From an uncultured Bacteroidales bacterium (GTDB lineage Bacteria; Bacteroidota; Bacteroidia; Bacteroidales; VadinHA17), in contig CAWJQH010000005.1 in the NCBI GenBank assembly GCA_963844935.1, positions 587,058 through 651,057 on the forward strand: 64,000 bases of DNA, read 5' to 3'. The notes beneath the pieces were generated by a model. That model made no database searches and was not told where the DNA came from. It worked only from the letters and a program-made list of their open reading frames with translations. Shown piece by piece: positions 1-64,000 of the stretch. Each line of letters starts with the position of its first letter. The first letter of the stretch is position 1. The position numbers were made by a program, and so were the translations under genes.

Positions 1-1
1 T

Positions 2-442
2 TTCTCATCGTCAGGTAACGTCGATAAGGCTTATGCTGACATTGAGATCCTCTCGCCCACAATGCTCGAGGTTGAGGTGCTTGAATGGTGGGACCAGTAC
101 CCGGTACAGGGTGCAAGCGTGATACTTTATCCGACCGAGACTGACTGGGACAATCAGACCAACGCAATCGTTGAAGGTTTCACCAACTCGGCAGGCAAGG
201 TGATATTCACCAACCTGGGACCTTATGTCTACTATATTGATATCTGGCATGAAACTCATAATAACTATATGCTCCGGGATGAAGACGTCGACTTTATAAG
301 GACTTACCAGCTTAATAAAAATGAACTTAATCAGTTCATCGGCTGGGTTGACTACACCGGGACAAAGAGTGCTTCCGGACGTGACAGGACGGTGCTTTCG
401 CCTTCAAAGAACAGGACCTTTTCCGCAACTAAAAGGAAGTAA
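2..442 (+). CDS. hypothetical protein, C-terminal part of a gene that starts upstream of the window
   Basis: The frame of the listed 62..442 ORF stays open back to nt 2 with no stop. It contains a short beta-sandwich-like segment (VQGASVILY...TNSAGKVIFTNL) resembling carboxypeptidase-regulatory domains. No catalytic motif was recognised. Confidence 0.45.
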   Translation, partial: FSSSGNVDKAYADIEILSPTMLEVEVLEWWDQYPVQGASVILYPTETDWDNQTNAIVEGFTNSAGKVIFTNLGPYVYYIDIWHETHNNYMLRDEDVDFIRTYQLNKNELNQFIGWVDYTGTKSASGRDRTVLSPSKNRTFSATKRK

Positions 443-495
443 TTCAGCAGGAGCATAAAAATCAGGGCAGCGATAAAGAATGTGATAAAATTAGC

Positions 496-503
496 TAAGT
501 TTG
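496..503 (+). promoter_or_regulatory. putative Bacteroidota -7 promoter element TAAGTTTG upstream of the symporter gene
   Basis: Exact match to TAnnTTTG. It overlaps the ORF-track TTG at 501, which argues for the in-frame TTG at 534 as the real start. Confidence 0.35.
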
Positions 504-533
504 TGTGTTCACGAACCTAATCAATTAATTCAC

Positions 534-2264
534 TTGGATACAAAATTCGCACTTGGCGGAATAGACTACCTGATCATGGGGGTCTATTTCGTTTTTGTAC
601 TGGGTATTGGATGGGCCCTGAAAAAGTACATGAAGAATGCCTCGGCCTTTCTTGAAGCTGGCAGATCCATACCGGCATGGGTGGCAGGCCTGGCATTCAT
701 CTCCACAAACCTTGGAGCGCTGGAGGTGATGGGTATGACCGGCTCCGGGCTGAAGTACGGTATGCACACCACTCATTTTTACCTGATAGGTGCAATTCCG
801 GCAATGGTCTTCCTGGCTCTTTTCATGATGAGGTTCTATTACGGTTCCAAAGCCAGGTCAGTGCCTGAATACCTGAAGCTGCGTTTCAATGAGAAGACCC
901 GGGGTCTTAACGCCATCCTGTTTGCAATAATGACTATACTTGCTTCAGGAATTGCCATGTATGCCCTCGCAATCCTCCTTGAGAATGTGCTTGGGTGGAA
1001 TTTCCTTGTCTCCCTTCTTGCATCGGCAGCAATAGTGCTTGCATATACATATCTTGGCGGTCTTTCATCAGCCATTTATAACGAAGTTCTGCAGTTCTTC
1101 ATCATCATAATCGGCCTGTTGCCGATGGCAATCCTTGTTATGAAAGACGTAGGAGGGTGGCACGGAATGCAGGCCAGCCTGGCACCAATAGTTGAGGCGA
1201 AGGGGTACGCTCCGGACACCTGGACTACACATTGGAAATATACAGGCAGCGCCTCCGATAACCCGTTCGGGGTTGCATGGTATGGCATCTTTGCCGGACT
1301 GGGCTTTGTTCTGGCTTTCGGCTACTGGTGCACGAACTTTCTTATCGTTCAGCGTGCCATGGCTGCCGAATCCATGACTGCGGCACGAAAAGTGCCTCTC
1401 ATCGGAGCCATACCAAAGATGTTCATACCGTTCCTTATCATCCTCCCCGGTATTGCTGCACTGGTACTCTTGAATGACCCTGCCAAAGGATTTGCACTGC
1501 CGCTGAATGACGCCGGTCAGCCTATATATGATTATACTATAATAATGCTCCTGAAACAGTACCTGCCGGCAGGTGTGCTGGGCCTGGGGGTCACTGCCCT
1601 CCTCGCATCGTTCATGTCAGGTATGGCCGGTAACGTATCTGCTTTTAACACTGTCTGGACTTATGACATTTACCAGAGTTATATAAGGCCTGTAACCGGC
1701 AATAAGGAGGCTGATGACAAACATTACCTGAAAGTCGGGAGGGTAGCTACAATCCTGGGTGTGCTGGCCAGCATCGCTGCAGCATTCATAGCAAGCAAGT
1801 TCGGAAACATCATGGACTTCCTCCAGGCGATCTTCTCAATGATCAACGCACCTCTGTTTGCAGTGATCCTGCTGGGAATGTTCTGGAAACGGTCTACCGG
1901 AAATGCAGCTTTTACGGGTCTGCTCGTTGGCTTCCTCATTGCACTGCTGCATCACGGACTTAGCGTACCTGAGGGAGCTACAACACTCGTCAAAGGAGGT
2001 TGGATCGCACCGCTGATTACTTATCCTGTTGAGATGGCTCAGAATTTCTGGACAGCAATTTACGCATTCTCGGCTGCAACAATACTGACAGTGATTTTAT
2101 CGCTTCTTGCAAAGCGCACCAAGACCGATGAAGAACTCAACGGCCTGGTCTATTCAATGACCCCCAGGCTCGACGACAGCGGCGTGCTGTGGTACAAGAG
2201 ACCCTGGTTCCTTGCTGTGATCGTCGGAATTATGTTCTTTGCCCTCACAATTTTGTTCTGGTAA
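534..2264 (+). CDS. sodium:solute symporter family (SSF/SGLT-like) transporter
   Basis: Polytopic membrane protein with a typical SSF N-terminus (IDYLIMGVYFVFVLGIGW...GRSIPAWVAGLAFISTNLGA) and about 13 hydrophobic segments. The start is uncertain: the ORF track gives 501, and 534 (TTG) fits the promoter motif. Confidence 0.85.
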   Translation: MDTKFALGGIDYLIMGVYFVFVLGIGWALKKYMKNASAFLEAGRSIPAWVAGLAFISTNLGALEVMGMTGSGLKYGMHTTHFYLIGAIPAMVFLALFMMRFYYGSKARSVPEYLKLRFNEKTRGLNAILFAIMTILASGIAMYALAILLENVLGWNFLVSLLASAAIVLAYTYLGGLSSAIYNEVLQFFIIIIGLLPMAILVMKDVGGWHGMQASLAPIVEAKGYAPDTWTTHWKYTGSASDNPFGVAWYGIFAGLGFVLAFGYWCTNFLIVQRAMAAESMTAARKVPLIGAIPKMFIPFLIILPGIAALVLLNDPAKGFALPLNDAGQPIYDYTIIMLLKQYLPAGVLGLGVTALLASFMSGMAGNVSAFNTVWTYDIYQSYIRPVTGNKEADDKHYLKVGRVATILGVLASIAAAFIASKFGNIMDFLQAIFSMINAPLFAVILLGMFWKRSTGNAAFTGLLVGFLIALLHHGLSVPEGATTLVKGGWIAPLITYPVEMAQNFWTAIYAFSAATILTVILSLLAKRTKTDEELNGLVYSMTPRLDDSGVLWYKRPWFLAVIVGIMFFALTILFW

Positions 2265-2281
2265 GTTAAAATATTGATATC

Positions 2282-2500
2282 ATGATAGATATAAGGTTTC
2301 CGTTAGGTCTGATGTTCTCAATATTCGGGGTGATCCTGACCATTTACGGCCTGGCCACGATAGGCCATCATGCCATGTATGCAACTTCACTGGGCATAAA
2401 TGTCAACCTGATATCAGGCATCTGTACCCTGGTATTTGGTATTGTGATGCTCCTGTTCTCCAGTCCTGTCAGAAGCAGATTGAAGAAGAAAAACCAATAA
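2282..2500 (+). CDS. small two-TM membrane protein, possibly an accessory subunit of the upstream symporter
   Basis: 72 aa with two clear hydrophobic helices and a basic tail (RSRLKKKNQ). It starts 17 nt after the symporter stop on the same strand. Confidence 0.5.
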   Translation: MIDIRFPLGLMFSIFGVILTIYGLATIGHHAMYATSLGINVNLISGICTLVFGIVMLLFSSPVRSRLKKKNQ

Positions 2501-2504
2501 CAAA

Positions 2505-2601
2505 TTTGCGATTGTCGATGTGCGATTGTCGATTTAAAAGTTATTAATCGCAAATCGCAAATCGCAAATTACAACTCGCAAATCGCAACTCGCAAATCCT
2601 C
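2505..2601. repeat. heptad-periodic inverted repeat array: (TTKBCGA)x4, an A/T loop, then (AATCGCA-like)x8
   Basis: Read directly. Left block: TTTGCGA TTGTCGA TGTGCGA TTGTCGA. Loop: TTTAAAAGTTATT. Right block: AATCGCA x3, AATTACA, ACTCGCA, AATCGCA, ACTCGCA, AATCCTC. TGCGATT in the left block is the reverse complement of AATCGCA. The array fills the gap between two convergent genes. Confidence 0.9.
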
Positions 2602-2620
2602 AGGTTTCCTGCCAGTTTTA

Positions 2621-3772
2621 TTACAGCTTATCGGAGAATACCGACGGCGGCAGTGTCCGCATGTTATATCTGGATGCCATGACCTCGCCGTAGGCTCCGG
2701 CGGAGCGTATTGCAATCAGATCACCGCGACGTGTCTCCGGGAGCTCAATAAACCTTGCAAAGGTATCAGCTGTCTCGCAGACGGGGCCTGCAACCGTGTA
2801 CTTTTTAACCGCAAGTGCCGAGGTCAGGTTGTCTATCCGGTGATACGCATGGTACAGTGCGGGCCTCAACAAATCAGTCATGCCTGCATCAAGAATGACG
2901 AATGTCTCAGATGCACCCTCCTTCACAAATAATACCCTTGAGATCAGTGAACCGCATGCGGCTGTCAGGGAACGGCCCAGCTCAAAAGAAATGGTGCTTC
3001 GTATCTTTTTATCGAGATGGTCGCGGAAGATGTTGAAGTAATCGGCAAATGCAGGCTGCTGATCAGGCTCGGAATAGTTTATTCCCAGTCCCCCGCCTAC
3101 GTTGATGTCAGCCGGTTCAAGTCCTCTGTCAGTGAACCAGTAATACAGTTCATTCACCCTTGAACAAAGGTTCCGGTAAACATGCATGTCGGTGATCTGT
3201 GACCCGATGTGAAAATGAATGCCGCTGAACGTAATGTTCTTCAAACGCGGCAGGAGCGAGATCACATTATCCAGCTCCGTAATCCTGATGCCGAATTTGT
3301 TCTCATCAGTCCCGGTAGTGATATACCATAATGTATGGGCTTCGACATTTGGATTGATGCGCAGGGCCACCCTGGCATTCATGCCCATCCGGCCGGCTAT
3401 TTCGTTTATGACTTCCAGCTCTTCAGTGGATTCGCAGTTGAAGCACTTTATGCCCAGTCTGAGCCCGGTCTCTATCTCATGATCGCTCTTGCCTACTCCT
3501 GCAAAAACAGTCGCGGCGGCCGGGAAACCGCAGCTTACCGCATGCTCGATCTCATTTCCGCTAACGCAGTCGGCTCCGAATCCGAACTCTGCGATGGTTT
3601 TCATGATTACGGGATTGAAGTTGGCCTTCACGGCATAGTGCACCTTAAATCCTCTTTCGGCTGCTTCCTTCGAAGCAACGGAGAGCGTCTCACGCAACAC
3701 TTTCGTATCATAATAATAAAAGGGTGTGCCGTGGGCCTTCAGTCTTCCGGTAATTTCTTCTGTAAATATCAT
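2621..3772 (-). CDS. lysA: diaminopimelate decarboxylase
   Basis: Orn/DAP/Arg decarboxylase fold-III PLP enzyme pattern (HYAVKANFNP, GADCVSGNE, FHIGSQ, GGGLGI). 4-nt overlap with the upstream aspartokinase gene. Confidence 0.9.
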   Translation of the reverse strand: MIFTEEITGRLKAHGTPFYYYDTKVLRETLSVASKEAAERGFKVHYAVKANFNPVIMKTIAEFGFGADCVSGNEIEHAVSCGFPAAATVFAGVGKSDHEIETGLRLGIKCFNCESTEELEVINEIAGRMGMNARVALRINPNVEAHTLWYITTGTDENKFGIRITELDNVISLLPRLKNITFSGIHFHIGSQITDMHVYRNLCSRVNELYYWFTDRGLEPADINVGGGLGINYSEPDQQPAFADYFNIFRDHLDKKIRSTISFELGRSLTAACGSLISRVLFVKEGASETFVILDAGMTDLLRPALYHAYHRIDNLTSALAVKKYTVAGPVCETADTFARFIELPETRRGDLIAIRSAGAYGEVMASRYNMRTLPPSVFSDKL

Positions 3773-5088
3773 GCTTCAGGAAATAGTTTTGAACTCAGCG
3801 ACCGCAGTGCTGTCGTCTTGTCGCTTGTATTTATGAGTATTGACACACTGTTTTCACTGCCACCGTAAGATATCATCTTCACCGGGATTTCATTCAGTGC
3901 CTCGAATATTTCAGGTGCGGAACCGACCCTTCCGGGACGGAAATCACCCACAACACAGATAATGGTCTGCTCTCTTTCAACCTCAACAACTCCGATTGAG
4001 CTTAGAGTTTTCACAATATCATCAAGGTAAGTCGCATCGTCAACAGTAAGGGAAACGGACACTTCAGATGTGGTGATCATGTCAATAGGGGTTTTGAATG
4101 CTTCGAAAACCTCAAAGATCTTTCTCATGAAACCGTAGGCCATGAGCATGCGGTCGGAACGTACCCTCAACACAATGATGCCGTCTTTTGCCGCCACAGC
4201 CTTGTAGTCTTCATACGTTGACACGGATGTGATAAGTGTTCCCTCATCAGACGGCTGCATGGTGTTTTTCAGCCTGACAGGGATATTTTTCATTCTGGCC
4301 GGATTGACGCTCGAGGGGTGGAGTATCTTGGCGCCGAAGTATGCAAGCTCTGCTGCCTCATCAAATGAAAGGCTCCTGATGACACGGGTATTTTCAACGT
4401 ACCTGGGGTCATTGTTATGAAGGCCGTTGATGTCTGTCCAGATCTGGACTTCATCTGCCCCGATAGCTGCACCTATTATTGTGGCGCTGAAGTCACTGCC
4501 GCCCCTGCGGAGGTTATCTGTCTCTCCGAATACATTTCTGCAGATGTAGCCCTGTGTGATTATGATCTTCTCGTCATTTACAGCTGACAGCTCCCGTTTA
4601 AGGTTCTCCCGGATATAGAAATAATCAGGCTCCCCGTCCTTGTCTATGCGCATGAAGTTCAGGGCCGGCACGAGGACAGAAGGGATACCGATTTCTGAAA
4701 GAAGAAAGTAAAGAAAGGCCGTAGAAAGAAGCTCCCCCCGCGCAAGTATGCGTTTCTCATTGTGCCTGCTGTATTCCCTTGAAAAAAGACTTTCGATATA
4801 GAAAAAATGTTCATCAGCAAGATCATGCGCCTTTAAAGTCCATGTTTCTGACGCGAAGAGGGCATCAGCCACTGCATGATACTGTTTCCGCATGGCTTCA
4901 CACTTGCTTTTTGCTTCATTCTTTTTCCCGTCGGAAAAAAGTGCAGACATCTCTGCAAGTGTATTCGTGGTGCCAGCCATTGCAGACAGTACAACGATCT
5001 TTTTTGTCTCGTCGTTTATAAGTGGAATCAGTGCCCTGAAACGTTCCGCCGTTCCGACGGAGGTGCCCCCGAACTTATATACTTTCAT
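3769..5088 (-). CDS. lysC: aspartate kinase
   Basis: N-terminus MKVYKFGGTSVGTAERF, a kinase core and C-terminal ACT-like repeats. Forms an operon with lysA. Confidence 0.9.
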   Translation of the reverse strand: MKVYKFGGTSVGTAERFRALIPLINDETKKIVVLSAMAGTTNTLAEMSALFSDGKKNEAKSKCEAMRKQYHAVADALFASETWTLKAHDLADEHFFYIESLFSREYSRHNEKRILARGELLSTAFLYFLLSEIGIPSVLVPALNFMRIDKDGEPDYFYIRENLKRELSAVNDEKIIITQGYICRNVFGETDNLRRGGSDFSATIIGAAIGADEVQIWTDINGLHNNDPRYVENTRVIRSLSFDEAAELAYFGAKILHPSSVNPARMKNIPVRLKNTMQPSDEGTLITSVSTYEDYKAVAAKDGIIVLRVRSDRMLMAYGFMRKIFEVFEAFKTPIDMITTSEVSVSLTVDDATYLDDIVKTLSSIGVVEVEREQTIICVVGDFRPGRVGSAPEIFEALNEIPVKMISYGGSENSVSILINTSDKTTALRSLSSKLFPEA

Positions 5089-5135
5089 TTTCTGTCAACG
5101 TCATCATTATGCGGCATGTCCTTATTTGCCGGGGT

Positions 5136-5143
5136 CAAATATA
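5136..5143 (-). promoter_or_regulatory. putative -7 promoter element TATATTTG for lysC-lysA
   Basis: The reverse complement of CAAATATA matches TAnnTTTG, 48 nt upstream of the lysC ATG. Confidence 0.4.
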
Positions 5144-5215
5144 AATAAAAGTGATACTCATGATTAAATATTTCCTCTCTTTTCTCCAAAGACGGCTATT
5201 GTTAAAAAAAATCTT

Positions 5216-5223
5216 TATTTTTG
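5216..5223 (+). promoter_or_regulatory. putative -7 promoter element TATTTTTG for the tRNA-Leu pair
   Basis: Matches TAnnTTTG about 55 nt upstream of the first tRNA. Confidence 0.35.
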
Positions 5224-5278
5224 CACCCGCTGTTAAAGACAAAAGGGAAAAGAACTTTTTTCTTTTATCTTGAAGCAC

Positions 5279-5365
5279 GCCCAGATGGCGAAATTGGTAG
5301 ACGCGCTAGTTTCAGGGACTAGTGTCAGCAATGATGTGCAGGTTCGAGTCCTGTTCTGGGCACCA
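5279..5365 (+). tRNA. tRNA-Leu (anticodon CAG), long variable arm, CCA encoded
   Basis: Acceptor GCCCAGA pairs with TCTGGGC. Anticodon stem CTAGT/ACTAG with loop TTCAGGG. T-loop GGTTCGAGTCC. Ends ACCA. Confidence 0.92.
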
Positions 5366-5449
5366 CCAACAGCGCAGAGCGCAGAGCAGAGAGCGCGGAG
5401 CAAAAGAAATCACAGCTCTGAGCCCCATGCCCCGGGCTCTGAGCCGATC
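5366..5449. repeat. inter-tRNA spacer with heptad-periodic repeats (AGCGCAG-like x4, then GCTCTGAGCC x2 spaced 21 nt apart)
   Basis: Read directly: AGCGCAG AGCGCAG AGCAGAG AGCGCGG ... CAGCTCTGAGCC CCATGCCCCGG GCTCTGAGCC. CAGAGC in the left block is the complement of GCTCTG in the right block. Confidence 0.75.
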
Positions 5450-5533
5450 GCCCAGATGGTGAAATTGGTAGACACGCCAGCTTGAGGGGCTGGTGCCGGT
5501 TACGGTGTGCAAGTTCGAGTCTTGTTCTGGGCA
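5450..5533 (+). tRNA. tRNA-Leu (anticodon GAG), long variable arm, no encoded CCA
   Basis: Same acceptor stem as the first tRNA. Anticodon stem CCAGC/GCTGG with loop TTGAGGG. T-loop AGTTCGAGTCT. Confidence 0.92.
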
Positions 5534-5540
5534 CAAAAAA

Positions 5541-5562
5541 AGCTGCGAGAGCAGCTTTTTTT
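5541..5562 (+). terminator. rho-independent terminator after the tRNA pair, possibly bidirectional
   Basis: AGCTGC-GAGA-GCAGCT hairpin, preceded by A7 and followed by T7. Confidence 0.8.
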
Positions 5563-5563
5563 A

Positions 5564-5619
5564 TTTGCGATTTGCGATTTGCGATTTGCGATTTGCGAAT
5601 TGTGGCTTACGACTTGCAA
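5564..5619. repeat. tandem heptamer array (TTTGCGA)x5 plus three degenerate units
   Basis: Read directly: TTTGCGA x5, then ATTGTGG, CTTACGA, CTTGCAA. The unit is the reverse complement of the TCGCAAA register of the right block at 2546-2601. Confidence 0.9.
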
Positions 5620-5626
5620 ATGGGAT

Positions 5627-8581
5627 TTATTCAATTACAGAGTCGTACGCAGCCTGAAGTATCTTACCACGTATTGACAGTTCAGACAGTTTGTTGTTGT
5701 TTCGCGTCGGGTAAACCCTGTTACTGAGGAACACAAAGGTGAGTTCCGCCTCAGGATCAACCCATATCATTGTGCCAGTGAACCCGGTATGACCAAAGCT
5801 GGCTGGAGAAGCTGACCGGCAGGGATATATTTCCTCCGGTGGTATTGTATCATTCGGCAACATTGGCTTGTCAAAACCCAGTCCCCGTCTGTTATCATTC
5901 TCCGGAAACTGAACCCTTGTGAATTCATTCAGCACTTCACGGCTCAGTATTCTTACACCGCCGTATTCGCCTCCCCTCCGGTACATTTCGATAAGCTTTA
6001 TCAGGTCATTTCCTGTTGCAAAAAGGCCGGCATGGCCCGAGACACCGCCAAGCATGGCAGCACCTTCGTCATGTACAGTGCCTCTCAGGAGCTGCTTCCT
6101 GAAAAGCGAATCATATTCCGTCGGCACAATACGCTCTTTCGGATATTTTTCAAGGGGATTATAAGTAATATTGAATGCACCTATCGGACGGTAAATGTTC
6201 CGGGTGGCAAACTTGTCAATGGTTGAGTCTGTCAGACTCTCAATTATTTCTGCCGAGAGAATGAATGCGAGGTCAGAATAAACAAACTTTTTTGATCCTG
6301 TTTCACTGTCGCGTACCTCTTTAAACATCTCCTTCAGATAATGCCTGTTCATATACATTGAGTCCGTGACAGGCAGGGCAAATTTCCTGTTGTGGTAGTC
6401 GCTGAAAATGCCTTTCTTAAACGTGCTGTCCTCATTTACTGTGCTCCTCCAGAATGGTATCCATGATTTAAGTCCTGCCTGGTGGGCGAGTATATCGCGC
6501 ATAACCATGTCACCCTTGTCAGAGAACCTGTACCAGGGAAGGTAATATCCAAGGGTCCTGTCCGGATCGAACAACCCGCGGTCATTGAGTAGCATCAGTG
6601 AAGGAGTGGCGGCTGACACTTTGGTTACAGAGGCAAGGTCCCACAGGTCGTTCTCACTGACTGCCTCAGTGCTGTCGTAAAGATGGAACCCGTAGCATTT
6701 ATTGAGAACAACAATACCTTTCCGGGCGATCAGCACCTGGCAGCCCGGGTAGGCAAGCGAATCCAATCCTGATTTGACTATTGAATCCACTTTGCTTTCA
6801 AGCGTAACCGAGTTCATACCTGCATTTTCGGGGAAACCGTACTGAAGTCTGAGACTGCCCGGGGTTTTGATGCCTAATCCTTCATGATACCCTCCGTTGA
6901 TTGTCACAGGAAGCCTGCCTGATGCTCCAAGGGCACCGAAAATTACCTGTACGGCTGCCTGGTGTGTGTACTTATTATCCTGATAGGCTATCAGCATTGC
7001 TGACGGCCTGGTCTTAATATCCAGGTTTGCTACTCCGTATGGATTTCCGAACCACAAAATCACTGACCTGTCCAGCTCCGCCAAACGGTTCACAACATTC
7101 CGCAATGGCTCTGTAACACCGTAGGAGGAAGAGGGTTTTTGGGCAAGTCCGCAGATCCCGGCAATAACGATATCATAATCCTTAAGCCCTGATAAGACAT
7201 ATTCCGCAGCCTGTTCATTCTCCGGGTCAATATAAAAATGATCAGCATTCGTGTACCTGTCTGTCATTCGCTGGAATTCAGTCATAGCCAGCCTGTTGAC
7301 TGCAACAGTTGCAATTCTGACTTTATCGAGCCGTCCGATTGGAACCAGGTTGTCATTGTTTTCAATGAGCGTCATCGCTCCTGCATACAGATCCCGGATC
7401 AGTGCAGGATGAGCAGACGCAGGGATTTGCAGTGTGGTGGCGGAAGAAGACTGGTCAGCCTTGTTCATGTCTGAAAGCCACAGTTTTGCCGCTAGTACCT
7501 TTTCACACCTTGATCTAATCTCATCGACACCTGTTTCGAGTCTCTCAACCCTGAGGGCAATTTCAGCTATGGCCTTAATGGGGTCAGTCGAGTACTCAAT
7601 AACATCATTCCCGGCTTTAAGTGCTTCGGCATCGGCTATTCCTGAGGGGTAGGTCATTGTAGCTCCGGCCATATTCATAGCATCGGTGAGCACCAGGCCC
7701 TTGTAGCCGATTTCTTCCTTAAGCAGCCCCGTAATAACTTTCCTGGAGAAGGTAGAGGGCAGGCGTGGTGTGGCATCCAGCCCGGGTACATTTATATGAG
7801 CGCTCATCACTGAACCTATTCCTTCTTCGGAAAGTCGTTTGAAGGGTACAAGCTCCACGGTGTTAAACCGCTGACGGTCACCTTTAATGACAGGAAGACC
7901 GGTGTGTGAATCGACGTCAGTGTCACCGTGACCGGGAAAATGCTTTGCACAGGCCATGACCCCGTTGTCCTGCATGCCTTTCATGTACATCACCGCCTTC
8001 TCAGCTACCTTCAGGGGATCCTCGCCGAATGAACGGTAATTTATTACCGGGTTCCGTGGATTGTTGTTGACATCAGCCACGGGCGCAAGGTTAAGGGTGA
8101 CGCCTATCTCACGGCACTGCCATGCAATTGCCGCTCCCATCCTGTAAATGAGAGAATCGTCCTGCAGGGCCCCGAGGGTCATCTGGTAAGGAAAATCTTC
8201 CACATCGGCCAATCGCATTCCTGTTCCCCACTCTGCATCCTGGGCAATAATAAGAGGTATCCGGGTGACTGAATCAAGACGCTTGGTAAAATCTACCTGT
8301 GCAGCACTGTTGCCCTCGAAGAAAATCACACCTCCGATGCCATATTTTACAACAAGCTCCTCTACCTGTCTGAAATTATCTCCCGGTTCACCGGCCCAGG
8401 CAGGCACCCAGATGAGCTGGGCAATCATTTCCCTGACAGTCATTGTGTTGATTATACTGTCAACCCTTCTGTCATCAAGATACCGCAACCAGGGTACAGG
8501 ATCCCCAATGGCGTTAACCCTCTGAAAGGGCAGAAAGGACAAAATCAGCGGCAACACCAGCGACAGGTAGGTTTTTTTCAT
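5627..8581 (-). CDS. secreted glycoside hydrolase family 3 (NagZ-like beta-N-acetylhexosaminidase) fused to a class-C beta-lactamase/DD-peptidase-like serine hydrolase
   Basis: GH3 motif KHFPGHGDTDVDSH in the N-terminal half. The C-terminal half has SxxK (ASVTKV), YSD and HTG motifs. Signal peptide MKKTYLSLVLPLILSF. Start moved to 8581 because a -7 motif lies inside the longer 8617 ORF. Confidence 0.85.
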   Translation of the reverse strand: MKKTYLSLVLPLILSFLPFQRVNAIGDPVPWLRYLDDRRVDSIINTMTVREMIAQLIWVPAWAGEPGDNFRQVEELVVKYGIGGVIFFEGNSAAQVDFTKRLDSVTRIPLIIAQDAEWGTGMRLADVEDFPYQMTLGALQDDSLIYRMGAAIAWQCREIGVTLNLAPVADVNNNPRNPVINYRSFGEDPLKVAEKAVMYMKGMQDNGVMACAKHFPGHGDTDVDSHTGLPVIKGDRQRFNTVELVPFKRLSEEGIGSVMSAHINVPGLDATPRLPSTFSRKVITGLLKEEIGYKGLVLTDAMNMAGATMTYPSGIADAEALKAGNDVIEYSTDPIKAIAEIALRVERLETGVDEIRSRCEKVLAAKLWLSDMNKADQSSSATTLQIPASAHPALIRDLYAGAMTLIENNDNLVPIGRLDKVRIATVAVNRLAMTEFQRMTDRYTNADHFYIDPENEQAAEYVLSGLKDYDIVIAGICGLAQKPSSSYGVTEPLRNVVNRLAELDRSVILWFGNPYGVANLDIKTRPSAMLIAYQDNKYTHQAAVQVIFGALGASGRLPVTINGGYHEGLGIKTPGSLRLQYGFPENAGMNSVTLESKVDSIVKSGLDSLAYPGCQVLIARKGIVVLNKCYGFHLYDSTEAVSENDLWDLASVTKVSAATPSLMLLNDRGLFDPDRTLGYYLPWYRFSDKGDMVMRDILAHQAGLKSWIPFWRSTVNEDSTFKKGIFSDYHNRKFALPVTDSMYMNRHYLKEMFKEVRDSETGSKKFVYSDLAFILSAEIIESLTDSTIDKFATRNIYRPIGAFNITYNPLEKYPKERIVPTEYDSLFRKQLLRGTVHDEGAAMLGGVSGHAGLFATGNDLIKLIEMYRRGGEYGGVRILSREVLNEFTRVQFPENDNRRGLGFDKPMLPNDTIPPEEIYPCRSASPASFGHTGFTGTMIWVDPEAELTFVFLSNRVYPTRNNNKLSELSIRGKILQAAYDSVIE

Positions 8582-8605
8582 TTGAAAAGGGATTTTGACA
8601 CCGAT

Positions 8606-8613
8606 CAAAAATA
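8606..8613 (-). promoter_or_regulatory. putative -7 promoter element TATTTTTG for the GH3 fusion gene
   Basis: The reverse complement of CAAAAATA matches TAnnTTTG, 25 nt upstream of the ATG at 8581. Confidence 0.4.
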
Positions 8614-8687
8614 GCACTTTTCTTTGTTATTATTTTCCATTATGATTACAGCCAAATTGCTATTTTTACCTAACCAAAAAACAAGTT

Positions 8688-9818
8688 ATGGCAGTTTCAA
8701 AATCATCCGCAGCAAGCGGCAAGGGCTCATCAGGCAGGCTGATGTCGCTTGACGTATTCAGGGGCATGACCGTTGCCTTCATGATAATTGTGAATACTCC
8801 GGGCACCTGGAGCCACGTATTTGCCCCTCTCAGGCATGCCTCATGGCACGGGTGCACTCCGACTGACCTGGTCTTTCCTTCCTTCCTTTTTATATCCGGA
8901 GTGGCAATGTGGTATTCACTTCGCAAATATAACTTCGAGTTTTCAGGCCCTGCACTGTTCCGTATCCTGAGAAGGGTAGCGCTGATATTCATAGTCGGCC
9001 TTTTCCTGAACATCTTCCCCCGTTTTGCCCGTGATTATGACACATTGCGCATAATGGGAGTGCTTCAGAGAATTGCCCTGGCCTGGGGCCTGGGAGCTAT
9101 AGTAGTGCTGATGGTTAAACGCAATTATATCTGGATTGCCACTCTTATCCTTCTTTTTGGCTACTGGGCAATGATGTATTTCTTTGGTGGGACGGACCCG
9201 TACTCGCTCGAGGGAAACTTCGCCCGCCAGGTTGACCTTAAAATTCTGGGAGAGAAACATCTTTACGGGGGGTTTGGCGTTCCGTTCGATCCCGAGGGAC
9301 TCCTGAGCACAATTCCTGCTGTGGCTACTGTACTGCTGGGCTTCATGGCCGGCAACCTGATTAGCGGCCTTGGCTCATCGTGGAAAACAGTCGGATGGCT
9401 TGCCGTTACCGGTGCAGTGCTTATAGGAGCAGGGCTGTTATGGGGCCAGTATTTCCCGATCAACAAACCGATCTGGACAAGCTCATATGTCCTGTATGCA
9501 GGAGGTATCGGTATGATGGTGCTGGCGCTGCTGTTCATGATCGTTGATATCTGGGGGCTTAAGGGATGGACAGGCTTCTTCAACACCTTCGGAACCAATG
9601 CGCTCTTCACGTACGTCCTGGCCGGAATATGGACAAAGACAATGCTCAGCATCAAGATAGGCGAGGTTACCCTTTATAACTGGATATTCACCCATATCTG
9701 CAGCCCGCTCTTTGAAAACCAGAAGCTTGCAAGCCTCCTGTTCGCAATAATCCAGGTGACTATTATATGGGCCTTCGGATACATACTTTACCGCAGGAAG
9801 ATAATCATCAGGCTCTGA
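8688..9818 (+). CDS. HGSNAT-like transmembrane acyltransferase family protein (DUF1624/DUF5009 type)
   Basis: RLMSLDVFRGMTVAFMIIVNTPG...HASWHGCTPTDLVFPSFLF is the typical N-terminal signature of the heparan-alpha-glucosaminide N-acetyltransferase-like family. About 11 TM segments. Confidence 0.75.
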   Translation: MAVSKSSAASGKGSSGRLMSLDVFRGMTVAFMIIVNTPGTWSHVFAPLRHASWHGCTPTDLVFPSFLFISGVAMWYSLRKYNFEFSGPALFRILRRVALIFIVGLFLNIFPRFARDYDTLRIMGVLQRIALAWGLGAIVVLMVKRNYIWIATLILLFGYWAMMYFFGGTDPYSLEGNFARQVDLKILGEKHLYGGFGVPFDPEGLLSTIPAVATVLLGFMAGNLISGLGSSWKTVGWLAVTGAVLIGAGLLWGQYFPINKPIWTSSYVLYAGGIGMMVLALLFMIVDIWGLKGWTGFFNTFGTNALFTYVLAGIWTKTMLSIKIGEVTLYNWIFTHICSPLFENQKLASLLFAIIQVTIIWAFGYILYRRKIIIRL

Positions 9819-9819
9819 G

Positions 9820-11239
9820 ATGGATATAAGAACAACCGTAGAACAGGCCTTTCTGAAATGGAGAGGTACAGCGCCCGGAATAATAACACGGCTGCCTCAG
9901 TCAGGCTCTGACAGGGTATATTTCAGGTTGTTGTACGGTGATGAACATGTCATCGGAGCCTATAACCCGAGCCGCGAGGAGAACGATGCGTTCGTCGGAT
10001 TTTCAAATCATTTCAGGTCAAAGGGATTGCCGGTGCCTGAGATATATGTCTATTACCCTGATGATAGAGTTCTATTTTCTGGAAGATCTCGGCGATTCCA
10101 ATCTCTTTACATGGCTGGCACAACGTTCTGATGAAGAACGCTTTAATCAGGAGACCGAGGCACTCTTCCTCACTGTGGCTTCAGATCTTGTACGTATCCA
10201 GACTGAAGGGATCAGGGGACTTGACCTTACCCTGTGCTATCCTCACCGCAGCTTTGACAGGCAGAGCATGGTGTGGGACCTGAACTACTACAAGTATATG
10301 TTCCTGAAGCTTATTGGCGCACCGTTCAATGAGATAAAGCTTGAGCGCGATTTTGAGGCGCTGACCCGGTTTTTGCTCGATGCCGGGCAGGAGTATTTTC
10401 TCTTCCGCGATTTTCAAACCGCCAATATAATGATCAGGGATGGCAAGCCATGGTATATTGACTACCAGGGAGGCAGGCTCGGAGCTCCGCAATATGACAT
10501 TGCTTCGCTTGTGTATGACGGCAAGGCATATATTCCGTCTGGTATCAGGGAAAAGACAATGGAGCGCCACCTGGATCTCTTTGCAGCCGCAACCGGCAAA
10601 CCGAGGGAATCTCTGGCAAAGTATTCCGGCGCCTTTACATTGATAAGGCTGATGCAGGCGCTGGGAGCCTTCGGCTTCAGGGGTCTGCATGAAAACAAAC
10701 CAACTTTTTCGGAGAGCATTGTCCCGGCCGTAGAACTGATGAATGACCTTCTCGGAGGTGATAAGCTGCAAATCGACCTTCCGGAACTGAAAAAAGCCTC
10801 GGAATCAGTACCGCTCCAGAGAAAATACCATATCCTCTCTCATTATAAGGAATTGGTGAAAATAAATATTGAGAGCTTTTCCTATGTAAAGGGCAGGACC
10901 ATGAGTTATGATACAGGCAGTGGCTTTGTATTTGACTGCCGTGGTCTGCGCAATCCTGTTCTCGAATCTGACCTCAGGGAAAAGACCGGGCTCGACCCGG
11001 AAGTAGCTGAGTTCTTCGGTAATGATGACGAGGCTGTCGCCTTTGTCGGAGATTGCTCCAACATTATCCGTAATACACTGCCCATGATGAGAAGAAAAGG
11101 CATCCTCGAGATAAATGCGGCTTTCGGATGTGTCGGCGGTCAGCATCGGTCAGTATGGTGTGCCACCAGGGTTGCATCCATGCTCTCGGCAATGCCGGGA
11201 GCGACTGTGACAGTAAACCATACCGGGCTCGGCAAATGA
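9820..11239 (+). pseudogene. AmgK-like anomeric sugar kinase (APH fold) fused to a RapZ C-terminal domain, split by an apparent 1-nt frameshift near 10061-10070
   Basis: Frame 1 (9820-10131) gives the N-lobe (SGSDRVYFRL...ENDAFVGFSNHF...LPVPEIY). Frame 2 continues with YFLEDLGD, FRDFQTANIMI and IDYQGGRLGAPQYDIASL. The tail (from about 10850) matches the RapZ C-terminal domain. Dropping one base near 10064 would give a continuous ...YYPDDEFYFLEDLGD... This may be a true pseudogene or an assembly error. Confidence 0.7.
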
Positions 11240-11958
11240 AGGCCATGATCTTTGCTGCAGGCCTCGGCACAAGGCTTGGTGAGCTGAGCAGGGAGAAGCC
11301 AAAAGCCCTGGTGGACATAAACGGCAAAACAGCCCTGCGCCTTACAGTTGAGAAACTTTCGTCGGCAGGCTTTAATGACCTGATTGTCAATATCCATCAC
11401 CATCCGGCGCTAATGATGGAGGAGATTGAACATCTTCGCAGCGACGGATTCCGGATCACGGTTTCAGACGAAACCGACGAGCTCCTTGACACCGGAGGGG
11501 GCCTTATGAAAGCCCGTCATTTTTTTACTGACGGGCCATTTATCTGCTACAATGTGGATATATTTACTGATCTGGATCTCAGCGATATGTATCAAAAACA
11601 TCTCGCTTACGGAGCGCTGGCAACCCTGGCTGTAAGACACCGGCCGGGAAACAGATTCTATCTCGTTGATAAAACAGGGAGGATAAGGGGATGGCGAAAC
11701 GTTGCAACAAAGGAGGAGATAATCACCGTGAACAGCAGCAAAGGACTGGAAGAGATAGCATTCTCGGGAATACATGTGCTTTCGCCTGAAGTATTTGATA
11801 AGATGCCGGCTGGAATATACACTATGACATCACTGTATCTGATGCTGGCCGGCAAGAATCAAATAATGACGTATCGTCATGATGAAGGTTACTGGTTCGA
11901 CTGCGGCACTCCTGCCAACCTTGAGAGGATAAGGGATTATCTGAACAGTCCCCGTTAA
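11236..11958 (+). CDS. MurU-like sugar-1-phosphate nucleotidyltransferase (N-acetylmuramate-1-P uridylyltransferase family)
   Basis: MKAMIFAAGLGTRLGELSREKPKALV nucleotidyltransferase N-terminus. ATGA start/stop overlap with the kinase gene. The longer ORF-track start (11128) lies inside the kinase gene. Confidence 0.8.
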   Translation: MKAMIFAAGLGTRLGELSREKPKALVDINGKTALRLTVEKLSSAGFNDLIVNIHHHPALMMEEIEHLRSDGFRITVSDETDELLDTGGGLMKARHFFTDGPFICYNVDIFTDLDLSDMYQKHLAYGALATLAVRHRPGNRFYLVDKTGRIRGWRNVATKEEIITVNSSKGLEEIAFSGIHVLSPEVFDKMPAGIYTMTSLYLMLAGKNQIMTYRHDEGYWFDCGTPANLERIRDYLNSPR

Positions 11959-12010
11959 GGTCTGCTCCGTCGGGATGACCTTATGAACAGTGCCAGCCTG
12001 TTGCCGGATA

Positions 12011-12940
12011 TTACATCCATTTCTTCCTTCTGATCAGCAGCACCCCCACGGTGGCCAGGATAGCTGATCCTCCCAGGATGAACCAGAATGCGTTCATGCT
12101 GTTCTCCAACCTGTTGGGAACATTCATGCCGTAAATACTGGCTACCAGTGTCGGGATCATCAGAATGATTGTAATTATGGTGAGTGATTTCATCACAATG
12201 TTCAGGTTGTTTGAGATGACGGAGGCGAAGGCATCCATCATACCGCTCTGGATGTCGCTGTAAATCTTTGCCATCTCGATAGCCTGCCTGTTCTCAATTG
12301 TAGCTTCGTCAAGGAGGTCGGCCGAGAACTCATAGTCACGTATCCATTTCGAGTTCTTCAGCTTGAGCATCATCATCTCGTTTGATCTCAGCGAGGTCGT
12401 GAAATAGACAAGGCATTTTTCCATCTTCAGCAGCCTGTGCAACTCTTTGTTGCGCGTCGATTTTTCAAGATCCTGCTCTATCATGCCGGTCTGGTTGTTA
12501 ATCTGCTTCAGATACCTGTGATAGAACATCGTGGTCCTCAGAAAGAGATGAAGGATCAGATCAATCTTGTTCTCAATGGTTATCCCTTTCCCGCTCCGGC
12601 TGAAGAAATCGTCAAGCACCTCATTGTTCCTGTGACAGATGATCACAAGGTTATCTTTCTCAAGGACTATTCCGAGGGGTATTGTGGTGAACGGGAAACC
12701 GTTTGACTGATTCTGATAGGGAATACGGTAAATCATCAGCAGTATATCGTCCTCAATCTCCATCCTCGACCTCTCGTCAACGTCAAGTATATCAGCAAGA
12801 AAATCATCAGGTACCCTGAGTGTTGATTTAAGTATCCCTATCTCGGAAGGAGTAGGATCGGTGACGTTGACAATGCAGCCCTTTTCAAATGTGTTTAACG
12901 GAAGGAGACCGTTCGGGATCATCTGCCAGTAAGTAATCAT
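12011..12940 (-). CDS. corA: CorA-family magnesium/cobalt transporter
   Basis: C-terminal YGMNV (GMN) motif followed by two TM helices. The ATG at 12940 is preceded by GAGGAGG. Confidence 0.85.
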   Translation of the reverse strand: MITYWQMIPNGLLPLNTFEKGCIVNVTDPTPSEIGILKSTLRVPDDFLADILDVDERSRMEIEDDILLMIYRIPYQNQSNGFPFTTIPLGIVLEKDNLVIICHRNNEVLDDFFSRSGKGITIENKIDLILHLFLRTTMFYHRYLKQINNQTGMIEQDLEKSTRNKELHRLLKMEKCLVYFTTSLRSNEMMMLKLKNSKWIRDYEFSADLLDEATIENRQAIEMAKIYSDIQSGMMDAFASVISNNLNIVMKSLTIITIILMIPTLVASIYGMNVPNRLENSMNAFWFILGGSAILATVGVLLIRRKKWM

Positions 12941-13121
12941 TATAATACCTCCTCTTTTTAGTTCCACGGAGGTACCTGTTGCCAGTTTACCTCAGCAGAT
13001 AGAATTTAAAATTGCAGCTCGCGTGATAATCGTCCATAAAAGACAATAAATTGATATGTCTGCAAAAATATAACTTTTATAGATACCGCATCGGAGGTCA
13101 GAAAAAAATGTCTAAAAAAAT

Positions 13122-13129
13122 TAACTTTG
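13122..13129 (+). promoter_or_regulatory. putative -7 promoter element TAACTTTG for the polyamine operon
   Basis: Matches TAnnTTTG 24 nt upstream of the ATG at 13153. It lies inside the longer ORF-track start at 13051. Confidence 0.4.
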
Positions 13130-13152
13130 CGTATAACCTTCAAAAAAGAAAG

Positions 13153-14349
13153 ATGGGAAAAGTGTTAGTCATAGGCGCGGGAGGTGTCGGTACTGTTGTG
13201 GTTGATACAATGGCGCGGCTTCCGGAAGTCTTTACGGAAATCATGCTGGCAAGCCGCACGAAAGCAAAATGTGATATTATCGCAGAGCGCATCGGGAAGA
13301 ACAGGGTGCAGACCGCACAGGTTGACGCCGACAATGTGCCTGAACTGACAAACCTGATCAGATCATTCAAACCCGATCTTGTTGTCAATGTTGCCTTGCC
13401 TTACCAGGACCTGCATATAATGGATGCGTGTCTTGCAGCGGGGGTTGCCTATCTCGATACTGCTAACTATGAGCCGCCCGAGGAAGCTAAATATGCATAC
13501 TCATGGCAATGGGCATATCATGACCGCTTCCGTGAAGCGGGACTGACTGCCATCCTTGGCTGCGGCTTTGACCCCGGGGTTACAAGCGTCTTCACTGCAT
13601 ATGCTGCCAAACACCACTTCAGCGAGATACACTATCTCGATATCGTGGACTGCAATGCCGGTGACCACGGAAAGCCTTTCGCCACTAACTTCAATCCTGA
13701 AATCAACATTCGCGAAGTGACCCAGAAAGGCAAATACTGGGAGGATGGCAGATGGGTGACCACGGAGCCGCACGAGATACACAAACCCCTTACATACCCG
13801 GAGATAGGCCCTAAAGAATCTTATCTCATCTATCATGAGGAGCTGGAGTCACTTGTTAAAAACTTCCCTACAATAAGGCGTGCGCGTTTCTGGATGACCT
13901 TCGGCCAGGAATACCTGACCCACCTGAGGGTGATACAGAATATCGGCATGGCACGCATAGACCCGGTGATGTATAACGGCGTTGAAATAATCCCCATCCA
14001 GTTCCTCAAGGCTGTCCTGCCCAATCCCGGGGATCTTGGAGAGAACTATAAAGGCTGGACATCAATCGGATGCCGCATTAAAGGCATATCCAAGGAAGGC
14101 AAGGAAATGACATACTACATCTGGAACAACTGCAGTCACGAGGAGGCATACAGGGAGACCGGCACGCAGGCAGTGAGTTTTACAACAGGAGTGCCTGCAG
14201 CCATCGGAGCCATGATGTATATGAAGGGGCTGTGGAAAAACCCCGGTGTCTGGAACGTGGAGCAGTTTGACCCTGACCCGTTCATGACAGAGCTCAACAG
14301 GCTCGGCCTGCCATGGCATGAAAAATTTGACATCGACCTGGAGCTGTAA
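13153..14349 (+). CDS. carboxynorspermidine/carboxyspermidine dehydrogenase (saccharopine dehydrogenase family)
   Basis: MGKVLVIGAGGVGTVV Rossmann N-terminus, about 398 aa, followed directly by nspC. Confidence 0.85.
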   Translation: MGKVLVIGAGGVGTVVVDTMARLPEVFTEIMLASRTKAKCDIIAERIGKNRVQTAQVDADNVPELTNLIRSFKPDLVVNVALPYQDLHIMDACLAAGVAYLDTANYEPPEEAKYAYSWQWAYHDRFREAGLTAILGCGFDPGVTSVFTAYAAKHHFSEIHYLDIVDCNAGDHGKPFATNFNPEINIREVTQKGKYWEDGRWVTTEPHEIHKPLTYPEIGPKESYLIYHEELESLVKNFPTIRRARFWMTFGQEYLTHLRVIQNIGMARIDPVMYNGVEIIPIQFLKAVLPNPGDLGENYKGWTSIGCRIKGISKEGKEMTYYIWNNCSHEEAYRETGTQAVSFTTGVPAAIGAMMYMKGLWKNPGVWNVEQFDPDPFMTELNRLGLPWHEKFDIDLEL

Positions 14350-14350
14350 T

Positions 14351-15487
14351 ATGATCGATTACCAGAGTGTTCCGTCACCATGCTATGTCATCGACGAGGA
14401 ACGTCTGCGCCGCAACCTGGAGCTGATAAGACACGTGTCACAGGCTTCGGGAGCAGAGATAATCCTTGCTTTCAAGGGCTTTGCCATGTGGTCTGTGTTT
14501 CCCGTGGTGCGTGAGTATGTATCAGGGGCAGCTGCGAGCTCCATACACGAAGCCAGGCTCTGCTTTGAGGAGATGGGAGTACCGGCACATACATACGCTC
14601 CTGCCTTCCGCAGTGAGGAGTTCGGTATGATACTGCGGTACAGTTCGCACGTCACATTCAACTCCCTCGCCCAATATGAAAAATTTGCACCTGTTCTAAG
14701 ACAGGAGGGTAAACATATCTCGGCCGGCCTCCGCATAAACCCGCAGTACTCGGAGATAGCGCAGGGTATTTACAATCCCTGCTCACCCGGCTCACGCCTG
14801 GGGGTCACCGCTGCCGAACTGGAAAATGGTCTGCCGGAAGGAGTGGAGGGATTGCATTTTCATGTACTCTTTGAGTCAGATTCCTTTGTACTTGAAAAGG
14901 TACTGAAGGTGGTGGAAGCAAACTTCGGACACCTGCTTCCCGGCCTTAAGTGGCTGAATATGGGAGGCGGCCACCTGATGACACGAAAAGGCTATGACAC
15001 CGAACACCTGATAAACCTTCTCCGCAGGTTCAGGGAGAAGCACGGCGTTCACATCATACTTGAACCGGGGAGCGCCTTTGCCTGGGAGACAGGCGAACTG
15101 GTGGCCACGGTCGAGGATATAGTGGTGCGCGACGGCATCAGCACCGCAATACTTGATGTATCGTTCACCGCTCACATGCCTGACTGCCTTGAGATGCCAT
15201 ATAAACCGGTAATACTCGGGGCTTTTGAACCTGTCGAAGGAAAACCTGTGTACCGTCTGGGAGGCAACTCCTGCCTTTCAGGCGACTTCATGGGCGACTG
15301 GTCGTTTCACCGAGAGCTGAAAAGGGGCGACAGGATAATCTTCTGGGATATGATCCACTACACAATGGTTAAGACAACCACCTTCAACGGTGTGCCTCAC
15401 CCTTCAATAGGTATTTGGACAGGGGATCAGAAGTTCAGACTGGTGAGGGAGTTCGGGTACAATGATTACCGGGACAGGCTCTCTTAA
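14351..15487 (+). CDS. nspC: carboxynorspermidine decarboxylase
   Basis: MIDYQSVPSPCYVIDEERLRRNLE N-terminus and a fold-III PLP decarboxylase pattern. Starts 2 nt after the dehydrogenase stop. Confidence 0.85.
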   Translation: MIDYQSVPSPCYVIDEERLRRNLELIRHVSQASGAEIILAFKGFAMWSVFPVVREYVSGAAASSIHEARLCFEEMGVPAHTYAPAFRSEEFGMILRYSSHVTFNSLAQYEKFAPVLRQEGKHISAGLRINPQYSEIAQGIYNPCSPGSRLGVTAAELENGLPEGVEGLHFHVLFESDSFVLEKVLKVVEANFGHLLPGLKWLNMGGGHLMTRKGYDTEHLINLLRRFREKHGVHIILEPGSAFAWETGELVATVEDIVVRDGISTAILDVSFTAHMPDCLEMPYKPVILGAFEPVEGKPVYRLGGNSCLSGDFMGDWSFHRELKRGDRIIFWDMIHYTMVKTTTFNGVPHPSIGIWTGDQKFRLVREFGYNDYRDRLS

Positions 15488-15490
15488 GAA

Positions 15491-15560
15491 GTCGGCAGTC
15501 GGCAGTCGGCATTCGGCAAAGACTGAGGATTGAAGACTGAAGACTGAGGATTGAGGATCC
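15491..15560. repeat. heptad-periodic array: GTCGGCA x3 plus TTCGGCA, then AAGACTG/AGGATTG x6
   Basis: Read directly. CAGTC in the left block is complementary to GACTG in the right block. The array fills the whole gap between the convergent genes nspC and mnmA. Confidence 0.9.
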
Positions 15561-16760
15561 CTACAGGTGAATTACTCCTGAACCGAGCAGCTCCTCTCCG
15601 TCATACCAGGCTGCAAACTGGCCCGGGGTTATTCCCCGCTGCTGCTTGTCGAATATGATATAGTAACCCTCCTCACGGGCGAACAGGCGTGCCTGCTGAA
15701 GCGGCTGCCGGTACCTTATCCTGACAAGATAATCGCGGACTTCCCCCTGACTCATTGCCAGATCCGGCCTTATCCAGTGCACCTCTGCTGCATCGATGAA
15801 CAGGCCTTTGCGGTGAAGTCCGCTGTGCGACTGTCCCTCACCGGCATACACAATATTGCTCGCCGTATCCGTGCTCAGCACAAAGAGCGGCTCCTTATAT
15901 CCTCCGAGATTCAGTCCCTTGCGCTGACCGACAGTATAGAAGTGGGCACCGTTGTGCTTGCCAGCGGTTTGACCGTCACCCTGAACTATCCTGTGCGGTG
16001 CGGCCATCTCAGCCAGGACTGAAACCGGTGTCCCTTCCGCGGGAAAGCCGTCAGGCCAGATCCTGAATGAATTATCCCGGGGTATGATGATGATTCGCCC
16101 TGTTTTTTTCTCAAGCTTCTGCTGCAGGAAGACAGGCAGGTCTACCTTCCCGACGAAACAGATACCCTGCGAATCCTTGCGGGCAGCCGTGGCAAGACCA
16201 AGATCCACCGCAATCTTCCTCACCTCGGGCTTGGTAAGAGCACCCAGTGGGAAAAGCACATTCTCAAGCTGCCTCTGGCTCACCTGGCACAGGAAATAAC
16301 TCTGGTCCTTGTTGCGGTCGAGACCTGCCAGGAGGCGCGTTACCCGCGTGCCGGAGACATCTATAACATCAGCCCGGCAGTAGTGACCCGTTGCTATATT
16401 GTCAGCGCCGTCCTTCAGAGCTTCACGCACAAAAGAATCAAACTTTATCTCGCGGTTGCATAGAACATCAGGATTGGGTGTCCGTCCGAGAGCGTACTCA
16501 CTGAACATGTAATCGACAACCCTTGTACGGTACTCCGCGCTGAGATCGACAACCCGGAGCTTTATCTGCAGCTTCTTTGCCACCATCTCAGCATAGGTGA
16601 CGTCCTCGTCAAATGGACAATTACCTTTCAGCAGTCCCCGGCTGTCATGCCAGTTGATCATAAAGATGCCCTCAACCTCATAGCCCTGATCCTTCAGGAG
16701 CCATGCAGCCACGCTGGAGTCAACGCCTCCCGACAAACCGACAACTGCCTTCTTTTTCAC
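15561..16760 (-). CDS. mnmA: tRNA 2-thiouridine(34) synthase
   Basis: KKAVVGLSGGVDSSVAAWLL PP-loop motif and full-length MnmA architecture. GTG start. Confidence 0.9.
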   Translation of the reverse strand: MKKKAVVGLSGGVDSSVAAWLLKDQGYEVEGIFMINWHDSRGLLKGNCPFDEDVTYAEMVAKKLQIKLRVVDLSAEYRTRVVDYMFSEYALGRTPNPDVLCNREIKFDSFVREALKDGADNIATGHYCRADVIDVSGTRVTRLLAGLDRNKDQSYFLCQVSQRQLENVLFPLGALTKPEVRKIAVDLGLATAARKDSQGICFVGKVDLPVFLQQKLEKKTGRIIIIPRDNSFRIWPDGFPAEGTPVSVLAEMAAPHRIVQGDGQTAGKHNGAHFYTVGQRKGLNLGGYKEPLFVLSTDTASNIVYAGEGQSHSGLHRKGLFIDAAEVHWIRPDLAMSQGEVRDYLVRIRYRQPLQQARLFAREEGYYIIFDKQQRGITPGQFAAWYDGEELLGSGVIHL

Positions 16761-16848
16761 GGCACAAAGGTAGCCCTTTACTCAATATGTTGAAAACTCC
16801 TTCTCAGGCCAGATCACAGATGGCTTATTTATTACTATTTTTCAGAAT

Positions 16849-19800
16849 ATGAGTGCTTCGGGTAAGTTATTGAGATACAGTGCATCGGCGGGGTCAGGCA
16901 AGACCCATGCCCTGACTGGTTTTTATCTTTCCCGCGTTCTCGCTGACCCGGGAGCATACCGCCGCATACTCGCAGTGACATTCACAAACAGTGCTGCCGC
17001 CGAGATGAAGGGCCGCATCCTCTCACGGCTTGGCACACTGGGATCTGCCAAAACAGAGGATGAGGCAGAGAGGCATGAATTTGCAGCATATCTGTGCAAA
17101 TACTTCCCTGATCTGTATCCTGATCCGGGACAGGCGATGCTGACAATCAGGAAGAACGCCCCACTGGCGCTGAAAAATATCCTGCAGGATTATTCACGGT
17201 TCACCGTAGGCACCATCGATTCATTCTTCCAGAGAGTGATACGCGCCTTCGCCCGTGAAATAGAGATCCCTGCCGGCTACGAAATAGAGCTGGAGCACGA
17301 AGCACTCTTGTCAGATGCGGTTGACGGACTCCTTGCAGAGGTGGCCACAGACACCCGCCTCAGGAGATGGATCTCCTCATACGTCGCATCACGTCTCGAT
17401 GACAACAAAGGCTGGGATGTGCGCCGCGAGATAATGGAGGTGGCGGAACAGATTTTCGGAGAGAACTTCAGGCAGCTGAGCCCGGCTGATAAAAAAGCGA
17501 TCAGCAATTATGAGGTGCTGAACAACTATACAGAAAAGATATTCAGTATAAAGAGAGGTTTTGAATCTGAACTCAGGTCACTGGCTGCAAAGGGAGTGGC
17601 AATATTCGGAGATTGCGGCCTGACCCCTGATGACTTCCTCTCCAAACGCAAGGGAGGGGTAGGCGAGATGCTCGGAAGATATGCCGGCGGCCTGATCCAG
17701 TCCCCCGGCAGCACCTGGCAGAAAGCAGCAGGAGAAGAAAAATACCTGGCCGGCGGAGCACCGCAGCATGTCGTTGGCGCCCTTCAGGAGGCCCTGAGCA
17801 AAGGACTGGGCGATGTAGTTACTGCCATCTCCTCGATGTTTGAGAAGAGGTACCCGCTCTATGTCTCGGCTGTTGAACAGGTCAGGACAATTCATATAAT
17901 GGGCATACTGGGAGCCATAAGCGAAAGGGTGCGTGCACTGGCCCAGGATGAAAACATATTCCTCCTTTCCGACTCCGGCGAACTGATAAACAAGCTGATT
18001 GCCGGTGACGATACCCCGTTTATCTATGAGAAGATCGGCACAGCCTATGATCATTATGTGATAGATGAGTTCCAGGACACCTCCCAGATACAATGGAACA
18101 ATTTCAGACCGCTTATCTCAGAGACCCTGGCACGCGGCAAGGACAACCTGGTGGTGGGCGACGTCAAGCAGTCAATTTACCGCTGGCGCAACAGCGACTG
18201 GCGCATAATTCATTCGGAGGTGAGAAACACATTCGGCGATGACACGGTGAGGACAATCCCCCTGAGCAACAACTACCGCAGCCGGAAGAACATAATCAGA
18301 TTCAATAACCTGATGTTTGCCCCGTCAGCAATCCCGGCCATCTGTGATGCGAAACTGAATTTTGACAGGCTGAAGATAAGTGATATATACAGCGGTTCAG
18401 TGCAGGAAGGAACCGACGGGAAACCAGGAGGCTTTGTGAAGGTATCGCTCTACAGAAAATCAGATGATGAAGGCTGGAGAGACAGGGTGCTGAATGATAT
18501 ACCCTCTCTTGTGGAAGAGCTGCAGGATCATGGCTACAAGGCCAATGACATCCTGTTCCTCTGCCGCACAAATGAGGAAGGCAAGAGCATTATAAGCACA
18601 ATACTCGAGCACAGCGCAACATCTCCTCCGGAGAAACTTGCCAGGTACAATTTCGAGGTGACTTCGGGTGAATCACTCTATCTTGAACGCAATCCGGCTG
18701 TCACTCTGCTTCTGTCGTGCCTCCGTTACCTGGTCGATCCGGGCAGCCGTTTAAACAGGAGCCTGATGGTCAGGTCATTCATACTGGCAACGGCAGGCAG
18801 GGAAGAGCTTGTATATGCTGCTGACAATAAGGTTGTTACTGACAGTCCTTTGCCGGAAGGGTGGGAGGATGCCCTTGTCATGTTCAGAAACGCATCGCTG
18901 TTCAGCGCCACAGAAAACATGATCCGTTACTTCAGCCTCGGAAGTCACAGGGAGAATGTGGCATACCTGAGCTCTTTCCAGGACTTGGTGCTGCAGTACT
19001 CGGGCAGGTACAGCTCGGACATCTCCTCCTTTGTATCGTGGTGGGAAAGCGACGGTTACAAGAGCACCCTCGGTCAGTCAGACTGCCAGGAGGCCATGCG
19101 TGTAATGACAGTTCACAAGGCGAAAGGTCTTCAGAGCAGCGTGGTGATCATACCGTTTGTATCCTGGGACTTTTTAAAGCGCGGTTACAGCCGTCCTTTG
19201 CTGTGGGTTTCGGATGTACCTGATGCTTTTGCGCCCATGCCTGTTGTATTGCCTGAACTGAGCAGTCGTCTTGACAATTCTCTCTTTGCTGACCAGGCAA
19301 GGATGGAGAAGGCATCGGAGTGGCTTGACGGTGTCAATCTTCTGTATGTTGCTTTCACAAGAGCTGCAGACGCCCTTTATATAATGGCACCCGAGATCGT
19401 GCGGATGCCTGCCGGCGGAGGTAATGCCGAGAGCCTCCTCAACGAAGCTCTCAGGGGCCTGCCTGAAGATTTTGCCTGGCAGGAGGATGATGCTGTCAGG
19501 CACTTTGAATACGGTGAGTTGCCGGCAGCACCCGTTACCAGGGAGGAGGATGCCATGATAATGGAAGAATATGCTGTCTCTGAGCTGCGTGGCACCATGA
19601 GGCTCAGGACGGGCGGCGCCCTCCCGCTTGACGAGATGAAGGTTGCAGAACCCGGCGGAAGAGCATACGGGATCATGATGCATGAGCTGCTGAGCAGGGT
19701 GACTACGACTGCCGATATTGACAATGCTATTCGTTATGTATGCGATAACGGACTTCTTCCTCTGTCACAGAAGGAGCTGATGGCCTCCCGGGTACGAGCG

Positions 19801-20076
19801 ATGCTCTCATCGGATAAGGTCAGGGAATGGTTCGACGGCTCTTCCGCCGTAAAGACAGAGGCCACCATCATACTGCCCTCGGGCGCCGCCCGCCGCCCTG
19901 ACAGGGTGATGATGAAAGGCAGCAGCGTCACCGTGGTGGACTATAAATTCGGGGAGCCTTCTGACCGTCACCGTGGCCAGGCAGCTGGCTACCGGGAGCT
20001 TTTGGGGCAGATGGGGCATGAGAATGTGAAGTCGTGGCTCTGGTACGTTGAAAAGGATATTATCGAGGAGGTATGA
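16849..20076 (+). CDS. AddA-like UvrD-family helicase with a C-terminal PD-(D/E)XK nuclease domain
   Basis: Walker A ASAGSGKTH, helicase motifs (VIDEFQDTS, NYRS), and C-terminal RPDRV...VVDYKFG nuclease motif. Confidence 0.8.
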   Translation: MSASGKLLRYSASAGSGKTHALTGFYLSRVLADPGAYRRILAVTFTNSAAAEMKGRILSRLGTLGSAKTEDEAERHEFAAYLCKYFPDLYPDPGQAMLTIRKNAPLALKNILQDYSRFTVGTIDSFFQRVIRAFAREIEIPAGYEIELEHEALLSDAVDGLLAEVATDTRLRRWISSYVASRLDDNKGWDVRREIMEVAEQIFGENFRQLSPADKKAISNYEVLNNYTEKIFSIKRGFESELRSLAAKGVAIFGDCGLTPDDFLSKRKGGVGEMLGRYAGGLIQSPGSTWQKAAGEEKYLAGGAPQHVVGALQEALSKGLGDVVTAISSMFEKRYPLYVSAVEQVRTIHIMGILGAISERVRALAQDENIFLLSDSGELINKLIAGDDTPFIYEKIGTAYDHYVIDEFQDTSQIQWNNFRPLISETLARGKDNLVVGDVKQSIYRWRNSDWRIIHSEVRNTFGDDTVRTIPLSNNYRSRKNIIRFNNLMFAPSAIPAICDAKLNFDRLKISDIYSGSVQEGTDGKPGGFVKVSLYRKSDDEGWRDRVLNDIPSLVEELQDHGYKANDILFLCRTNEEGKSIISTILEHSATSPPEKLARYNFEVTSGESLYLERNPAVTLLLSCLRYLVDPGSRLNRSLMVRSFILATAGREELVYAADNKVVTDSPLPEGWEDALVMFRNASLFSATENMIRYFSLGSHRENVAYLSSFQDLVLQYSGRYSSDISSFVSWWESDGYKSTLGQSDCQEAMRVMTVHKAKGLQSSVVIIPFVSWDFLKRGYSRPLLWVSDVPDAFAPMPVVLPELSSRLDNSLFADQARMEKASEWLDGVNLLYVAFTRAADALYIMAPEIVRMPAGGGNAESLLNEALRGLPEDFAWQEDDAVRHFEYGELPAAPVTREEDAMIMEEYAVSELRGTMRLRTGGALPLDEMKVAEPGGRAYGIMMHELLSRVTTTADIDNAIRYVCDNGLLPLSQKELMASRVRAMLSSDKVREWFDGSSAVKTEATIILPSGAARRPDRVMMKGSSVTVVDYKFGEPSDRHRGQAAGYRELLGQMGHENVKSWLWYVEKDIIEEV

Positions 20077-21035
20077 CAGCAAGGGAGACATACAACAGGG
20101 AGACGAACAGGAGGTACAATTCGTACGCCGACTGGTTCAGCACACTCTTCGGCAGGAGGGTACAGAAGGTGAGCATAAACGCAGGCTTCACCTGCCCCAA
20201 CCGCGATGGCACCCTGGGCTCCGGCGGTTGCATCTACTGCAATAATGAGGCTTTTATCCCCGCCTACTGCACTCCCGACATCAGCGTAACTGAACAGCTT
20301 GAAAAAGGGATTGCGTTTCATCGCCGGCGCTACCGGCGCGCTGAAAACTTCCTGGCATATTTCCAGGCGTACACTAATACCTATGCATCCATTGAACGCC
20401 TGAAGTCCCTGTACGATGAGGCGCTGAGCTATCCAGGCGTCCTGGGTATCGTCATTGGCACCAGGCCTGACTGCATCAGCAGCGATATGCTCGATTATCT
20501 TGCGGAGATGTCACGTGACTATTTTGTATTAATCGAGTACGGGATCGAGTCCACCAATGATGATGTTCTCAGGCATATAAACAGGGGTCACGATTTCGCA
20601 TCGTCAGTCAGGGCGGTGACAGAGACAGCCGGGAAAGGAATTTACACCGGTGCCCACCTGATTTTCGGCCTGCCGGGAGAGAGCCGTGCACAGATCATTG
20701 ACAGCGCGGCAACTATTTCAGCCCTGCCGCTCAGCTCAGTAAAGATACACCAGCTTCAGCTTGTCAAAGGCACACTCATGGCCAGGGAGTACAGGAACAA
20801 TCCGGAACGTTTTGATCTCTATACACTTGAAGAATACCTTGACCTTGTAATCTCATTCTGTGAGAGACTCAGTCCCTCGCTGATGATAGACCGCATCAGC
20901 GGTGAAGTTCCGCCGAGGCTGCTCGATGATCCGCGGGACTGGCACAGGCGCAGCAACGAGATATTCGGCCTCTTCGAAACATTGCTTGAAAGCCGGGATA
21001 CATGGCAGGGAAGACTGTACAATAAAAAGGGATGA
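20073..21035 (+). CDS. TIGR01212-family (YhcC-like) radical SAM protein
   Basis: FTCPNRDGTLGSGGCIYCN cluster motif, with an N-terminus resembling E. coli YhcC. ATGA overlaps at both ends. Confidence 0.8.
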   Translation: MTARETYNRETNRRYNSYADWFSTLFGRRVQKVSINAGFTCPNRDGTLGSGGCIYCNNEAFIPAYCTPDISVTEQLEKGIAFHRRRYRRAENFLAYFQAYTNTYASIERLKSLYDEALSYPGVLGIVIGTRPDCISSDMLDYLAEMSRDYFVLIEYGIESTNDDVLRHINRGHDFASSVRAVTETAGKGIYTGAHLIFGLPGESRAQIIDSAATISALPLSSVKIHQLQLVKGTLMAREYRNNPERFDLYTLEEYLDLVISFCERLSPSLMIDRISGEVPPRLLDDPRDWHRRSNEIFGLFETLLESRDTWQGRLYNKKG

Positions 21036-23908
21036 TGGATTTCCTCGGGAAAGTGGCAAAGAACCTCCGTGATAACCACGGTGACGCGATGGACAGGCAG
21101 ATAGTCGTTCTGCCCAGCCGGAGAGCCGGACTTTACCTGTCGCGGTTCCTTGCGCGGCTGACCAATAAACCTCAGTGGTCGCCAATGATGCTTACAGTCA
21201 ACGAGTTGTTCCATTCATTCTCTGATCTCAGTCCCGCAGATAATGAGACACTGATCTTTGAGCTTTACAGCATTTACAAACAGAGGTTCACTGAAGAGAT
21301 AAGCTTCGATGACTTCTGGTCATGGGGCGAGGTCATCATCAGGGACTTCAATGACATTGACCTTTACCTGGCAGATGCGGAAAAGCTCTATACAAATATT
21401 TCCGACCTGAAGGAGATAGACGCAAAATTCGGCGGACTGACCGATGAGCAGACAGAGATCATAAGAGGCTTCTGGACTTCTTTCAATCCCGGTTCATCCG
21501 GCGAGAGCGATGCCAGGTCGAAGTTCCAGTCGGTCTGGCAAAAACTTGGACCCTTATATAAGGATTTCAGTGCTTCGATGAAGAAGCGCGGTAAAGCAGG
21601 TGAGGGGATGCTCTGCCGCGAGGTGGCTGAGAAAGCCATGAATGACAGCCTGAAAGTGAAGGAAGGCTTTACCTGGCATATTGTCGGCCTTAACGCACTG
21701 AACAACTGCGAGAAGGTTCTCTTTAAATACCTCAGGGGCAAAGGCCAGGCGAAGTTTTACTGGGATGATGCTCACTTTTTCATGAACGACAGTGATCATA
21801 AGGCCGCCTTCTTCATGAAGGAAAACCTGAGAATGTTCGGCAACGATCTGGGAAACAGCCCTGATGTAATTGCCCCTGCGCCGGGAGGACGATGGACTGT
21901 CATCGACACGCCGTCTGATACTGCCCAGGCCAGGATGCTGGGCCAGATAATTGACGGGGCGGAGCTGGATGCAACTGCCGATCTTACTGACACTGCCATC
22001 ATCCTGGCCGACGAAAAACTTTTGTTGCCGGTGCTGACATCCCTTCCGCAGTCGATAGAAGAGGTGAATGTCACAATGGGCCACCCTTTCCGCTTCACTT
22101 CCCTTTATTCTTTTCTTAAGCAGCTGATGGCCCTCATCCGTTCAGCAAGAACCGGAAACGGCAAGACCACATTCAGAAGTGAGGAGGTGATCACCCTGCT
22201 GAGACATCAGTACTTTGTCCTCCTGTCGGGAAACGAGGGCGAAAAAGTTGTTTCGGAGATCATTTCAGGCAATATGATCAGGATTGATGATGATTTTCTC
22301 ATCTCCCGCCTCCCGCTGAAGAAGCTCTTCACAGTGCCTTCCGATGGCTCTGCGCTTCCTGATCACCTAGTGGAGGTCATGGAGATGATCGAAGCCGCCA
22401 CCTTTAAGACCCGGGATGACGGCAAGCCGATGAGCATCGACCGCGAGTACCTCAGGATGGCAATGTCGTCTACAGGTATGCTGGCCAACCTGATGCACTC
22501 ATATAATCTTGATCTTAAAACAGATACATGTATAAGATTCCTGGACAGGGTTTACAGAAAGCTTAAGGTGCCATTCTCCGGCGAGCCGCTGAAAGGCATA
22601 CAGGTCATGGGAGTGCTTGAGACACGTGCCCTGGAGTTCAGCAACGTCATTTTCCTTTCGCTGAATGAGGGCATCTTTCCAGGCACCTCTTATGACAACA
22701 CCTATATTCCCTATAATATAAGGAGGGCCTTCGGTCTCCCGACAGTGAATGAGAACGAATCAATTTACTCATATCACTTCTTCAGGCTTCTCCGCAAACC
22801 GGTGCAGGGATGGTTCCTTTACAATTCGACGGCAAAGGGACTGGTATCGGGCGAGATGAGCCGCTACCTGGTGCAGATGAAGTTCAGCCCTCAGTTCTCT
22901 CCTCTGTTCCGGACAGTGCATATCACTGTCGGCCGAAGCAGGATGATTGCTGAGCGGCTCCCTAAACTAAAAGAGCACAACAGGATCCTTTCGGAGCTTT
23001 ACGATGCCGGCGGAGATGGAAGGAAATATCTCTCCCCCAGTGCAATAAATACCTGGGTCAACTGCCGTATGCGCTTCTATTACAAGTATATATGCGACAT
23101 ACCTGAGGAAGAGAAACTGGAGAAAGACATTGACCAGCGCCGGTTCGGCAACATACTTCACGATACCCTTCACAGACTTTACGAGCCCTTCAAAGGAAAA
23201 AAGAACATAAGCCCGGACATCCGGAGAATGTCCGCAGACAATGAACTGATCAGGAACACTGTAATTTCGGCGGCATCAGATGAGATGAGATGGGATACCG
23301 ACACACTCATGGCTGGTAAAGGTGTGATAATCATCGATGTGCTTGAGAGGTATGTGACGGATATCCTTAAATATGACTCAGGCATGACGGATCTTGCGCT
23401 GCTGAACCTCGAAGATAACTTTCCGGGTACCCTTAGTGCCGGCACCGGATCTGAAAAGATCATGATCCGCGTCGGAGGAAGGGCCGACAGGGTTGATACC
23501 ACCGGTGGTGTTGTAAGAGTTGTGGATTACAAGACAGGCACAACCAAAAAGGATGCTGTTAATCCTGACGACCTGTTCAATGAAGAGAAGGAAAAAAGAA
23601 ATGATGCATTGCTGCAGGCCATGCTTTATTGCAATCTGATCCGTGAAAGCTACCCTGGACAGCTGGTGCTGCCGGCTGTCTACTGGGTGCAGCAGATATC
23701 ATCGGAAGATTTTTCACCCTATGCCAGGGTTGAAGGCCTTGACGGACCCGGCGCTGACAGAACTGCCTGGAATGAGGTCATGAGAAAATTCGCAGAAGGA
23801 CTGAACCTGACTGTCAACCGCATCTTTTCGGACAATGAGGATTATGTTATGACTCCCTTCGAGCAGAGGTGCTCATGGTGTCCTTACAGGATGTTATGCA
23901 GGAGATAG
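21032..23908 (+). CDS. AddB-like PD-(D/E)XK nuclease family protein with an iron-staple cysteine pattern
   Basis: GRADRV...VVDYKTG nuclease motif. One Cys upstream (NCRMRFYYKY) plus C-terminal CSWCPYRMLC (C-x2-C-x5-C), as in AddB Fe-S nuclease domains. Confidence 0.75.
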   Translation: MMDFLGKVAKNLRDNHGDAMDRQIVVLPSRRAGLYLSRFLARLTNKPQWSPMMLTVNELFHSFSDLSPADNETLIFELYSIYKQRFTEEISFDDFWSWGEVIIRDFNDIDLYLADAEKLYTNISDLKEIDAKFGGLTDEQTEIIRGFWTSFNPGSSGESDARSKFQSVWQKLGPLYKDFSASMKKRGKAGEGMLCREVAEKAMNDSLKVKEGFTWHIVGLNALNNCEKVLFKYLRGKGQAKFYWDDAHFFMNDSDHKAAFFMKENLRMFGNDLGNSPDVIAPAPGGRWTVIDTPSDTAQARMLGQIIDGAELDATADLTDTAIILADEKLLLPVLTSLPQSIEEVNVTMGHPFRFTSLYSFLKQLMALIRSARTGNGKTTFRSEEVITLLRHQYFVLLSGNEGEKVVSEIISGNMIRIDDDFLISRLPLKKLFTVPSDGSALPDHLVEVMEMIEAATFKTRDDGKPMSIDREYLRMAMSSTGMLANLMHSYNLDLKTDTCIRFLDRVYRKLKVPFSGEPLKGIQVMGVLETRALEFSNVIFLSLNEGIFPGTSYDNTYIPYNIRRAFGLPTVNENESIYSYHFFRLLRKPVQGWFLYNSTAKGLVSGEMSRYLVQMKFSPQFSPLFRTVHITVGRSRMIAERLPKLKEHNRILSELYDAGGDGRKYLSPSAINTWVNCRMRFYYKYICDIPEEEKLEKDIDQRRFGNILHDTLHRLYEPFKGKKNISPDIRRMSADNELIRNTVISAASDEMRWDTDTLMAGKGVIIIDVLERYVTDILKYDSGMTDLALLNLEDNFPGTLSAGTGSEKIMIRVGGRADRVDTTGGVVRVVDYKTGTTKKDAVNPDDLFNEEKEKRNDALLQAMLYCNLIRESYPGQLVLPAVYWVQQISSEDFSPYARVEGLDGPGADRTAWNEVMRKFAEGLNLTVNRIFSDNEDYVMTPFEQRCSWCPYRMLCRR

Positions 23909-23927
23909 CTGCAGAAACGGTCGCGCT

Positions 23928-24416
23928 TCACTTTTCAATCTGACGTTGCAGCGCTGCCATGCGTATCACGGTGATGGCAGCTTCGATGCCTTTGTTTCCG
24001 TGTTTGCCGCCGGCTCTTTCAAGCGCCTGCAGGTGATTGTTCGTTGTCAGCACGCCAAATATGAACGGAATGTTATAATCAAGATTGAGATGTGTGATGC
24101 CCTGGGTCACTCCCTGGCATATATAGGTGAAGTGGGGTGTTTCGCCCTGTATTACGCAGCCCAGGCAAATGACACCGTCAAGGTCGTCATACTCGGCCAG
24201 CCACTGGGCTGCGAGGGTGATCTCAAAGGTGCCGGGTACATGTCTGACAACTATGTCTTCCTGGCTGACACCGTGACGTCTCAGGGTAGTCTCAGCGCCG
24301 GCAAGCAGTGCATGTGTGACCTCCGGGTTCCAGTCGGCCACTACAATGCCAAACCGCATCCCCGTTGCGTCAGGGACATTTGACGGATCATAGTCTGAAA
24401 GATTCCGCGTTCCCAA
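23928..24416 (-). CDS. ribH: 6,7-dimethyl-8-ribityllumazine synthase
   Basis: MRFGIVVADWNPEVT...GCVIQGETPHF pattern, 162 aa. Confidence 0.9.
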   Translation of the reverse strand: MGTRNLSDYDPSNVPDATGMRFGIVVADWNPEVTHALLAGAETTLRRHGVSQEDIVVRHVPGTFEITLAAQWLAEYDDLDGVICLGCVIQGETPHFTYICQGVTQGITHLNLDYNIPFIFGVLTTNNHLQALERAGGKHGNKGIEAAITVIRMAALQRQIEK

Positions 24417-24419
24417 TGC

Positions 24420-25100
24420 TTAGTCGATTTGCATTTTCACCCTGGCAATGTACTTGTCAATGCTCCTTCCCTCGTTGCTTTCATTGTACTTATCCTGGAT
24501 CCTTTCATAGAGCTCAAGAGCCTCTGAATATTTTCCTTCGCTCTCGTAAATCATTCCAGCTTTCATCAGGTAAATAGGAGTATGGAAAGAGTTATCCGCC
24601 AGGTCAGCAGCCTCCAGGTAATACTTCACGCCTGCTTCAGCGTCTCCCATTTCAACATTGGCATCGCCGATAAGTCCCTTGGCTTCCGGGGTAAGGATCT
24701 CATCCTTCAGGGTGTATTTATTCAGATAACCGATAGCCTCTTCAAACTGACCGAGGTGTATAAGGCATGCCCCGGCGTAATAGTTAGCCAGCTTGCCTGA
24801 TTTGGTCATCTTGTACTGATCAGCTATATCAATGAAACCCAGGTTATTGCCGTCGCCGTTAAGTGCGAGCTTAAGAGAATCCTGTGAAAAATACTTCTCA
24901 GCCATGAACATCTGGCTCTGTGCCTCTTCATTCTTCTTCCCGGTATACATCTTCAGCAGCCAGAAAAGCCCGACTATGACAACAACTCCTATCAGCGTGT
25001 ACAGAAGCGGTTTATAATTTTGTTCAAGGAACTGTTCGGTTTTGGTCAGTGTCTGCTCAACATTCTCGATCGCTTTTCCGGTCTCTTTTTTCTTGCTCAT
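24420..25100 (-). CDS. membrane-anchored tetratricopeptide-repeat protein (YfgM-like architecture)
   Basis: One N-terminal TM segment (LLYTLIGVVVIVGLFWLL) followed by TPR-like helices. Sits directly upstream of ribH. Confidence 0.65.
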   Translation of the reverse strand: MSKKKETGKAIENVEQTLTKTEQFLEQNYKPLLYTLIGVVVIVGLFWLLKMYTGKKNEEAQSQMFMAEKYFSQDSLKLALNGDGNNLGFIDIADQYKMTKSGKLANYYAGACLIHLGQFEEAIGYLNKYTLKDEILTPEAKGLIGDANVEMGDAEAGVKYYLEAADLADNSFHTPIYLMKAGMIYESEGKYSEALELYERIQDKYNESNEGRSIDKYIARVKMQID

Positions 25101-25137
25101 ATCAAAGTTCTCTGTTACAGGTCAAAAAATAACTTCG

Positions 25138-25145
25138 CAAAAGTA
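25138..25145 (-). promoter_or_regulatory. putative -7 promoter element TACTTTTG for the TPR-ribH operon
   Basis: The reverse complement of CAAAAGTA matches TAnnTTTG, 38 nt upstream of the ATG at 25100. Confidence 0.4.
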
Positions 25146-25246
25146 GTATTTCTCGTCTGATTCTGCAATAAAGGGATAAAAAAATAGTGCCGTCACACCC
25201 TGCGCTTCTTAATCTTTCGCGCGGTTGTCACAGCCGTTTCTTTTTC

Positions 25247-25254
25247 TAACTTTG
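25247..25254 (+). promoter_or_regulatory. putative -7 promoter element TAACTTTG for recF
   Basis: Matches TAnnTTTG 26 nt upstream of the recF ATG. A TTG lies about 20 nt further upstream. Confidence 0.4.
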
Positions 25255-25279
25255 ACACTTTGTTAGCCGAATAAGGAAG

Positions 25280-26401
25280 ATGCATCTTGCCAGGATAGAG
25301 CTCACCAACTTCAAGAACTATGAAGAGGTGTCACTTGATTTTTCACCCGGGTTCAACTGTTTTGTGGGGAACAACGGCGTGGGGAAGACAAATATTCTCG
25401 ATGCGGTGCATTACCTGTCTCTTACAAAGAGTTTCTTCAATAATTCCGATACCCTCAGCATAAGGTACGGAGAGGATTATTTCATCCTGAAGGGCCTGTT
25501 CGAGAAGGATGGAAGCCAGGATGAGCTTTTCTGTGCCTTTCAGAAGCAAAAGCAGAAGGTTTTTAAACTCAACGGAAAGGAATATCCGAGGATGTCTGAC
25601 CATGTGGGAAGGTACCCGGTTGTAATGCTTTCACCGGCCGACAGCACTCTCATCACGGGTGGGAGCGAAGAGAGAAGGCGTTTTCTCAACATGATAATCA
25701 GCCAGTACGACCCCGTTTACCTTGAGGCGCACATGCGCTACAACAAGGCCCTTATGCAGCGCAACAGGGTAATCAGGGAGGGTGGCCCCGACACCGACAG
25801 CATGCTTGAGATCTACGATGAGCAGATGGCACCGGAGGCAGAGATAATCTTCAGAGCCAGGCAGACACTTACCGAAAACCTTACACCTCTCTTTTCATCA
25901 TACTATGAAAAGATTTCGGGATGTGCTGAACAGGTGAGCATACGATACAGATCGCACCTCGGCGGTGAAGACTATACGGCCCTGCTTGCCTCATCACGCG
26001 GCAGGGATCATGCAATGCAGTTCACCACCATGGGCATACACCGTGACGACCTGGTCTTTGAAATCGACGGCCATCCTGCAAAAACAACCGCAAGCCAGGG
26101 CCAGCAGAAATCATTCATCGTTGCCCTCAAGCTTGCAAAATTCAGGCTGATAAGCAGAATGAACGGCTTTGCTCCGGCACTGTTGCTCGATGACATCTTT
26201 GACAAGTTTGACCACAACAGGGTGGAAGAGATAATCAGGCTTGTCGGGTCAGGTGAGTTCGGACAGGTGTTCATCACCGACACTCAGCAGGAGCGAATTC
26301 ACCGTATCCTTGATAACACCGGCGTTGATTTCAGGTTGTACCGTATCGGCCGGACAGGCATTGAAGAGGAGATCTCTAACGGAAGCAAGGCCCGGAAATG
26401 A
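25280..26401 (+). CDS. recF: DNA replication and repair protein RecF
   Basis: LTNFKNYEEVSLDFSPGFNCFVGNNGVGKTNILDA Walker A region and SQGQQK signature. Confidence 0.9.
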   Translation: MHLARIELTNFKNYEEVSLDFSPGFNCFVGNNGVGKTNILDAVHYLSLTKSFFNNSDTLSIRYGEDYFILKGLFEKDGSQDELFCAFQKQKQKVFKLNGKEYPRMSDHVGRYPVVMLSPADSTLITGGSEERRRFLNMIISQYDPVYLEAHMRYNKALMQRNRVIREGGPDTDSMLEIYDEQMAPEAEIIFRARQTLTENLTPLFSSYYEKISGCAEQVSIRYRSHLGGEDYTALLASSRGRDHAMQFTTMGIHRDDLVFEIDGHPAKTTASQGQQKSFIVALKLAKFRLISRMNGFAPALLLDDIFDKFDHNRVEEIIRLVGSGEFGQVFITDTQQERIHRILDNTGVDFRLYRIGRTGIEEEISNGSKARK

Positions 26402-26688
26402 GAAGGAATAAGACAATTACACTCAGGGAAGCACTTGAGGATCTTATAAGGGAATACCATCTTGAACCCAAGCTGAAGGAGGCTTCAGTATTAAAAATCT
26501 GGGAGGGCGTCACGGGCAAAGCTATCACGGCCCGCACAAAAAGAGTCTTTGTCAAAGAAGGTGTGCTTCATATTTACCTCACCTCCGCGGTTGTGAAAAA
26601 CGAGCTGATGATGCTGCGGGAGTCGCTGCGCAGCCAGATAAACAGCAAGGCTGGTGAAGAGGTCGTCAGGGAGATAGTGATCCACTGA
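26398..26688 (+). CDS. DUF721 (DciA-like) domain protein
   Basis: 96 aa with IWEGVTG...VKEGVLHIYLTSAVVKNEL, typical of the DUF721 gene that follows recF. ATGA overlap with recF. Confidence 0.75.
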   Translation: MRRNKTITLREALEDLIREYHLEPKLKEASVLKIWEGVTGKAITARTKRVFVKEGVLHIYLTSAVVKNELMMLRESLRSQINSKAGEEVVREIVIH

Positions 26689-28437
26689 TCAGGCGACAGA
26701 ATACTCACCCCGGTGTATCCTTATTTTCCTGTTGTGACCGCGGGTGGTCACAAAACTGTAGGTTTTACCGTAACAATCAAGCGTGGCGACCCCGTTGTCA
26801 AGAACTATAGATATTTCGGCAGCCGGATCACTGTGAATGATGGCATCGGCCATCAGAAATGCTTTTTCAGCCCCGTCGCCGCGCCCGAAATTCCATACCT
26901 CATCAGGCTGTGCCATCCTGCCGTCATCGTATATCGATTTGTTTTTCAGGCTGTTGACAATGTGATATATTTCGTCCGGTGTCTTTTTGCCCAGCTGAGC
27001 ATGGCAAACAGGATTGCGTTCTATTGCCGCCTTGATGAAGGGTCTCCAGTCAGTGAGAGCCATATCACGGTAAGCGTACAACGACAGTAACGCCATTTCC
27101 GAACTGCCGGCCAGCGCCCTTACTTTCCGGATTATATCTTCACGACTGTCTGTGACGGTGATTTCCGGATAAGGCTCATTTACGAAATCCTTATCGGGCG
27201 AGGGAAGAGCCGGTGTTATTACAGTAAAGTCCCTTATGTCTGCAAACATTTTGGTGACACAGTCTGTATGCTCGGTGCTGAATGTCTTCAGAAATTCAGT
27301 TTCAATTACTTTAAGATCAGAGTTCCTGTGCTTCTTCAGAAAATCCTCCACCTCGTTAATTATGATCTTGCCCGGGACAGGGTCAGCGAAGAATTCATCA
27401 CTGTCAACCTCTGCCAGAAGCTTGTCACGGGTTTCCTCATTCACACTCCATTTCGATGAGTGCTCATATTCGTAAAGCTTCTCCAGGGGGATGTAATACC
27501 TGCCTCCTGCCTGCCTGTCATGGTATTGAAAAAGACATTTATAAACTGATTTAAATCGCAGGAAATTGATAAAGACAGCCGGGGTGAGGTGTGTACTTAC
27601 GAATTCATTCAGCCTGGCAGTGAATTCAAGGTAATCCTTTTTATTGATTGTAGCCTTATTGTAAACAGTGTGAATGTATCCGGTAATGTGTGACACTATC
27701 GTTACTTTTTCGTTCTCGAGTGCCCTCCTTGCCTTCTCGGAGAGTGAGGTGCCGTTGAACCACATGTTTTTGGTCATAATGCGCCTGTTGTTCGTCAGCA
27801 GTCCGTCCTTTTCATTTATATAATTCTGTGAGTGAAGCGGGGTTGCCATCATAAAGATCTTCTCAAGCGGTATCTCCCCAACGACAAACATCGCTGCGGC
27901 ATATATGGCTGCCAGGCTCACGCACTCACCTGCACCGGTTGAGAAATGCTCCTTGTGCCTGAAAGCTGTCATCGCCTCAACCGTTTCCGTCTTCCAGTAG
28001 GGTATCACAGAGGAATCGTATTTGTCGAGGCCGAAGTGTCTTCGTATGTCAATGCTGAAGTAATACTTGTCGCCTTCATAACCGAAAAGGGCATTGGACT
28101 GCTTCAGCACTTCCATGTCGAAGAAATCACTGAAGCGCGCCGTTTCCTTTTCCTTTTCAGTCAGACCCCATGTTTCGAGATCGAGGTTAAATACGTAATT
28201 ATCAATTATATATTGCTTAATACGGTTCGACTTGCTGATGAAGTTCTTCTTGTGCATGTCCTTGAACCAGGGATCATCACGCCATCTCCACAGTACCGGA
28301 GACATGATGTCAGCAATCACAAGAGGGTAAAAAAGCTCAGGGAAAATAAAGATCTCCATATCGGAGAGCGTGTAGGCTGAAGAGTATTTTTCGAGCGTTT
28401 TTTTATCTGAAAAATCAGGAGTGACAGGAGCGGTCAT
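26689..28437 (-). CDS. conserved-looking hypothetical protein, 582 aa, possible transglutaminase/papain-like Cys-His core
   Basis: Long uninterrupted ORF with normal composition. GAGECVSLAAIYAAAM and a downstream TPLHSQN resemble a Cys...His catalytic arrangement. No family was recognised with confidence. Confidence 0.6.
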   Translation of the reverse strand: MTAPVTPDFSDKKTLEKYSSAYTLSDMEIFIFPELFYPLVIADIMSPVLWRWRDDPWFKDMHKKNFISKSNRIKQYIIDNYVFNLDLETWGLTEKEKETARFSDFFDMEVLKQSNALFGYEGDKYYFSIDIRRHFGLDKYDSSVIPYWKTETVEAMTAFRHKEHFSTGAGECVSLAAIYAAAMFVVGEIPLEKIFMMATPLHSQNYINEKDGLLTNNRRIMTKNMWFNGTSLSEKARRALENEKVTIVSHITGYIHTVYNKATINKKDYLEFTARLNEFVSTHLTPAVFINFLRFKSVYKCLFQYHDRQAGGRYYIPLEKLYEYEHSSKWSVNEETRDKLLAEVDSDEFFADPVPGKIIINEVEDFLKKHRNSDLKVIETEFLKTFSTEHTDCVTKMFADIRDFTVITPALPSPDKDFVNEPYPEITVTDSREDIIRKVRALAGSSEMALLSLYAYRDMALTDWRPFIKAAIERNPVCHAQLGKKTPDEIYHIVNSLKNKSIYDDGRMAQPDEVWNFGRGDGAEKAFLMADAIIHSDPAAEISIVLDNGVATLDCYGKTYSFVTTRGHNRKIRIHRGEYSVA

Positions 28438-28496
28438 GTAATTTTCTTAACAGAACAACGGTTTTGAGGTTTTGTTTCCGGGGAGATGATCTGATT

Positions 28497-28916
28497 TCAG
28501 AAAACCTCGATCGAAGAAAAGAAGAAGCTTGCCTCCCTGGCGGCATTTTCCGGTGAGTCTGAGCCGTGTACGGCATTCATCTGCACGCTGGTGGCAAACC
28601 TGGCCCTGACAGTACCTTTTTCAGCCTTTGCAGGATCGGTGGCTCCAATCAGTTTGCGGAACTGCTCAACGGCATTTTCATGCCTGAGCACAAGCACCAC
28701 CACCGGACCCGATATCATGAACTCCACCAGGTCGGGGTAGAAGCTGCGTTCACGGTGTATGTCATAGAACTCCTCTGCCTGAGGGCGGGTAATATGCAGC
28801 ATCTTCATCGCGGCGATCTCAAAACCAGCTTCATTGATCTGTGAGAGTACCGGCCCTGTGTTGCCCGCCCTGACGGCATCAGGCTTAATGATTGAGAACG
28901 TGTAATCGGTTACCAT
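28497..28916 (-). CDS. ndk: nucleoside-diphosphate kinase
   Basis: TFSIIKPDAV...NAVHGSDS motifs, 139 aa. Confidence 0.92.
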   Translation of the reverse strand: MVTDYTFSIIKPDAVRAGNTGPVLSQINEAGFEIAAMKMLHITRPQAEEFYDIHRERSFYPDLVEFMISGPVVVLVLRHENAVEQFRKLIGATDPAKAEKGTVRARFATSVQMNAVHGSDSPENAAREASFFFSSIEVF

Positions 28917-28974
28917 AATATAAGTGTTAAAGTAGCGTTGAATAGTTCGGGTTTATTAAGCTTGTTATTTTTCT

Positions 28975-28982
28975 TAACTTTG
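28975..28982 (+). promoter_or_regulatory. putative -7 promoter element TAACTTTG for nrnA
   Basis: Matches TAnnTTTG 22 nt upstream of the GTG at 29004. Confidence 0.4.
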
Positions 28983-29003
28983 TCGCCTTCATAAAACAGC
29001 AAC

Positions 29004-30044
29004 GTGCCAGACTTCGGTAAATATACAAAAGAATTAAAAAAGCTGATTGATGAGGCAAATCATATTCTCCTGATCTGCCATATCAATCCTGACGGTGATG
29101 CCATTGGCGCACTCCTGGCAATGAGACGATGGGTCCTGTCTCAGGGTAAAAACGCAGAAATGCTCTCACCCAATGCCCTTCAGAAATTCCTCCTGTGGAT
29201 GAATGATGTCGACAGGGTGGTGGATTTCCATCATAACATTGAAGCCGGTACGAAGCTGATACATGAGGCTGACCTTATTATAATGGTCGATTTTAATTCG
29301 ACATCACGAATGGGTAAGGCTGAACAGCTTGTTCTGGCATCAAAGGCAAAAAAGGTGATGATTGACCATCATCCCGATCCGGGTAACTTCGCTGATCTGA
29401 AAATCACCGACGTAAGCAGAAGCTCAACCTCGGAACTCATCTATTTCCTGGTCAATGCCATGGAAGGAAGTGAGTTTGACGACAGTGATTTCATTACAGC
29501 GGTATATGTCGGGATAATCACCGACACAGGTAATTTCGAGCACGGGTACTATACAGGCGATACAATGCGTACTGTCGGCCACCTGCTTGACAAGGGAGTT
29601 GACAAGGAAAAGATCCATAATCACATATTCAGTAATTTCTCGCCTGACCGTATCAGGCTCAAGGGCTTCGCGCTGCATTCCCGCATGGTAGTGCATCCGG
29701 AACTTCATACTGCATATATCTGGCTCACCAAGGAGGATCTGGAAAGGTTTAATCATGTAAAGGGTGACACTGAAGGATTTGCCAACGTGTTGCTTACGAT
29801 GAAAGGTATCGTACTTTCTGTGCTCTTTATAGAGCGAACAGGATTTGTCAAAATGTCTCTCAGATCGAAAGGGAGCTTCAATGCCAATGTCCTGTCACGC
29901 CAGTGTTTTAACGGAGGAGGCCATCGAAATGCAGCCGGCGGCGAGATGAAGGGAACAATTCACGATGTTGTGCAGCACTTCGAAAATACCCTGCCTTCCT
30001 ACAGAAAAGAACTGGATGACGCTGCCGGGGAGATGGCAAAATGA
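29004..30044 (+). CDS. nrnA: DHH/DHHA1 phosphoesterase (NrnA-type oligoribonuclease/pAp phosphatase)
   Basis: HINPDGDAIG, DHH (MIDHHPD) and GGGHRNAAGG motifs. Confidence 0.85.
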   Translation: MPDFGKYTKELKKLIDEANHILLICHINPDGDAIGALLAMRRWVLSQGKNAEMLSPNALQKFLLWMNDVDRVVDFHHNIEAGTKLIHEADLIIMVDFNSTSRMGKAEQLVLASKAKKVMIDHHPDPGNFADLKITDVSRSSTSELIYFLVNAMEGSEFDDSDFITAVYVGIITDTGNFEHGYYTGDTMRTVGHLLDKGVDKEKIHNHIFSNFSPDRIRLKGFALHSRMVVHPELHTAYIWLTKEDLERFNHVKGDTEGFANVLLTMKGIVLSVLFIERTGFVKMSLRSKGSFNANVLSRQCFNGGGHRNAAGGEMKGTIHDVVQHFENTLPSYRKELDDAAGEMAK

Positions 30045-30541
30045 GGAAAGCAATCCCCATATTAATCCTTATCTTAATAACGGGCTGCCTGAATAAGCCT
30101 GACAGCAGAAGTTCTGCAAAACCGGCCTCAGAGACTGACCTTATTGAGCTCAACAGATCACTTATATCGAGCGACCGGGAGGTGATTACCGATTATATAA
30201 ATAAAAGTGACCTTAGCTTCAGGGAGACCGAAACGGGCCTGTGGTACAGCATAGTCGAAAAGGGCGGGGGCGAGGCAATAAAGACAGGCGATGATGTCTC
30301 ATACTATTTTGAATGTAAACTGATTGACGGTAAACCGTGCTACAGCGGTTCAAATACGCTCAGAGTCGGCTATTCGAGTGTGGAAAGAGGGATCACTGAA
30401 GGAATGCAACTCATGAAGCCCGGAAGTGATTTTATCTTCATATTACCACCTTATCTGGCGCACGGACATACAGGCGACGGACACAAGATCCCGGGAAGAT
30501 CCATACTGATCTACAGGATCAAAATAAAGGAAGTCATTTAG
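30041..30541 (+). CDS. FKBP-type peptidyl-prolyl isomerase lipoprotein (possibly GldI-like)
   Basis: Lipobox LILITGC. FKBP-type C-terminal region (ITEGMQLMKPGSDFIFILPPYLAHG). ATGA overlap with nrnA. Confidence 0.7.
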   Translation: MRKAIPILILILITGCLNKPDSRSSAKPASETDLIELNRSLISSDREVITDYINKSDLSFRETETGLWYSIVEKGGGEAIKTGDDVSYYFECKLIDGKPCYSGSNTLRVGYSSVERGITEGMQLMKPGSDFIFILPPYLAHGHTGDGHKIPGRSILIYRIKIKEVI

Positions 30542-30554
30542 TTTGGAATGATTT

Positions 30555-31097
30555 TTGATGCAAAACGGAAAAATGATTAGAAACATCATGCGAAATAAAA
30601 TAAGTGCAGCAGTGCTTCTGGCGCTTGCCTTTATTGCTGTTTCATGCGACCCTGCGAAAAAATACGAGGAAGAAGAAAAGAGCCTTATCGCCAACTATGT
30701 TGACGATAATAATATCACAGTCTCTCCTGATTCACACGGACTGTATTATATAGAGGACACGCCCGGTACCGGTGAAAAGATCGAGACAGGTGATTCGGTA
30801 GGTGTCTGGTACACAGGCTATTACCTCACCGGCAAAGAATTTGATTCAAACACTGACGACGATACGCCTTTCAGATTCAGGGTCGGAACATACTATCTTA
30901 TCGAAGGGTGGTCAGTCGGCCTGCCCTACATGAGACTGAATGCCAAAGCAAAGTTACTTATGCCCTCATCGCTTGGATACGGTACCTCGGGATATGGCTA
31001 TTATAATACGTACGGCCAGTACATCACCGTAATTCCAGGTTACACTCCCCTGCTTTTTGAGATTGAAGTGGTGGAGCTTGTCAGAGCCGGGAAATAA
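30555..31097 (+). CDS. FKBP-type peptidyl-prolyl isomerase lipoprotein
   Basis: Lipobox AVSC. VWYTGYYLTGKEFDSN...LIEGWSVGLPYMRLNAKAKLLMPSSLGYG FKBP core. Confidence 0.8.
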   Translation: MMQNGKMIRNIMRNKISAAVLLALAFIAVSCDPAKKYEEEEKSLIANYVDDNNITVSPDSHGLYYIEDTPGTGEKIETGDSVGVWYTGYYLTGKEFDSNTDDDTPFRFRVGTYYLIEGWSVGLPYMRLNAKAKLLMPSSLGYGTSGYGYYNTYGQYITVIPGYTPLLFEIEVVELVRAGK

Positions 31098-31130
31098 AGA
31101 AACAAGCCTGAACCCGGCACATTTCACCCG

Positions 31131-34100
31131 TCATTTAATAACCTGATCACCTGTTAGGGTCACTTTTTTTATGGCCTCAAGGTATGCAGCCCACGGTCCG
31201 TTCAGAAAAACATCGATACGTGAGTTTGCTTCGGTAAGCGCCGCTTCCGCTTCAGTCATACTCTTCACTTCCTGTTGTGACAACTGCCCGCCGGCCATCA
31301 TCAGAACCCTGTAACCGTTAATCTGCGATATCAACCCGTCAGGTCTGCGGTCAAGAGCTTCTGCAAGCTTCGTAAATTCTTCCTTGACAATACTGTAGGG
31401 AGCAGAAGCAGCTTCTGCGAATGAGGGCGATTTTGCTATCATCTCATCATTCTTCGCAAAGCTTTCCTTAATCTCCTTTAAGTTTTTCAGCCTGGCATTG
31501 AGAGCAGTGACACGTTCACCAAAAGCTTCTGCTTCGGCTCTGTTTTTTGCCATGGCATCGAAGTCCTGCCCGGTTATTCTCGGGTCAGGCCTGACTGTAA
31601 CAACGGTTTCAGCTGTGACGTCGCCTCTTTTCAGGATGACATTATATGTACCGGGCAGGACGACACCACCCCGGAAATTCCTGAAATTCCTTCCCCTGGT
31701 GTCTCTGGGCGGTTCAGTCACCTGTGTTGCCTGCGGCAGGGGATTGAGGTCAAGGCCCCAGGTAAACCGGTTAAACCCTTTAACCGCGTCAATTTCCTGC
31801 GACCTGATTATTTTTCCCTCCGGAGCTTTTATTTCAAGGGTCACTTTGCCGGAATCCCCTGGGTTATAATAAGAGATCATTGCACCCTGAGGACGGTTTT
31901 CGCCCCTGAACATGGCATCGCCGGCGTAATAATATCCCGGAAGGTTCTTCGTCGAGGCGAGCCAGGCATCGGGTACCTTGAAAGCGGTCATCCTGCTGCC
32001 GAGGAGCCTGTCGCCTTCTTTTGCCAGGGCTCTCAGGGGGCTTATGTCATCAATCACCCACAGTCCCCTGCCAAAGGTAGCGATTACAAGGTCGTTCTCC
32101 CTCGGATGAATGACCATGTCGTATGTCGAGACGGTGGGATAACCGCTGGTCCATTGGTTCCATGTCTCCCCGGCGTTGAATGAGACATAAAGGCCGAACT
32201 CCGTGCCTGCGAACATCAGACGCGGTTCTGAGGGATCCTGAACGAAACAGAGCACATAGCCCCACACATCAGTGTCATCTATGATCCTCTTCCAGCTCCG
32301 TCCAAGGTCTTTTGTGTGGTAGAGATACGCTGCGTTGTCACCCTGACGGTAATCGTTCACAACCGCAAAAGCCTCTTCAGGATTGTACAGTGAGGCTGTT
32401 ATCTGTGGCACCCACGCGTTACGTGGCATCCCCTTGATATTCTGCGAAGTGTTCTTCCATGTCTTTCCCCCGTCATCTGTGAGCTGTATCATGCCGTCAT
32501 CCGTGCCTGCCCAGATCAGGTCACGCCTTAGCGGGCTGGGGGCAATTGTGATGACTGTACAGTGGTTCTCCGCACCGGTGGCCTCAGGGGTTATGCCACC
32601 GCTCTGGTCCTGCTTCTGCTTCTCCGGGTCATTGGAAGTGAGATCAGGCGATATCTTTGTCCATAAATCACCCCTGTCGCTGCTTTTGTGAATAAACTGG
32701 CTACCGAAATAGATAGTGTTATTATCAAAAGGATCCTGAGCCAGTGCCGAATTCCAGTTGAACCTCAGCTTCTCACTGCCTTCGGCTGCAGGCCTGATGT
32801 TTTTTGACCATCCTGTCTGTACGTCAAACCGTCTTAATGAGCCTTCCTGCGACTGGGCATAGCAGTACCTTGTGTCACCGGGAACGGGCATGGCGTCAAA
32901 ACCGTCGCCTCCTGAAAGAAAGTCAAACATCTCATTGATGATGGGTCCGTTGTACCAGGCATAGGCCGGACCCCGCCAGGAACCGTTGTCCTGCAGTCCG
33001 CCGTAAATATTGTACGGTATCTCATTGTCAACATTTATATGGTAAAACTGTCCCAGGGGAAGATTTTCGATATGACGCCATGTTTCCCCTTTGTCATAGC
33101 TGATTGCCATTCCCCCGTCGTTACCGTCGAAGATCCTGTCGGGGTTTACCGGGTCGATGAACCAGGCATGATGATCAGGGTGAATCGATTCAGTTATTCT
33201 TTTGTCAAATGTCAGTCCGCCGTCTTCACTCACATTGACACCTGAAAAAAGAGTATAAACCCTGTTTTCATTCTTCGGTTCGACATAGATCTCGGCATAG
33301 TAGAAAGGCCTGTTGCCTATGTTATTCTCGCCTCTTTTCTCCCAGTGCAAACCTCCGTCCGTCGACCTGTATATGGCCGATGGCTTTGATTCAACATATG
33401 CATAGACATAATCAGTGTTGGAAGCGGCAATGGCAAGCCCGATGCGGCCTTTCTCTGCCGGCAGCCCGGAGGTTATCTCCGTGAATGTGTCACCGCCGTC
33501 ACGTGTAAGCCACAGTCCTGACCCTGCTGAAGATGAGCTGAAGAACCAGGGTTTGCGCTGATGTGACCACATTGCAACAAATATCTTATCCGGATTGCAG
33601 GGGTCCATCACCATGTCTGCCACCCCTGAGGTCTCATTCGTATACAGTATTTGTTTCCACGTCGTACCGCCGTCGAGGGAACGGTAGAGGCCTCTTTCGG
33701 TATGCGGAGCCCACGGGCTGCCTATGGCTCCGGCATAGATTATATCCGTATTGACGGGATCTATAATGATCCTGTGTATGTACCGTGTAAGCTCAAGGCC
33801 CATACACTTCCATGTTTGCCCGCCGTCAATGCTTCTGTATATACCGTAGCCGGGACTGACGCTGTTGCGGGGATTTCCTTCACCTGTTCCGGCCCAGACT
33901 ATATCAGGTCTGAGGGGATCAATTGCAAGGGCTCCGATAGATGCCACCGCCTCATTTTCGAAGACAGGCGTGAAGGTGGTGCCGGCATTGACTGTCTTCC
34001 AGAGGCCGCCTGAAGCCGTCCCCACATAAAACACGTTTTCATCCCTCGGGTCCACCGCAAAAGCCGTCACCCTGCCGCTCATACCCCCGGGTCCGATGTT

Positions 34101-34205
34101 TCTCGGCCTTATGCCGCCGAATAGTGACATATCGACCTTTTGTGCAGGCAGAAGAGCCGTAAGGGTAATCATTACAGCTGATATAAATGCTTTTCTGATC
34201 ATCAT
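31131..34205 (-). CDS. secreted sortilin/VPS10-like BNR (Asp-box) repeat protein
   Basis: At least 10 Asp-box motifs (SIDGGQTW, SLDGGTTW, STDGGLHW, TDDGGKTW and others) plus a signal peptide. Confidence 0.8.
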   Translation of the reverse strand: MMIRKAFISAVMITLTALLPAQKVDMSLFGGIRPRNIGPGGMSGRVTAFAVDPRDENVFYVGTASGGLWKTVNAGTTFTPVFENEAVASIGALAIDPLRPDIVWAGTGEGNPRNSVSPGYGIYRSIDGGQTWKCMGLELTRYIHRIIIDPVNTDIIYAGAIGSPWAPHTERGLYRSLDGGTTWKQILYTNETSGVADMVMDPCNPDKIFVAMWSHQRKPWFFSSSSAGSGLWLTRDGGDTFTEITSGLPAEKGRIGLAIAASNTDYVYAYVESKPSAIYRSTDGGLHWEKRGENNIGNRPFYYAEIYVEPKNENRVYTLFSGVNVSEDGGLTFDKRITESIHPDHHAWFIDPVNPDRIFDGNDGGMAISYDKGETWRHIENLPLGQFYHINVDNEIPYNIYGGLQDNGSWRGPAYAWYNGPIINEMFDFLSGGDGFDAMPVPGDTRYCYAQSQEGSLRRFDVQTGWSKNIRPAAEGSEKLRFNWNSALAQDPFDNNTIYFGSQFIHKSSDRGDLWTKISPDLTSNDPEKQKQDQSGGITPEATGAENHCTVITIAPSPLRRDLIWAGTDDGMIQLTDDGGKTWKNTSQNIKGMPRNAWVPQITASLYNPEEAFAVVNDYRQGDNAAYLYHTKDLGRSWKRIIDDTDVWGYVLCFVQDPSEPRLMFAGTEFGLYVSFNAGETWNQWTSGYPTVSTYDMVIHPRENDLVIATFGRGLWVIDDISPLRALAKEGDRLLGSRMTAFKVPDAWLASTKNLPGYYYAGDAMFRGENRPQGAMISYYNPGDSGKVTLEIKAPEGKIIRSQEIDAVKGFNRFTWGLDLNPLPQATQVTEPPRDTRGRNFRNFRGGVVLPGTYNVILKRGDVTAETVVTVRPDPRITGQDFDAMAKNRAEAEAFGERVTALNARLKNLKEIKESFAKNDEMIAKSPSFAEAASAPYSIVKEEFTKLAEALDRRPDGLISQINGYRVLMMAGGQLSQQEVKSMTEAEAALTEANSRIDVFLNGPWAAYLEAIKKVTLTGDQVIK

Positions 34206-34288
34206 GACAATTCGTTTAATGACTGCAATTTAAAAAATAAAAATTATGGGAAGGGGCGGGATGTTTGTGTTTCACTGTATTATCGCTC

Positions 34289-34990
34289 TCAGGCAAGCAT
34301 CAGGAAGACAACGGGCCTGTTATCAAGCTGTGGTCTTTCATCTTTCCACGAGGCGATCGTCATGGTCCTTATTTCTTCAGTTTCAAGGGTGATATCGGCA
34401 GCAATGCACAGCCGGGTTGCAGGTCTGCATACCGTGAGGATATCATTCAGCATCTTATCATTGCGGAAAGGTGTTTCCATGAAGATCTGAGTCTGACCGC
34501 CTGCTGACCTTCGCTCAAGCTCCCTGATCACCTTCTGCCTCCCCGGTGAGTCGACAGGCAGGTAACCGCTGAAGGCAAACGATTGACCGTTCAGCCCCGA
34601 GGCTACCAGTGCCAGCATAATTGAAGAGGGTCCGGTAAGAGGTATAACCTTTATGCCCCTCCGGTGAGCCTCTTCAACAACAACATTTCCCGGATCTGCA
34701 AGCCCCGGCATGCCCGCTTCACTCATCACCCCCGCATTCATGCCGCCTGATACCCGCGCAAAGAAATCACCCAGTTCACCCGGCTCTGAGTGTTTGCCAA
34801 TCGAAAAAAAGAGTGTCTCATCAACAGGAAACTCCCTGTCGATGCCTCTCAGGTACCTCCGTGCCGTCCTGACATCCTCGACTGCAAAAAGCCTCAGGGA
34901 GACGGTGATCTCCCTTATCACGTCGGGAATTGTCAGCCTGTGATCAGCATTCCCCAGTGTAACAGGAACCATATATATATTTCCCTTCAT
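34289..34990 (-). CDS. tetrapyrrole-methylase-fold SAM-dependent methyltransferase (RsmI-like)
   Basis: YMVPVTLGN...FAVEDVRTARRYL...GVMSEAGMPGLADPG pattern. Start set at 34990 because a -7 motif lies inside the longer ORF that starts at 35071. Confidence 0.75.
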   Translation of the reverse strand: MKGNIYMVPVTLGNADHRLTIPDVIREITVSLRLFAVEDVRTARRYLRGIDREFPVDETLFFSIGKHSEPGELGDFFARVSGGMNAGVMSEAGMPGLADPGNVVVEEAHRRGIKVIPLTGPSSIMLALVASGLNGQSFAFSGYLPVDSPGRQKVIRELERRSAGGQTQIFMETPFRNDKMLNDILTVCRPATRLCIAADITLETEEIRTMTIASWKDERPQLDNRPVVFLMLA

Positions 34991-35011
34991 CTGCTGCACT
35001 TTAATCTCCCT

Positions 35012-35019
35012 CAAAGATA
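35012..35019 (-). promoter_or_regulatory. putative -7 promoter element TATCTTTG for the methyltransferase gene
   Basis: The reverse complement of CAAAGATA matches TAnnTTTG, 22 nt upstream of the ATG at 34990. Confidence 0.35.
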
Positions 35020-35079
35020 TGTAAAACGGTACGCCGGAGCTAAAGTGACGTTTGATATTGTTCTTCTCCATTTTCAGGT

Positions 35080-35087
35080 TACTTTTG
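35080..35087 (+). promoter_or_regulatory. putative -7 promoter element TACTTTTG for the MBL-fold gene
   Basis: Matches TAnnTTTG 20 nt upstream of the GTG at 35107. Confidence 0.4.
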
Positions 35088-35106
35088 TAAATCGATCAAA
35101 GAGCCA

Positions 35107-35874
35107 GTGAAAATCACTTTTCTCGGAACCGGAACCTCCCAGGGCGTGCCTGTAATTGCCTGCGAATGTGCTACATGCACATCAGCTGACAGCAGGGATA
35201 AAAGGCTCAGGGCTTCCCTCCTTATTGAGACTGCCGCAAACACAGTCGTTATTGATGCCGGACCGGATTTCAGGCAGCAGATGCTGACTGCCCGTGTGAA
35301 AAAACTCGATGCAATATTCCTGACCCATGAACATAAGGATCATATTGCGGGAATGGATGACCTGAGAGCATTCAATTACAAGAGCCAGGCAGCAATAGAT
35401 ATATATGCCGAGGAGAGAGTCCAGAACGCGGTAAGGAAAGAATATGCCTATGTCTTTTCAGAGATACAGTATCCCGGTGTGCCGAAGATGGAACTGCATA
35501 ATATCGATACATACAATATTGACCTCCGGGGTGATATATTAATTCCGCTGCGTATCTTCCATTACCGTCTCCCGATACTGGGTTTCAGAATAGGAGATAT
35601 GGCTTATATCACTGACGCCAATTATATCCCGGAAGAGACAAGGGAAAAGCTGATAGGAGTGAAGTATTTAGTCATTAACGCCCTGAGAAAAGAGAAACAT
35701 ATATCACACTTCAGCCTGGGCGAAGCGCTGAAACTTGTTGAGGAAGTGTCGCCCCGCAAGGCTTTTATCACACATATAGGTCATCAGATGGGCAAGCATG
35801 CCGATGTCAACAGGGAACTGCCTGTAAATGTAACGCTGGCATGGGACGGGCTGGAAGTGTACTGCGAAGATTGA
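35107..35874 (+). CDS. MBL-fold metallo-hydrolase (PhnP-like)
   Basis: N-terminal Cys cluster CECATC, and THEHKDH metal-binding motif. Confidence 0.8.
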   Translation: MKITFLGTGTSQGVPVIACECATCTSADSRDKRLRASLLIETAANTVVIDAGPDFRQQMLTARVKKLDAIFLTHEHKDHIAGMDDLRAFNYKSQAAIDIYAEERVQNAVRKEYAYVFSEIQYPGVPKMELHNIDTYNIDLRGDILIPLRIFHYRLPILGFRIGDMAYITDANYIPEETREKLIGVKYLVINALRKEKHISHFSLGEALKLVEEVSPRKAFITHIGHQMGKHADVNRELPVNVTLAWDGLEVYCED

Positions 35875-35875
35875 C

Positions 35876-36082
35876 CTACTTCTTCTTGTACTTGTAGAGT
35901 TTTTTCTGATACTTCTTCGAAAAGAAGTACTTGTTGCGGCCTAGCTGTGAAGTGTCAATATATGAATTCCTCCTGCTGGCCTGGTAAGTATTTTTCTTTG
36001 AGGATGCACATCCGGGCATCAGAATCAGCGCCGCAAGGAGGAGAATAATGAAAGTTATGCTTCTGAAATAAACCCTTTTCAT
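35876..36082 (-). CDS. small lipoprotein with a Lys/Tyr-rich tail, hypothetical
   Basis: 68 aa. Signal plus lipobox (LMPGC) and a very basic C-terminus (KKYQKKLYKYKKK). Coding status rests on the ORF and the signal only. Confidence 0.45.
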   Translation of the reverse strand: MKRVYFRSITFIILLLAALILMPGCASSKKNTYQASRRNSYIDTSQLGRNKYFFSKKYQKKLYKYKKK

Positions 36083-36256
36083 TATTTAGGAATCAAACAG
36101 TTTTTAAAAGTAGTAAATATCCTGTTAACCGGAAAACTCTCAGCAATTATACCGGAAACAGGGTTCGTACTTTTCATTGACTTTTATTTTTTGTCACAAT
36201 ATGTTAAATTGCACTCAAATGTGCCCCGATCCTCATTTATATTATATTAAACTGAT

Positions 36257-39028
36257 ATGCACCGGTTAAAGTTTCAGATTTTTCTAATTATTCTCATTTC
36301 GGTTCTGCCGGCCTCAGGACAGTCGCTTGAGAATATCGGAATAACAAAGGATACGGGTGCCAGAGCGGTCAGCCTGATACTTGATGACAGCACAACCGTA
36401 AATCTTCCGGCTGCCAGGCCTCTTTTCAGCTTTCGCCTTGACGGGGTCTATTTTGAATCAGACGATGTGCCGGCAGGATTAACGGGTAACCGGTTCATTA
36501 TGATTTACCCCGGAGGAGTGGAAGCCGGGTTTACCCCGCATGGCGGATCACACCCGGGGTTCAATGCTGAACTTGTTTTCCGCAACAACTGGAATGATAC
36601 GCTGGTCATCAGCGATGTGGTCCCCTTCGGTGAGAACAGGAATAATGCCTATATCACGGGTTTCGGGCAACCTGACCTTGCAAGGGCAAACCTGTTCCTG
36701 CCGGGCAAAAGCCCGGTGCGGGTGATAGTGCCAGACAACGCGTGGGAGATGGGGTTCTCGGCATTCGAAACCGGTTCATCAGTATCTGTTAGTGCAATAT
36801 CAAGGCGCAGCAAGGTTCAGAACGGTACAAAAAAGAGGTATGAAACAATCCTGCCCCCGGGCGCAACCGTGACATATGATATCTGGGCAGACATATATCA
36901 GGGTACTTGGCAGGACGGGCTCAGGCTAATGTTCAGAGACAGGTATCTGTATGACCTTGAAAGCTTTGATGATCAATTATACAGGCGCGATGACCTGAAG
37001 TGGATACGCAGCAGCTACCTCATGATCCTTCAGATGGCATGGGACCGTGACTTCTATGACCGCTTTTCCGGCAACACGGGCTTCGACAGTTTCCTGGCTG
37101 AATACAATGCACTCTTCGGTCATGTGGATGTTTACGCAATATGGCCTACCTGGCCCCGTCTCGGTCTTGATGAGAGAAACCAGTGGGATCTATACCGGGA
37201 TCTGCCGGGAGGACTTGAAGGTTTGAGAGATTTAGGGAGACATGTCAGGCTTAACGACGGCCGGTTATTTATTGCATTCAATGAGTGGGACAAGAGCACC
37301 AGGGAGGAAGATCAGCTGAAAGGAATGGCTGGGATTTTGACCGTTACCGAAGCTGATGGCGTGGTTCTTGACGCTGCTGACAAATCAACCTTACAATTGC
37401 AGCAGACAGTTGATTCCGTGCGTGAAGGCATAATTATGTACTCGGAGGGGATGCCGGATGTAAAAGATATGCCGGGCATAGTAGCGGCTCGGGTGCACAA
37501 TGCTTTGTTCCTCAGTCCTGAACTTAACCTCAACAAGCTGATCAAACCCGATTTTGCCATTTTCCGTGTCGCCGATGTGGGAGAAGACATCCTGCACCGC
37601 GAAATATCCGTGGCATTTTTCAACGGTTACGGAACAGAATTGAATTTGTACAGACCGGGTGGCAGGGGAAATGAATATGAAACTGACCTTCAGTACCTTG
37701 CCAGGACAACTTATCTGCTCCGGAGGAACAGCGATGTCTTTCTTGACAACGATTGGACACCGCTGATAAAATCCGAAGCCGACAAGGTATATGTCAACAG
37801 GTGGAATGCAAACGGGAAGACGATATTTACAATCCTTAATATGGACAACCTCGGGTATGAAGGCCCGCTGTTCAGCGCAGGCGATACGGCAGGCAGGCAC
37901 CTGGTCTCCCTCTGGAGGCATGAGGAGATTGAACCTGAAGTTGTAAACGGTCAGCTGATGGCCACAGTAAGCACAGAGGGATGGAACCAGTCATATAACG
38001 GCACCAGGCGGGAGAGCTCTGTTGATTGCATAGCGCTCCTGCCTTCGCTTATAAAAGCTGAGCTGAAGGGCAACAGGATCAGGATCAATGCAACGCAGAA
38101 GGGAACATTATCCGTCTATAAGGGTATGCCCGGGTATGGAAATAAGCCGGTGGTCTTTAAATCACCCCTTGATACCTTACTCGCCACCGGTGACATTCTG
38201 GGCGCTTCAGAAGGTAAAATAGTGATCGAACTGACCGGGGAAGGACTTCTCCTGGATGAAAGGGTAATAATCGTCAGGGGAGGTCAGCCATGGCTTTACT
38301 CGGAGACTGTCCGCACTGCTCCCGCCACGGAAATACCTGAGGGAATGATGCGTGTGCCAGAGGCGACTATAAAATTTACCCTTAAATCAAATGATGACTT
38401 CATTGTAATTCCCTCAGCCGGAAAAGAAAGAACTGCAGTATTAAGCAGCTTCCTGATGGACAAATACCCGGTAACCAATGAGGAATTTGTCAGGTTTATC
38501 AGGGAAACCAGGTACATTCCTGAGGATACCACCAATTACCTGAAGCACTGGGAGAACGGAATGCCTGTGTCAGGACAGGAGCGTTATCCGGTTGTTAACG
38601 TCAGCCTTGAAGATGCCAGGGCGTATGCGGCATGGGCTGGTAAACGACTGCCTACAGAAGCTGAGTGGCAGCTGGCAGCGCAGGGCACAGACGGCAGGCT
38701 GTGGCCGTGGGGCAATGAGTTCCACGCCACAAAATGCAACAACGGTTTCGGCAGGCCGACACCGGTCGATGCTTTTCCAAAAGGGGAGAGCCCTTACGGT
38801 GTTGCAGATCTTGTCGGAAACATATGGCAGATGACCGGTGATGTTTACTTCAACGGAACGTACTATTTCAATATAATCAGGGGAGGAAGCTATTTCAGGC
38901 CTGAAGCGAGCTGGTGGTACATTCAGGGCGGACCACAGCAGCTCGACATGACCCAGATACAGCTGCTGGTATCACCGGGCTATGACCGCAGCGCCACGGT
39001 CGGGTTCAGGTGCGTCAGGGATTTATAG
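36257..39028 (+). CDS. secreted 923-aa protein: unassigned N-terminal region of about 700 aa plus a C-terminal FGE-sulfatase (SUMF1/DUF323) domain
   Basis: Signal peptide. C-terminus has MDKYPVTNEEF, NVSLEDARAYAAWAGKRLPTEAEWQ, GNIWQM, RGGSY and GFRCV, typical of the formylglycine-generating-enzyme fold. Confidence 0.8.
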   Translation: MHRLKFQIFLIILISVLPASGQSLENIGITKDTGARAVSLILDDSTTVNLPAARPLFSFRLDGVYFESDDVPAGLTGNRFIMIYPGGVEAGFTPHGGSHPGFNAELVFRNNWNDTLVISDVVPFGENRNNAYITGFGQPDLARANLFLPGKSPVRVIVPDNAWEMGFSAFETGSSVSVSAISRRSKVQNGTKKRYETILPPGATVTYDIWADIYQGTWQDGLRLMFRDRYLYDLESFDDQLYRRDDLKWIRSSYLMILQMAWDRDFYDRFSGNTGFDSFLAEYNALFGHVDVYAIWPTWPRLGLDERNQWDLYRDLPGGLEGLRDLGRHVRLNDGRLFIAFNEWDKSTREEDQLKGMAGILTVTEADGVVLDAADKSTLQLQQTVDSVREGIIMYSEGMPDVKDMPGIVAARVHNALFLSPELNLNKLIKPDFAIFRVADVGEDILHREISVAFFNGYGTELNLYRPGGRGNEYETDLQYLARTTYLLRRNSDVFLDNDWTPLIKSEADKVYVNRWNANGKTIFTILNMDNLGYEGPLFSAGDTAGRHLVSLWRHEEIEPEVVNGQLMATVSTEGWNQSYNGTRRESSVDCIALLPSLIKAELKGNRIRINATQKGTLSVYKGMPGYGNKPVVFKSPLDTLLATGDILGASEGKIVIELTGEGLLLDERVIIVRGGQPWLYSETVRTAPATEIPEGMMRVPEATIKFTLKSNDDFIVIPSAGKERTAVLSSFLMDKYPVTNEEFVRFIRETRYIPEDTTNYLKHWENGMPVSGQERYPVVNVSLEDARAYAAWAGKRLPTEAEWQLAAQGTDGRLWPWGNEFHATKCNNGFGRPTPVDAFPKGESPYGVADLVGNIWQMTGDVYFNGTYYFNIIRGGSYFRPEASWWYIQGGPQQLDMTQIQLLVSPGYDRSATVGFRCVRDL

Positions 39029-39054
39029 CATGGGGCATGCGGCAAGGAGTAATT

Positions 39055-39145
39055 CAGTCTGCAGCCGGCAATCCAGTCGGCAGTCGGCAGTCGGCAGTAG
39101 TAACATATTGATTGACTGTAGACTGGAGACTGAAGACCCTCAGTC
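39055..39145. repeat. heptad-periodic array of the same family as 15491-15560: GTCGGCA x3 flanked by degenerate units, then xxxGACT x3-4
   Basis: Read directly: CAGTCTG CAGCCGG CAATCCA GTCGGCA GTCGGCA GTCGGCA GTAGTAA CATATTG ATTGACT GTAGACT GGAGACT GAAGACC CTCAGTC. It lies between convergent genes and overlaps the galK stop codon. Confidence 0.9.
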
Positions 39146-40309
39146 AATCCGTCGGGCGCCGTCACCGATACCTGGAAGGTAGAAATCAGCTTTCAGTCCT
39201 GTTTTCCCGTTGTACACGGCGGCAAGGTTCTTCATGAAGCTATCGGCATGCCTGCTTTCGACTATTGAGACCGTGCACCCGCCAAAGCCGGCGCCGGTCA
39301 TACGGGTACCGGTCACTCCGGGCAGTTTTCTGCCTTCGTAAACAAGAGCATCGAGCTCGGCGCCTGTAACCTCATAATCGGTGCACAGTGAGTCGTGCGA
39401 TTCATTCATCAGCCTGCCGAACTTATTAATGTCATTTTCCTCAAGTGCCCTGATGGCATCAAGGGTCCGGCCATTCTCGGTTATAACATGCTTTGCCCTC
39501 TTTCTGACCACTTCGTTGCCGATATATTTGTCAAGCATCCAGAGATCACCGACGGTGAGCTCGCTGAGGTTACTGATCTTATGGTGCTCAGAGATCAGCT
39601 CCACAGCCTTCTCGCACTCTGACCGCCGCTCATTGTATTTTGAATCTGTCAGCCCCCTGCGCTTATTTGTGTTTGTGATGATCAGACGTCTGTCGCCCAG
39701 GTTCACCGGGGCATATTTATATTCAAGGGTATCACAGTTGAGGTTGATGGCATGATCTTTCCTTCCGAAACCAACTGCGAACTGGTCCATTATCCCGCAA
39801 TTCATACCGACGAAGTGATTCTCAGCCTTCTGGCCCATCTTCACAAGTTCCATCATCGGGAAACCGGCATCGGTGAGATCATTCAGGGCCACTGCCATTA
39901 CCATCTCAATCGATGCAGATGAAGACAATCCCGCACCGTTGGGGATGTCGCCGTAAAAAAGCAGCTCCAGGCCGGGTGCCGTAATGCCCTTCAGGGCAAA
40001 CTCATTTATAACCCCGACAGGGTAATTGGTCCAGCTGCCGGCGATGGCCTTATATACAGGCGTGACCGGAACAGTCTCTTTTCCTGTGAAATTCAGGCTG
40101 CAGAGCTTTATCTCATTCCCGGAGGTCTTTCTTGCAACCAGTGATGTGCCGAAATCGAGCGCACACGGGAAAACATAACCACCGTTGTAGTCAGTGTGCT
40201 CCCCGATGAGGTTTACACGACCGGGTGAATAAAAAAGAACAGGGTTTATTGCCCTGTCCCCGTATATCCTGAAAAATTCTTCCCTGAGAAAGTTTTTATC
40301 AGCTTTCAT
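39140..40309 (-). CDS. galK: galactokinase
   Basis: GRVNLIGEHTDYNGG and PNGAGLSSSAS GHMP kinase motifs. Confidence 0.9.
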   Translation of the reverse strand: MKADKNFLREEFFRIYGDRAINPVLFYSPGRVNLIGEHTDYNGGYVFPCALDFGTSLVARKTSGNEIKLCSLNFTGKETVPVTPVYKAIAGSWTNYPVGVINEFALKGITAPGLELLFYGDIPNGAGLSSSASIEMVMAVALNDLTDAGFPMMELVKMGQKAENHFVGMNCGIMDQFAVGFGRKDHAINLNCDTLEYKYAPVNLGDRRLIITNTNKRRGLTDSKYNERRSECEKAVELISEHHKISNLSELTVGDLWMLDKYIGNEVVRKRAKHVITENGRTLDAIRALEENDINKFGRLMNESHDSLCTDYEVTGAELDALVYEGRKLPGVTGTRMTGAGFGGCTVSIVESRHADSFMKNLAAVYNGKTGLKADFYLPGIGDGARRID

Positions 40310-41736
40310 ACCTTAAGTTTTTTCTCTATCTCAATGATCTGGTTTCTGAAATGACGGTCTGTGTCAATAAGGTTATTGACGGTCTTGCATGCATGCAGCA
40401 CAGTGGCATGATCCTTGCCGCCGATGCATGAGCCGATGCTTGCCAGTGAAGCCTTTGTAAGATTCTTTGAGAAATACATTGACACCTGCCTTGCCTGCAC
40501 TATCTCGCGCTTGCGGGTCTTGCCCTGCATCTGGTCAACGGCTATCTTGTAATAATCACACACCACTTTCTGTATGTAATCAATTGTTATCTCCCTGCGC
40601 TGGGTGTTAACCAGCCTGTCCACCATCTGGCGTGCAAGCTCAAGCGTCACCTCCTTGCGGTTAAGCGTAGACTGAGCATACAGTGAGATGAGCCCTGACT
40701 CAAGCTCCCTTATATTCGATGATATATTCTCGGCAAGGAACTCAAAGATCTCATCGGGAAGCTCAATCCCGTCATTGTAAGCCTTTTTTCTCAGTATGGC
40801 GAGCCTCGTCTCATAATCGGGCTTCTGCAGATCGGCCAGCAAGCCCCACTTGAAGCGTGACAGAAGCCGCTGCTCCATGCCCTGCAACTCAACCGGCGGT
40901 TTGTCACATGTGAGTATCAGCTGTTTTCCGGACTGATGGAGATGATTGAAAATGTGGAAGAAAGTATCCTGGGTCTTCTCCTTCCCTGCAAACTCATGAA
41001 CGTCATCAATGATGAGCACGTCAATCATCTGGTAGAAATGGAGAAAATCATTCTTGTTGTTGTTCCTGATCAATTCGACAAACTGTGTCTGGAATTTGTT
41101 GGCATTAACGTAAAGGACAGTCTTGTCAGGGTACTTCTCCTTTACAAGGATACCTATTGCCTGAACAAGGTGTGTCTTGCCGAGGCCGGAATCACCGTAA
41201 ACCATCAGGGGATTAAATGCTGTTCCGCCGGGATTGTTGCCAACGGCAATGCCTGCTGAGCGTGCCAGCCTGTTGCACTCACCCTCGATGAAGTTAGCAA
41301 ATGAATAATCGGGATTGAGCCGGGGATCAAAATGAAGTTTTTTGATGCCGGGAATTATAAAGGGATTCCTGATGGCCGGCTGTGTAACCTCAAAGGGAAC
41401 CTGCATCGGCTTATTGTTCAGATCGCTCTTGTTCCTTGAAGGATACTTGACAGTATAAGGCTTGCCGTTGCTGTAGCCTGAGTTTTCCATTATAATATTA
41501 TACTCAAGCTTGGCTTCGCTACCAATCTCGCGCCTCAGTGTCTTGCGAAGGATATCAATGTACTGCTCTTCGAGATATTCGTAAAAAAAAGGACTGGGAA
41601 CCTGAATTGTCAGAATATTCTTTTCGAGCCTCAGCGGAACAATCGGCTCAAACCATGTCTTGAAACTGGCTGAAGGAATTATGTCACGGATTATCTCCAG
41701 ACAGTTATTCCAAACCTCATCGTGTGACTTGTTCAT
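40306..41736 (-). CDS. dnaA: chromosomal replication initiator protein DnaA
   Basis: N-terminal WNNCLEIIRD...FKTWFEPI, AAA+ Walker A GDSGLGKTHL, and a C-terminal DNA-binding domain (GGKDHATVLHA). Confidence 0.92.
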   Translation of the reverse strand: MNKSHDEVWNNCLEIIRDIIPSASFKTWFEPIVPLRLEKNILTIQVPSPFFYEYLEEQYIDILRKTLRREIGSEAKLEYNIIMENSGYSNGKPYTVKYPSRNKSDLNNKPMQVPFEVTQPAIRNPFIIPGIKKLHFDPRLNPDYSFANFIEGECNRLARSAGIAVGNNPGGTAFNPLMVYGDSGLGKTHLVQAIGILVKEKYPDKTVLYVNANKFQTQFVELIRNNNKNDFLHFYQMIDVLIIDDVHEFAGKEKTQDTFFHIFNHLHQSGKQLILTCDKPPVELQGMEQRLLSRFKWGLLADLQKPDYETRLAILRKKAYNDGIELPDEIFEFLAENISSNIRELESGLISLYAQSTLNRKEVTLELARQMVDRLVNTQRREITIDYIQKVVCDYYKIAVDQMQGKTRKREIVQARQVSMYFSKNLTKASLASIGSCIGGKDHATVLHACKTVNNLIDTDRHFRNQIIEIEKKLKV

Positions 41737-42061
41737 TTAAAGTAAAATTACGAAAATTCCAGTACTTATTTCAGGTGCCGAAACCCGTGACAATATTTGT
41801 AAAAAAAAAGGTAAAAAAAAAAACTTTTTTTGCTTGACATTTACATTTATTTCATACTGTCATGAGCATCAGGTTCTTATAATTAAAAAAATAAATAAAA
41901 AAAATAATTACCTGATTATCAGATATATGGAAGGAATGTAATGTATTACAACACGTTATAAAACAGAAAAATATTTAATACTGATTTACGGAAGAACCTG
42001 AGGGAAATATCAGGCCTCTGCAATGACATGATTCATTTCTGTTTAGCAATATTGCTACAAA
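41737..42061. other. AT-rich intergenic region upstream of dnaA: dnaA promoter region and candidate oriC/DNA-unwinding element
   Basis: 325 bp, visibly AT-rich, with A9, A11, T7, A7 and A8 homopolymer tracts. It is the longest non-coding stretch in the window. I could not find canonical TTATCCACA boxes by eye. Confidence 0.3.
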
Positions 42062-43006
42062 TTATTCGTCCTTTTTGCCAAAAAGGGAGAAGTGAACATA
42101 TTTTTTAGGATTTGCCTGCATATCCTGCAAAAGCTGGTCTAGACTGTAGAGAGTGTTGTTGAGATTTGTGTAAAGGCTGTCATCCGTCATCAGTTTTCCG
42201 GCCGAGCCCTGACCTTTGCTCATGCCTTCTGTCAGCTCACTTACATGTTTGAGTGATGCTTTCAGGGAGGCAAGGGAGGAAGAGAGGTCTGCTGAAGCCA
42301 CCGTGTCAGAGATTGCAGCAAGGTTTTTAATTGAAGTATCCAGTGCGGAACTGTTGGATGCAAGCATTGAGGTGAACTTTTTAAGATCTTCTATCGAAGC
42401 CATAAGCGTATCCTTTTCCCTGTCCGATATCTCCTTCAGGTTGGCCGTAATGCCATTTACATTGCTTACTGCCGACCTGATGTCGGATGTCATCTCCGGG
42501 GTGAGAATGCTATTGATTCCCGAAATGACAGAATCAAGTTTCACAACCATGTCCGTTAGATTCCCTTCAATAGGTGTAAGTGTCTGGCTCAGCCTGTCCA
42601 TTATGCTTGTGGCCACATAACCCTCAAGCGTGTCATGATTATGATGCATGACGCTGCTTTCGCCCATCCGCAATATTATTTTCATACCCGCTATAAGTGT
42701 TGCGGTGGTGATCTCAGCCTTTGTTCCGACCGGAATATTGAAATTCCTGTCGACGGAAACAGAAACTGCAAGCAGACCGCTGCCGTCATTGATCAGCTTT
42801 ATATCCTGTACCACACCTGCCTGGTAGCCGTTTATCTCCACCGGGCTCGATTCCGTGAGGCCCGCAATATTGCTGTAAACAATATGATAGGTGTCAGTGC
42901 TTGTAAAAAGGGCGGAACCCTTTAAGAAATTGAACAGCAGGATAAAAGCAATTATAGTGATAAGAGCTACAGCCCCTATTTTGACTTCATGTGAAATTTT
43001 GTTCAT
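42062..43006 (-). CDS. MlaD/MCE-domain protein
   Basis: N-terminal TM segment followed by an MCE domain (VYSNIAGLTESSPVEINGYQAGVV) and a long coiled-coil-like tail. Confidence 0.8.
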   Translation of the reverse strand: MNKISHEVKIGAVALITIIAFILLFNFLKGSALFTSTDTYHIVYSNIAGLTESSPVEINGYQAGVVQDIKLINDGSGLLAVSVSVDRNFNIPVGTKAEITTATLIAGMKIILRMGESSVMHHNHDTLEGYVATSIMDRLSQTLTPIEGNLTDMVVKLDSVISGINSILTPEMTSDIRSAVSNVNGITANLKEISDREKDTLMASIEDLKKFTSMLASNSSALDTSIKNLAAISDTVASADLSSSLASLKASLKHVSELTEGMSKGQGSAGKLMTDDSLYTNLNNTLYSLDQLLQDMQANPKKYVHFSLFGKKDE

Positions 43007-43007
43007 A

Positions 43008-44246
43008 TTACTGTTGCTTTATTTTTTTTGCTTCTATCGCATCTTTCAGCGGGATGATCTTTCCGTTCCTGACGGCAATCACAAACGCGTCGGGGAACCC
43101 GAGCGTAAGTGTCCTCCTGTATTTGACGGCATCTTCATAGACAAGGAAGCTGCCTGCTCCGTACTTGATCCGTTCGCCCTCTTCAATTTTTGTAATCTTT
43201 TCAATTCCTGCGAGCTGGCTCTGGCTCATCGGCTTGTCCTTCGGCATGGCTGAGATCTGAACCATGAAAACTATATCGTCAGTCACCATCTCAGGCTTAA
43301 CTTCGGTCAGCAGAGGCACCGGCGCGGGCGGCGGAGCCTCCTCTTTTTTAACCACTGCTGCGGGCCTTGCTGTGCTGTCTTCCTTCCCGGACACCGCTTC
43401 AGTTTCACTCTGCACAGTACCGTTGGCATTCATTCCCGACCGGTTGTCAATGGATTGTTTATAATCCCTGAAAGCCCTGTAAACAGCCGAGGCAAGATAA
43501 TCCTGGCCCTGCTCTGAAATCAGGAACCGCTCTTCTTCGGAATTGGAGACAAATCCAAGTTCTACAAGTACCGAGGGCATTGTGGTCTTCCACAAAACAA
43601 TGAACCCTGCCTGTTTTACCCCGCGGTCTTTCCTTCCTATCCTTTCACTGAACTGATTCTGTATCATCGATGCGAACTCCGTACTCTGCTTCAGATATGT
43701 GTTCTGCATCAGTGAGAAGATAATGAATGACTCCACCGAATTGGGGTCATACCCCTCATATTTAGTCTGGTAATCCTTCTCGAAGGTTATGACTGAGTTT
43801 TCCTTCATTGCCACCTGGAGGTTAGCATCATCCTTGCTCTGGCCCAGGACAAATGTTTCGGCCCCGGTTACACGTTTGTCGCTTATCCAGTTGGAGTGTA
43901 TCGAAATGAAAATGTCAGCCTTGTTCCTGTTTGCAACATGTGCCCTCTCGTCGAGCTCGATGAAGGTGTCATCATCACGCGTATAGATGACCTTCACATC
44001 CCTGAGATTTTCCTTTATATATTTTCCTGTTTTGAGAGCTACTGCAAGGTTAATGTTCTTTTCCCTGGATTTCGGTCCCACTGTGCCTGGGTCTTTGCCG
44101 CCGTGACCTGCATCAATGACAACAACCCATTCATCATTCAGCGGCGCCGCCTGTGACCATACCTCATGTGGCATGGTAATTGCGGCCATCAGAAAGGCAA
44201 AGGTCAGATTAACTCTTACCCCTCTGAATTTGGAGCTCTGCCGCAT
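43008..44246 (-). CDS. N-acetylmuramoyl-L-alanine amidase (Amidase_3) with a C-terminal SPOR-like domain
   Basis: VVIDAGHGGKDPG...ADIFISIHSN motifs and a signal peptide from MRQSSK. The exact start is uncertain (44246, 44285 or 44300). Confidence 0.8.
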   Translation of the reverse strand: MRQSSKFRGVRVNLTFAFLMAAITMPHEVWSQAAPLNDEWVVVIDAGHGGKDPGTVGPKSREKNINLAVALKTGKYIKENLRDVKVIYTRDDDTFIELDERAHVANRNKADIFISIHSNWISDKRVTGAETFVLGQSKDDANLQVAMKENSVITFEKDYQTKYEGYDPNSVESFIIFSLMQNTYLKQSTEFASMIQNQFSERIGRKDRGVKQAGFIVLWKTTMPSVLVELGFVSNSEEERFLISEQGQDYLASAVYRAFRDYKQSIDNRSGMNANGTVQSETEAVSGKEDSTARPAAVVKKEEAPPPAPVPLLTEVKPEMVTDDIVFMVQISAMPKDKPMSQSQLAGIEKITKIEEGERIKYGAGSFLVYEDAVKYRRTLTLGFPDAFVIAVRNGKIIPLKDAIEAKKIKQQ

Positions 44247-44283
44247 TACTGCTTTGCGAATTTTAATTAGTTTTGCCGGTGGC

Positions 44284-47028
44284 ATGTGGTATCTGCACAA
44301 ATATTACGCAAAAATAGCATTTAACTTGCATTATAAATCACAAAGATCATTTGTGACAATTTTCATGCCGCTCCTTCTCTCAGCTGCACTTTATGGCCAG
44401 GAACCTGTCACTCCTGACACACTTTTCAGCCCGGACTCACTGCAGCCCGCAGATACCATCCAGCCATACGACACGCTTTTCGGCAGGGATGTTTTCCTTC
44501 CTTCCGACACCATTGTTGCAGACAGCGCAATAATCATATCACCTGACGCCGTCGACCTGCCGATAGTGTACAACGCTGAGGGGTATATGAAGACAGATCT
44601 GAAGACTAAAAAGGTGAGCCTGGTCAAGGATGCAAAGGTTACATACGGCACAATTGAACTGACTGCTGATTCGATAGTCCTTAATATGGAGACAGGGTCA
44701 GTCTATGCCACGGGCAGGATTGACTCCACGGGAAAAATGGCAGGCAAGCCTGTATTTAAGGACGGTTCGGAAGAATTCGAATCCAAAGAACTCACATATA
44801 ACTTCAAGTCGAAGAAGGGGGTGATCCAGAATATTACAACCGAGCAGGAGGGAGGATTCCTTCAGAGCCAGAAGACAAAGCGGCAGGAAGACGGAACACT
44901 GCATGTGAATAAAAGCAAGTTCACAACATGCGATGCGGAAGACCCGCATTTTTATCTCGCACTGAACAAGGCAAAGGTATATCCGGGTGAAAAGATGGTG
45001 TCAGGGCCTGCCTACATGGTGATAGCCGACGTACCGCTGCCTCTTGTGGTACCATTCGGATTCTTCCCGGTGCAGCAGCGAAGGGCTTCCGGAATCATTA
45101 TGCCCAGGTACGGGTCGGAGGCACGCAGAGGCTATTTTCTTTCCAACGGAGGATACTATTTTGCCCTTACCGACTATTTTGACCTGAAGCTCACGGGAAC
45201 TGCCTACACGAACGGAACATGGCTTGCAGATGCGGCAACTACATACAGGCTGAGGTACCGTTTCTCAGGCTCCTTCGGATTCAGTTATGCCAACAACGTG
45301 ACCAGCTACAAGGGACTGCCCGACTATGGCTCGTCGACCAACTACCGCCTGACATGGTCACACTCGCAGGACGCCAAAGCCAGTCCCGGCTCACGCTTCT
45401 CGGCAAGCGTCAACATGAGCTCGAGCGGGTATGATAAGGAGAACAGTTACGAGGTGGCTGATCATGTCACCACAACAAGGCAGTCAAGCATAAGCTACTC
45501 AAGGAACTGGGCCGGCACGCCGTTCGCCTTCTCAACAAGCCTTAACCAGAGCCAGAACGTGGAGAACAAAACCCTTCAGCTGAACCTGCCCAAAGCCAAC
45601 TTCACGGTGTCACGAATATATCCTTTCAAGCCACGGAAACCTGTCATCAAAAAGAGGTGGTATCACGATATCCAGTCCCAGTACACCGCTTCAATCGAAA
45701 ACAAGATTGACACATATGACAGCCTGCTCTTTACCAGCCAGACATGGGACAACATGAAGAACGGATTCAAGCATGAAATCCCTTTAAGCATTCAGATAAG
45801 GCCGTTCAAGAACTTCTCCATTTCTCCGCAGGTGAGATATACCGGGGTGCTGTACACCCAGGAGATTGAAAAGAGATGGGATCCGAATTACTATAATGAA
45901 TCATTGAATAAGATCGTACCGTCTGTTATCAACGACACAATCAGGGGCCTCTCTTACGGCCAGTCGCTCTTGCCGTCTATAAGTGCATCTTACAACACGC
46001 AGCTTGACGGCCGGTTTAGGTTCACGAAGAAGGGATCGAAAATAGAGACGATACGTCACCTCATGAAACCTTCCGTAGGTTTTTCGTACTCCCCCGAGCT
46101 AAACTGGCTCGTGAGCGACATGTATAAGACTGTTCAGTATGATACTCTTGGCAACACAAAGGAGTACTCGATTTATGAGGGGGCCATTTATGGAACGCCC
46201 ACTGGCGGCAAGCGCGCGGGATCACTGACTTTCGGCCTTGTAAACATCGTCGAAGCCAAGATATTTGCCAGGAATGATACCACGGGCAAACCGAAGAAGA
46301 TCAAGCTGATAGATAATCTCTCATTCAATACCTCCTATAACATTTTTTCAGATTCCCTGAACTGGGCACCTGTCACGGCACAGTTCCGAACCACGCTTGC
46401 CGAAAATATCAACCTGATGGCAAGCAGCAGCTTGACTATCTATGGTCTCAGTGAACAGGGAACCACAGTTTCGGAGCTTGCCATAAGCCAGGGAGATGGC
46501 CTGTTCAGGATGACCAACTTCACAACAAGTATTGACCTTGACCTGGGCCGGCTTCTTCAGAAAAAGGACAAGAACCGCCAGCAGTCATCACCCGGTTCAG
46601 GACAGGCACCTGCAGGCCAGATGGAGGAGGGAGCCCGCAGTGGAGGAAACCTGCCTCTCGACAACAGGGAATATGACGAGTACGGTTATGCGAGGTTTGA
46701 TGTTCCGTGGTCACTCAGGATGGCATATAACTTCAGCTACAGAAAGCCTGCCTTCGAGTCAGATATTTCACAAACGATGACTTTCTCGGGTGACCTGAGA
46801 CTTACGCCCAAGATGGCAATAAACTACAGCACGGGTTACGACTTCGGTCAGCATGAGATCACTATGAGCAGGGTTGGAATCTCACGTGACCTGCACTGCT
46901 GGGAGATGAACTTCTCATGGATACCGATAGGTTACATGAAGAGCTGGAACTTCACAATAAGGGCAAAAGCCGGCTTGCTTAATGATCTTAAGTACGAGCG
47001 CAAAAAAGACTATCATGAAAATCTATAA
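44284..47028 (+). CDS. lptD: LptD/OstA-like outer-membrane LPS assembly protein
   Basis: OstA-like N-terminal region (VTYGTIELTADSIVLNMETGSVYATG), a large beta-rich C-terminus, and divergence from the amidase gene. The start is uncertain: ATG 44284, or TTG 44326 which gives a cleaner signal peptide. The ORF-track start 44116 overlaps the amidase gene. Confidence 0.7.
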   Translation: MWYLHKYYAKIAFNLHYKSQRSFVTIFMPLLLSAALYGQEPVTPDTLFSPDSLQPADTIQPYDTLFGRDVFLPSDTIVADSAIIISPDAVDLPIVYNAEGYMKTDLKTKKVSLVKDAKVTYGTIELTADSIVLNMETGSVYATGRIDSTGKMAGKPVFKDGSEEFESKELTYNFKSKKGVIQNITTEQEGGFLQSQKTKRQEDGTLHVNKSKFTTCDAEDPHFYLALNKAKVYPGEKMVSGPAYMVIADVPLPLVVPFGFFPVQQRRASGIIMPRYGSEARRGYFLSNGGYYFALTDYFDLKLTGTAYTNGTWLADAATTYRLRYRFSGSFGFSYANNVTSYKGLPDYGSSTNYRLTWSHSQDAKASPGSRFSASVNMSSSGYDKENSYEVADHVTTTRQSSISYSRNWAGTPFAFSTSLNQSQNVENKTLQLNLPKANFTVSRIYPFKPRKPVIKKRWYHDIQSQYTASIENKIDTYDSLLFTSQTWDNMKNGFKHEIPLSIQIRPFKNFSISPQVRYTGVLYTQEIEKRWDPNYYNESLNKIVPSVINDTIRGLSYGQSLLPSISASYNTQLDGRFRFTKKGSKIETIRHLMKPSVGFSYSPELNWLVSDMYKTVQYDTLGNTKEYSIYEGAIYGTPTGGKRAGSLTFGLVNIVEAKIFARNDTTGKPKKIKLIDNLSFNTSYNIFSDSLNWAPVTAQFRTTLAENINLMASSSLTIYGLSEQGTTVSELAISQGDGLFRMTNFTTSIDLDLGRLLQKKDKNRQQSSPGSGQAPAGQMEEGARSGGNLPLDNREYDEYGYARFDVPWSLRMAYNFSYRKPAFESDISQTMTFSGDLRLTPKMAINYSTGYDFGQHEITMSRVGISRDLHCWEMNFSWIPIGYMKSWNFTIRAKAGLLNDLKYERKKDYHENL

Positions 47029-47047
47029 CGAAATAAGGTCATCAGGA

Positions 47048-47425
47048 ATGAAAAAAATCATCAGCACTACAGCAGCTCCCGGAGCTATCGGACCCTACAG
47101 CCAGGCTGTGGAGATCAACGGAACTCTTTACATATCAGGTCAGGTGGCTATTGATCCCGCTACAGGAAAAATCGTTGAGGGAGGCATCACGGAACAGACG
47201 ACGCAGGTACTGAAGAACATTAAGGCCATCCTTATGGCAGCGGGATATTCACTCAGTGATGTGGTCAAATCGACCTGTCTCCTGGCAGATATGTCCGATT
47301 TCAAGGCCATGAATGCGGTGTACGCCATGTTCTATACATCAGATCAGCCTGCCAGGGCCGCCTATGCAGTAAAGGGTCTGCCACTCGGGGCGCTGATTGA
47401 AATCGAAACCATTGCGGTAAAATAA
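47048..47425 (+). CDS. ridA: RidA/YjgF-family reactive intermediate deaminase
   Basis: APGAIGPYSQAV...GTLYISGQ...ARAAYAVKGLPLGALIEIE, 125 aa. Confidence 0.88.
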   Translation: MKKIISTTAAPGAIGPYSQAVEINGTLYISGQVAIDPATGKIVEGGITEQTTQVLKNIKAILMAAGYSLSDVVKSTCLLADMSDFKAMNAVYAMFYTSDQPARAAYAVKGLPLGALIEIETIAVK

Positions 47426-47434
47426 AAACAGTAA

Positions 47435-47455
47435 AGGCGGGTCTGAGACCCGCCT
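47435..47455. terminator. stem-loop terminator between the convergent genes ridA and rplI
   Basis: AGGCGGGTC-TGA-GACCCGCCT, a 9-bp GC-rich stem. The T-rich tail is on the minus-strand side (TTTACTGTTTTTA). Confidence 0.7.
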
Positions 47456-47486
47456 CTACGTATACAATATCAGGTGTTGTCGCTGG

Positions 47487-47933
47487 TTATTCGGCTTTTA
47501 CCTCAAAATCAACATCGACTTTTACGTCTCTGTGGAGTTTGACGACAGCTTTATAGTGTCCGACTTCCTTAATGGTTTCTTCGCCGAGGATAATATTCTT
47601 GCGTTCTATTTCAAATCCTTTTTCCTTCAGCGCTTCCGCTATCTGGATTGTATTGACCGAACCGAAGATCTTGCCTGCTGAGCTCACTTTTGCACCAATG
47701 ACAAGCTTGACAAGACCGAGCTTTTCAGCGATCTTTTCAGCTTCATGCCTGATCTTCTCTTCCTTGTGTGCCCTCTGCTTCAGGTTTTCGTTGTGCACCT
47801 TGACGGCAGAGCCGGTAGCCTGAACGGCAAATCCCTGCGGAATAAGGTAATTCCTCGCATACCCGGTCTTGACTGAAACGATATCGTTCTTCTGACCGAG
47901 CTTATCATGATCCTGCTTGAGAATAATTTTCAT
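47487..47933 (-). CDS. rplI: 50S ribosomal protein L9
   Basis: MKIILKQD...GYARNYLIPQG N-terminus. Confidence 0.92.
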   Translation of the reverse strand: MKIILKQDHDKLGQKNDIVSVKTGYARNYLIPQGFAVQATGSAVKVHNENLKQRAHKEEKIRHEAEKIAEKLGLVKLVIGAKVSSAGKIFGSVNTIQIAEALKEKGFEIERKNIILGEETIKEVGHYKAVVKLHRDVKVDVDFEVKAE

Positions 47934-47946
47934 TTCCCTTCCTCCT

Positions 47947-48216
47947 TTACTTTAAAAGATCAGCTACATAAGGAAGCATAGCAAGATGTCTCGACCTCTT
48001 GATAGCCTTGGCGACCCTCCTCTGATACTTCAGGGAGGTGCCGGTGATACGGCGCGGCAGTATCTTGCCCTGCTCATTCAGGAACTTCTTGAGGAATTCG
48101 GGATCCTTGTAATCAATGTACTTGATCTTGTTCTTCTTAAACCTGCAGTATTTCTTCTTCTTGATCTCTACTGTCGGAGGTGTAAGATATCTGATTTCTG
48201 AATTGTTCTGTGCCAT
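47947..48216 (-). CDS. rpsR: 30S ribosomal protein S18
   Basis: CRF...IDYKD...[18 protein letters not shown]...[14 protein letters not shown]. Confidence 0.92.
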
Positions 48217-48218
48217 CT

Positions 48219-48572
48219 TTATTCCTCCTTGACTTTCTCGTTTGCTCTCATTTTTCTCTTCTTCTCAGCATACTCAACAGCATACTTGTCCATACGGAAG
48301 GTCAGGAAGCGGATGATTCTCTCATCCCTTCTGTACTGCACTTCTAATTTATCTACCAACTCACCTGGCCCTTTGAACTCAACAAGGTAATAGAACCCTG
48401 TTGATTTCTTCTGAATGGGATAAGCGAGTTTCTTCAGGCCCCAGTTCTCTTCATGAACGATATCACCATTGTTGTCAGTGATGATCTTCTTGAATTTCTG
48501 GACCGCTTCCTTCATCTGATTTTCAGACAAAACGGGAGTTGCAATGAAAACGGTTTCGTACTGATTCAACAT
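48219..48572 (-). CDS. rpsF: 30S ribosomal protein S6
   Basis: [10 protein letters not shown]...[10 protein letters not shown]. Start at 48572, since a -7 motif lies inside the longer ORF that starts at 48623. Confidence 0.9.
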
Positions 48573-48609
48573 CTCTTTTGGTTTGTAATTGTGTTTATAA
48601 TTCGGGTTG

Positions 48610-48617
48610 CAAAAGTA
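48610..48617 (-). promoter_or_regulatory. putative -7 promoter element TACTTTTG for rpsF-rpsR-rplI
   Basis: The reverse complement of CAAAAGTA matches TAnnTTTG, 38 nt upstream of the ATG at 48572. Confidence 0.45.
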
Positions 48618-48660
48618 AGACAATAAATCTTAAAAAAAAATATTCGCGGAACTATTTGAC

Positions 48661-48668
48661 TATATTTG
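48661..48668 (+). promoter_or_regulatory. putative -7 promoter element TATATTTG for dnaX
   Basis: Matches TAnnTTTG 37 nt upstream of the dnaX ATG. Confidence 0.4.
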
Positions 48669-48704
48669 TGGATGGTATAACCTAAGAATGCGCTGATATC
48701 GGAT

Positions 48705-50426
48705 ATGGATAATTTTATTGTTTCTGCCCGCAAGTACAGACCTGCCACCTTCGACATGGTTGTCGGACAGGATACCATCACCACAACCCTGAAAAATGCA
48801 ATAAAGAACAATCACCTGTCGCAGGCATACCTTTTCTGCGGCCCCCGGGGGGTTGGCAAGACGACATGTGCAAGGATCTTTGCCAAGACAATCAACTGTT
48901 CTCATCCTGGTCCTGACAGTGAACCCTGTGACAACTGCAAATCATGCCTTTCATTCAAATCGCAGGCATCATTCAATATACACGAGCTTGACGGCGCCTC
49001 CAATAACAGCGTCGATGACATACGCAATCTCACTGACCAGGTAAGGATCCCGCCGCAGATAGGAAAGTTCAGCGTTTATATAATTGATGAGGTTCACATG
49101 CTTTCAGCCTCCGCCTTCAATGCTTTTCTGAAAACGCTTGAGGAGCCTCCGTCACATGCCATCTTTATTCTTGCCACCACCGAGAAGCACAAGATAATCC
49201 CGACAATCCTTTCACGGTGCCAGATATTCGACTTCAACCGCATCAACGTGGATGACATCGTGAACCGTCTCAGCTGGGTGGCCGGAAATGAGAATGTAAA
49301 AGCCGAACATGAGGCGCTGCATGTAATCGCCACAAAAGCTGACGGTGCCATGCGCGATGCACTCTCAATCTTCGATCAGATAGTTAGCTTCAGCGGCAAG
49401 ACAATCACTTACACGGATGTGATCTCCAACCTCAACGTGCTTGACTATGAGTATTATTTCAGGATCACAGGCGCTGCCATCGAAGGCAATGTGACATCGG
49501 TGCTGCTTACATTCAACGAGATACTCAATAAGGGTTTTGACGGGTATAACTTCATGGCAGGACTGAACAGTCATATGCGTGATCTGCTTGTCAGCCGTGA
49601 CGAGGCCACTGTAAAGCTTCTCGAGACATCACCGTCGATCAGGCAACGCTACAGGGAACAGGCTGTAAGGGCACCCCTTTCATTTATTTATGAAGCTCTT
49701 GACATAGGTTCACAGTGTCTGCTGACCTTCAAGAGCAGCAAGAACCAGCGTCTTCATGTCGAGCTTGCCCTGTTGCGCATGTGCCAACTGGCCGGAGGGG
49801 ACAGCGGTGAGGATTCAAAAAAAAAATCTGAACAGCAACTCCCTGCCGACGAACCGGTCATAAAGATATCATCTGCTCCGAAGAGCCAGTCAGCTTCCTC
49901 CGCCATAACACAGACAAAACCACCGGAACAACCTTCCAGGGGAACAACTGCACCCGATACCGGGAAAAAGGTATCCATAAAAAACCTGCTCTCTGAAACA
50001 AAAGCAAAGGAGAATACTGTCAATGAACCCGCACCTGCGGCTGCAGTAGCACAGCCGCATAAGGAGTTCACAGCTGACGATCTTGCAGATGCCTTCCGTG
50101 CCTTTGCCATCCAGGTGAAGGAAGAGAGCCCCCGCATCTCCGTGACGCTCTCGTCAGTGACACCCGACCTCCTCGCTGATAATACTGTAGAACTGAAACT
50201 TGACAATACGGCTCTAAGGGAATTATTTGACCATAACTTCAGGGCACGGCTCGAACATTACCTTCGCGAGACACTTCAGAATAGCTCCCTGATCCTCCGT
50301 ACAACGGTGGGAGCGACCGAAAGAGGCGAAATACTTTACTCCGATGAACAGAAGTTCAACCACCTGGCATCTAAAAACCCGGCACTGAAGGACCTGAAAA
50401 AAACATTCAACCTTGATTTTGAATGA
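48705..50426 (+). CDS. dnaX: DNA polymerase III subunit tau (gamma/tau)
   Basis: ARKYRPATFDMVVGQ...FCGPRGVGKTT, a Zn module (CxxC), SRC motif (LSRCQIF), and a low-complexity linker after about aa 365. Confidence 0.92.
   Translation: MDNFIVSARKYRPATFDMVVGQDTITTTLKNAIKNNHLSQAYLFCGPRGVGKTTCARIFAKTINCSHPGPDSEPCDNCKSCLSFKSQASFNIHELDGASNNSVDDIRNLTDQVRIPPQIGKFSVYIIDEVHMLSASAFNAFLKTLEEPPSHAIFILATTEKHKIIPTILSRCQIFDFNRINVDDIVNRLSWVAGNENVKAEHEALHVIATKADGAMRDALSIFDQIVSFSGKTITYTDVISNLNVLDYEYYFRITGAAIEGNVTSVLLTFNEILNKGFDGYNFMAGLNSHMRDLLVSRDEATVKLLETSPSIRQRYREQAVRAPLSFIYEALDIGSQCLLTFKSSKNQRLHVELALLRMCQLAGGDSGEDSKKKSEQQLPADEPVIKISSAPKSQSASSAITQTKPPEQPSRGTTAPDTGKKVSIKNLLSETKAKENTVNEPAPAAAVAQPHKEFTADDLADAFRAFAIQVKEESPRISVTLSSVTPDLLADNTVELKLDNTALRELFDHNFRARLEHYLRETLQNSSLILRTTVGATERGEILYSDEQKFNHLASKNPALKDLKKTFNLDFE
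49817..49831 (+). other. A10 homopolymer followed by a -1-frame TGA inside dnaX: candidate recoding or transcriptional-slippage site
   Basis: TCA AAA AAA AAA TCT GAA in frame 0. A one-base slip, or one extra A, reads ...AAA ATC TGA. See finding. Confidence 0.35.
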
Positions 50427-50444
50427 TCACTCATATATCACCTC

Positions 50445-51224
50445 GTGAGCGTCAGAAAACAAACACGGAACATTGATTCCCCGGCAACCGAAAAGGCGGA
50501 GATCAGGAATTACATCAGGCAGTACGGAAAGCTGGCAGGAGGGATAGCCCACGATCTGAACACAATAATCACAACAATATACGGCTACGGCGAGATGGCT
50601 CTTGAAACCCTCGATGAGACCTCAGAGGCCGGTCAGAATATTCGCAATATAATATCTGCGGCAGACAGGGCGCGCGAACTTACCGGACGACTGATGGACC
50701 TGAGCCGCCCGGCGGGAAATGAAAAAAAAACAGTCCGTGTCAGCGATATAATAAAAGAGACAGTAAGCCTGATCAGGCCATCAATACCTCAAGGGACGGA
50801 GGTGGCAGAGAACATCATCTCGCCGGATATTCTGGTCTCAGCTGATCCGCTGCAGCTTTTCAGGGCATTTACCAACGTGGCTGTTAATGCGTTGCAGTCA
50901 ATGGAATCAGCAGGAGGCAGGCTTACAATAACCCTTGAAAAGGTGCCAGCAGACAACCGTAAAAAGCTGAAAGCCGGCGAATATGCGCTCATACGCTTTG
51001 CAGATACAGGAAAGGGAATGGATAGAAAAACAGCTGATAAAATGTTTGACCCGTTTTTTACCTCACGCGGGGACAGTAACGGCACCGGCCTGGGACTGTC
51101 ACTTGTATATGATATAATATCAGACCTTGAGGGAGATATTAACGTTTCTTCAGTGGTCGATGAAGGGACGGTGATTGACATCCTTATCCCGGCTGAAACA
51201 GGCAAATTTGTCGCTCTTCCCTAA
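50445..51224 (+). CDS. soluble histidine kinase (HisKA plus HATPase_c only, no sensor or TM domain)
   Basis: H-box GGIAHDLNTIIT, N-box NVAVNALQS, G-boxes DTGKGMD and GTGLGLS. GTG start. Confidence 0.8.
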   Translation: MSVRKQTRNIDSPATEKAEIRNYIRQYGKLAGGIAHDLNTIITTIYGYGEMALETLDETSEAGQNIRNIISAADRARELTGRLMDLSRPAGNEKKTVRVSDIIKETVSLIRPSIPQGTEVAENIISPDILVSADPLQLFRAFTNVAVNALQSMESAGGRLTITLEKVPADNRKKLKAGEYALIRFADTGKGMDRKTADKMFDPFFTSRGDSNGTGLGLSLVYDIISDLEGDINVSSVVDEGTVIDILIPAETGKFVALP

Positions 51225-51272
51225 ATACTTTATCTTTACAATTGTTAAAAAAAGACATAGCAAAGCACATAT

Positions 51273-51644
51273 ATGGCCGGGGTAATGGTAGTTGAAGATG
51301 ATCCTGCACTGCGCGGGATGCTGAGGGAAGCCCTGGAAAAGAGGAAATATGTCGTAATAACTGCCAGTGACGGCAGGGAGGCAATCGCAAAATTCCGTCC
51401 TTCGGTTGTCGACCTTGTCATTACTGACCTGCTTATGCCTGAGGAGGATGGACTGATGGTCATAATGAAGATCAGGGAGATCAAGCCTTCCATAAGGATA
51501 ATTGCAATCAGCGGAGGGGGAAAGGCGGGCCCGGGAAGCTATCTTCTCATGGCCAGTAAACTGGGAGCGGACCTTGTGTTTTCAAAACCGTTCCTTCCTT
51601 CCGAACTGGTGCAGAAAGTTAAAGAGATCCTGGATAAACATTAA
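51273..51644 (+). CDS. single-domain (CheY-like) response regulator
   Basis: VVEDDP...DLVITDLLMPEEDG...AISGG receiver motifs. 123 aa, no output domain. Confidence 0.85.
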   Translation: MAGVMVVEDDPALRGMLREALEKRKYVVITASDGREAIAKFRPSVVDLVITDLLMPEEDGLMVIMKIREIKPSIRIIAISGGGKAGPGSYLLMASKLGADLVFSKPFLPSELVQKVKEILDKH

Positions 51645-51695
51645 GCCTGGTGACTTGTTATTCTTTTGAAAAAACAACGACTAATAACTGAATAT

Positions 51696-52211
51696 ATGTT
51701 GACAAAAAAAGTAGAAGAATTCTGCAACAGGCAGATTGAAAGAGAAGGATACTCATCAAACCTTTACCTTGCGATGGCATCATGGGCAGAAAACAAAGGC
51801 CTTGCCGGGGTGGCATCATGGCTATATGTGCAGGCCGACGAAGAAAGGCTGCACATGCTGAAATTCGTTAAGTATGTCAATGAACGCGGCGGAACGGCTG
51901 TCCTGCCTGCTTTCAAGCAACCGCCCGTGAAATTTAAAAGCGTTCTCGACATGTTTAAGGACGTGCTGAAACACGAACAGTTCATTTCAGCCAGCATTAA
52001 TGAGGTCCTGGCAGTGGCAAACGAAGAAAAAGACTACGCCACCGCCAACTGGATACAGTGGTTTGTTAACGAGCAGATACAGGAGGAGAGCAGCGCCAGG
52101 ATAATCCTGGATAAACTGGCACTCGCCGGTGAGGCTGGTCTGTATTTTCTCGACAGGGATATTATGGCTTTGAGAGCGGCTGCTGAACCGACAGCACCGG
52201 CAGCAACCTGA
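51696..52211 (+). CDS. ftn: ferritin (non-heme, Ftn-like)
   Basis: QIEREGYSSNLYLAMASW...ADEERLHMLKFVKYVNERGG ferroxidase-centre pattern. The start may be 51666 or 51696. Confidence 0.85.
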   Translation: MLTKKVEEFCNRQIEREGYSSNLYLAMASWAENKGLAGVASWLYVQADEERLHMLKFVKYVNERGGTAVLPAFKQPPVKFKSVLDMFKDVLKHEQFISASINEVLAVANEEKDYATANWIQWFVNEQIQEESSARIILDKLALAGEAGLYFLDRDIMALRAAAEPTAPAAT

Positions 52212-52229
52212 CAGACATTTGCTCCAGAG

Positions 52230-52263
52230 AAGGCTGTCCTTTATTACCGGGACAGCCTTTTGT
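52230..52263 (+). terminator. rho-independent terminator after the ferritin gene
   Basis: AAGGCTGTCC / GGACAGCCTT, a 10-bp stem with a 10-nt loop, followed by a T-rich tail. Confidence 0.7.
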
Positions 52264-52288
52264 GCATTCACTGAGCCGGAAAATTGAT

Positions 52289-52296
52289 TACTTTTG
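52289..52296 (+). promoter_or_regulatory. putative -7 promoter element TACTTTTG for secA
   Basis: Matches TAnnTTTG 27 nt upstream of the secA ATG. Confidence 0.4.
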
Positions 52297-52322
52297 CGGC
52301 ATATTTTTAAAAATATCTTTAA

Positions 52323-55300
52323 ATGAGCTTTGTAAGCAAAGTACTTACCGTTTTCCTGGGAGACAAGGAGGCACGCGACCTGAAGGAGATAAATCCTTTC
52401 GTTGGAAAGATAAAGAGTGAAACCGCACTTATTACCTCTCTTTCAAATGATGCCCTCCGTGACCGTACCGCAGCCCTTAAACAGGAAATAAGGGAATCTG
52501 TCTCAGCTGAAGAACAGGAAATCCGTGACCTGAGGGCAAAAGCTGAAAAAGAGGAGGATGTCAACCAGAAGGAAGAACTTTATAATCAGATAGATAAAAT
52601 TGACAAGCTGATCCTTGAGAAGCTTGAAAAAAAACTTGATGATGTACTGCCGGCAGCTTTTGCCCTGATGAAGGAAACAGCAAGGCGGTTCAAGGAAAAC
52701 GAAGTCCTCGAGGTGACGGCAAGGGACTGGGACCGTGACCTCGCTGCCATCCGTCCGTCTATAACCGTCGAGGGTGGCAAAGCCTACTGGAAGAACAGGT
52801 GGATGGCCGGCGGTAACGAAATCCTGTGGGACATGGTGCACTACGACGTACAGCTAATAGGCGGTGTGGCATTACATAAGGGTAATATCTCCGAGATGGC
52901 AACCGGCGAGGGGAAGACACTGGTAGCAACATTGCCGGTGTTCCTTAATGCACTGGCAGGCCGCGGAGTACATATTGTCACAGTTAACGATTACCTGTCA
53001 AAACGTAACTCGGAATGGATGGGCCCGCTGTACGAATTTCACGGACTGTCAGTTGACTGTATCGATAAACACGAACCTAACTCGCAGGCCCGGCGCAAGG
53101 CGTACAACTCTGACATCACCTTCGGGACAAACAATGAGTTTGGTTTTGACTACCTGCGTGATAATATGGCAATTAACCCCGAGGACCTTGTCCAGCGGAA
53201 ACACCATTACGCTATTGTCGACGAGGTCGACTCAGTTCTGATCGATGACGCAAGAACTCCTCTTATAATTTCCGGCCCCACGGCCAAGAGCGATACCCTT
53301 CAGTTCGATGAATACAAACATAAGGTCGAGGTGCTCGTTGGCGCCCAGAGAAAACTTGTTACACAGCTGCTTGCCGATGCAAAGAAAGCGATCAATGAGG
53401 GGAGGAACGACGACGCAGGTCTGATGCTTCTGAGGGCTTACAAGGGACTTCCCAAGAACAACGCCCTCATTAAGTATCTGAGCGAGGAGGGAGTCAGGAC
53501 ACTTCTTCAGAAAACAGAGAACCTCTACATGCAGAATAACTCCAAAGAGATGCCCAAGGCAACAGAAGAGCTGTTCTTTGTCATTGATGAAAAAGCCAAC
53601 TCAATCGAGCTGACTGAAAAGGGGCATGACCTGATCTCCACCTCAGTGGAAGATGCCAGCTTCTTTGTGCTGCCTGACGTTGGAAGCAAGATCGCCGACA
53701 TTGAAAAGACCGTAAAGGATGAGACTGCCAGGATGAGAGCCAAGGATGCGCTGCTCCAGGACTTTGCAGTCAAATCGGAACGGGTCCATACAATGACGCA
53801 GCTTCTCAAGGCTTATACACTGTTCGAGAATGATGTCGAATATGTGGTGATGGACAACAAGGTGAAGATAGTGGATGAACAGACAGGCCGTATACTTGAG
53901 GGACGCCGCTACTCGGACGGACTGCACCAGGCCATCGAAGCCAAGGAAAATGTCAAGGTCGAAGCATCCACGCAGACATATGCCACAATCACCCTCCAGA
54001 ATTACTTCAGGATGTATCATAAGCTGGCCGGTATGACCGGCACGGCCGTCACCGAGGCAGGAGAGCTGTGGAATATTTATAAGCTTGACGTTGTAGTCAT
54101 CCCCACCAATGTGCCTGTAATCAGGAATGACCATGAAGACCTTGTCTATAAAACAAAGCGGGAAAAATACAATGCCGTTATTGACGAGATAGTAAATCTC
54201 AACAAGCAGGGGAGACCTGTACTCGTTGGTACGACTTCCGTTGAGATATCGGAGCTGCTCAGCCGTATGCTCAAGATGAAAGGGTTGAAGCATAACGTTC
54301 TGAATGCCAAGCTCCACCAGCGTGAGGCTGATATCGTGGCCGAAGCCGGAAAGACAGGCACAGTCACCATTGCCACCAACATGGCAGGAAGGGGAACTGA
54401 CATCAAGCTCACCCCTGAGGTGCGCAAGGCCGGAGGCCTGGCTATCATAGGCACTGAACGCCATGAATCACGCCGTGTCGACAGACAGCTCAGGGGAAGG
54501 GCCGGACGACAGGGAGACCCGGGCTCATCGCAGTTCTTTGTCTCCCTCGAGGATGACCTGATGAGGCTGTTCGGATCAGAGAGGATCTCAGGCATAATGG
54601 ACCGCCTGGGACTGAAAGACGGCGAGATGATACAGCACTCCATGATCACCAAATCAATCGAGAGAGCCCAGAAAAAAGTTGAGGAAAATAACTTCGGTAT
54701 AAGAAAGAGACTGCTTGAATATGATGACGTGATGAATTCCCAGCGTGAAGTCATCTACAGCAAGAGACGACATGCCCTCCTCGGGGAGAGACTCAGCGTA
54801 GACATTGCAAATATGATGTACGATGTCACCGAGAATACAGTGAGCGTCAATAAGGATACAGGTGATTTCGAGGAGTTTCAGTTCGGACTGATGAGAACTC
54901 TCTCAGTGGATTCACCCGTGACCAGGCAGGAATTCATGAAAGACAATAACCAGGAAATCATCGATGCCGTCTACGATAAAGTGCTTGATGCATACAGACG
55001 CAAGGGTGAAGTGATCTCATCAACTGCACTTCCTGTGCTTAAAGATGTATATGAGAGAATGTCAGCCACTTACGAAAACGTGGTTGTACCTATTACCGAC
55101 GGAGCAAAAACATACAGTGTGATCACTAACCTCAAATCGGCAGTCGATTCTGAAGGTAAGGAACTGCTCCGCGCCTTTGAAAAGACCGCGGTGCTCGCAA
55201 CGATCGACGACGCCTGGAGGGAACACCTTCGTGAAATGGATGACCTCAAGCAGTCTGTACAGAATGCTTCATACGAACAGAAAGATCCTCTTCTCATATA

Positions 55301-55640
55301 TAAGTTCGAGTCCTTTGAACTCTTCAGGACAATGGTTAACAAGGTCAACGTTGATGTCGTCAGCCTGCTGATGAAGGGTACGATTCCGATAACCTCTCCT
55401 GATAATGTAAGGGAAGCTCAGCGGCGCAGACAGGTTGATATGAGCAGGCTCAGGACACAGAAGAGTGACTTCGAGGGATACGGCAGCGGTGGCGGATCAC
55501 CGGAGAAAAAACAACAGCAGACAGCACCTGTCAGGGTCGACAAGAAAGTAGGCAGGAACGATCCGTGCCCGTGCGGCAGCGGAAAGAAATACAAGCAGTG
55601 TCACGGAAAGAATGCAGCTGATGCTGCTGCAGGTGTTTAG
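52323..55640 (+). CDS. secA: preprotein translocase ATPase SecA
   Basis: [10 protein letters not shown] Walker [30 protein letters not shown], and a C-terminal zinc motif [14 protein letters not shown]. Confidence 0.95.
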
Positions 55641-55660
55641 TGAAACCGGGCTAAGATAAA

Positions 55661-56539
55661 CTATTTAAGGGCTTCCATTGCCCTTGATATGCGGATTTGC
55701 ATTGACCTGCTCACCGGAACGAGCGGCAACCTGAGGGTGTTCTGACACAGATTCAGATTGCTCATCATCGCCTTGATCCCGCCTGGATTACCCTCAGCAA
55801 ATAGAAGCTCGGTAAGTTCCAGTAACCTGAACTGTATTTCTTTGGCAATCCTGAAGTTATATTTCAAGGCATGCTGAACAATCTCTGAACATTCAGCCGG
55901 ATAGGCGTTTGCCAGAACAGATATTACCCCTGCGCCACCTATGGCTGTAACCGGCAGTACATCCATATCGTTGCCGGAAATGACCAGGAAATTCTCAGGC
56001 TTATCCTTTATGACCTTCATCATATTCTCAAAGTTACCGGAGCTCTCCTTAATACCGATAATATTATCACACGACTTTGCCAGCTCAAGGCAGGTCTCAG
56101 GCAGGATGTTACTGGCTGTCCGCGAAGGCACATTGTAAAGAATGACAGGCACCGGACTGGCAAGGGCTATCTGCCTGAAATGCTGAAAAAGGCCTTTCTG
56201 ACAGGGTTTGTTATAATAGGGTGCGACCGAAAGAATGGCGTCAACGCCTTCCAGGTCCGACTCGCGGATATAACTTACAACATCGGAAGTGTTGTTCCCG
56301 CCTATACCGACGACCAGGGGCACTCTTTTTCCAATGGCTTCAACGGCAAAGGCAGTCAGGGCGCACTTCTCATCCCTGCCCAGGGTTGAGGATTCTCCCG
56401 TTGTGCCAAGCAATACGATGTAATTCACACCGCCGCCAATGACATGTTCAATAATCCTTCCCATAGCTGAAAAGTCGATGCTCAGGTCATTCTTGAATGG
56501 TGTGATGACTGCCACTCCTGTTCCTTTGAATTTCTTCAT
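55661..56539 (-). CDS. dapA: 4-hydroxy-tetrahydrodipicolinate synthase
   Basis: GVAVITPF...LLGTTGES...YNVPSRT pattern, 292 aa. Confidence 0.9.
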   Translation of the reverse strand: MKKFKGTGVAVITPFKNDLSIDFSAMGRIIEHVIGGGVNYIVLLGTTGESSTLGRDEKCALTAFAVEAIGKRVPLVVGIGGNNTSDVVSYIRESDLEGVDAILSVAPYYNKPCQKGLFQHFRQIALASPVPVILYNVPSRTASNILPETCLELAKSCDNIIGIKESSGNFENMMKVIKDKPENFLVISGNDMDVLPVTAIGGAGVISVLANAYPAECSEIVQHALKYNFRIAKEIQFRLLELTELLFAEGNPGGIKAMMSNLNLCQNTLRLPLVPVSRSMQIRISRAMEALK

Positions 56540-56572
56540 CTTGCTGAAATCCTGATGTTTGATTGTAACTTG

Positions 56573-57148
56573 TCAGGCCCTTGTGTCAGGGCCGCTGATC
56601 ATTGTAAGATAGTGCATGGCCTGCTCCAGGAAGAGCGCAATACTGAACGGACGGGATGTCTTGATCATGAGGTCATACGGTGTTTTCTCAGGCTCGCCTG
56701 AGATGTCCGGACCTACCTTCATCGGTGCAGATGAAAGGGAGACAATATAAAGAAGCTGGAACAGGGATGCAGGGTTGATATCTATTATCAGGTCAAATTT
56801 TGTATTGATGAACTCCCTTGCGTCGCCGGAAGCCGGGATAAATGCCCAGTTAATGTCTTCCTTCTTCAGGAACTTCATGTATGAAAGACCCGTAAGCCTG
56901 TCAGGAACACTCTTGCCTGGCACCCAGGTCAGTACCTCCACGCTTTTGTCCATCTCGTTAAGCTGCCTGTTGAGGGCTGCCAGATGCTGAAAATCGTTTT
57001 CGAATGTGGCATCCCAGAGTATGCCAACCTTTTTTACCTTATCAATGTCGAATCCGTGCTGCAGCCTTCTGACCGATGAGAGGCGGTTCCGGAGCATCAT
57101 CCTTCCGGCTTTTTGTCTTAGGCTTCCGAAAAGTTCCATAGAATGCAA
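56573..57148 (-). CDS. hypothetical protein between ligA and dapA
   Basis: ORF with normal composition, on the same strand and tightly spaced with its neighbours. No motif recognised. The start is uncertain, because a TAGGTTTG -7-like motif at 57146-57153 would favour an internal Met near 57100. Confidence 0.5.
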   Translation of the reverse strand: MHSMELFGSLRQKAGRMMLRNRLSSVRRLQHGFDIDKVKKVGILWDATFENDFQHLAALNRQLNEMDKSVEVLTWVPGKSVPDRLTGLSYMKFLKKEDINWAFIPASGDAREFINTKFDLIIDINPASLFQLLYIVSLSSAPMKVGPDISGEPEKTPYDLMIKTSRPFSIALFLEQAMHYLTMISGPDTRA

Positions 57149-57187
57149 ACCTATTATTTTTTTGGCTCATCCGGGCCTGCAGTGCAA

Positions 57188-60350
<3,163 letters not shown>

Positions 60351-60376
60351 GCGTTTATGGATTGGCGGATATAAAG

Positions 60377-62797
60377 CTAATGGTTAAAGCGCACTGATAC
60401 AATAATTCCGGCGATAAAAATAAAGGCTGCAAGAATAAAGGATACGTTGCTTATTCCTGCCAGTGGAACAAGAATGGTTGATATTGTAAGGTAACCAAGG
60501 GCAGATCCGGCCAGGTCAGAGGCATAGACTCCCCCGGTCGTTCCCTGAGTGCCTGGCGTTGTCAGCACCCTGTACACCGAACCGGTAAGGAAACCGGCTG
60601 CAAGCAGGAAGATGAAAATGACCGGAAGGACAACACCGGGAGCGGCTGTTAAAAGTGAGGGTGCAATAAGTCCTGTCACACCATATATGATAGCAAGGAG
60701 CACAGTAAAGATCATCATCGGCCTTGTTGTTCTGACGACGCTCCATCCTGCTCCGCCAGCAAGTCCAGCCATAAGCAGTGTGAGCACGAGGGCGGAGAGC
60801 AGGTAAATGTTACCTACAGTCATCTGCAGAATAAAGATCATTATCATGCCAAAACCGGCCAGCCCTGCGGATGCGGCAAACATCATCAGGCCTCCCCTCC
60901 GGATGAAGACAAAGGGGATTACTACAAGTAAGGCCATCACTGCAACAACTCCGCCGGCAATGCCCCTTCTCTCAAGCGAAAGCATATTGGTGAACCATGA
61001 TGAAACGGGCCTGGCTGCGGTATTGAAACCGCCAGTACTGTCTGACTGCATGGTGATCTGCCTGCTCTTATGCCTCAGATCATCATCGTCAAGATAATCA
61101 CTGTTCACATAACTGTTCTGAATACCGCTCCTTGCGGCAAGGACAGATATTGAATCAGAAAGAGGACCGTCTGATGCAATTGCATAAAGCGATGACCCCG
61201 GTATCAGTACCACGTGCATGAATACCTCTTTCATGGCATTGTAAACAGGAGAAAACCCCCTGTCGTAGCTTTCCGGGGAATAGTTATAGTAAGGCATCGG
61301 TGTGCAAAGGAAGAGCCCTCCGGGAGAGAGATGCTCCTTCACCGCCCTGAAATACTCAATTGTGAAGTACCTGCTGACCGACAGTGTGGATGGAGGGGGT
61401 ATGAGCTGCAATACGGCATCATATGTATCACTGGTTCTCCTCAAAAAGGAAACAGGATCACTTTTTCTGACGCTTACACTCATTTTCCCGGCAACGGTGT
61501 CACGCGCACCCTCGGCGGCGATGATCCCGGGGTCATGCTCAAGATAAACCACTTCGCCTATATCATGCTTTTCCAGCTGGTCCAGATGCTTCATCAACCC
61601 TCCTGAGATAACAATTACCCTGGCATACTTATCTCTCTGGAGCAGTGCAAAATGAATATTCTCCTCAGCCCTTATGACATCTCCCGAAAAGAATAGCGGC
61701 CTGTGGTCATAAAAGATTGTGGCTTCACCGCCGTAAGTGCCTGTGGTGATGTTTCCGTACGGAGTATCAATGCTTTTCTCAGCCTTCACTCCCCGCAGGA
61801 GCAGGGTTCTGACGGCAGGGTCAGGACTGAATATCAACACTATGACCGTAATCAGCAAAGCGCCTGCCAGTGCTGTTCTGCGAACCCGGGCGGGGTAGTC
61901 GGTGATAATGAAAACAAGGCTCATCGACAGAAGCAGTATGATAATGTAAAGCTGATAGTTCGAGATTGAAATCGTGACGGTTGTGGCGGTGAGTATCCCG
62001 GCAGCAACCGAGCCTCCTGTTTCCGTACTGAAACTGCTGCCCGGGACAATCGAGCTGTTTAGTTGCCTTATCGAAGAGAGCCTGATGAAGATGAATGATG
62101 AGATGAAGCTTACAGGGGCCACACTCACCGCAATAATGGCCAGTATCTTAAGCACGGAGGGTGACTCGCCCGGAGTAAGCAGCAGCCTGTTCATGAACAG
62201 GAAAATGAGCGGTGCCAGAGCCAGACCCGCAATCAGTGTCCACATCATCTTCCTGAGGTCATTTATGCCTGACCGTGCTGCCGCGATTGCACCGGCAGCG
62301 GCGATTATCAGCCATAGCCACAGAAAAAAGCCTGCGGAAGCTTCAGTTCCGCCCCCCAGAATGACCGCTTCGCGCATGAGAATAAACTGAGCAGATGAGC
62401 TGGCAAACCCGGTCAGCATAAGCAGTCTCGCAACAGCATTACCGTCAGGATCATGACTTGCATTTAACATACCTTCAGTTTCGGGACCGCTGTTTTTATT
62501 CTTCCCGAAATAATAACCCAGATGCCAGGTAAGATGAATTATTGCAGCAAAGGCCATTGCAATGCCGGCTTCCACATGCCAGTGAAGCAGATGCTCCGAA
62601 AAGGATATCTCCCACTTGTAGGTGATCTTCAGGGCCATGAACAAGCCGAACAAACCAACGATTAGGAAAGTGGACAGGAGGACCCAGTTCCAGAAACGCC
62701 TGTGGTAATCCTTTTTGAGAAAGCCTGTTGAAGAAAGAGTAAGAGTAAACAGATAAATTACGAGAGTCGTCAGTCCTATCGGCAGGGCATGATACAT
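60377..62797 (-). CDS. 806-aa polytopic membrane protein with a central degenerate spermidine-synthase-like domain
   Basis: About 10 TM segments, then a soluble region (VIVISGGLMKH...VVYLEHDPGII...YDAVLQLIPPP...YFTIEYF), then about 7 TM segments. The N-terminal 4-helix module has paired histidines (HWHVEAG...IIHLTWH). Confidence 0.7.
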   Translation of the reverse strand: MYHALPIGLTTLVIYLFTLTLSSTGFLKKDYHRRFWNWVLLSTFLIVGLFGLFMALKITYKWEISFSEHLLHWHVEAGIAMAFAAIIHLTWHLGYYFGKNKNSGPETEGMLNASHDPDGNAVARLLMLTGFASSSAQFILMREAVILGGGTEASAGFFLWLWLIIAAAGAIAAARSGINDLRKMMWTLIAGLALAPLIFLFMNRLLLTPGESPSVLKILAIIAVSVAPVSFISSFIFIRLSSIRQLNSSIVPGSSFSTETGGSVAAGILTATTVTISISNYQLYIIILLLSMSLVFIITDYPARVRRTALAGALLITVIVLIFSPDPAVRTLLLRGVKAEKSIDTPYGNITTGTYGGEATIFYDHRPLFFSGDVIRAEENIHFALLQRDKYARVIVISGGLMKHLDQLEKHDIGEVVYLEHDPGIIAAEGARDTVAGKMSVSVRKSDPVSFLRRTSDTYDAVLQLIPPPSTLSVSRYFTIEYFRAVKEHLSPGGLFLCTPMPYYNYSPESYDRGFSPVYNAMKEVFMHVVLIPGSSLYAIASDGPLSDSISVLAARSGIQNSYVNSDYLDDDDLRHKSRQITMQSDSTGGFNTAARPVSSWFTNMLSLERRGIAGGVVAVMALLVVIPFVFIRRGGLMMFAASAGLAGFGMIMIFILQMTVGNIYLLSALVLTLLMAGLAGGAGWSVVRTTRPMMIFTVLLAIIYGVTGLIAPSLLTAAPGVVLPVIFIFLLAAGFLTGSVYRVLTTPGTQGTTGGVYASDLAGSALGYLTISTILVPLAGISNVSFILAAFIFIAGIIVSVRFNH

Positions 62798-62808
62798 CGC
62801 GTTATGTC

Positions 62809-64000
62809 TTATTCACCGAAGACATAGGCCTCATAGATGTAAATCTCGGTATCCTTATCTTTCCAGCCGTCCCAGCCTATGCCCGCCTTGTCGTGAGCGC
62901 AGTAGCCGAGGAACTCGGTGACACTCCACCCCCTTTCAGAAGCTACCTGGGGCAGGAGGGTACCCGACCTGATACCTTTCTTAAGATAGATGCCGTGCTT
63001 TCCGATCTTTATCTGGCTGATGTCAGTAATCCTGACCATCGGACCAAGGACCGATATTTCAAGGTGAATATCAGGGTATTCGGCTGAAGTAAGGGGAGAG
63101 AACCTGGGATCATCGAAAGCTGCTTCCAGGGCCATTGTCGCGATTACCTCAAAGAGAGGATCGGGGGAGGTGAACCTTCCGATGCAACCACGCAGATTAC
63201 CGTCAATTGTGACTGTTACAAATGCTCCCAGTGGTTCTTTCAGGCGGGGTGTAAGCTTTGCAGGATCGACGCTGCGGGGCTTTGTTCCCTTAAGTTTTGC
63301 GGAGATGGATTCGCGTGCAATACCCAGCAAAGTCTTCTTTTCATCTGCTGTCAGCGAGAACTCGTCCATCGGAGCCAGCTTATGTGATACAGGCGGCTTC
63401 TCATCCACGACGATGGCATTGTATCCGACTACCTGGTCCCTGTCACCGTGAGGTGAATCTCCTGAATTCCTGTATTCGATATTACGGAAGTTCAGGCCGC
63501 CATCCTCTTCAGTGAGGTACAGGAGCACAAGCGCTGCCGTCCACCCGCACATGGCAGTAGAGAGATTATCGATGCCTGAAGCCTCAACCTCCCTGACGGT
63601 CTTCAGGAAGACATCAGGATCGCCGGTCAGGATGGCATCGCTGGTGAGCTTGTCCGCCCTGACGGCTTCGCTGTATGAAGGATAATGAGAGAAATCGCTG
63701 CTTATTATGAACAGGTTGCGGTCATTGAACCACGGACTGAGCTCAGAGGCTACCAGGTCAAGCATGGTGGTATTGCGTGTGCCCAGTAAGACAGGCACGA
63801 CCATAGGAGTTTTACTGAAGTGAAACTGGATAAAAGGAAGCTGGACCTCGAGTGAGTGTTCCACCTTGTGAGCGTCATCCATTTCAATGAACCATTTGCT
63901 TTTGCTGACAAGTTCATCACCCAGGGCCCTGTTAACCGGTACTGTTCCAAGGGGTGTGACCATATTGCCTGATGTGAACACGGCGGCACCTTCAAAGGAA
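62809..64000 (-). CDS. Memo-like (system protein B) and AMMECR1 (system protein A) fusion protein, N-terminus beyond the window
   Basis: Memo motifs VEHSLEVQLPF and SSDFSHY, then AMMECR1 motifs GAFVTV...LRGCIG...DPRF. The frame stays open to nt 64000. Confidence 0.85.
   Translation of the reverse strand, partial: SFEGAAVFTSGNMVTPLGTVPVNRALGDELVSKSKWFIEMDDAHKVEHSLEVQLPFIQFHFSKTPMVVPVLLGTRNTTMLDLVASELSPWFNDRNLFIISSDFSHYPSYSEAVRADKLTSDAILTGDPDVFLKTVREVEASGIDNLSTAMCGWTAALVLLYLTEEDGGLNFRNIEYRNSGDSPHGDRDQVVGYNAIVVDEKPPVSHKLAPMDEFSLTADEKKTLLGIARESISAKLKGTKPRSVDPAKLTPRLKEPLGAFVTVTIDGNLRGCIGRFTSPDPLFEVIATMALEAAFDDPRFSPLTSAEYPDIHLEISVLGPMVRITDISQIKIGKHGIYLKKGIRSGTLLPQVASERGWSVTEFLGYCAHDKAGIGWDGWKDKDTEIYIYEAYVFGE

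Follow-up and report, generated by a model that had tools for sequence, protein, structure and literature searches.

The window (the whole 64,000-nucleotide stretch of DNA analysed here) carries a tight cluster of three genes on its forward strand; it opens with a gene for a NagX-like polytopic membrane protein, continues with a gene (9820–11239) that, once one inserted T is removed, encodes a two-domain protein composed of a kinase followed by a RapZ C-terminal domain (RapZ_C), and ends with a gene for a MurU-like nucleotidyltransferase (Table 1). The start ATG of the fusion gene lies 1 nt past the stop of the NagX-like gene, and its TGA (11237–11239) overlaps the ATG of the MurU-like gene at 11236 within the tetranucleotide ATGA (11236–11239). 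The same 4-nt overlap occurs in the related locus L001 and the gene order is kept across phyla, in agreement with the coupling to a MurU-like gene proposed in the earlier note. Among the NCBIfam models, MurU matches the MurU-like protein best (120.6 bits, below its cut-off of 250), followed by other sugar-1-phosphate nucleotidyltransferases; the NagX-like protein matches NagX_SO_3504 with 159 bits against a cut-off of 480, and its gene is kept upstream in locus L002 (71% identity) and in the syntenic loci L082 and L084. Transcribed divergently from the cluster, the predicted NagZ-like fusion gene adds a cell-wall recycling context; the same fusion is found in the same position in L082 and L084.

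Table 1. Coordinates of genes, domains and motifs at the kinase-RapZ_C locus, in positions of the window.
Feature	Position	Strand	Evidence or remark
GH3 beta-N-acetylhexosaminidase (NagZ-like) fused to beta-lactamase/PBP4B-like domain	5627..8617	-	NCBIfam
NagX-like polytopic membrane protein (putative glucosamine N-acetyltransferase)	8688..9818	+	NCBIfam NagX_SO_3504
Kinase N-lobe, codons 1-83	9820..10069	+	Frame of ORF 9820-10131; aligns with N-termini of 472-aa relatives
Frameshift site, one extra T in TT run	10070..10071	+	DNA alignment with L001
Rest of APH-fold kinase and helical linker	10071..10849	+	Pfam APH, Foldseek, NCBIfam, alignment of relatives
LEDLGD	10079-10096	+	Kinase motif
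Catalytic loop FRDFQTAN	10403-10426	+	Invariant in 83 relatives, present in the window
Mg-binding IDYQGG	10457-10474	+	Invariant in 83 relatives, present in the window
RapZ C-terminal domain (RapZ_C, PF22740)	10850..11236	+	Pfam, PDB sequence match, model against 5o5s, dN/dS
NPVL, counterpart of E. coli N188-P189-H190-W191	10952..10963	+	Alignment
Phosphate-binding loop FGCVGGQHRSV	11123..11155	+	Alignment to E. coli RapZ I245-V255
MurU-like sugar-1-phosphate nucleotidyltransferase	11236..11958	+	Pfam NTP_transferase, 63 bits; NCBIfam MurU

The reading frame of the fusion gene is interrupted in the window. At the frameshift site the window reads GAGTTCTAT, and the relative L001 reads GAG-TCTAT; the extra T moves the gene into the frame of the ORF 9938–11239 after codon 83, and the ORF of the N-lobe stops at 10131. 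The two sequences are about 91% identical over the gene and 96% identical in the aligned 160-nt segment, and removal of one T restores an ORF of 1419 nt. This 1-nt insertion, which breaks the kinase N-lobe, had been overlooked in the earlier note. Either the T was introduced during sequencing or assembly, or the gene was inactivated very recently. If the frameshift is real, the gene would be a pseudogene here and neither the kinase nor the fused domain would be made as a functional protein, an outcome that is considered rather unlikely. In favor of a genuine break, the close relatives all encode uninterrupted 472-aa proteins, and coding sequence is dense elsewhere in the window, without apparent widespread indel errors; yet the frameshift is the sole lesion, both halves are otherwise open with 95% protein identity to the relative P0001, relaxation is not apparent in the dN/dS against L001 (0.05), and 1-nt length errors in short T runs are common in assemblies.

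Read across the frameshift, the N-terminal 340 amino acids form an APH-fold kinase, and the fusion protein has no N-terminal Walker A/B P-loop NTPase domain. The N-lobe matches the 472-aa relatives residue for residue (MDIRTTVEQAF...PEIYVYYPDDR); the window ORF matches Pfam APH with 24 bits, and PF01636 is precomputed for all full-length relatives. The top Foldseek matches of the kinase are APH-family kinases, with 3csv in first place (E 4e-12). An APH/eukaryotic-like kinase fold, a catalytic Asp/Asn loop and a Mg-binding Asp, the features that characterize the AmgK fold, are all present, and D197, N202 and D214 are invariant in the alignment of kinase relatives. The proposal that an APH-fold kinase replaces the P-loop domain of RapZ is thus upheld by Pfam and Foldseek; the further designation as an anomeric amino-sugar kinase stands only in part, since the two AmgK models are indeed the best NCBIfam matches, but score 49.1 and 41.9 bits against equivalog cut-offs of 550 and 500. 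By its sequence, the kinase can be called only AmgK-like, and is no demonstrated orthologue of AmgK. Since kinase and transferase both remain below the NCBIfam cut-offs for AmgK and MurU, their substrates are deduced from context. The arrangement of the two domains in the full model has moderate confidence only (pTM 0.71).

The translation of 10850–11239, ELVKINIESFSYVKGRTMSYDTGSGFVFDCRGLRNPVLESDLREKTGLDPEVAEFF...AAFGCVGGQHRSVWCATRVASMLSAMPGATVTVNHTGLGK followed by the stop, includes the tail peptide quoted in the earlier note letter for letter. PF22740 matches residues 4–125 of the tail over profile positions 2–118 of 121 with 97.4 bits (E 8.5e-28) against a gathering cut-off of 27 bits; the HMM search therefore places the tail within the RapZ C-terminal family, as had been claimed. 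A phmmer search of PDB sequences with the tail as query returned E. coli RapZ as the sole match (the CTD of 5o5s with E 3.6e-13, then 5o5o and 5o5q). The AlphaFold (AF2) model of the last 135 residues (pLDDT 88.9) superimposes on the RapZ-CTD structure 5o5s with TM scores of 0.83/0.91, an rmsd of 1.8 A and approximately 33% identity, and all 17 significant PDB matches that Foldseek retrieved with the isolated domain were RapZ; the match to the RapZ C-terminal domain is far beyond chance. Other folds (tyrosine phosphatases, LMW-PTP, ArsC and further hydrolases) yielded no significant Foldseek match to the isolated domain, and matches to PFK and GPN-loop proteins were non-significant; the fructose-6-phosphate-binding subdomain of 6-phosphofructokinase compares with RapZ_C at E > 1 and a TM score of about 0.4. 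Homology to protein-tyrosine or LMW phosphatases, ArsC or PTS-EIIB, which the C-x5-R-S loop of the domain might have suggested, was rejected because RapZ is the only significant Foldseek match; the motif is regarded as no more than a local resemblance. The model NF003828 ("RNase adapter RapZ") scores 92.7 bits on the fusion protein against a cut-off of 244, and aligns over model positions 111–276 only. Neither a second RapZ_C copy nor a canonical rapZ gene was found within the 64-kb window.

In E. coli RapZ, the pocket that accommodates sulfate, malonate or GlcN6P is formed by H190, T248, G249, H252 and R253 (PMC5737377); this phosphate pocket contacts the backbone of GlmZ RNA (PMC9841335), and the RapZ-CTD alone binds GlcN6P with a KD of 10 nM (PMC7073468). 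The E. coli counterpart of the window loop holds the pocket residues T248, G249, H252 and R253, with C247 adjacent. In the window G249, H252 and R253 are kept, T248 is replaced by Val at a position that makes its contact via the backbone, and H190 is replaced by Val; the loop itself is intact, but one ligand contributed by a side chain is gone. The H190 position is occupied by Gly in 160 of the 218 kinase-fused domains, most of which have G-[R/K] in place of H190–W191, a pair that the window's sub-clade does not share; since H190 is not kept, the ligand specificity should differ from that of E. coli RapZ. Among 306 aligned domains of all architectures, 218 of them kinase-fused, the GC(T/V)GGxHRS loop is near-invariant; the kinase-fused forms retain its Cys in 215, its His in 214 and its Arg in 216 cases. 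Conservation exceeds 95% for D182, R184, N188, P189, T199, G200 and the loop G246–V255, with the exception of positions 248 (T/V) and 251 (variable); the Asp equivalent to D182 is present in 217 of the 218 fused domains, and Ser replaces the loop Cys in three of them, for example in P0077. The RapZ literature reports that the pocket is conserved in RapZ homologues, whereas the RNA-binding tail is restricted to Enterobacteriaceae, where it follows the consensus RxRxKNxQxRHRTxxKRK with K270, K281, R282 and K283 (PMC7525490). The protein in the window ends with VNHTGLGK, without a KRK cluster; the basic RNA-binding tail is absent.

Approximately 77 protein clusters at 90% identity, 470–473 aa in length and with 45–95% identity, carry both PF01636 and PF22740, and the fusion occurs in the genomes of cultured isolates (Parabacteroides chinchillae DSM 29073 and Carboxylicivirga sp. 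A043). A missed stop or a frameshift between two separate genes, an artefact that the earlier note had kept in view, is ruled out as the origin of the fusion, since these independent clusters and isolate genomes carry both domains; dozens of independent assemblies, triple fusions and purifying selection lead to the same result, and the sole frameshift of the window's copy sits elsewhere, in the kinase N-lobe. Besides isolates and MAGs of the Bacteroidales, at least eight further phyla or lineages have fusions of about 470 aa; the taxa include Parabacteroides, Tannerella sp., Muribaculaceae, Prolixibacteraceae, Chitinophagaceae, Ignavibacteria, Acidobacteriota, Elusimicrobia, Spirochaetales, Verrucomicrobia, Calditrichia and Gemmatimonadaceae. 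The architecture had been ascribed to "this lineage"; it is present there, but this wording is too narrow for a fusion carried by many phyla.

A scan of species-representative genomes places the domain in a recurrent context. In the best 80 loci of at least 600 matches listed, a kinase is encoded directly upstream of RapZ_C in 69 cases, 52 of them within the same ORF, and a murU-like gene follows within 1 kb downstream of RapZ_C in 57; a murU-like partner accompanies 55 of the 69 kinase-linked loci, and the other 14 have none within 1 kb. The best 150 representatives at 50% identity include 91 kinase-RapZ_C proteins, seven kinase-RapZ_C-MurU proteins and four RapZ_C-MurU proteins; fused or separate, the parts always follow the order kinase, RapZ_C, uridylyltransferase, and the nearest RapZ_C domains are most commonly found in the kinase fusion. 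With fusions in every permutation and the gene order kept across phyla, the suggested tie of RapZ_C to the enzyme pair of cell-wall sugar recycling is well supported. In two fused loci without murU (L003 and L017), a protein of 213–229 aa without Pfam match and then a DUF3822 protein are encoded downstream; in a third (L009), an unrelated class I tRNA synthetase gene takes this place, and an alternative partner was identified in none of the three. The neighborhoods of stand-alone RapZ_C genes are uninformative; the Riemerella gene comes after one for a peptide-chain release factor, and the Kiritimatiellia gene is surrounded by restriction, Fic and Schlafen-like genes.

The loci L082 and L084 share the gene neighborhood of the window's fusion gene, yet encode a kinase of 343–346 aa without RapZ_C. 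In the tree, the kinases of L082 and L084 form the sister group of the window clade (88% bootstrap) and branch from within the fused proteins (100%), a topology that shows secondary loss of RapZ_C in a sister clade with identical operon; this loss marks the domain as accessory and, moreover, indicates that kinase and transferase catalysis is independent of it. Between the window and L001, dN/dS amounts to 0.05 for RapZ_C and 0.04 for the kinase at a dS of 0.40, values that indicate strong purifying selection on RapZ_C in the window's clade.

The structurally characterized CTD of E. coli RapZ (5O5S, 5O5O, 8B0I) has the same fold and belongs to the same Pfam family as the window domain; both share the GCxGGxHRSV loop, FDxR with the dimer-interface Asp, NP, and TG(L)D, and both proteins are connected to amino-sugar and cell-envelope precursor metabolism. 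In contrast to the window fusion with its APH-fold kinase, E. coli RapZ combines the domain with a Walker A/B P-loop domain and the basic RNA-binding tail; His190-Trp191 correspond to Val-Leu in the window and to Gly-Arg/Lys in most fused forms; and the E. coli partners are the rpoN operon, RNase E and GlmY/GlmZ, instead of a MurU-like uridylyltransferase. The AmgK/MurU pathway of Pseudomonas putida, P. aeruginosa, Caulobacter, Legionella and Tannerella forsythia, the last a member of the Bacteroidia (PMC7670621, PMC13046382), has the same succession of a kinase gene and an NTP_transferase gene as the window; it likewise functions in cell-wall recycling, the context of the window cluster with its NagZ-like and NagX-like genes nearby. 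The NCBIfam AmgK models, with 324 and 360 positions, describe a single kinase domain, whereas the window kinase carries RapZ_C; a RapZ-type domain on AmgK is not mentioned in the AmgK literature examined. RapZ_C is carried by the kinases of a Tannerella sp. MAG and of Parabacteroides chinchillae; a protein search with the Tannerella sp. MAG fusion gave named matches to Tannerella sp. and Tannerellaceae MAGs only, and none to T. forsythia. In Firmicutes, the RapZ-like protein YvcJ binds UDP-GlcNAc, and its gene adjoins glmR, which encodes an accessory GlcNAc-1-P uridylyltransferase (PMC7525490, PMC13046274). The YvcJ-GlmR (YvcK) system, which responds to a UDP-amino sugar, follows the same logic as the window, with a nucleotide-binding domain, RapZ_C and a uridylyltransferase, but its partners are non-homologous (P-loop NTPase vs. 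APH, CofD-like GlmR vs. NTP_transferase-fold MurU), and YvcJ depends for its binding of UDP-GlcNAc on a Walker A lysine in the P-loop domain, which the window fusion does not have. The parallel with kinase-RapZ_C-MurU, for which there is no published link, is inferred here.

The preferred reading, given an even chance, is that RapZ_C acts as an accessory phospho-amino-sugar-binding module of the AmgK/MurU salvage route, in a regulatory or hand-over capacity. RapZ_C would signal amino-sugar status to the salvage route, much as GlcN6P is signalled to the de novo route by the RapZ-CTD of E. coli; it might tune the kinase-to-uridylyltransferase salvage to UDP-MurNAc/UDP-GlcNAc or hand over its intermediate, with GlcN6P, MurNAc-6-P, a sugar-1-phosphate or a UDP-amino sugar as candidate ligands, and probably also dimerizes the enzyme via the conserved CTD interface. 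Several observations weigh against a binding module: H190 is lost (Gly in most fused domains, Val in the window), the Walker A lysine required by YvcJ is missing from the fusion, kinase and transferase score below the AmgK/MurU cut-offs, the 14 of 69 kinase-linked loci noted above have no murU-like gene close by, and the near-invariant Cys, His, Arg and Ser of the loop would suit catalysis equally. This last point leads to a catalytic role, in which RapZ_C would perform a third salvage step on a phosphorylated amino sugar via its C-x5-R-S loop (C-V-G-G-Q-H-R-S), for example as a MupP-like MurNAc-6-P phosphatase that feeds the kinase, as a phosphomutase or in another transformation; it has a smaller but appreciable share of the probability and is, on balance, unlikely. 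The four loop residues, like D182, R184 and N188, are each shared by canonical RapZ and 98–100% of the 218 fused domains, a degree of conservation seen more typically in active sites than in binding pockets; the model places the loop between a strand and a helix; NTPase and phosphatase activities are reported for B. subtilis YvcJ (PMC7525490); and two enzymes of the same pathway flank the domain, in the triple fusions within one polypeptide. Yet enzymatic activity was never assigned to this domain, Foldseek retrieves RapZ and no hydrolase fold, E. coli RapZ has the same residues and nevertheless binds GlcN6P and RNA backbone phosphates, the loop Cys can change to Ser as in P0077, and the sister clade dropped the domain and kept the operon.

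A mainly structural function, in which RapZ_C would di- or tetramerize the kinase and/or dock the MurU-like enzyme without any small-molecule role, is improbable. The E. coli RapZ-CTD does dimerize, its D182A exchange abolishes CTD self-interaction (PMC7073468), the equivalent Asp is almost universal in the fused domains, the fixed place between kinase and transferase would suit a scaffold, and after the loss in the sister clade both enzymes evidently catalyze without need of the domain; a pure scaffold, however, would have no use for a near-invariant anion-binding loop, and the stand-alone copies of Riemerella and Kiritimatiellia lack kinase and transferase neighbors. Least probable by far is an sRNA-binding adaptor that presents RNA to RNase E as in E. 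coli. The fold, the phosphate pocket and its contact to the GlmZ backbone in E. coli (PMC9841335) would be compatible with such a function, but the basic RNA-binding tail is missing (the protein ends in ...VNHTGLGK), this tail and GlmY/GlmZ are restricted to Enterobacteriaceae, Rfam finds neither GlmY nor GlmZ within the 64-kb window, and the partners here are enzymes and not RNase E.

RapZ is a central regulator of cell-envelope precursor supply. Beyond the accessory binding role preferred for the window protein, RapZ_C may represent an ancient phospho-amino-sugar module, a sensor or an unrecognized enzyme, that would work natively, and perhaps ancestrally, between a kinase-fold domain and an amino-sugar-1-phosphate uridylyltransferase; this broader proposal is tentative and rather doubtful. 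This design would be implemented once as the AmgK-like-RapZ_C-MurU-like arrangement found in Bacteroidota, Acidobacteriota, Ignavibacteria and others, and a second time, with non-homologous partners, as the Firmicute P-loop-RapZ_C protein (YvcJ) with GlmR; the phosphate pocket would have been exapted late for the enterobacterial sRNA/RNase E adaptor role. In that case, the fusion would offer the first defined metabolic pathway in which to seek the natural ligand or substrate of the RapZ domain. The RapZ literature speculates that the domain derives from a metabolic enzyme put to a new use, and describes an unexplained chemical change that GlcN6P undergoes in the pocket (PMC9841335); a literature search found no paper that links AmgK/MurU with a RapZ-type domain. 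The little-noticed fusion may hint at the job of the RapZ domain before its RNA-adaptor role: fused to both MurNAc/GlcNAc salvage enzymes in many phyla, the domain is placed in a concrete pathway, and a short list of candidate ligands (GlcN6P, MurNAc-6-P, 1-phosphates and UDP-sugars) opens the question to direct tests. The fusion is also relevant to cell-wall recycling in gut and oral Bacteroidales, in which MurA/MurB can be bypassed by the AmgK/MurU route.

The kinase-RapZ_C architecture is already catalogued by Pfam and in NCBI annotation, where relatives are named "RapZ C-terminal domain-containing protein" or "RNase adapter RapZ". Since the P-loop domain is absent and NF003828 scores far below its cut-off, the latter name, now attached to some of these kinases, is a misnomer that concerns annotation.

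The C-terminal part of the fusion protein belongs to the RapZ_C domain family (Pfam PF22740), with an E-value of 8.5e-28 and a score of 97.4 bits (gathering score 27) in a match that covers profile positions 2-118 of 121; it forms the last 129 residues of ORF 9938-11239 (+), which the peptide quoted in the earlier note as a RapZ C-terminal domain does terminate. Sequence matches in the PDB were E. coli RapZ chains only (the C-terminal domain 5o5s at E 3.6e-13, then 5o5o and 5o5q), and the last 135 residues, modelled with AlphaFold (pLDDT 88.9), superimposed on 5o5s with TM-scores of 0.83/0.91, an rmsd of 1.8 Å and 33% identity. All 17 significant Foldseek matches to the modelled domain were RapZ; nothing else was significant, the next match being PFK at E > 1. 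Profile score and modelled fold thus bear out the identification of the tail, and its pocket is mostly kept. No second RapZ_C copy was found within the 64-kb window.

The part N-terminal to RapZ_C is an APH-fold kinase: Pfam APH (PF01636) scored 24 bits on the window ORF and is precomputed on all full-length relatives, Foldseek returned 3csv as the best match (E 4e-12) and ranked numerous APH-family kinases next, and the catalytic motifs FRDFQTAN and IDYQGG were invariant in 83 relatives; the AlphaFold model of the fusion protein reached a pTM of 0.71. The fusion protein was examined for a P-loop domain and for the basic RNA-binding tail, and both are absent; RapZ_C does sit on an APH-fold kinase in place of the P-loop domain, as had been proposed. 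The kinase is AmgK-like in fold, catalytic motifs and adjacency to MurU, and scored 49 bits on the AmgK equivalog against a required 550. The MurU-like gene noted earlier does come next, and the TGA of the fusion gene and the ATG of this neighbor overlap as ATGA.

The fusion architecture stands, but the window does not carry it as one intact ORF; the earlier note missed an extra T that places the kinase N-terminus in another frame than the rest. In a DNA alignment with L001, a close relative (ca. 91% identical over the gene), the site reads GAGTTCTAT in the window vs. GAG-TCTAT in L001. Close relatives all encode uninterrupted 472-aa proteins, and deleting the extra T restores a 1419-nt ORF. 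Since the gene has no other lesion, dN/dS between the window and L001 is 0.05 (at dS 0.40; kinase and RapZ_C alike), and coding density is high, with long ORFs, across the remainder of the window, the extra T is either a sequencing or assembly error or an inactivation that happened very recently (pseudogene).

Features of the window at and around the kinase-RapZ_C fusion gene
Feature	Position	Strand	Remarks
Two tandem tRNA-Leu genes (anticodons CAG, GAG)	5279-5365, 5450-5534	+	Rfam and ARAGORN
GH3 beta-N-acetylhexosaminidase (NagZ-like) and beta-lactamase/PBP4B-like domain fusion	5627-8617	-	996 aa
Polytopic membrane protein (NagX-like)	8688-9818	+	Best NCBIfam match glucosamine N-acetyltransferase NagX, 159 bits, below cut-off 480
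Kinase N-terminus, MDIRTT...YYPDDR	9820-10069	+	Within ORF ending at 10131
Extra T	10070/10071		Splits fusion gene into ORFs 9820-10131 and 9938-11239
RapZ_C domain	10850-11236	+	PF22740
NTP_transferase (MurU-like)	11236-11958		Best NCBIfam match MurU, 121 bits, cut-off 250
CorA-like Mg/Co transporter	12011-12967	-	
Carboxynorspermidine synthase and decarboxylase pair (norspermidine/spermidine biosynthesis)	13051-15487	+	Overlapping ORFs

The alignment of 306 RapZ_C domains, numbered on E. coli RapZ, included 218 kinase-fused domains, which almost invariably retain F167 (218/218), D182 (217/218), R184 (217/218), N188 (209/218), P189 (214/218), T199 (190/218), G200 (217/218), G246 (218/218), C247 (215/218), G249 (213/218), G250 (218/218), H252 (214/218), R253 (216/218), S254 (217/218) and V255 (216/218), with T or V at position 248 in 204/218. 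In E. coli RapZ, the D182A exchange abolishes self-interaction of the C-terminal domain (PMC7073468), and H190, T248, G249, H252 and R253 form a sulfate/malonate pocket (PMC5737377) that is the proposed GlcN6P site and touches RNA backbone phosphates in the RapZ-GlmZ complex (PMC9841335). Positions 190-191 are class-specific; the canonical His/Tyr-Trp is replaced in the fused class by Gly (160/218) followed by Arg or Lys (163/218), and in the window sub-clade by Val-Leu (NPVL, 10952-10963).

The fusion is a genuine architecture of ancient origin and wide distribution. Searches with the frame-restored protein recovered ca. 77 clusters (90% identity) of 470-473 aa with both PF01636 and PF22740, from 95% down to 45% identity, whose named sources are Bacteroidales or Bacteroidota MAGs; these clusters, together with the isolates Parabacteroides chinchillae DSM 29073 and Carboxylicivirga sp. 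A043, establish a real architecture and not an artefact. Its earlier placement "in this lineage" was too narrow, as the fused form also occurs in other phyla: MAGs carrying it belong to Tannerella, Muribaculaceae, Bacteroidaceae, Prolixibacteraceae and Chitinophagaceae, and also to Ignavibacteria, Acidobacteriota, Elusimicrobia, Spirochaetales, Verrucomicrobia, Calditrichia, Gemmatimonadaceae and Bdellovibrionales. Among the matches listed, the closest genome was Bacteroidales bacterium UBA4772. A scan with two RapZ_C motifs, covering a single genome for each GTDB species, confirmed at least 598 stretches; in the best 80 loci of these, a kinase lies directly upstream of RapZ_C in 69 (unambiguously in the same ORF in 52), a murU-like gene within 1 kb downstream in 57, and both in 55, whereas two have the murU-like gene without a kinase directly upstream, four are lone RapZ_C genes of 130-150 aa, and five, from Rhodobacteraceae and SAR116, encode canonical P-loop RapZ. 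An exhaustive phmmer search with RapZ_C alone against 1.84 billion 50%-identity representatives gave 2507 matches at E <= 1e-3, and the best 150 comprised kinase-RapZ_C (91), kinase-RapZ_C-MurU triple fusions (7), RapZ_C-MurU (4), short proteins of <200 aa (34), and canonical RapZ, HEAT-RapZ_C and others (14). No permutation of the order kinase, RapZ_C, uridylyltransferase was seen in the best 80 loci and best 150 proteins.

The NagX-like gene, whose product had no Pfam match, stops 1 nt ahead of the kinase start; it is therefore probably co-transcribed with the kinase and MurU-like genes, and the GH3-beta-lactamase fusion gene is divergent from this salvage cluster. The nearest relatives of the kinase domain (55-59% identity) are kinases of 341-356 aa without RapZ_C. 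Two of their loci, L082 and L084, share the gene neighborhood of window 8688-11958 with a 343-346-aa kinase lacking RapZ_C: the same GH3-beta-lactamase fusion (minus strand) in the same position, a 369-370-aa membrane protein in the NagX-like position, the kinase, the NTP_transferase, one cation-transport gene (TrkH; the window has a CorA-like one here), and, after it, the genes for carboxynorspermidine synthase and decarboxylase; the kinase stop lies ca. 70-125 nt upstream of the transferase gene, with no RapZ_C. In a simple neighbor-joining tree of the kinase domain with bootstrap, the kinases without RapZ_C form the sister group of the window clade (88%) and are nested within fused proteins (100%), among those of other Bacteroidota and other phyla; this nesting indicates that RapZ_C was lost secondarily in their clade. 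The kinase/transferase pair can work without RapZ_C, and the domain is accessory, yet under selection where it is kept (dN/dS ca. 0.05).

The E. coli RapZ C-terminal domain alone binds GlcN6P (KD 10 nM), and it is through this binding that it controls the de novo GlmS route (PMC7073468); the pocket is reported to be conserved in homologues of diverse bacteria, the RNA-binding tail being enterobacterial. The RapZ-like YvcJ of B. subtilis binds UDP-GlcNAc and has NTPase and phosphatase activity, and yvcJ adjoins glmR, encoding an accessory GlcNAc-1-P uridylyltransferase (PMC7525490, PMC13046274). AmgK and MurU convert MurNAc (and GlcNAc) via the alpha-1-phosphate to UDP-sugars, bypassing de novo synthesis, a route reported in the Bacteroidia member T. 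forsythia (PMC7670621, PMC13046382). RapZ_C could plausibly be an accessory phospho-amino-sugar-binding module between these two salvage enzymes. It would tune or couple kinase and transferase, either as a sensor of amino-sugar status or by binding a phosphorylated intermediate or product of the pathway itself, and would probably also dimerise the fusion protein. The main rival, a catalytic RapZ_C, appears doubtful: the C-x5-R-S loop with its invariant Cys, His, Arg and Ser, the reported phosphatase activity of YvcJ (PMC7525490), the "chemically transformed product" of GlcN6P in crystals of the RapZ C-terminal domain (PMC9841335), and the MurNAc-6-P phosphatase (MupP) required by the Pseudomonas pathway would suit an enzyme, but the fold is unlike known phosphatases (Foldseek), the Cys is replaced by Ser in 3/218 fused domains, and the sister clade does without the domain. 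A purely structural role is improbable, and a function as RNA adaptor highly improbable. The fusion gives the question of the ancestral or non-enterobacterial function of RapZ a concrete pathway and a short, testable ligand list.

In contrast to RapZ, the fusion protein is without P-loop domain and RNA tail and scores 92.7 bits on NF003828 ("RNase adapter RapZ"; cut-off 244); it is therefore not a RapZ, and this name on some relatives is wrong. We infer two non-homologous versions of an arrangement in which a kinase-fold domain joined to RapZ_C is found next to an amino-sugar-1-P uridylyltransferase: P-loop-RapZ_C with GlmR in Firmicutes and APH-RapZ_C with MurU here. The architecture is already visible in the precomputed domain lists of Pfam and in NCBI names, and a full-text literature search found no paper linking RapZ, YvcJ or PF22740 with AmgK or MurU; the AmgK-like kinase with a RapZ-type module is widespread, uncharacterised and partly mis-annotated, and would not astonish a specialist.

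Further RapZ_C architectures are represented by P0160 (570 aa) and P0264 (718 aa); one has HEAT repeats ahead of RapZ_C, another a 3'-5' exonuclease (DNA_pol_A_exo1), then an APH kinase, then RapZ_C. Stand-alone 130-150-aa RapZ_C genes without kinase or murU neighbor occur in Kiritimatiellia (L004, L006, L008) and in Riemerella anatipestifer (L051, 5986-6399), where its start lies at the stop codon of a gene for a peptide-chain release factor; the stand-alone RapZ_C of Epilithonimonas (L068) lies upstream of a murU-like gene. In some rumen Bacteroidales (L003, 6518-8016; L017, 6537-8069), the genes downstream of the fused gene encode an unannotated protein of 213-229 aa and then a DUF3822 protein, with no murU there. 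Rfam and ARAGORN found no match in the whole window besides the two tRNA-Leu genes. Window 46982-48623 is without an ORF of at least 150 aa; its smaller ORFs resemble, by eye, a RidA-like gene and ribosomal protein genes S6, S18 and L9, and the stretch looks ordinary.
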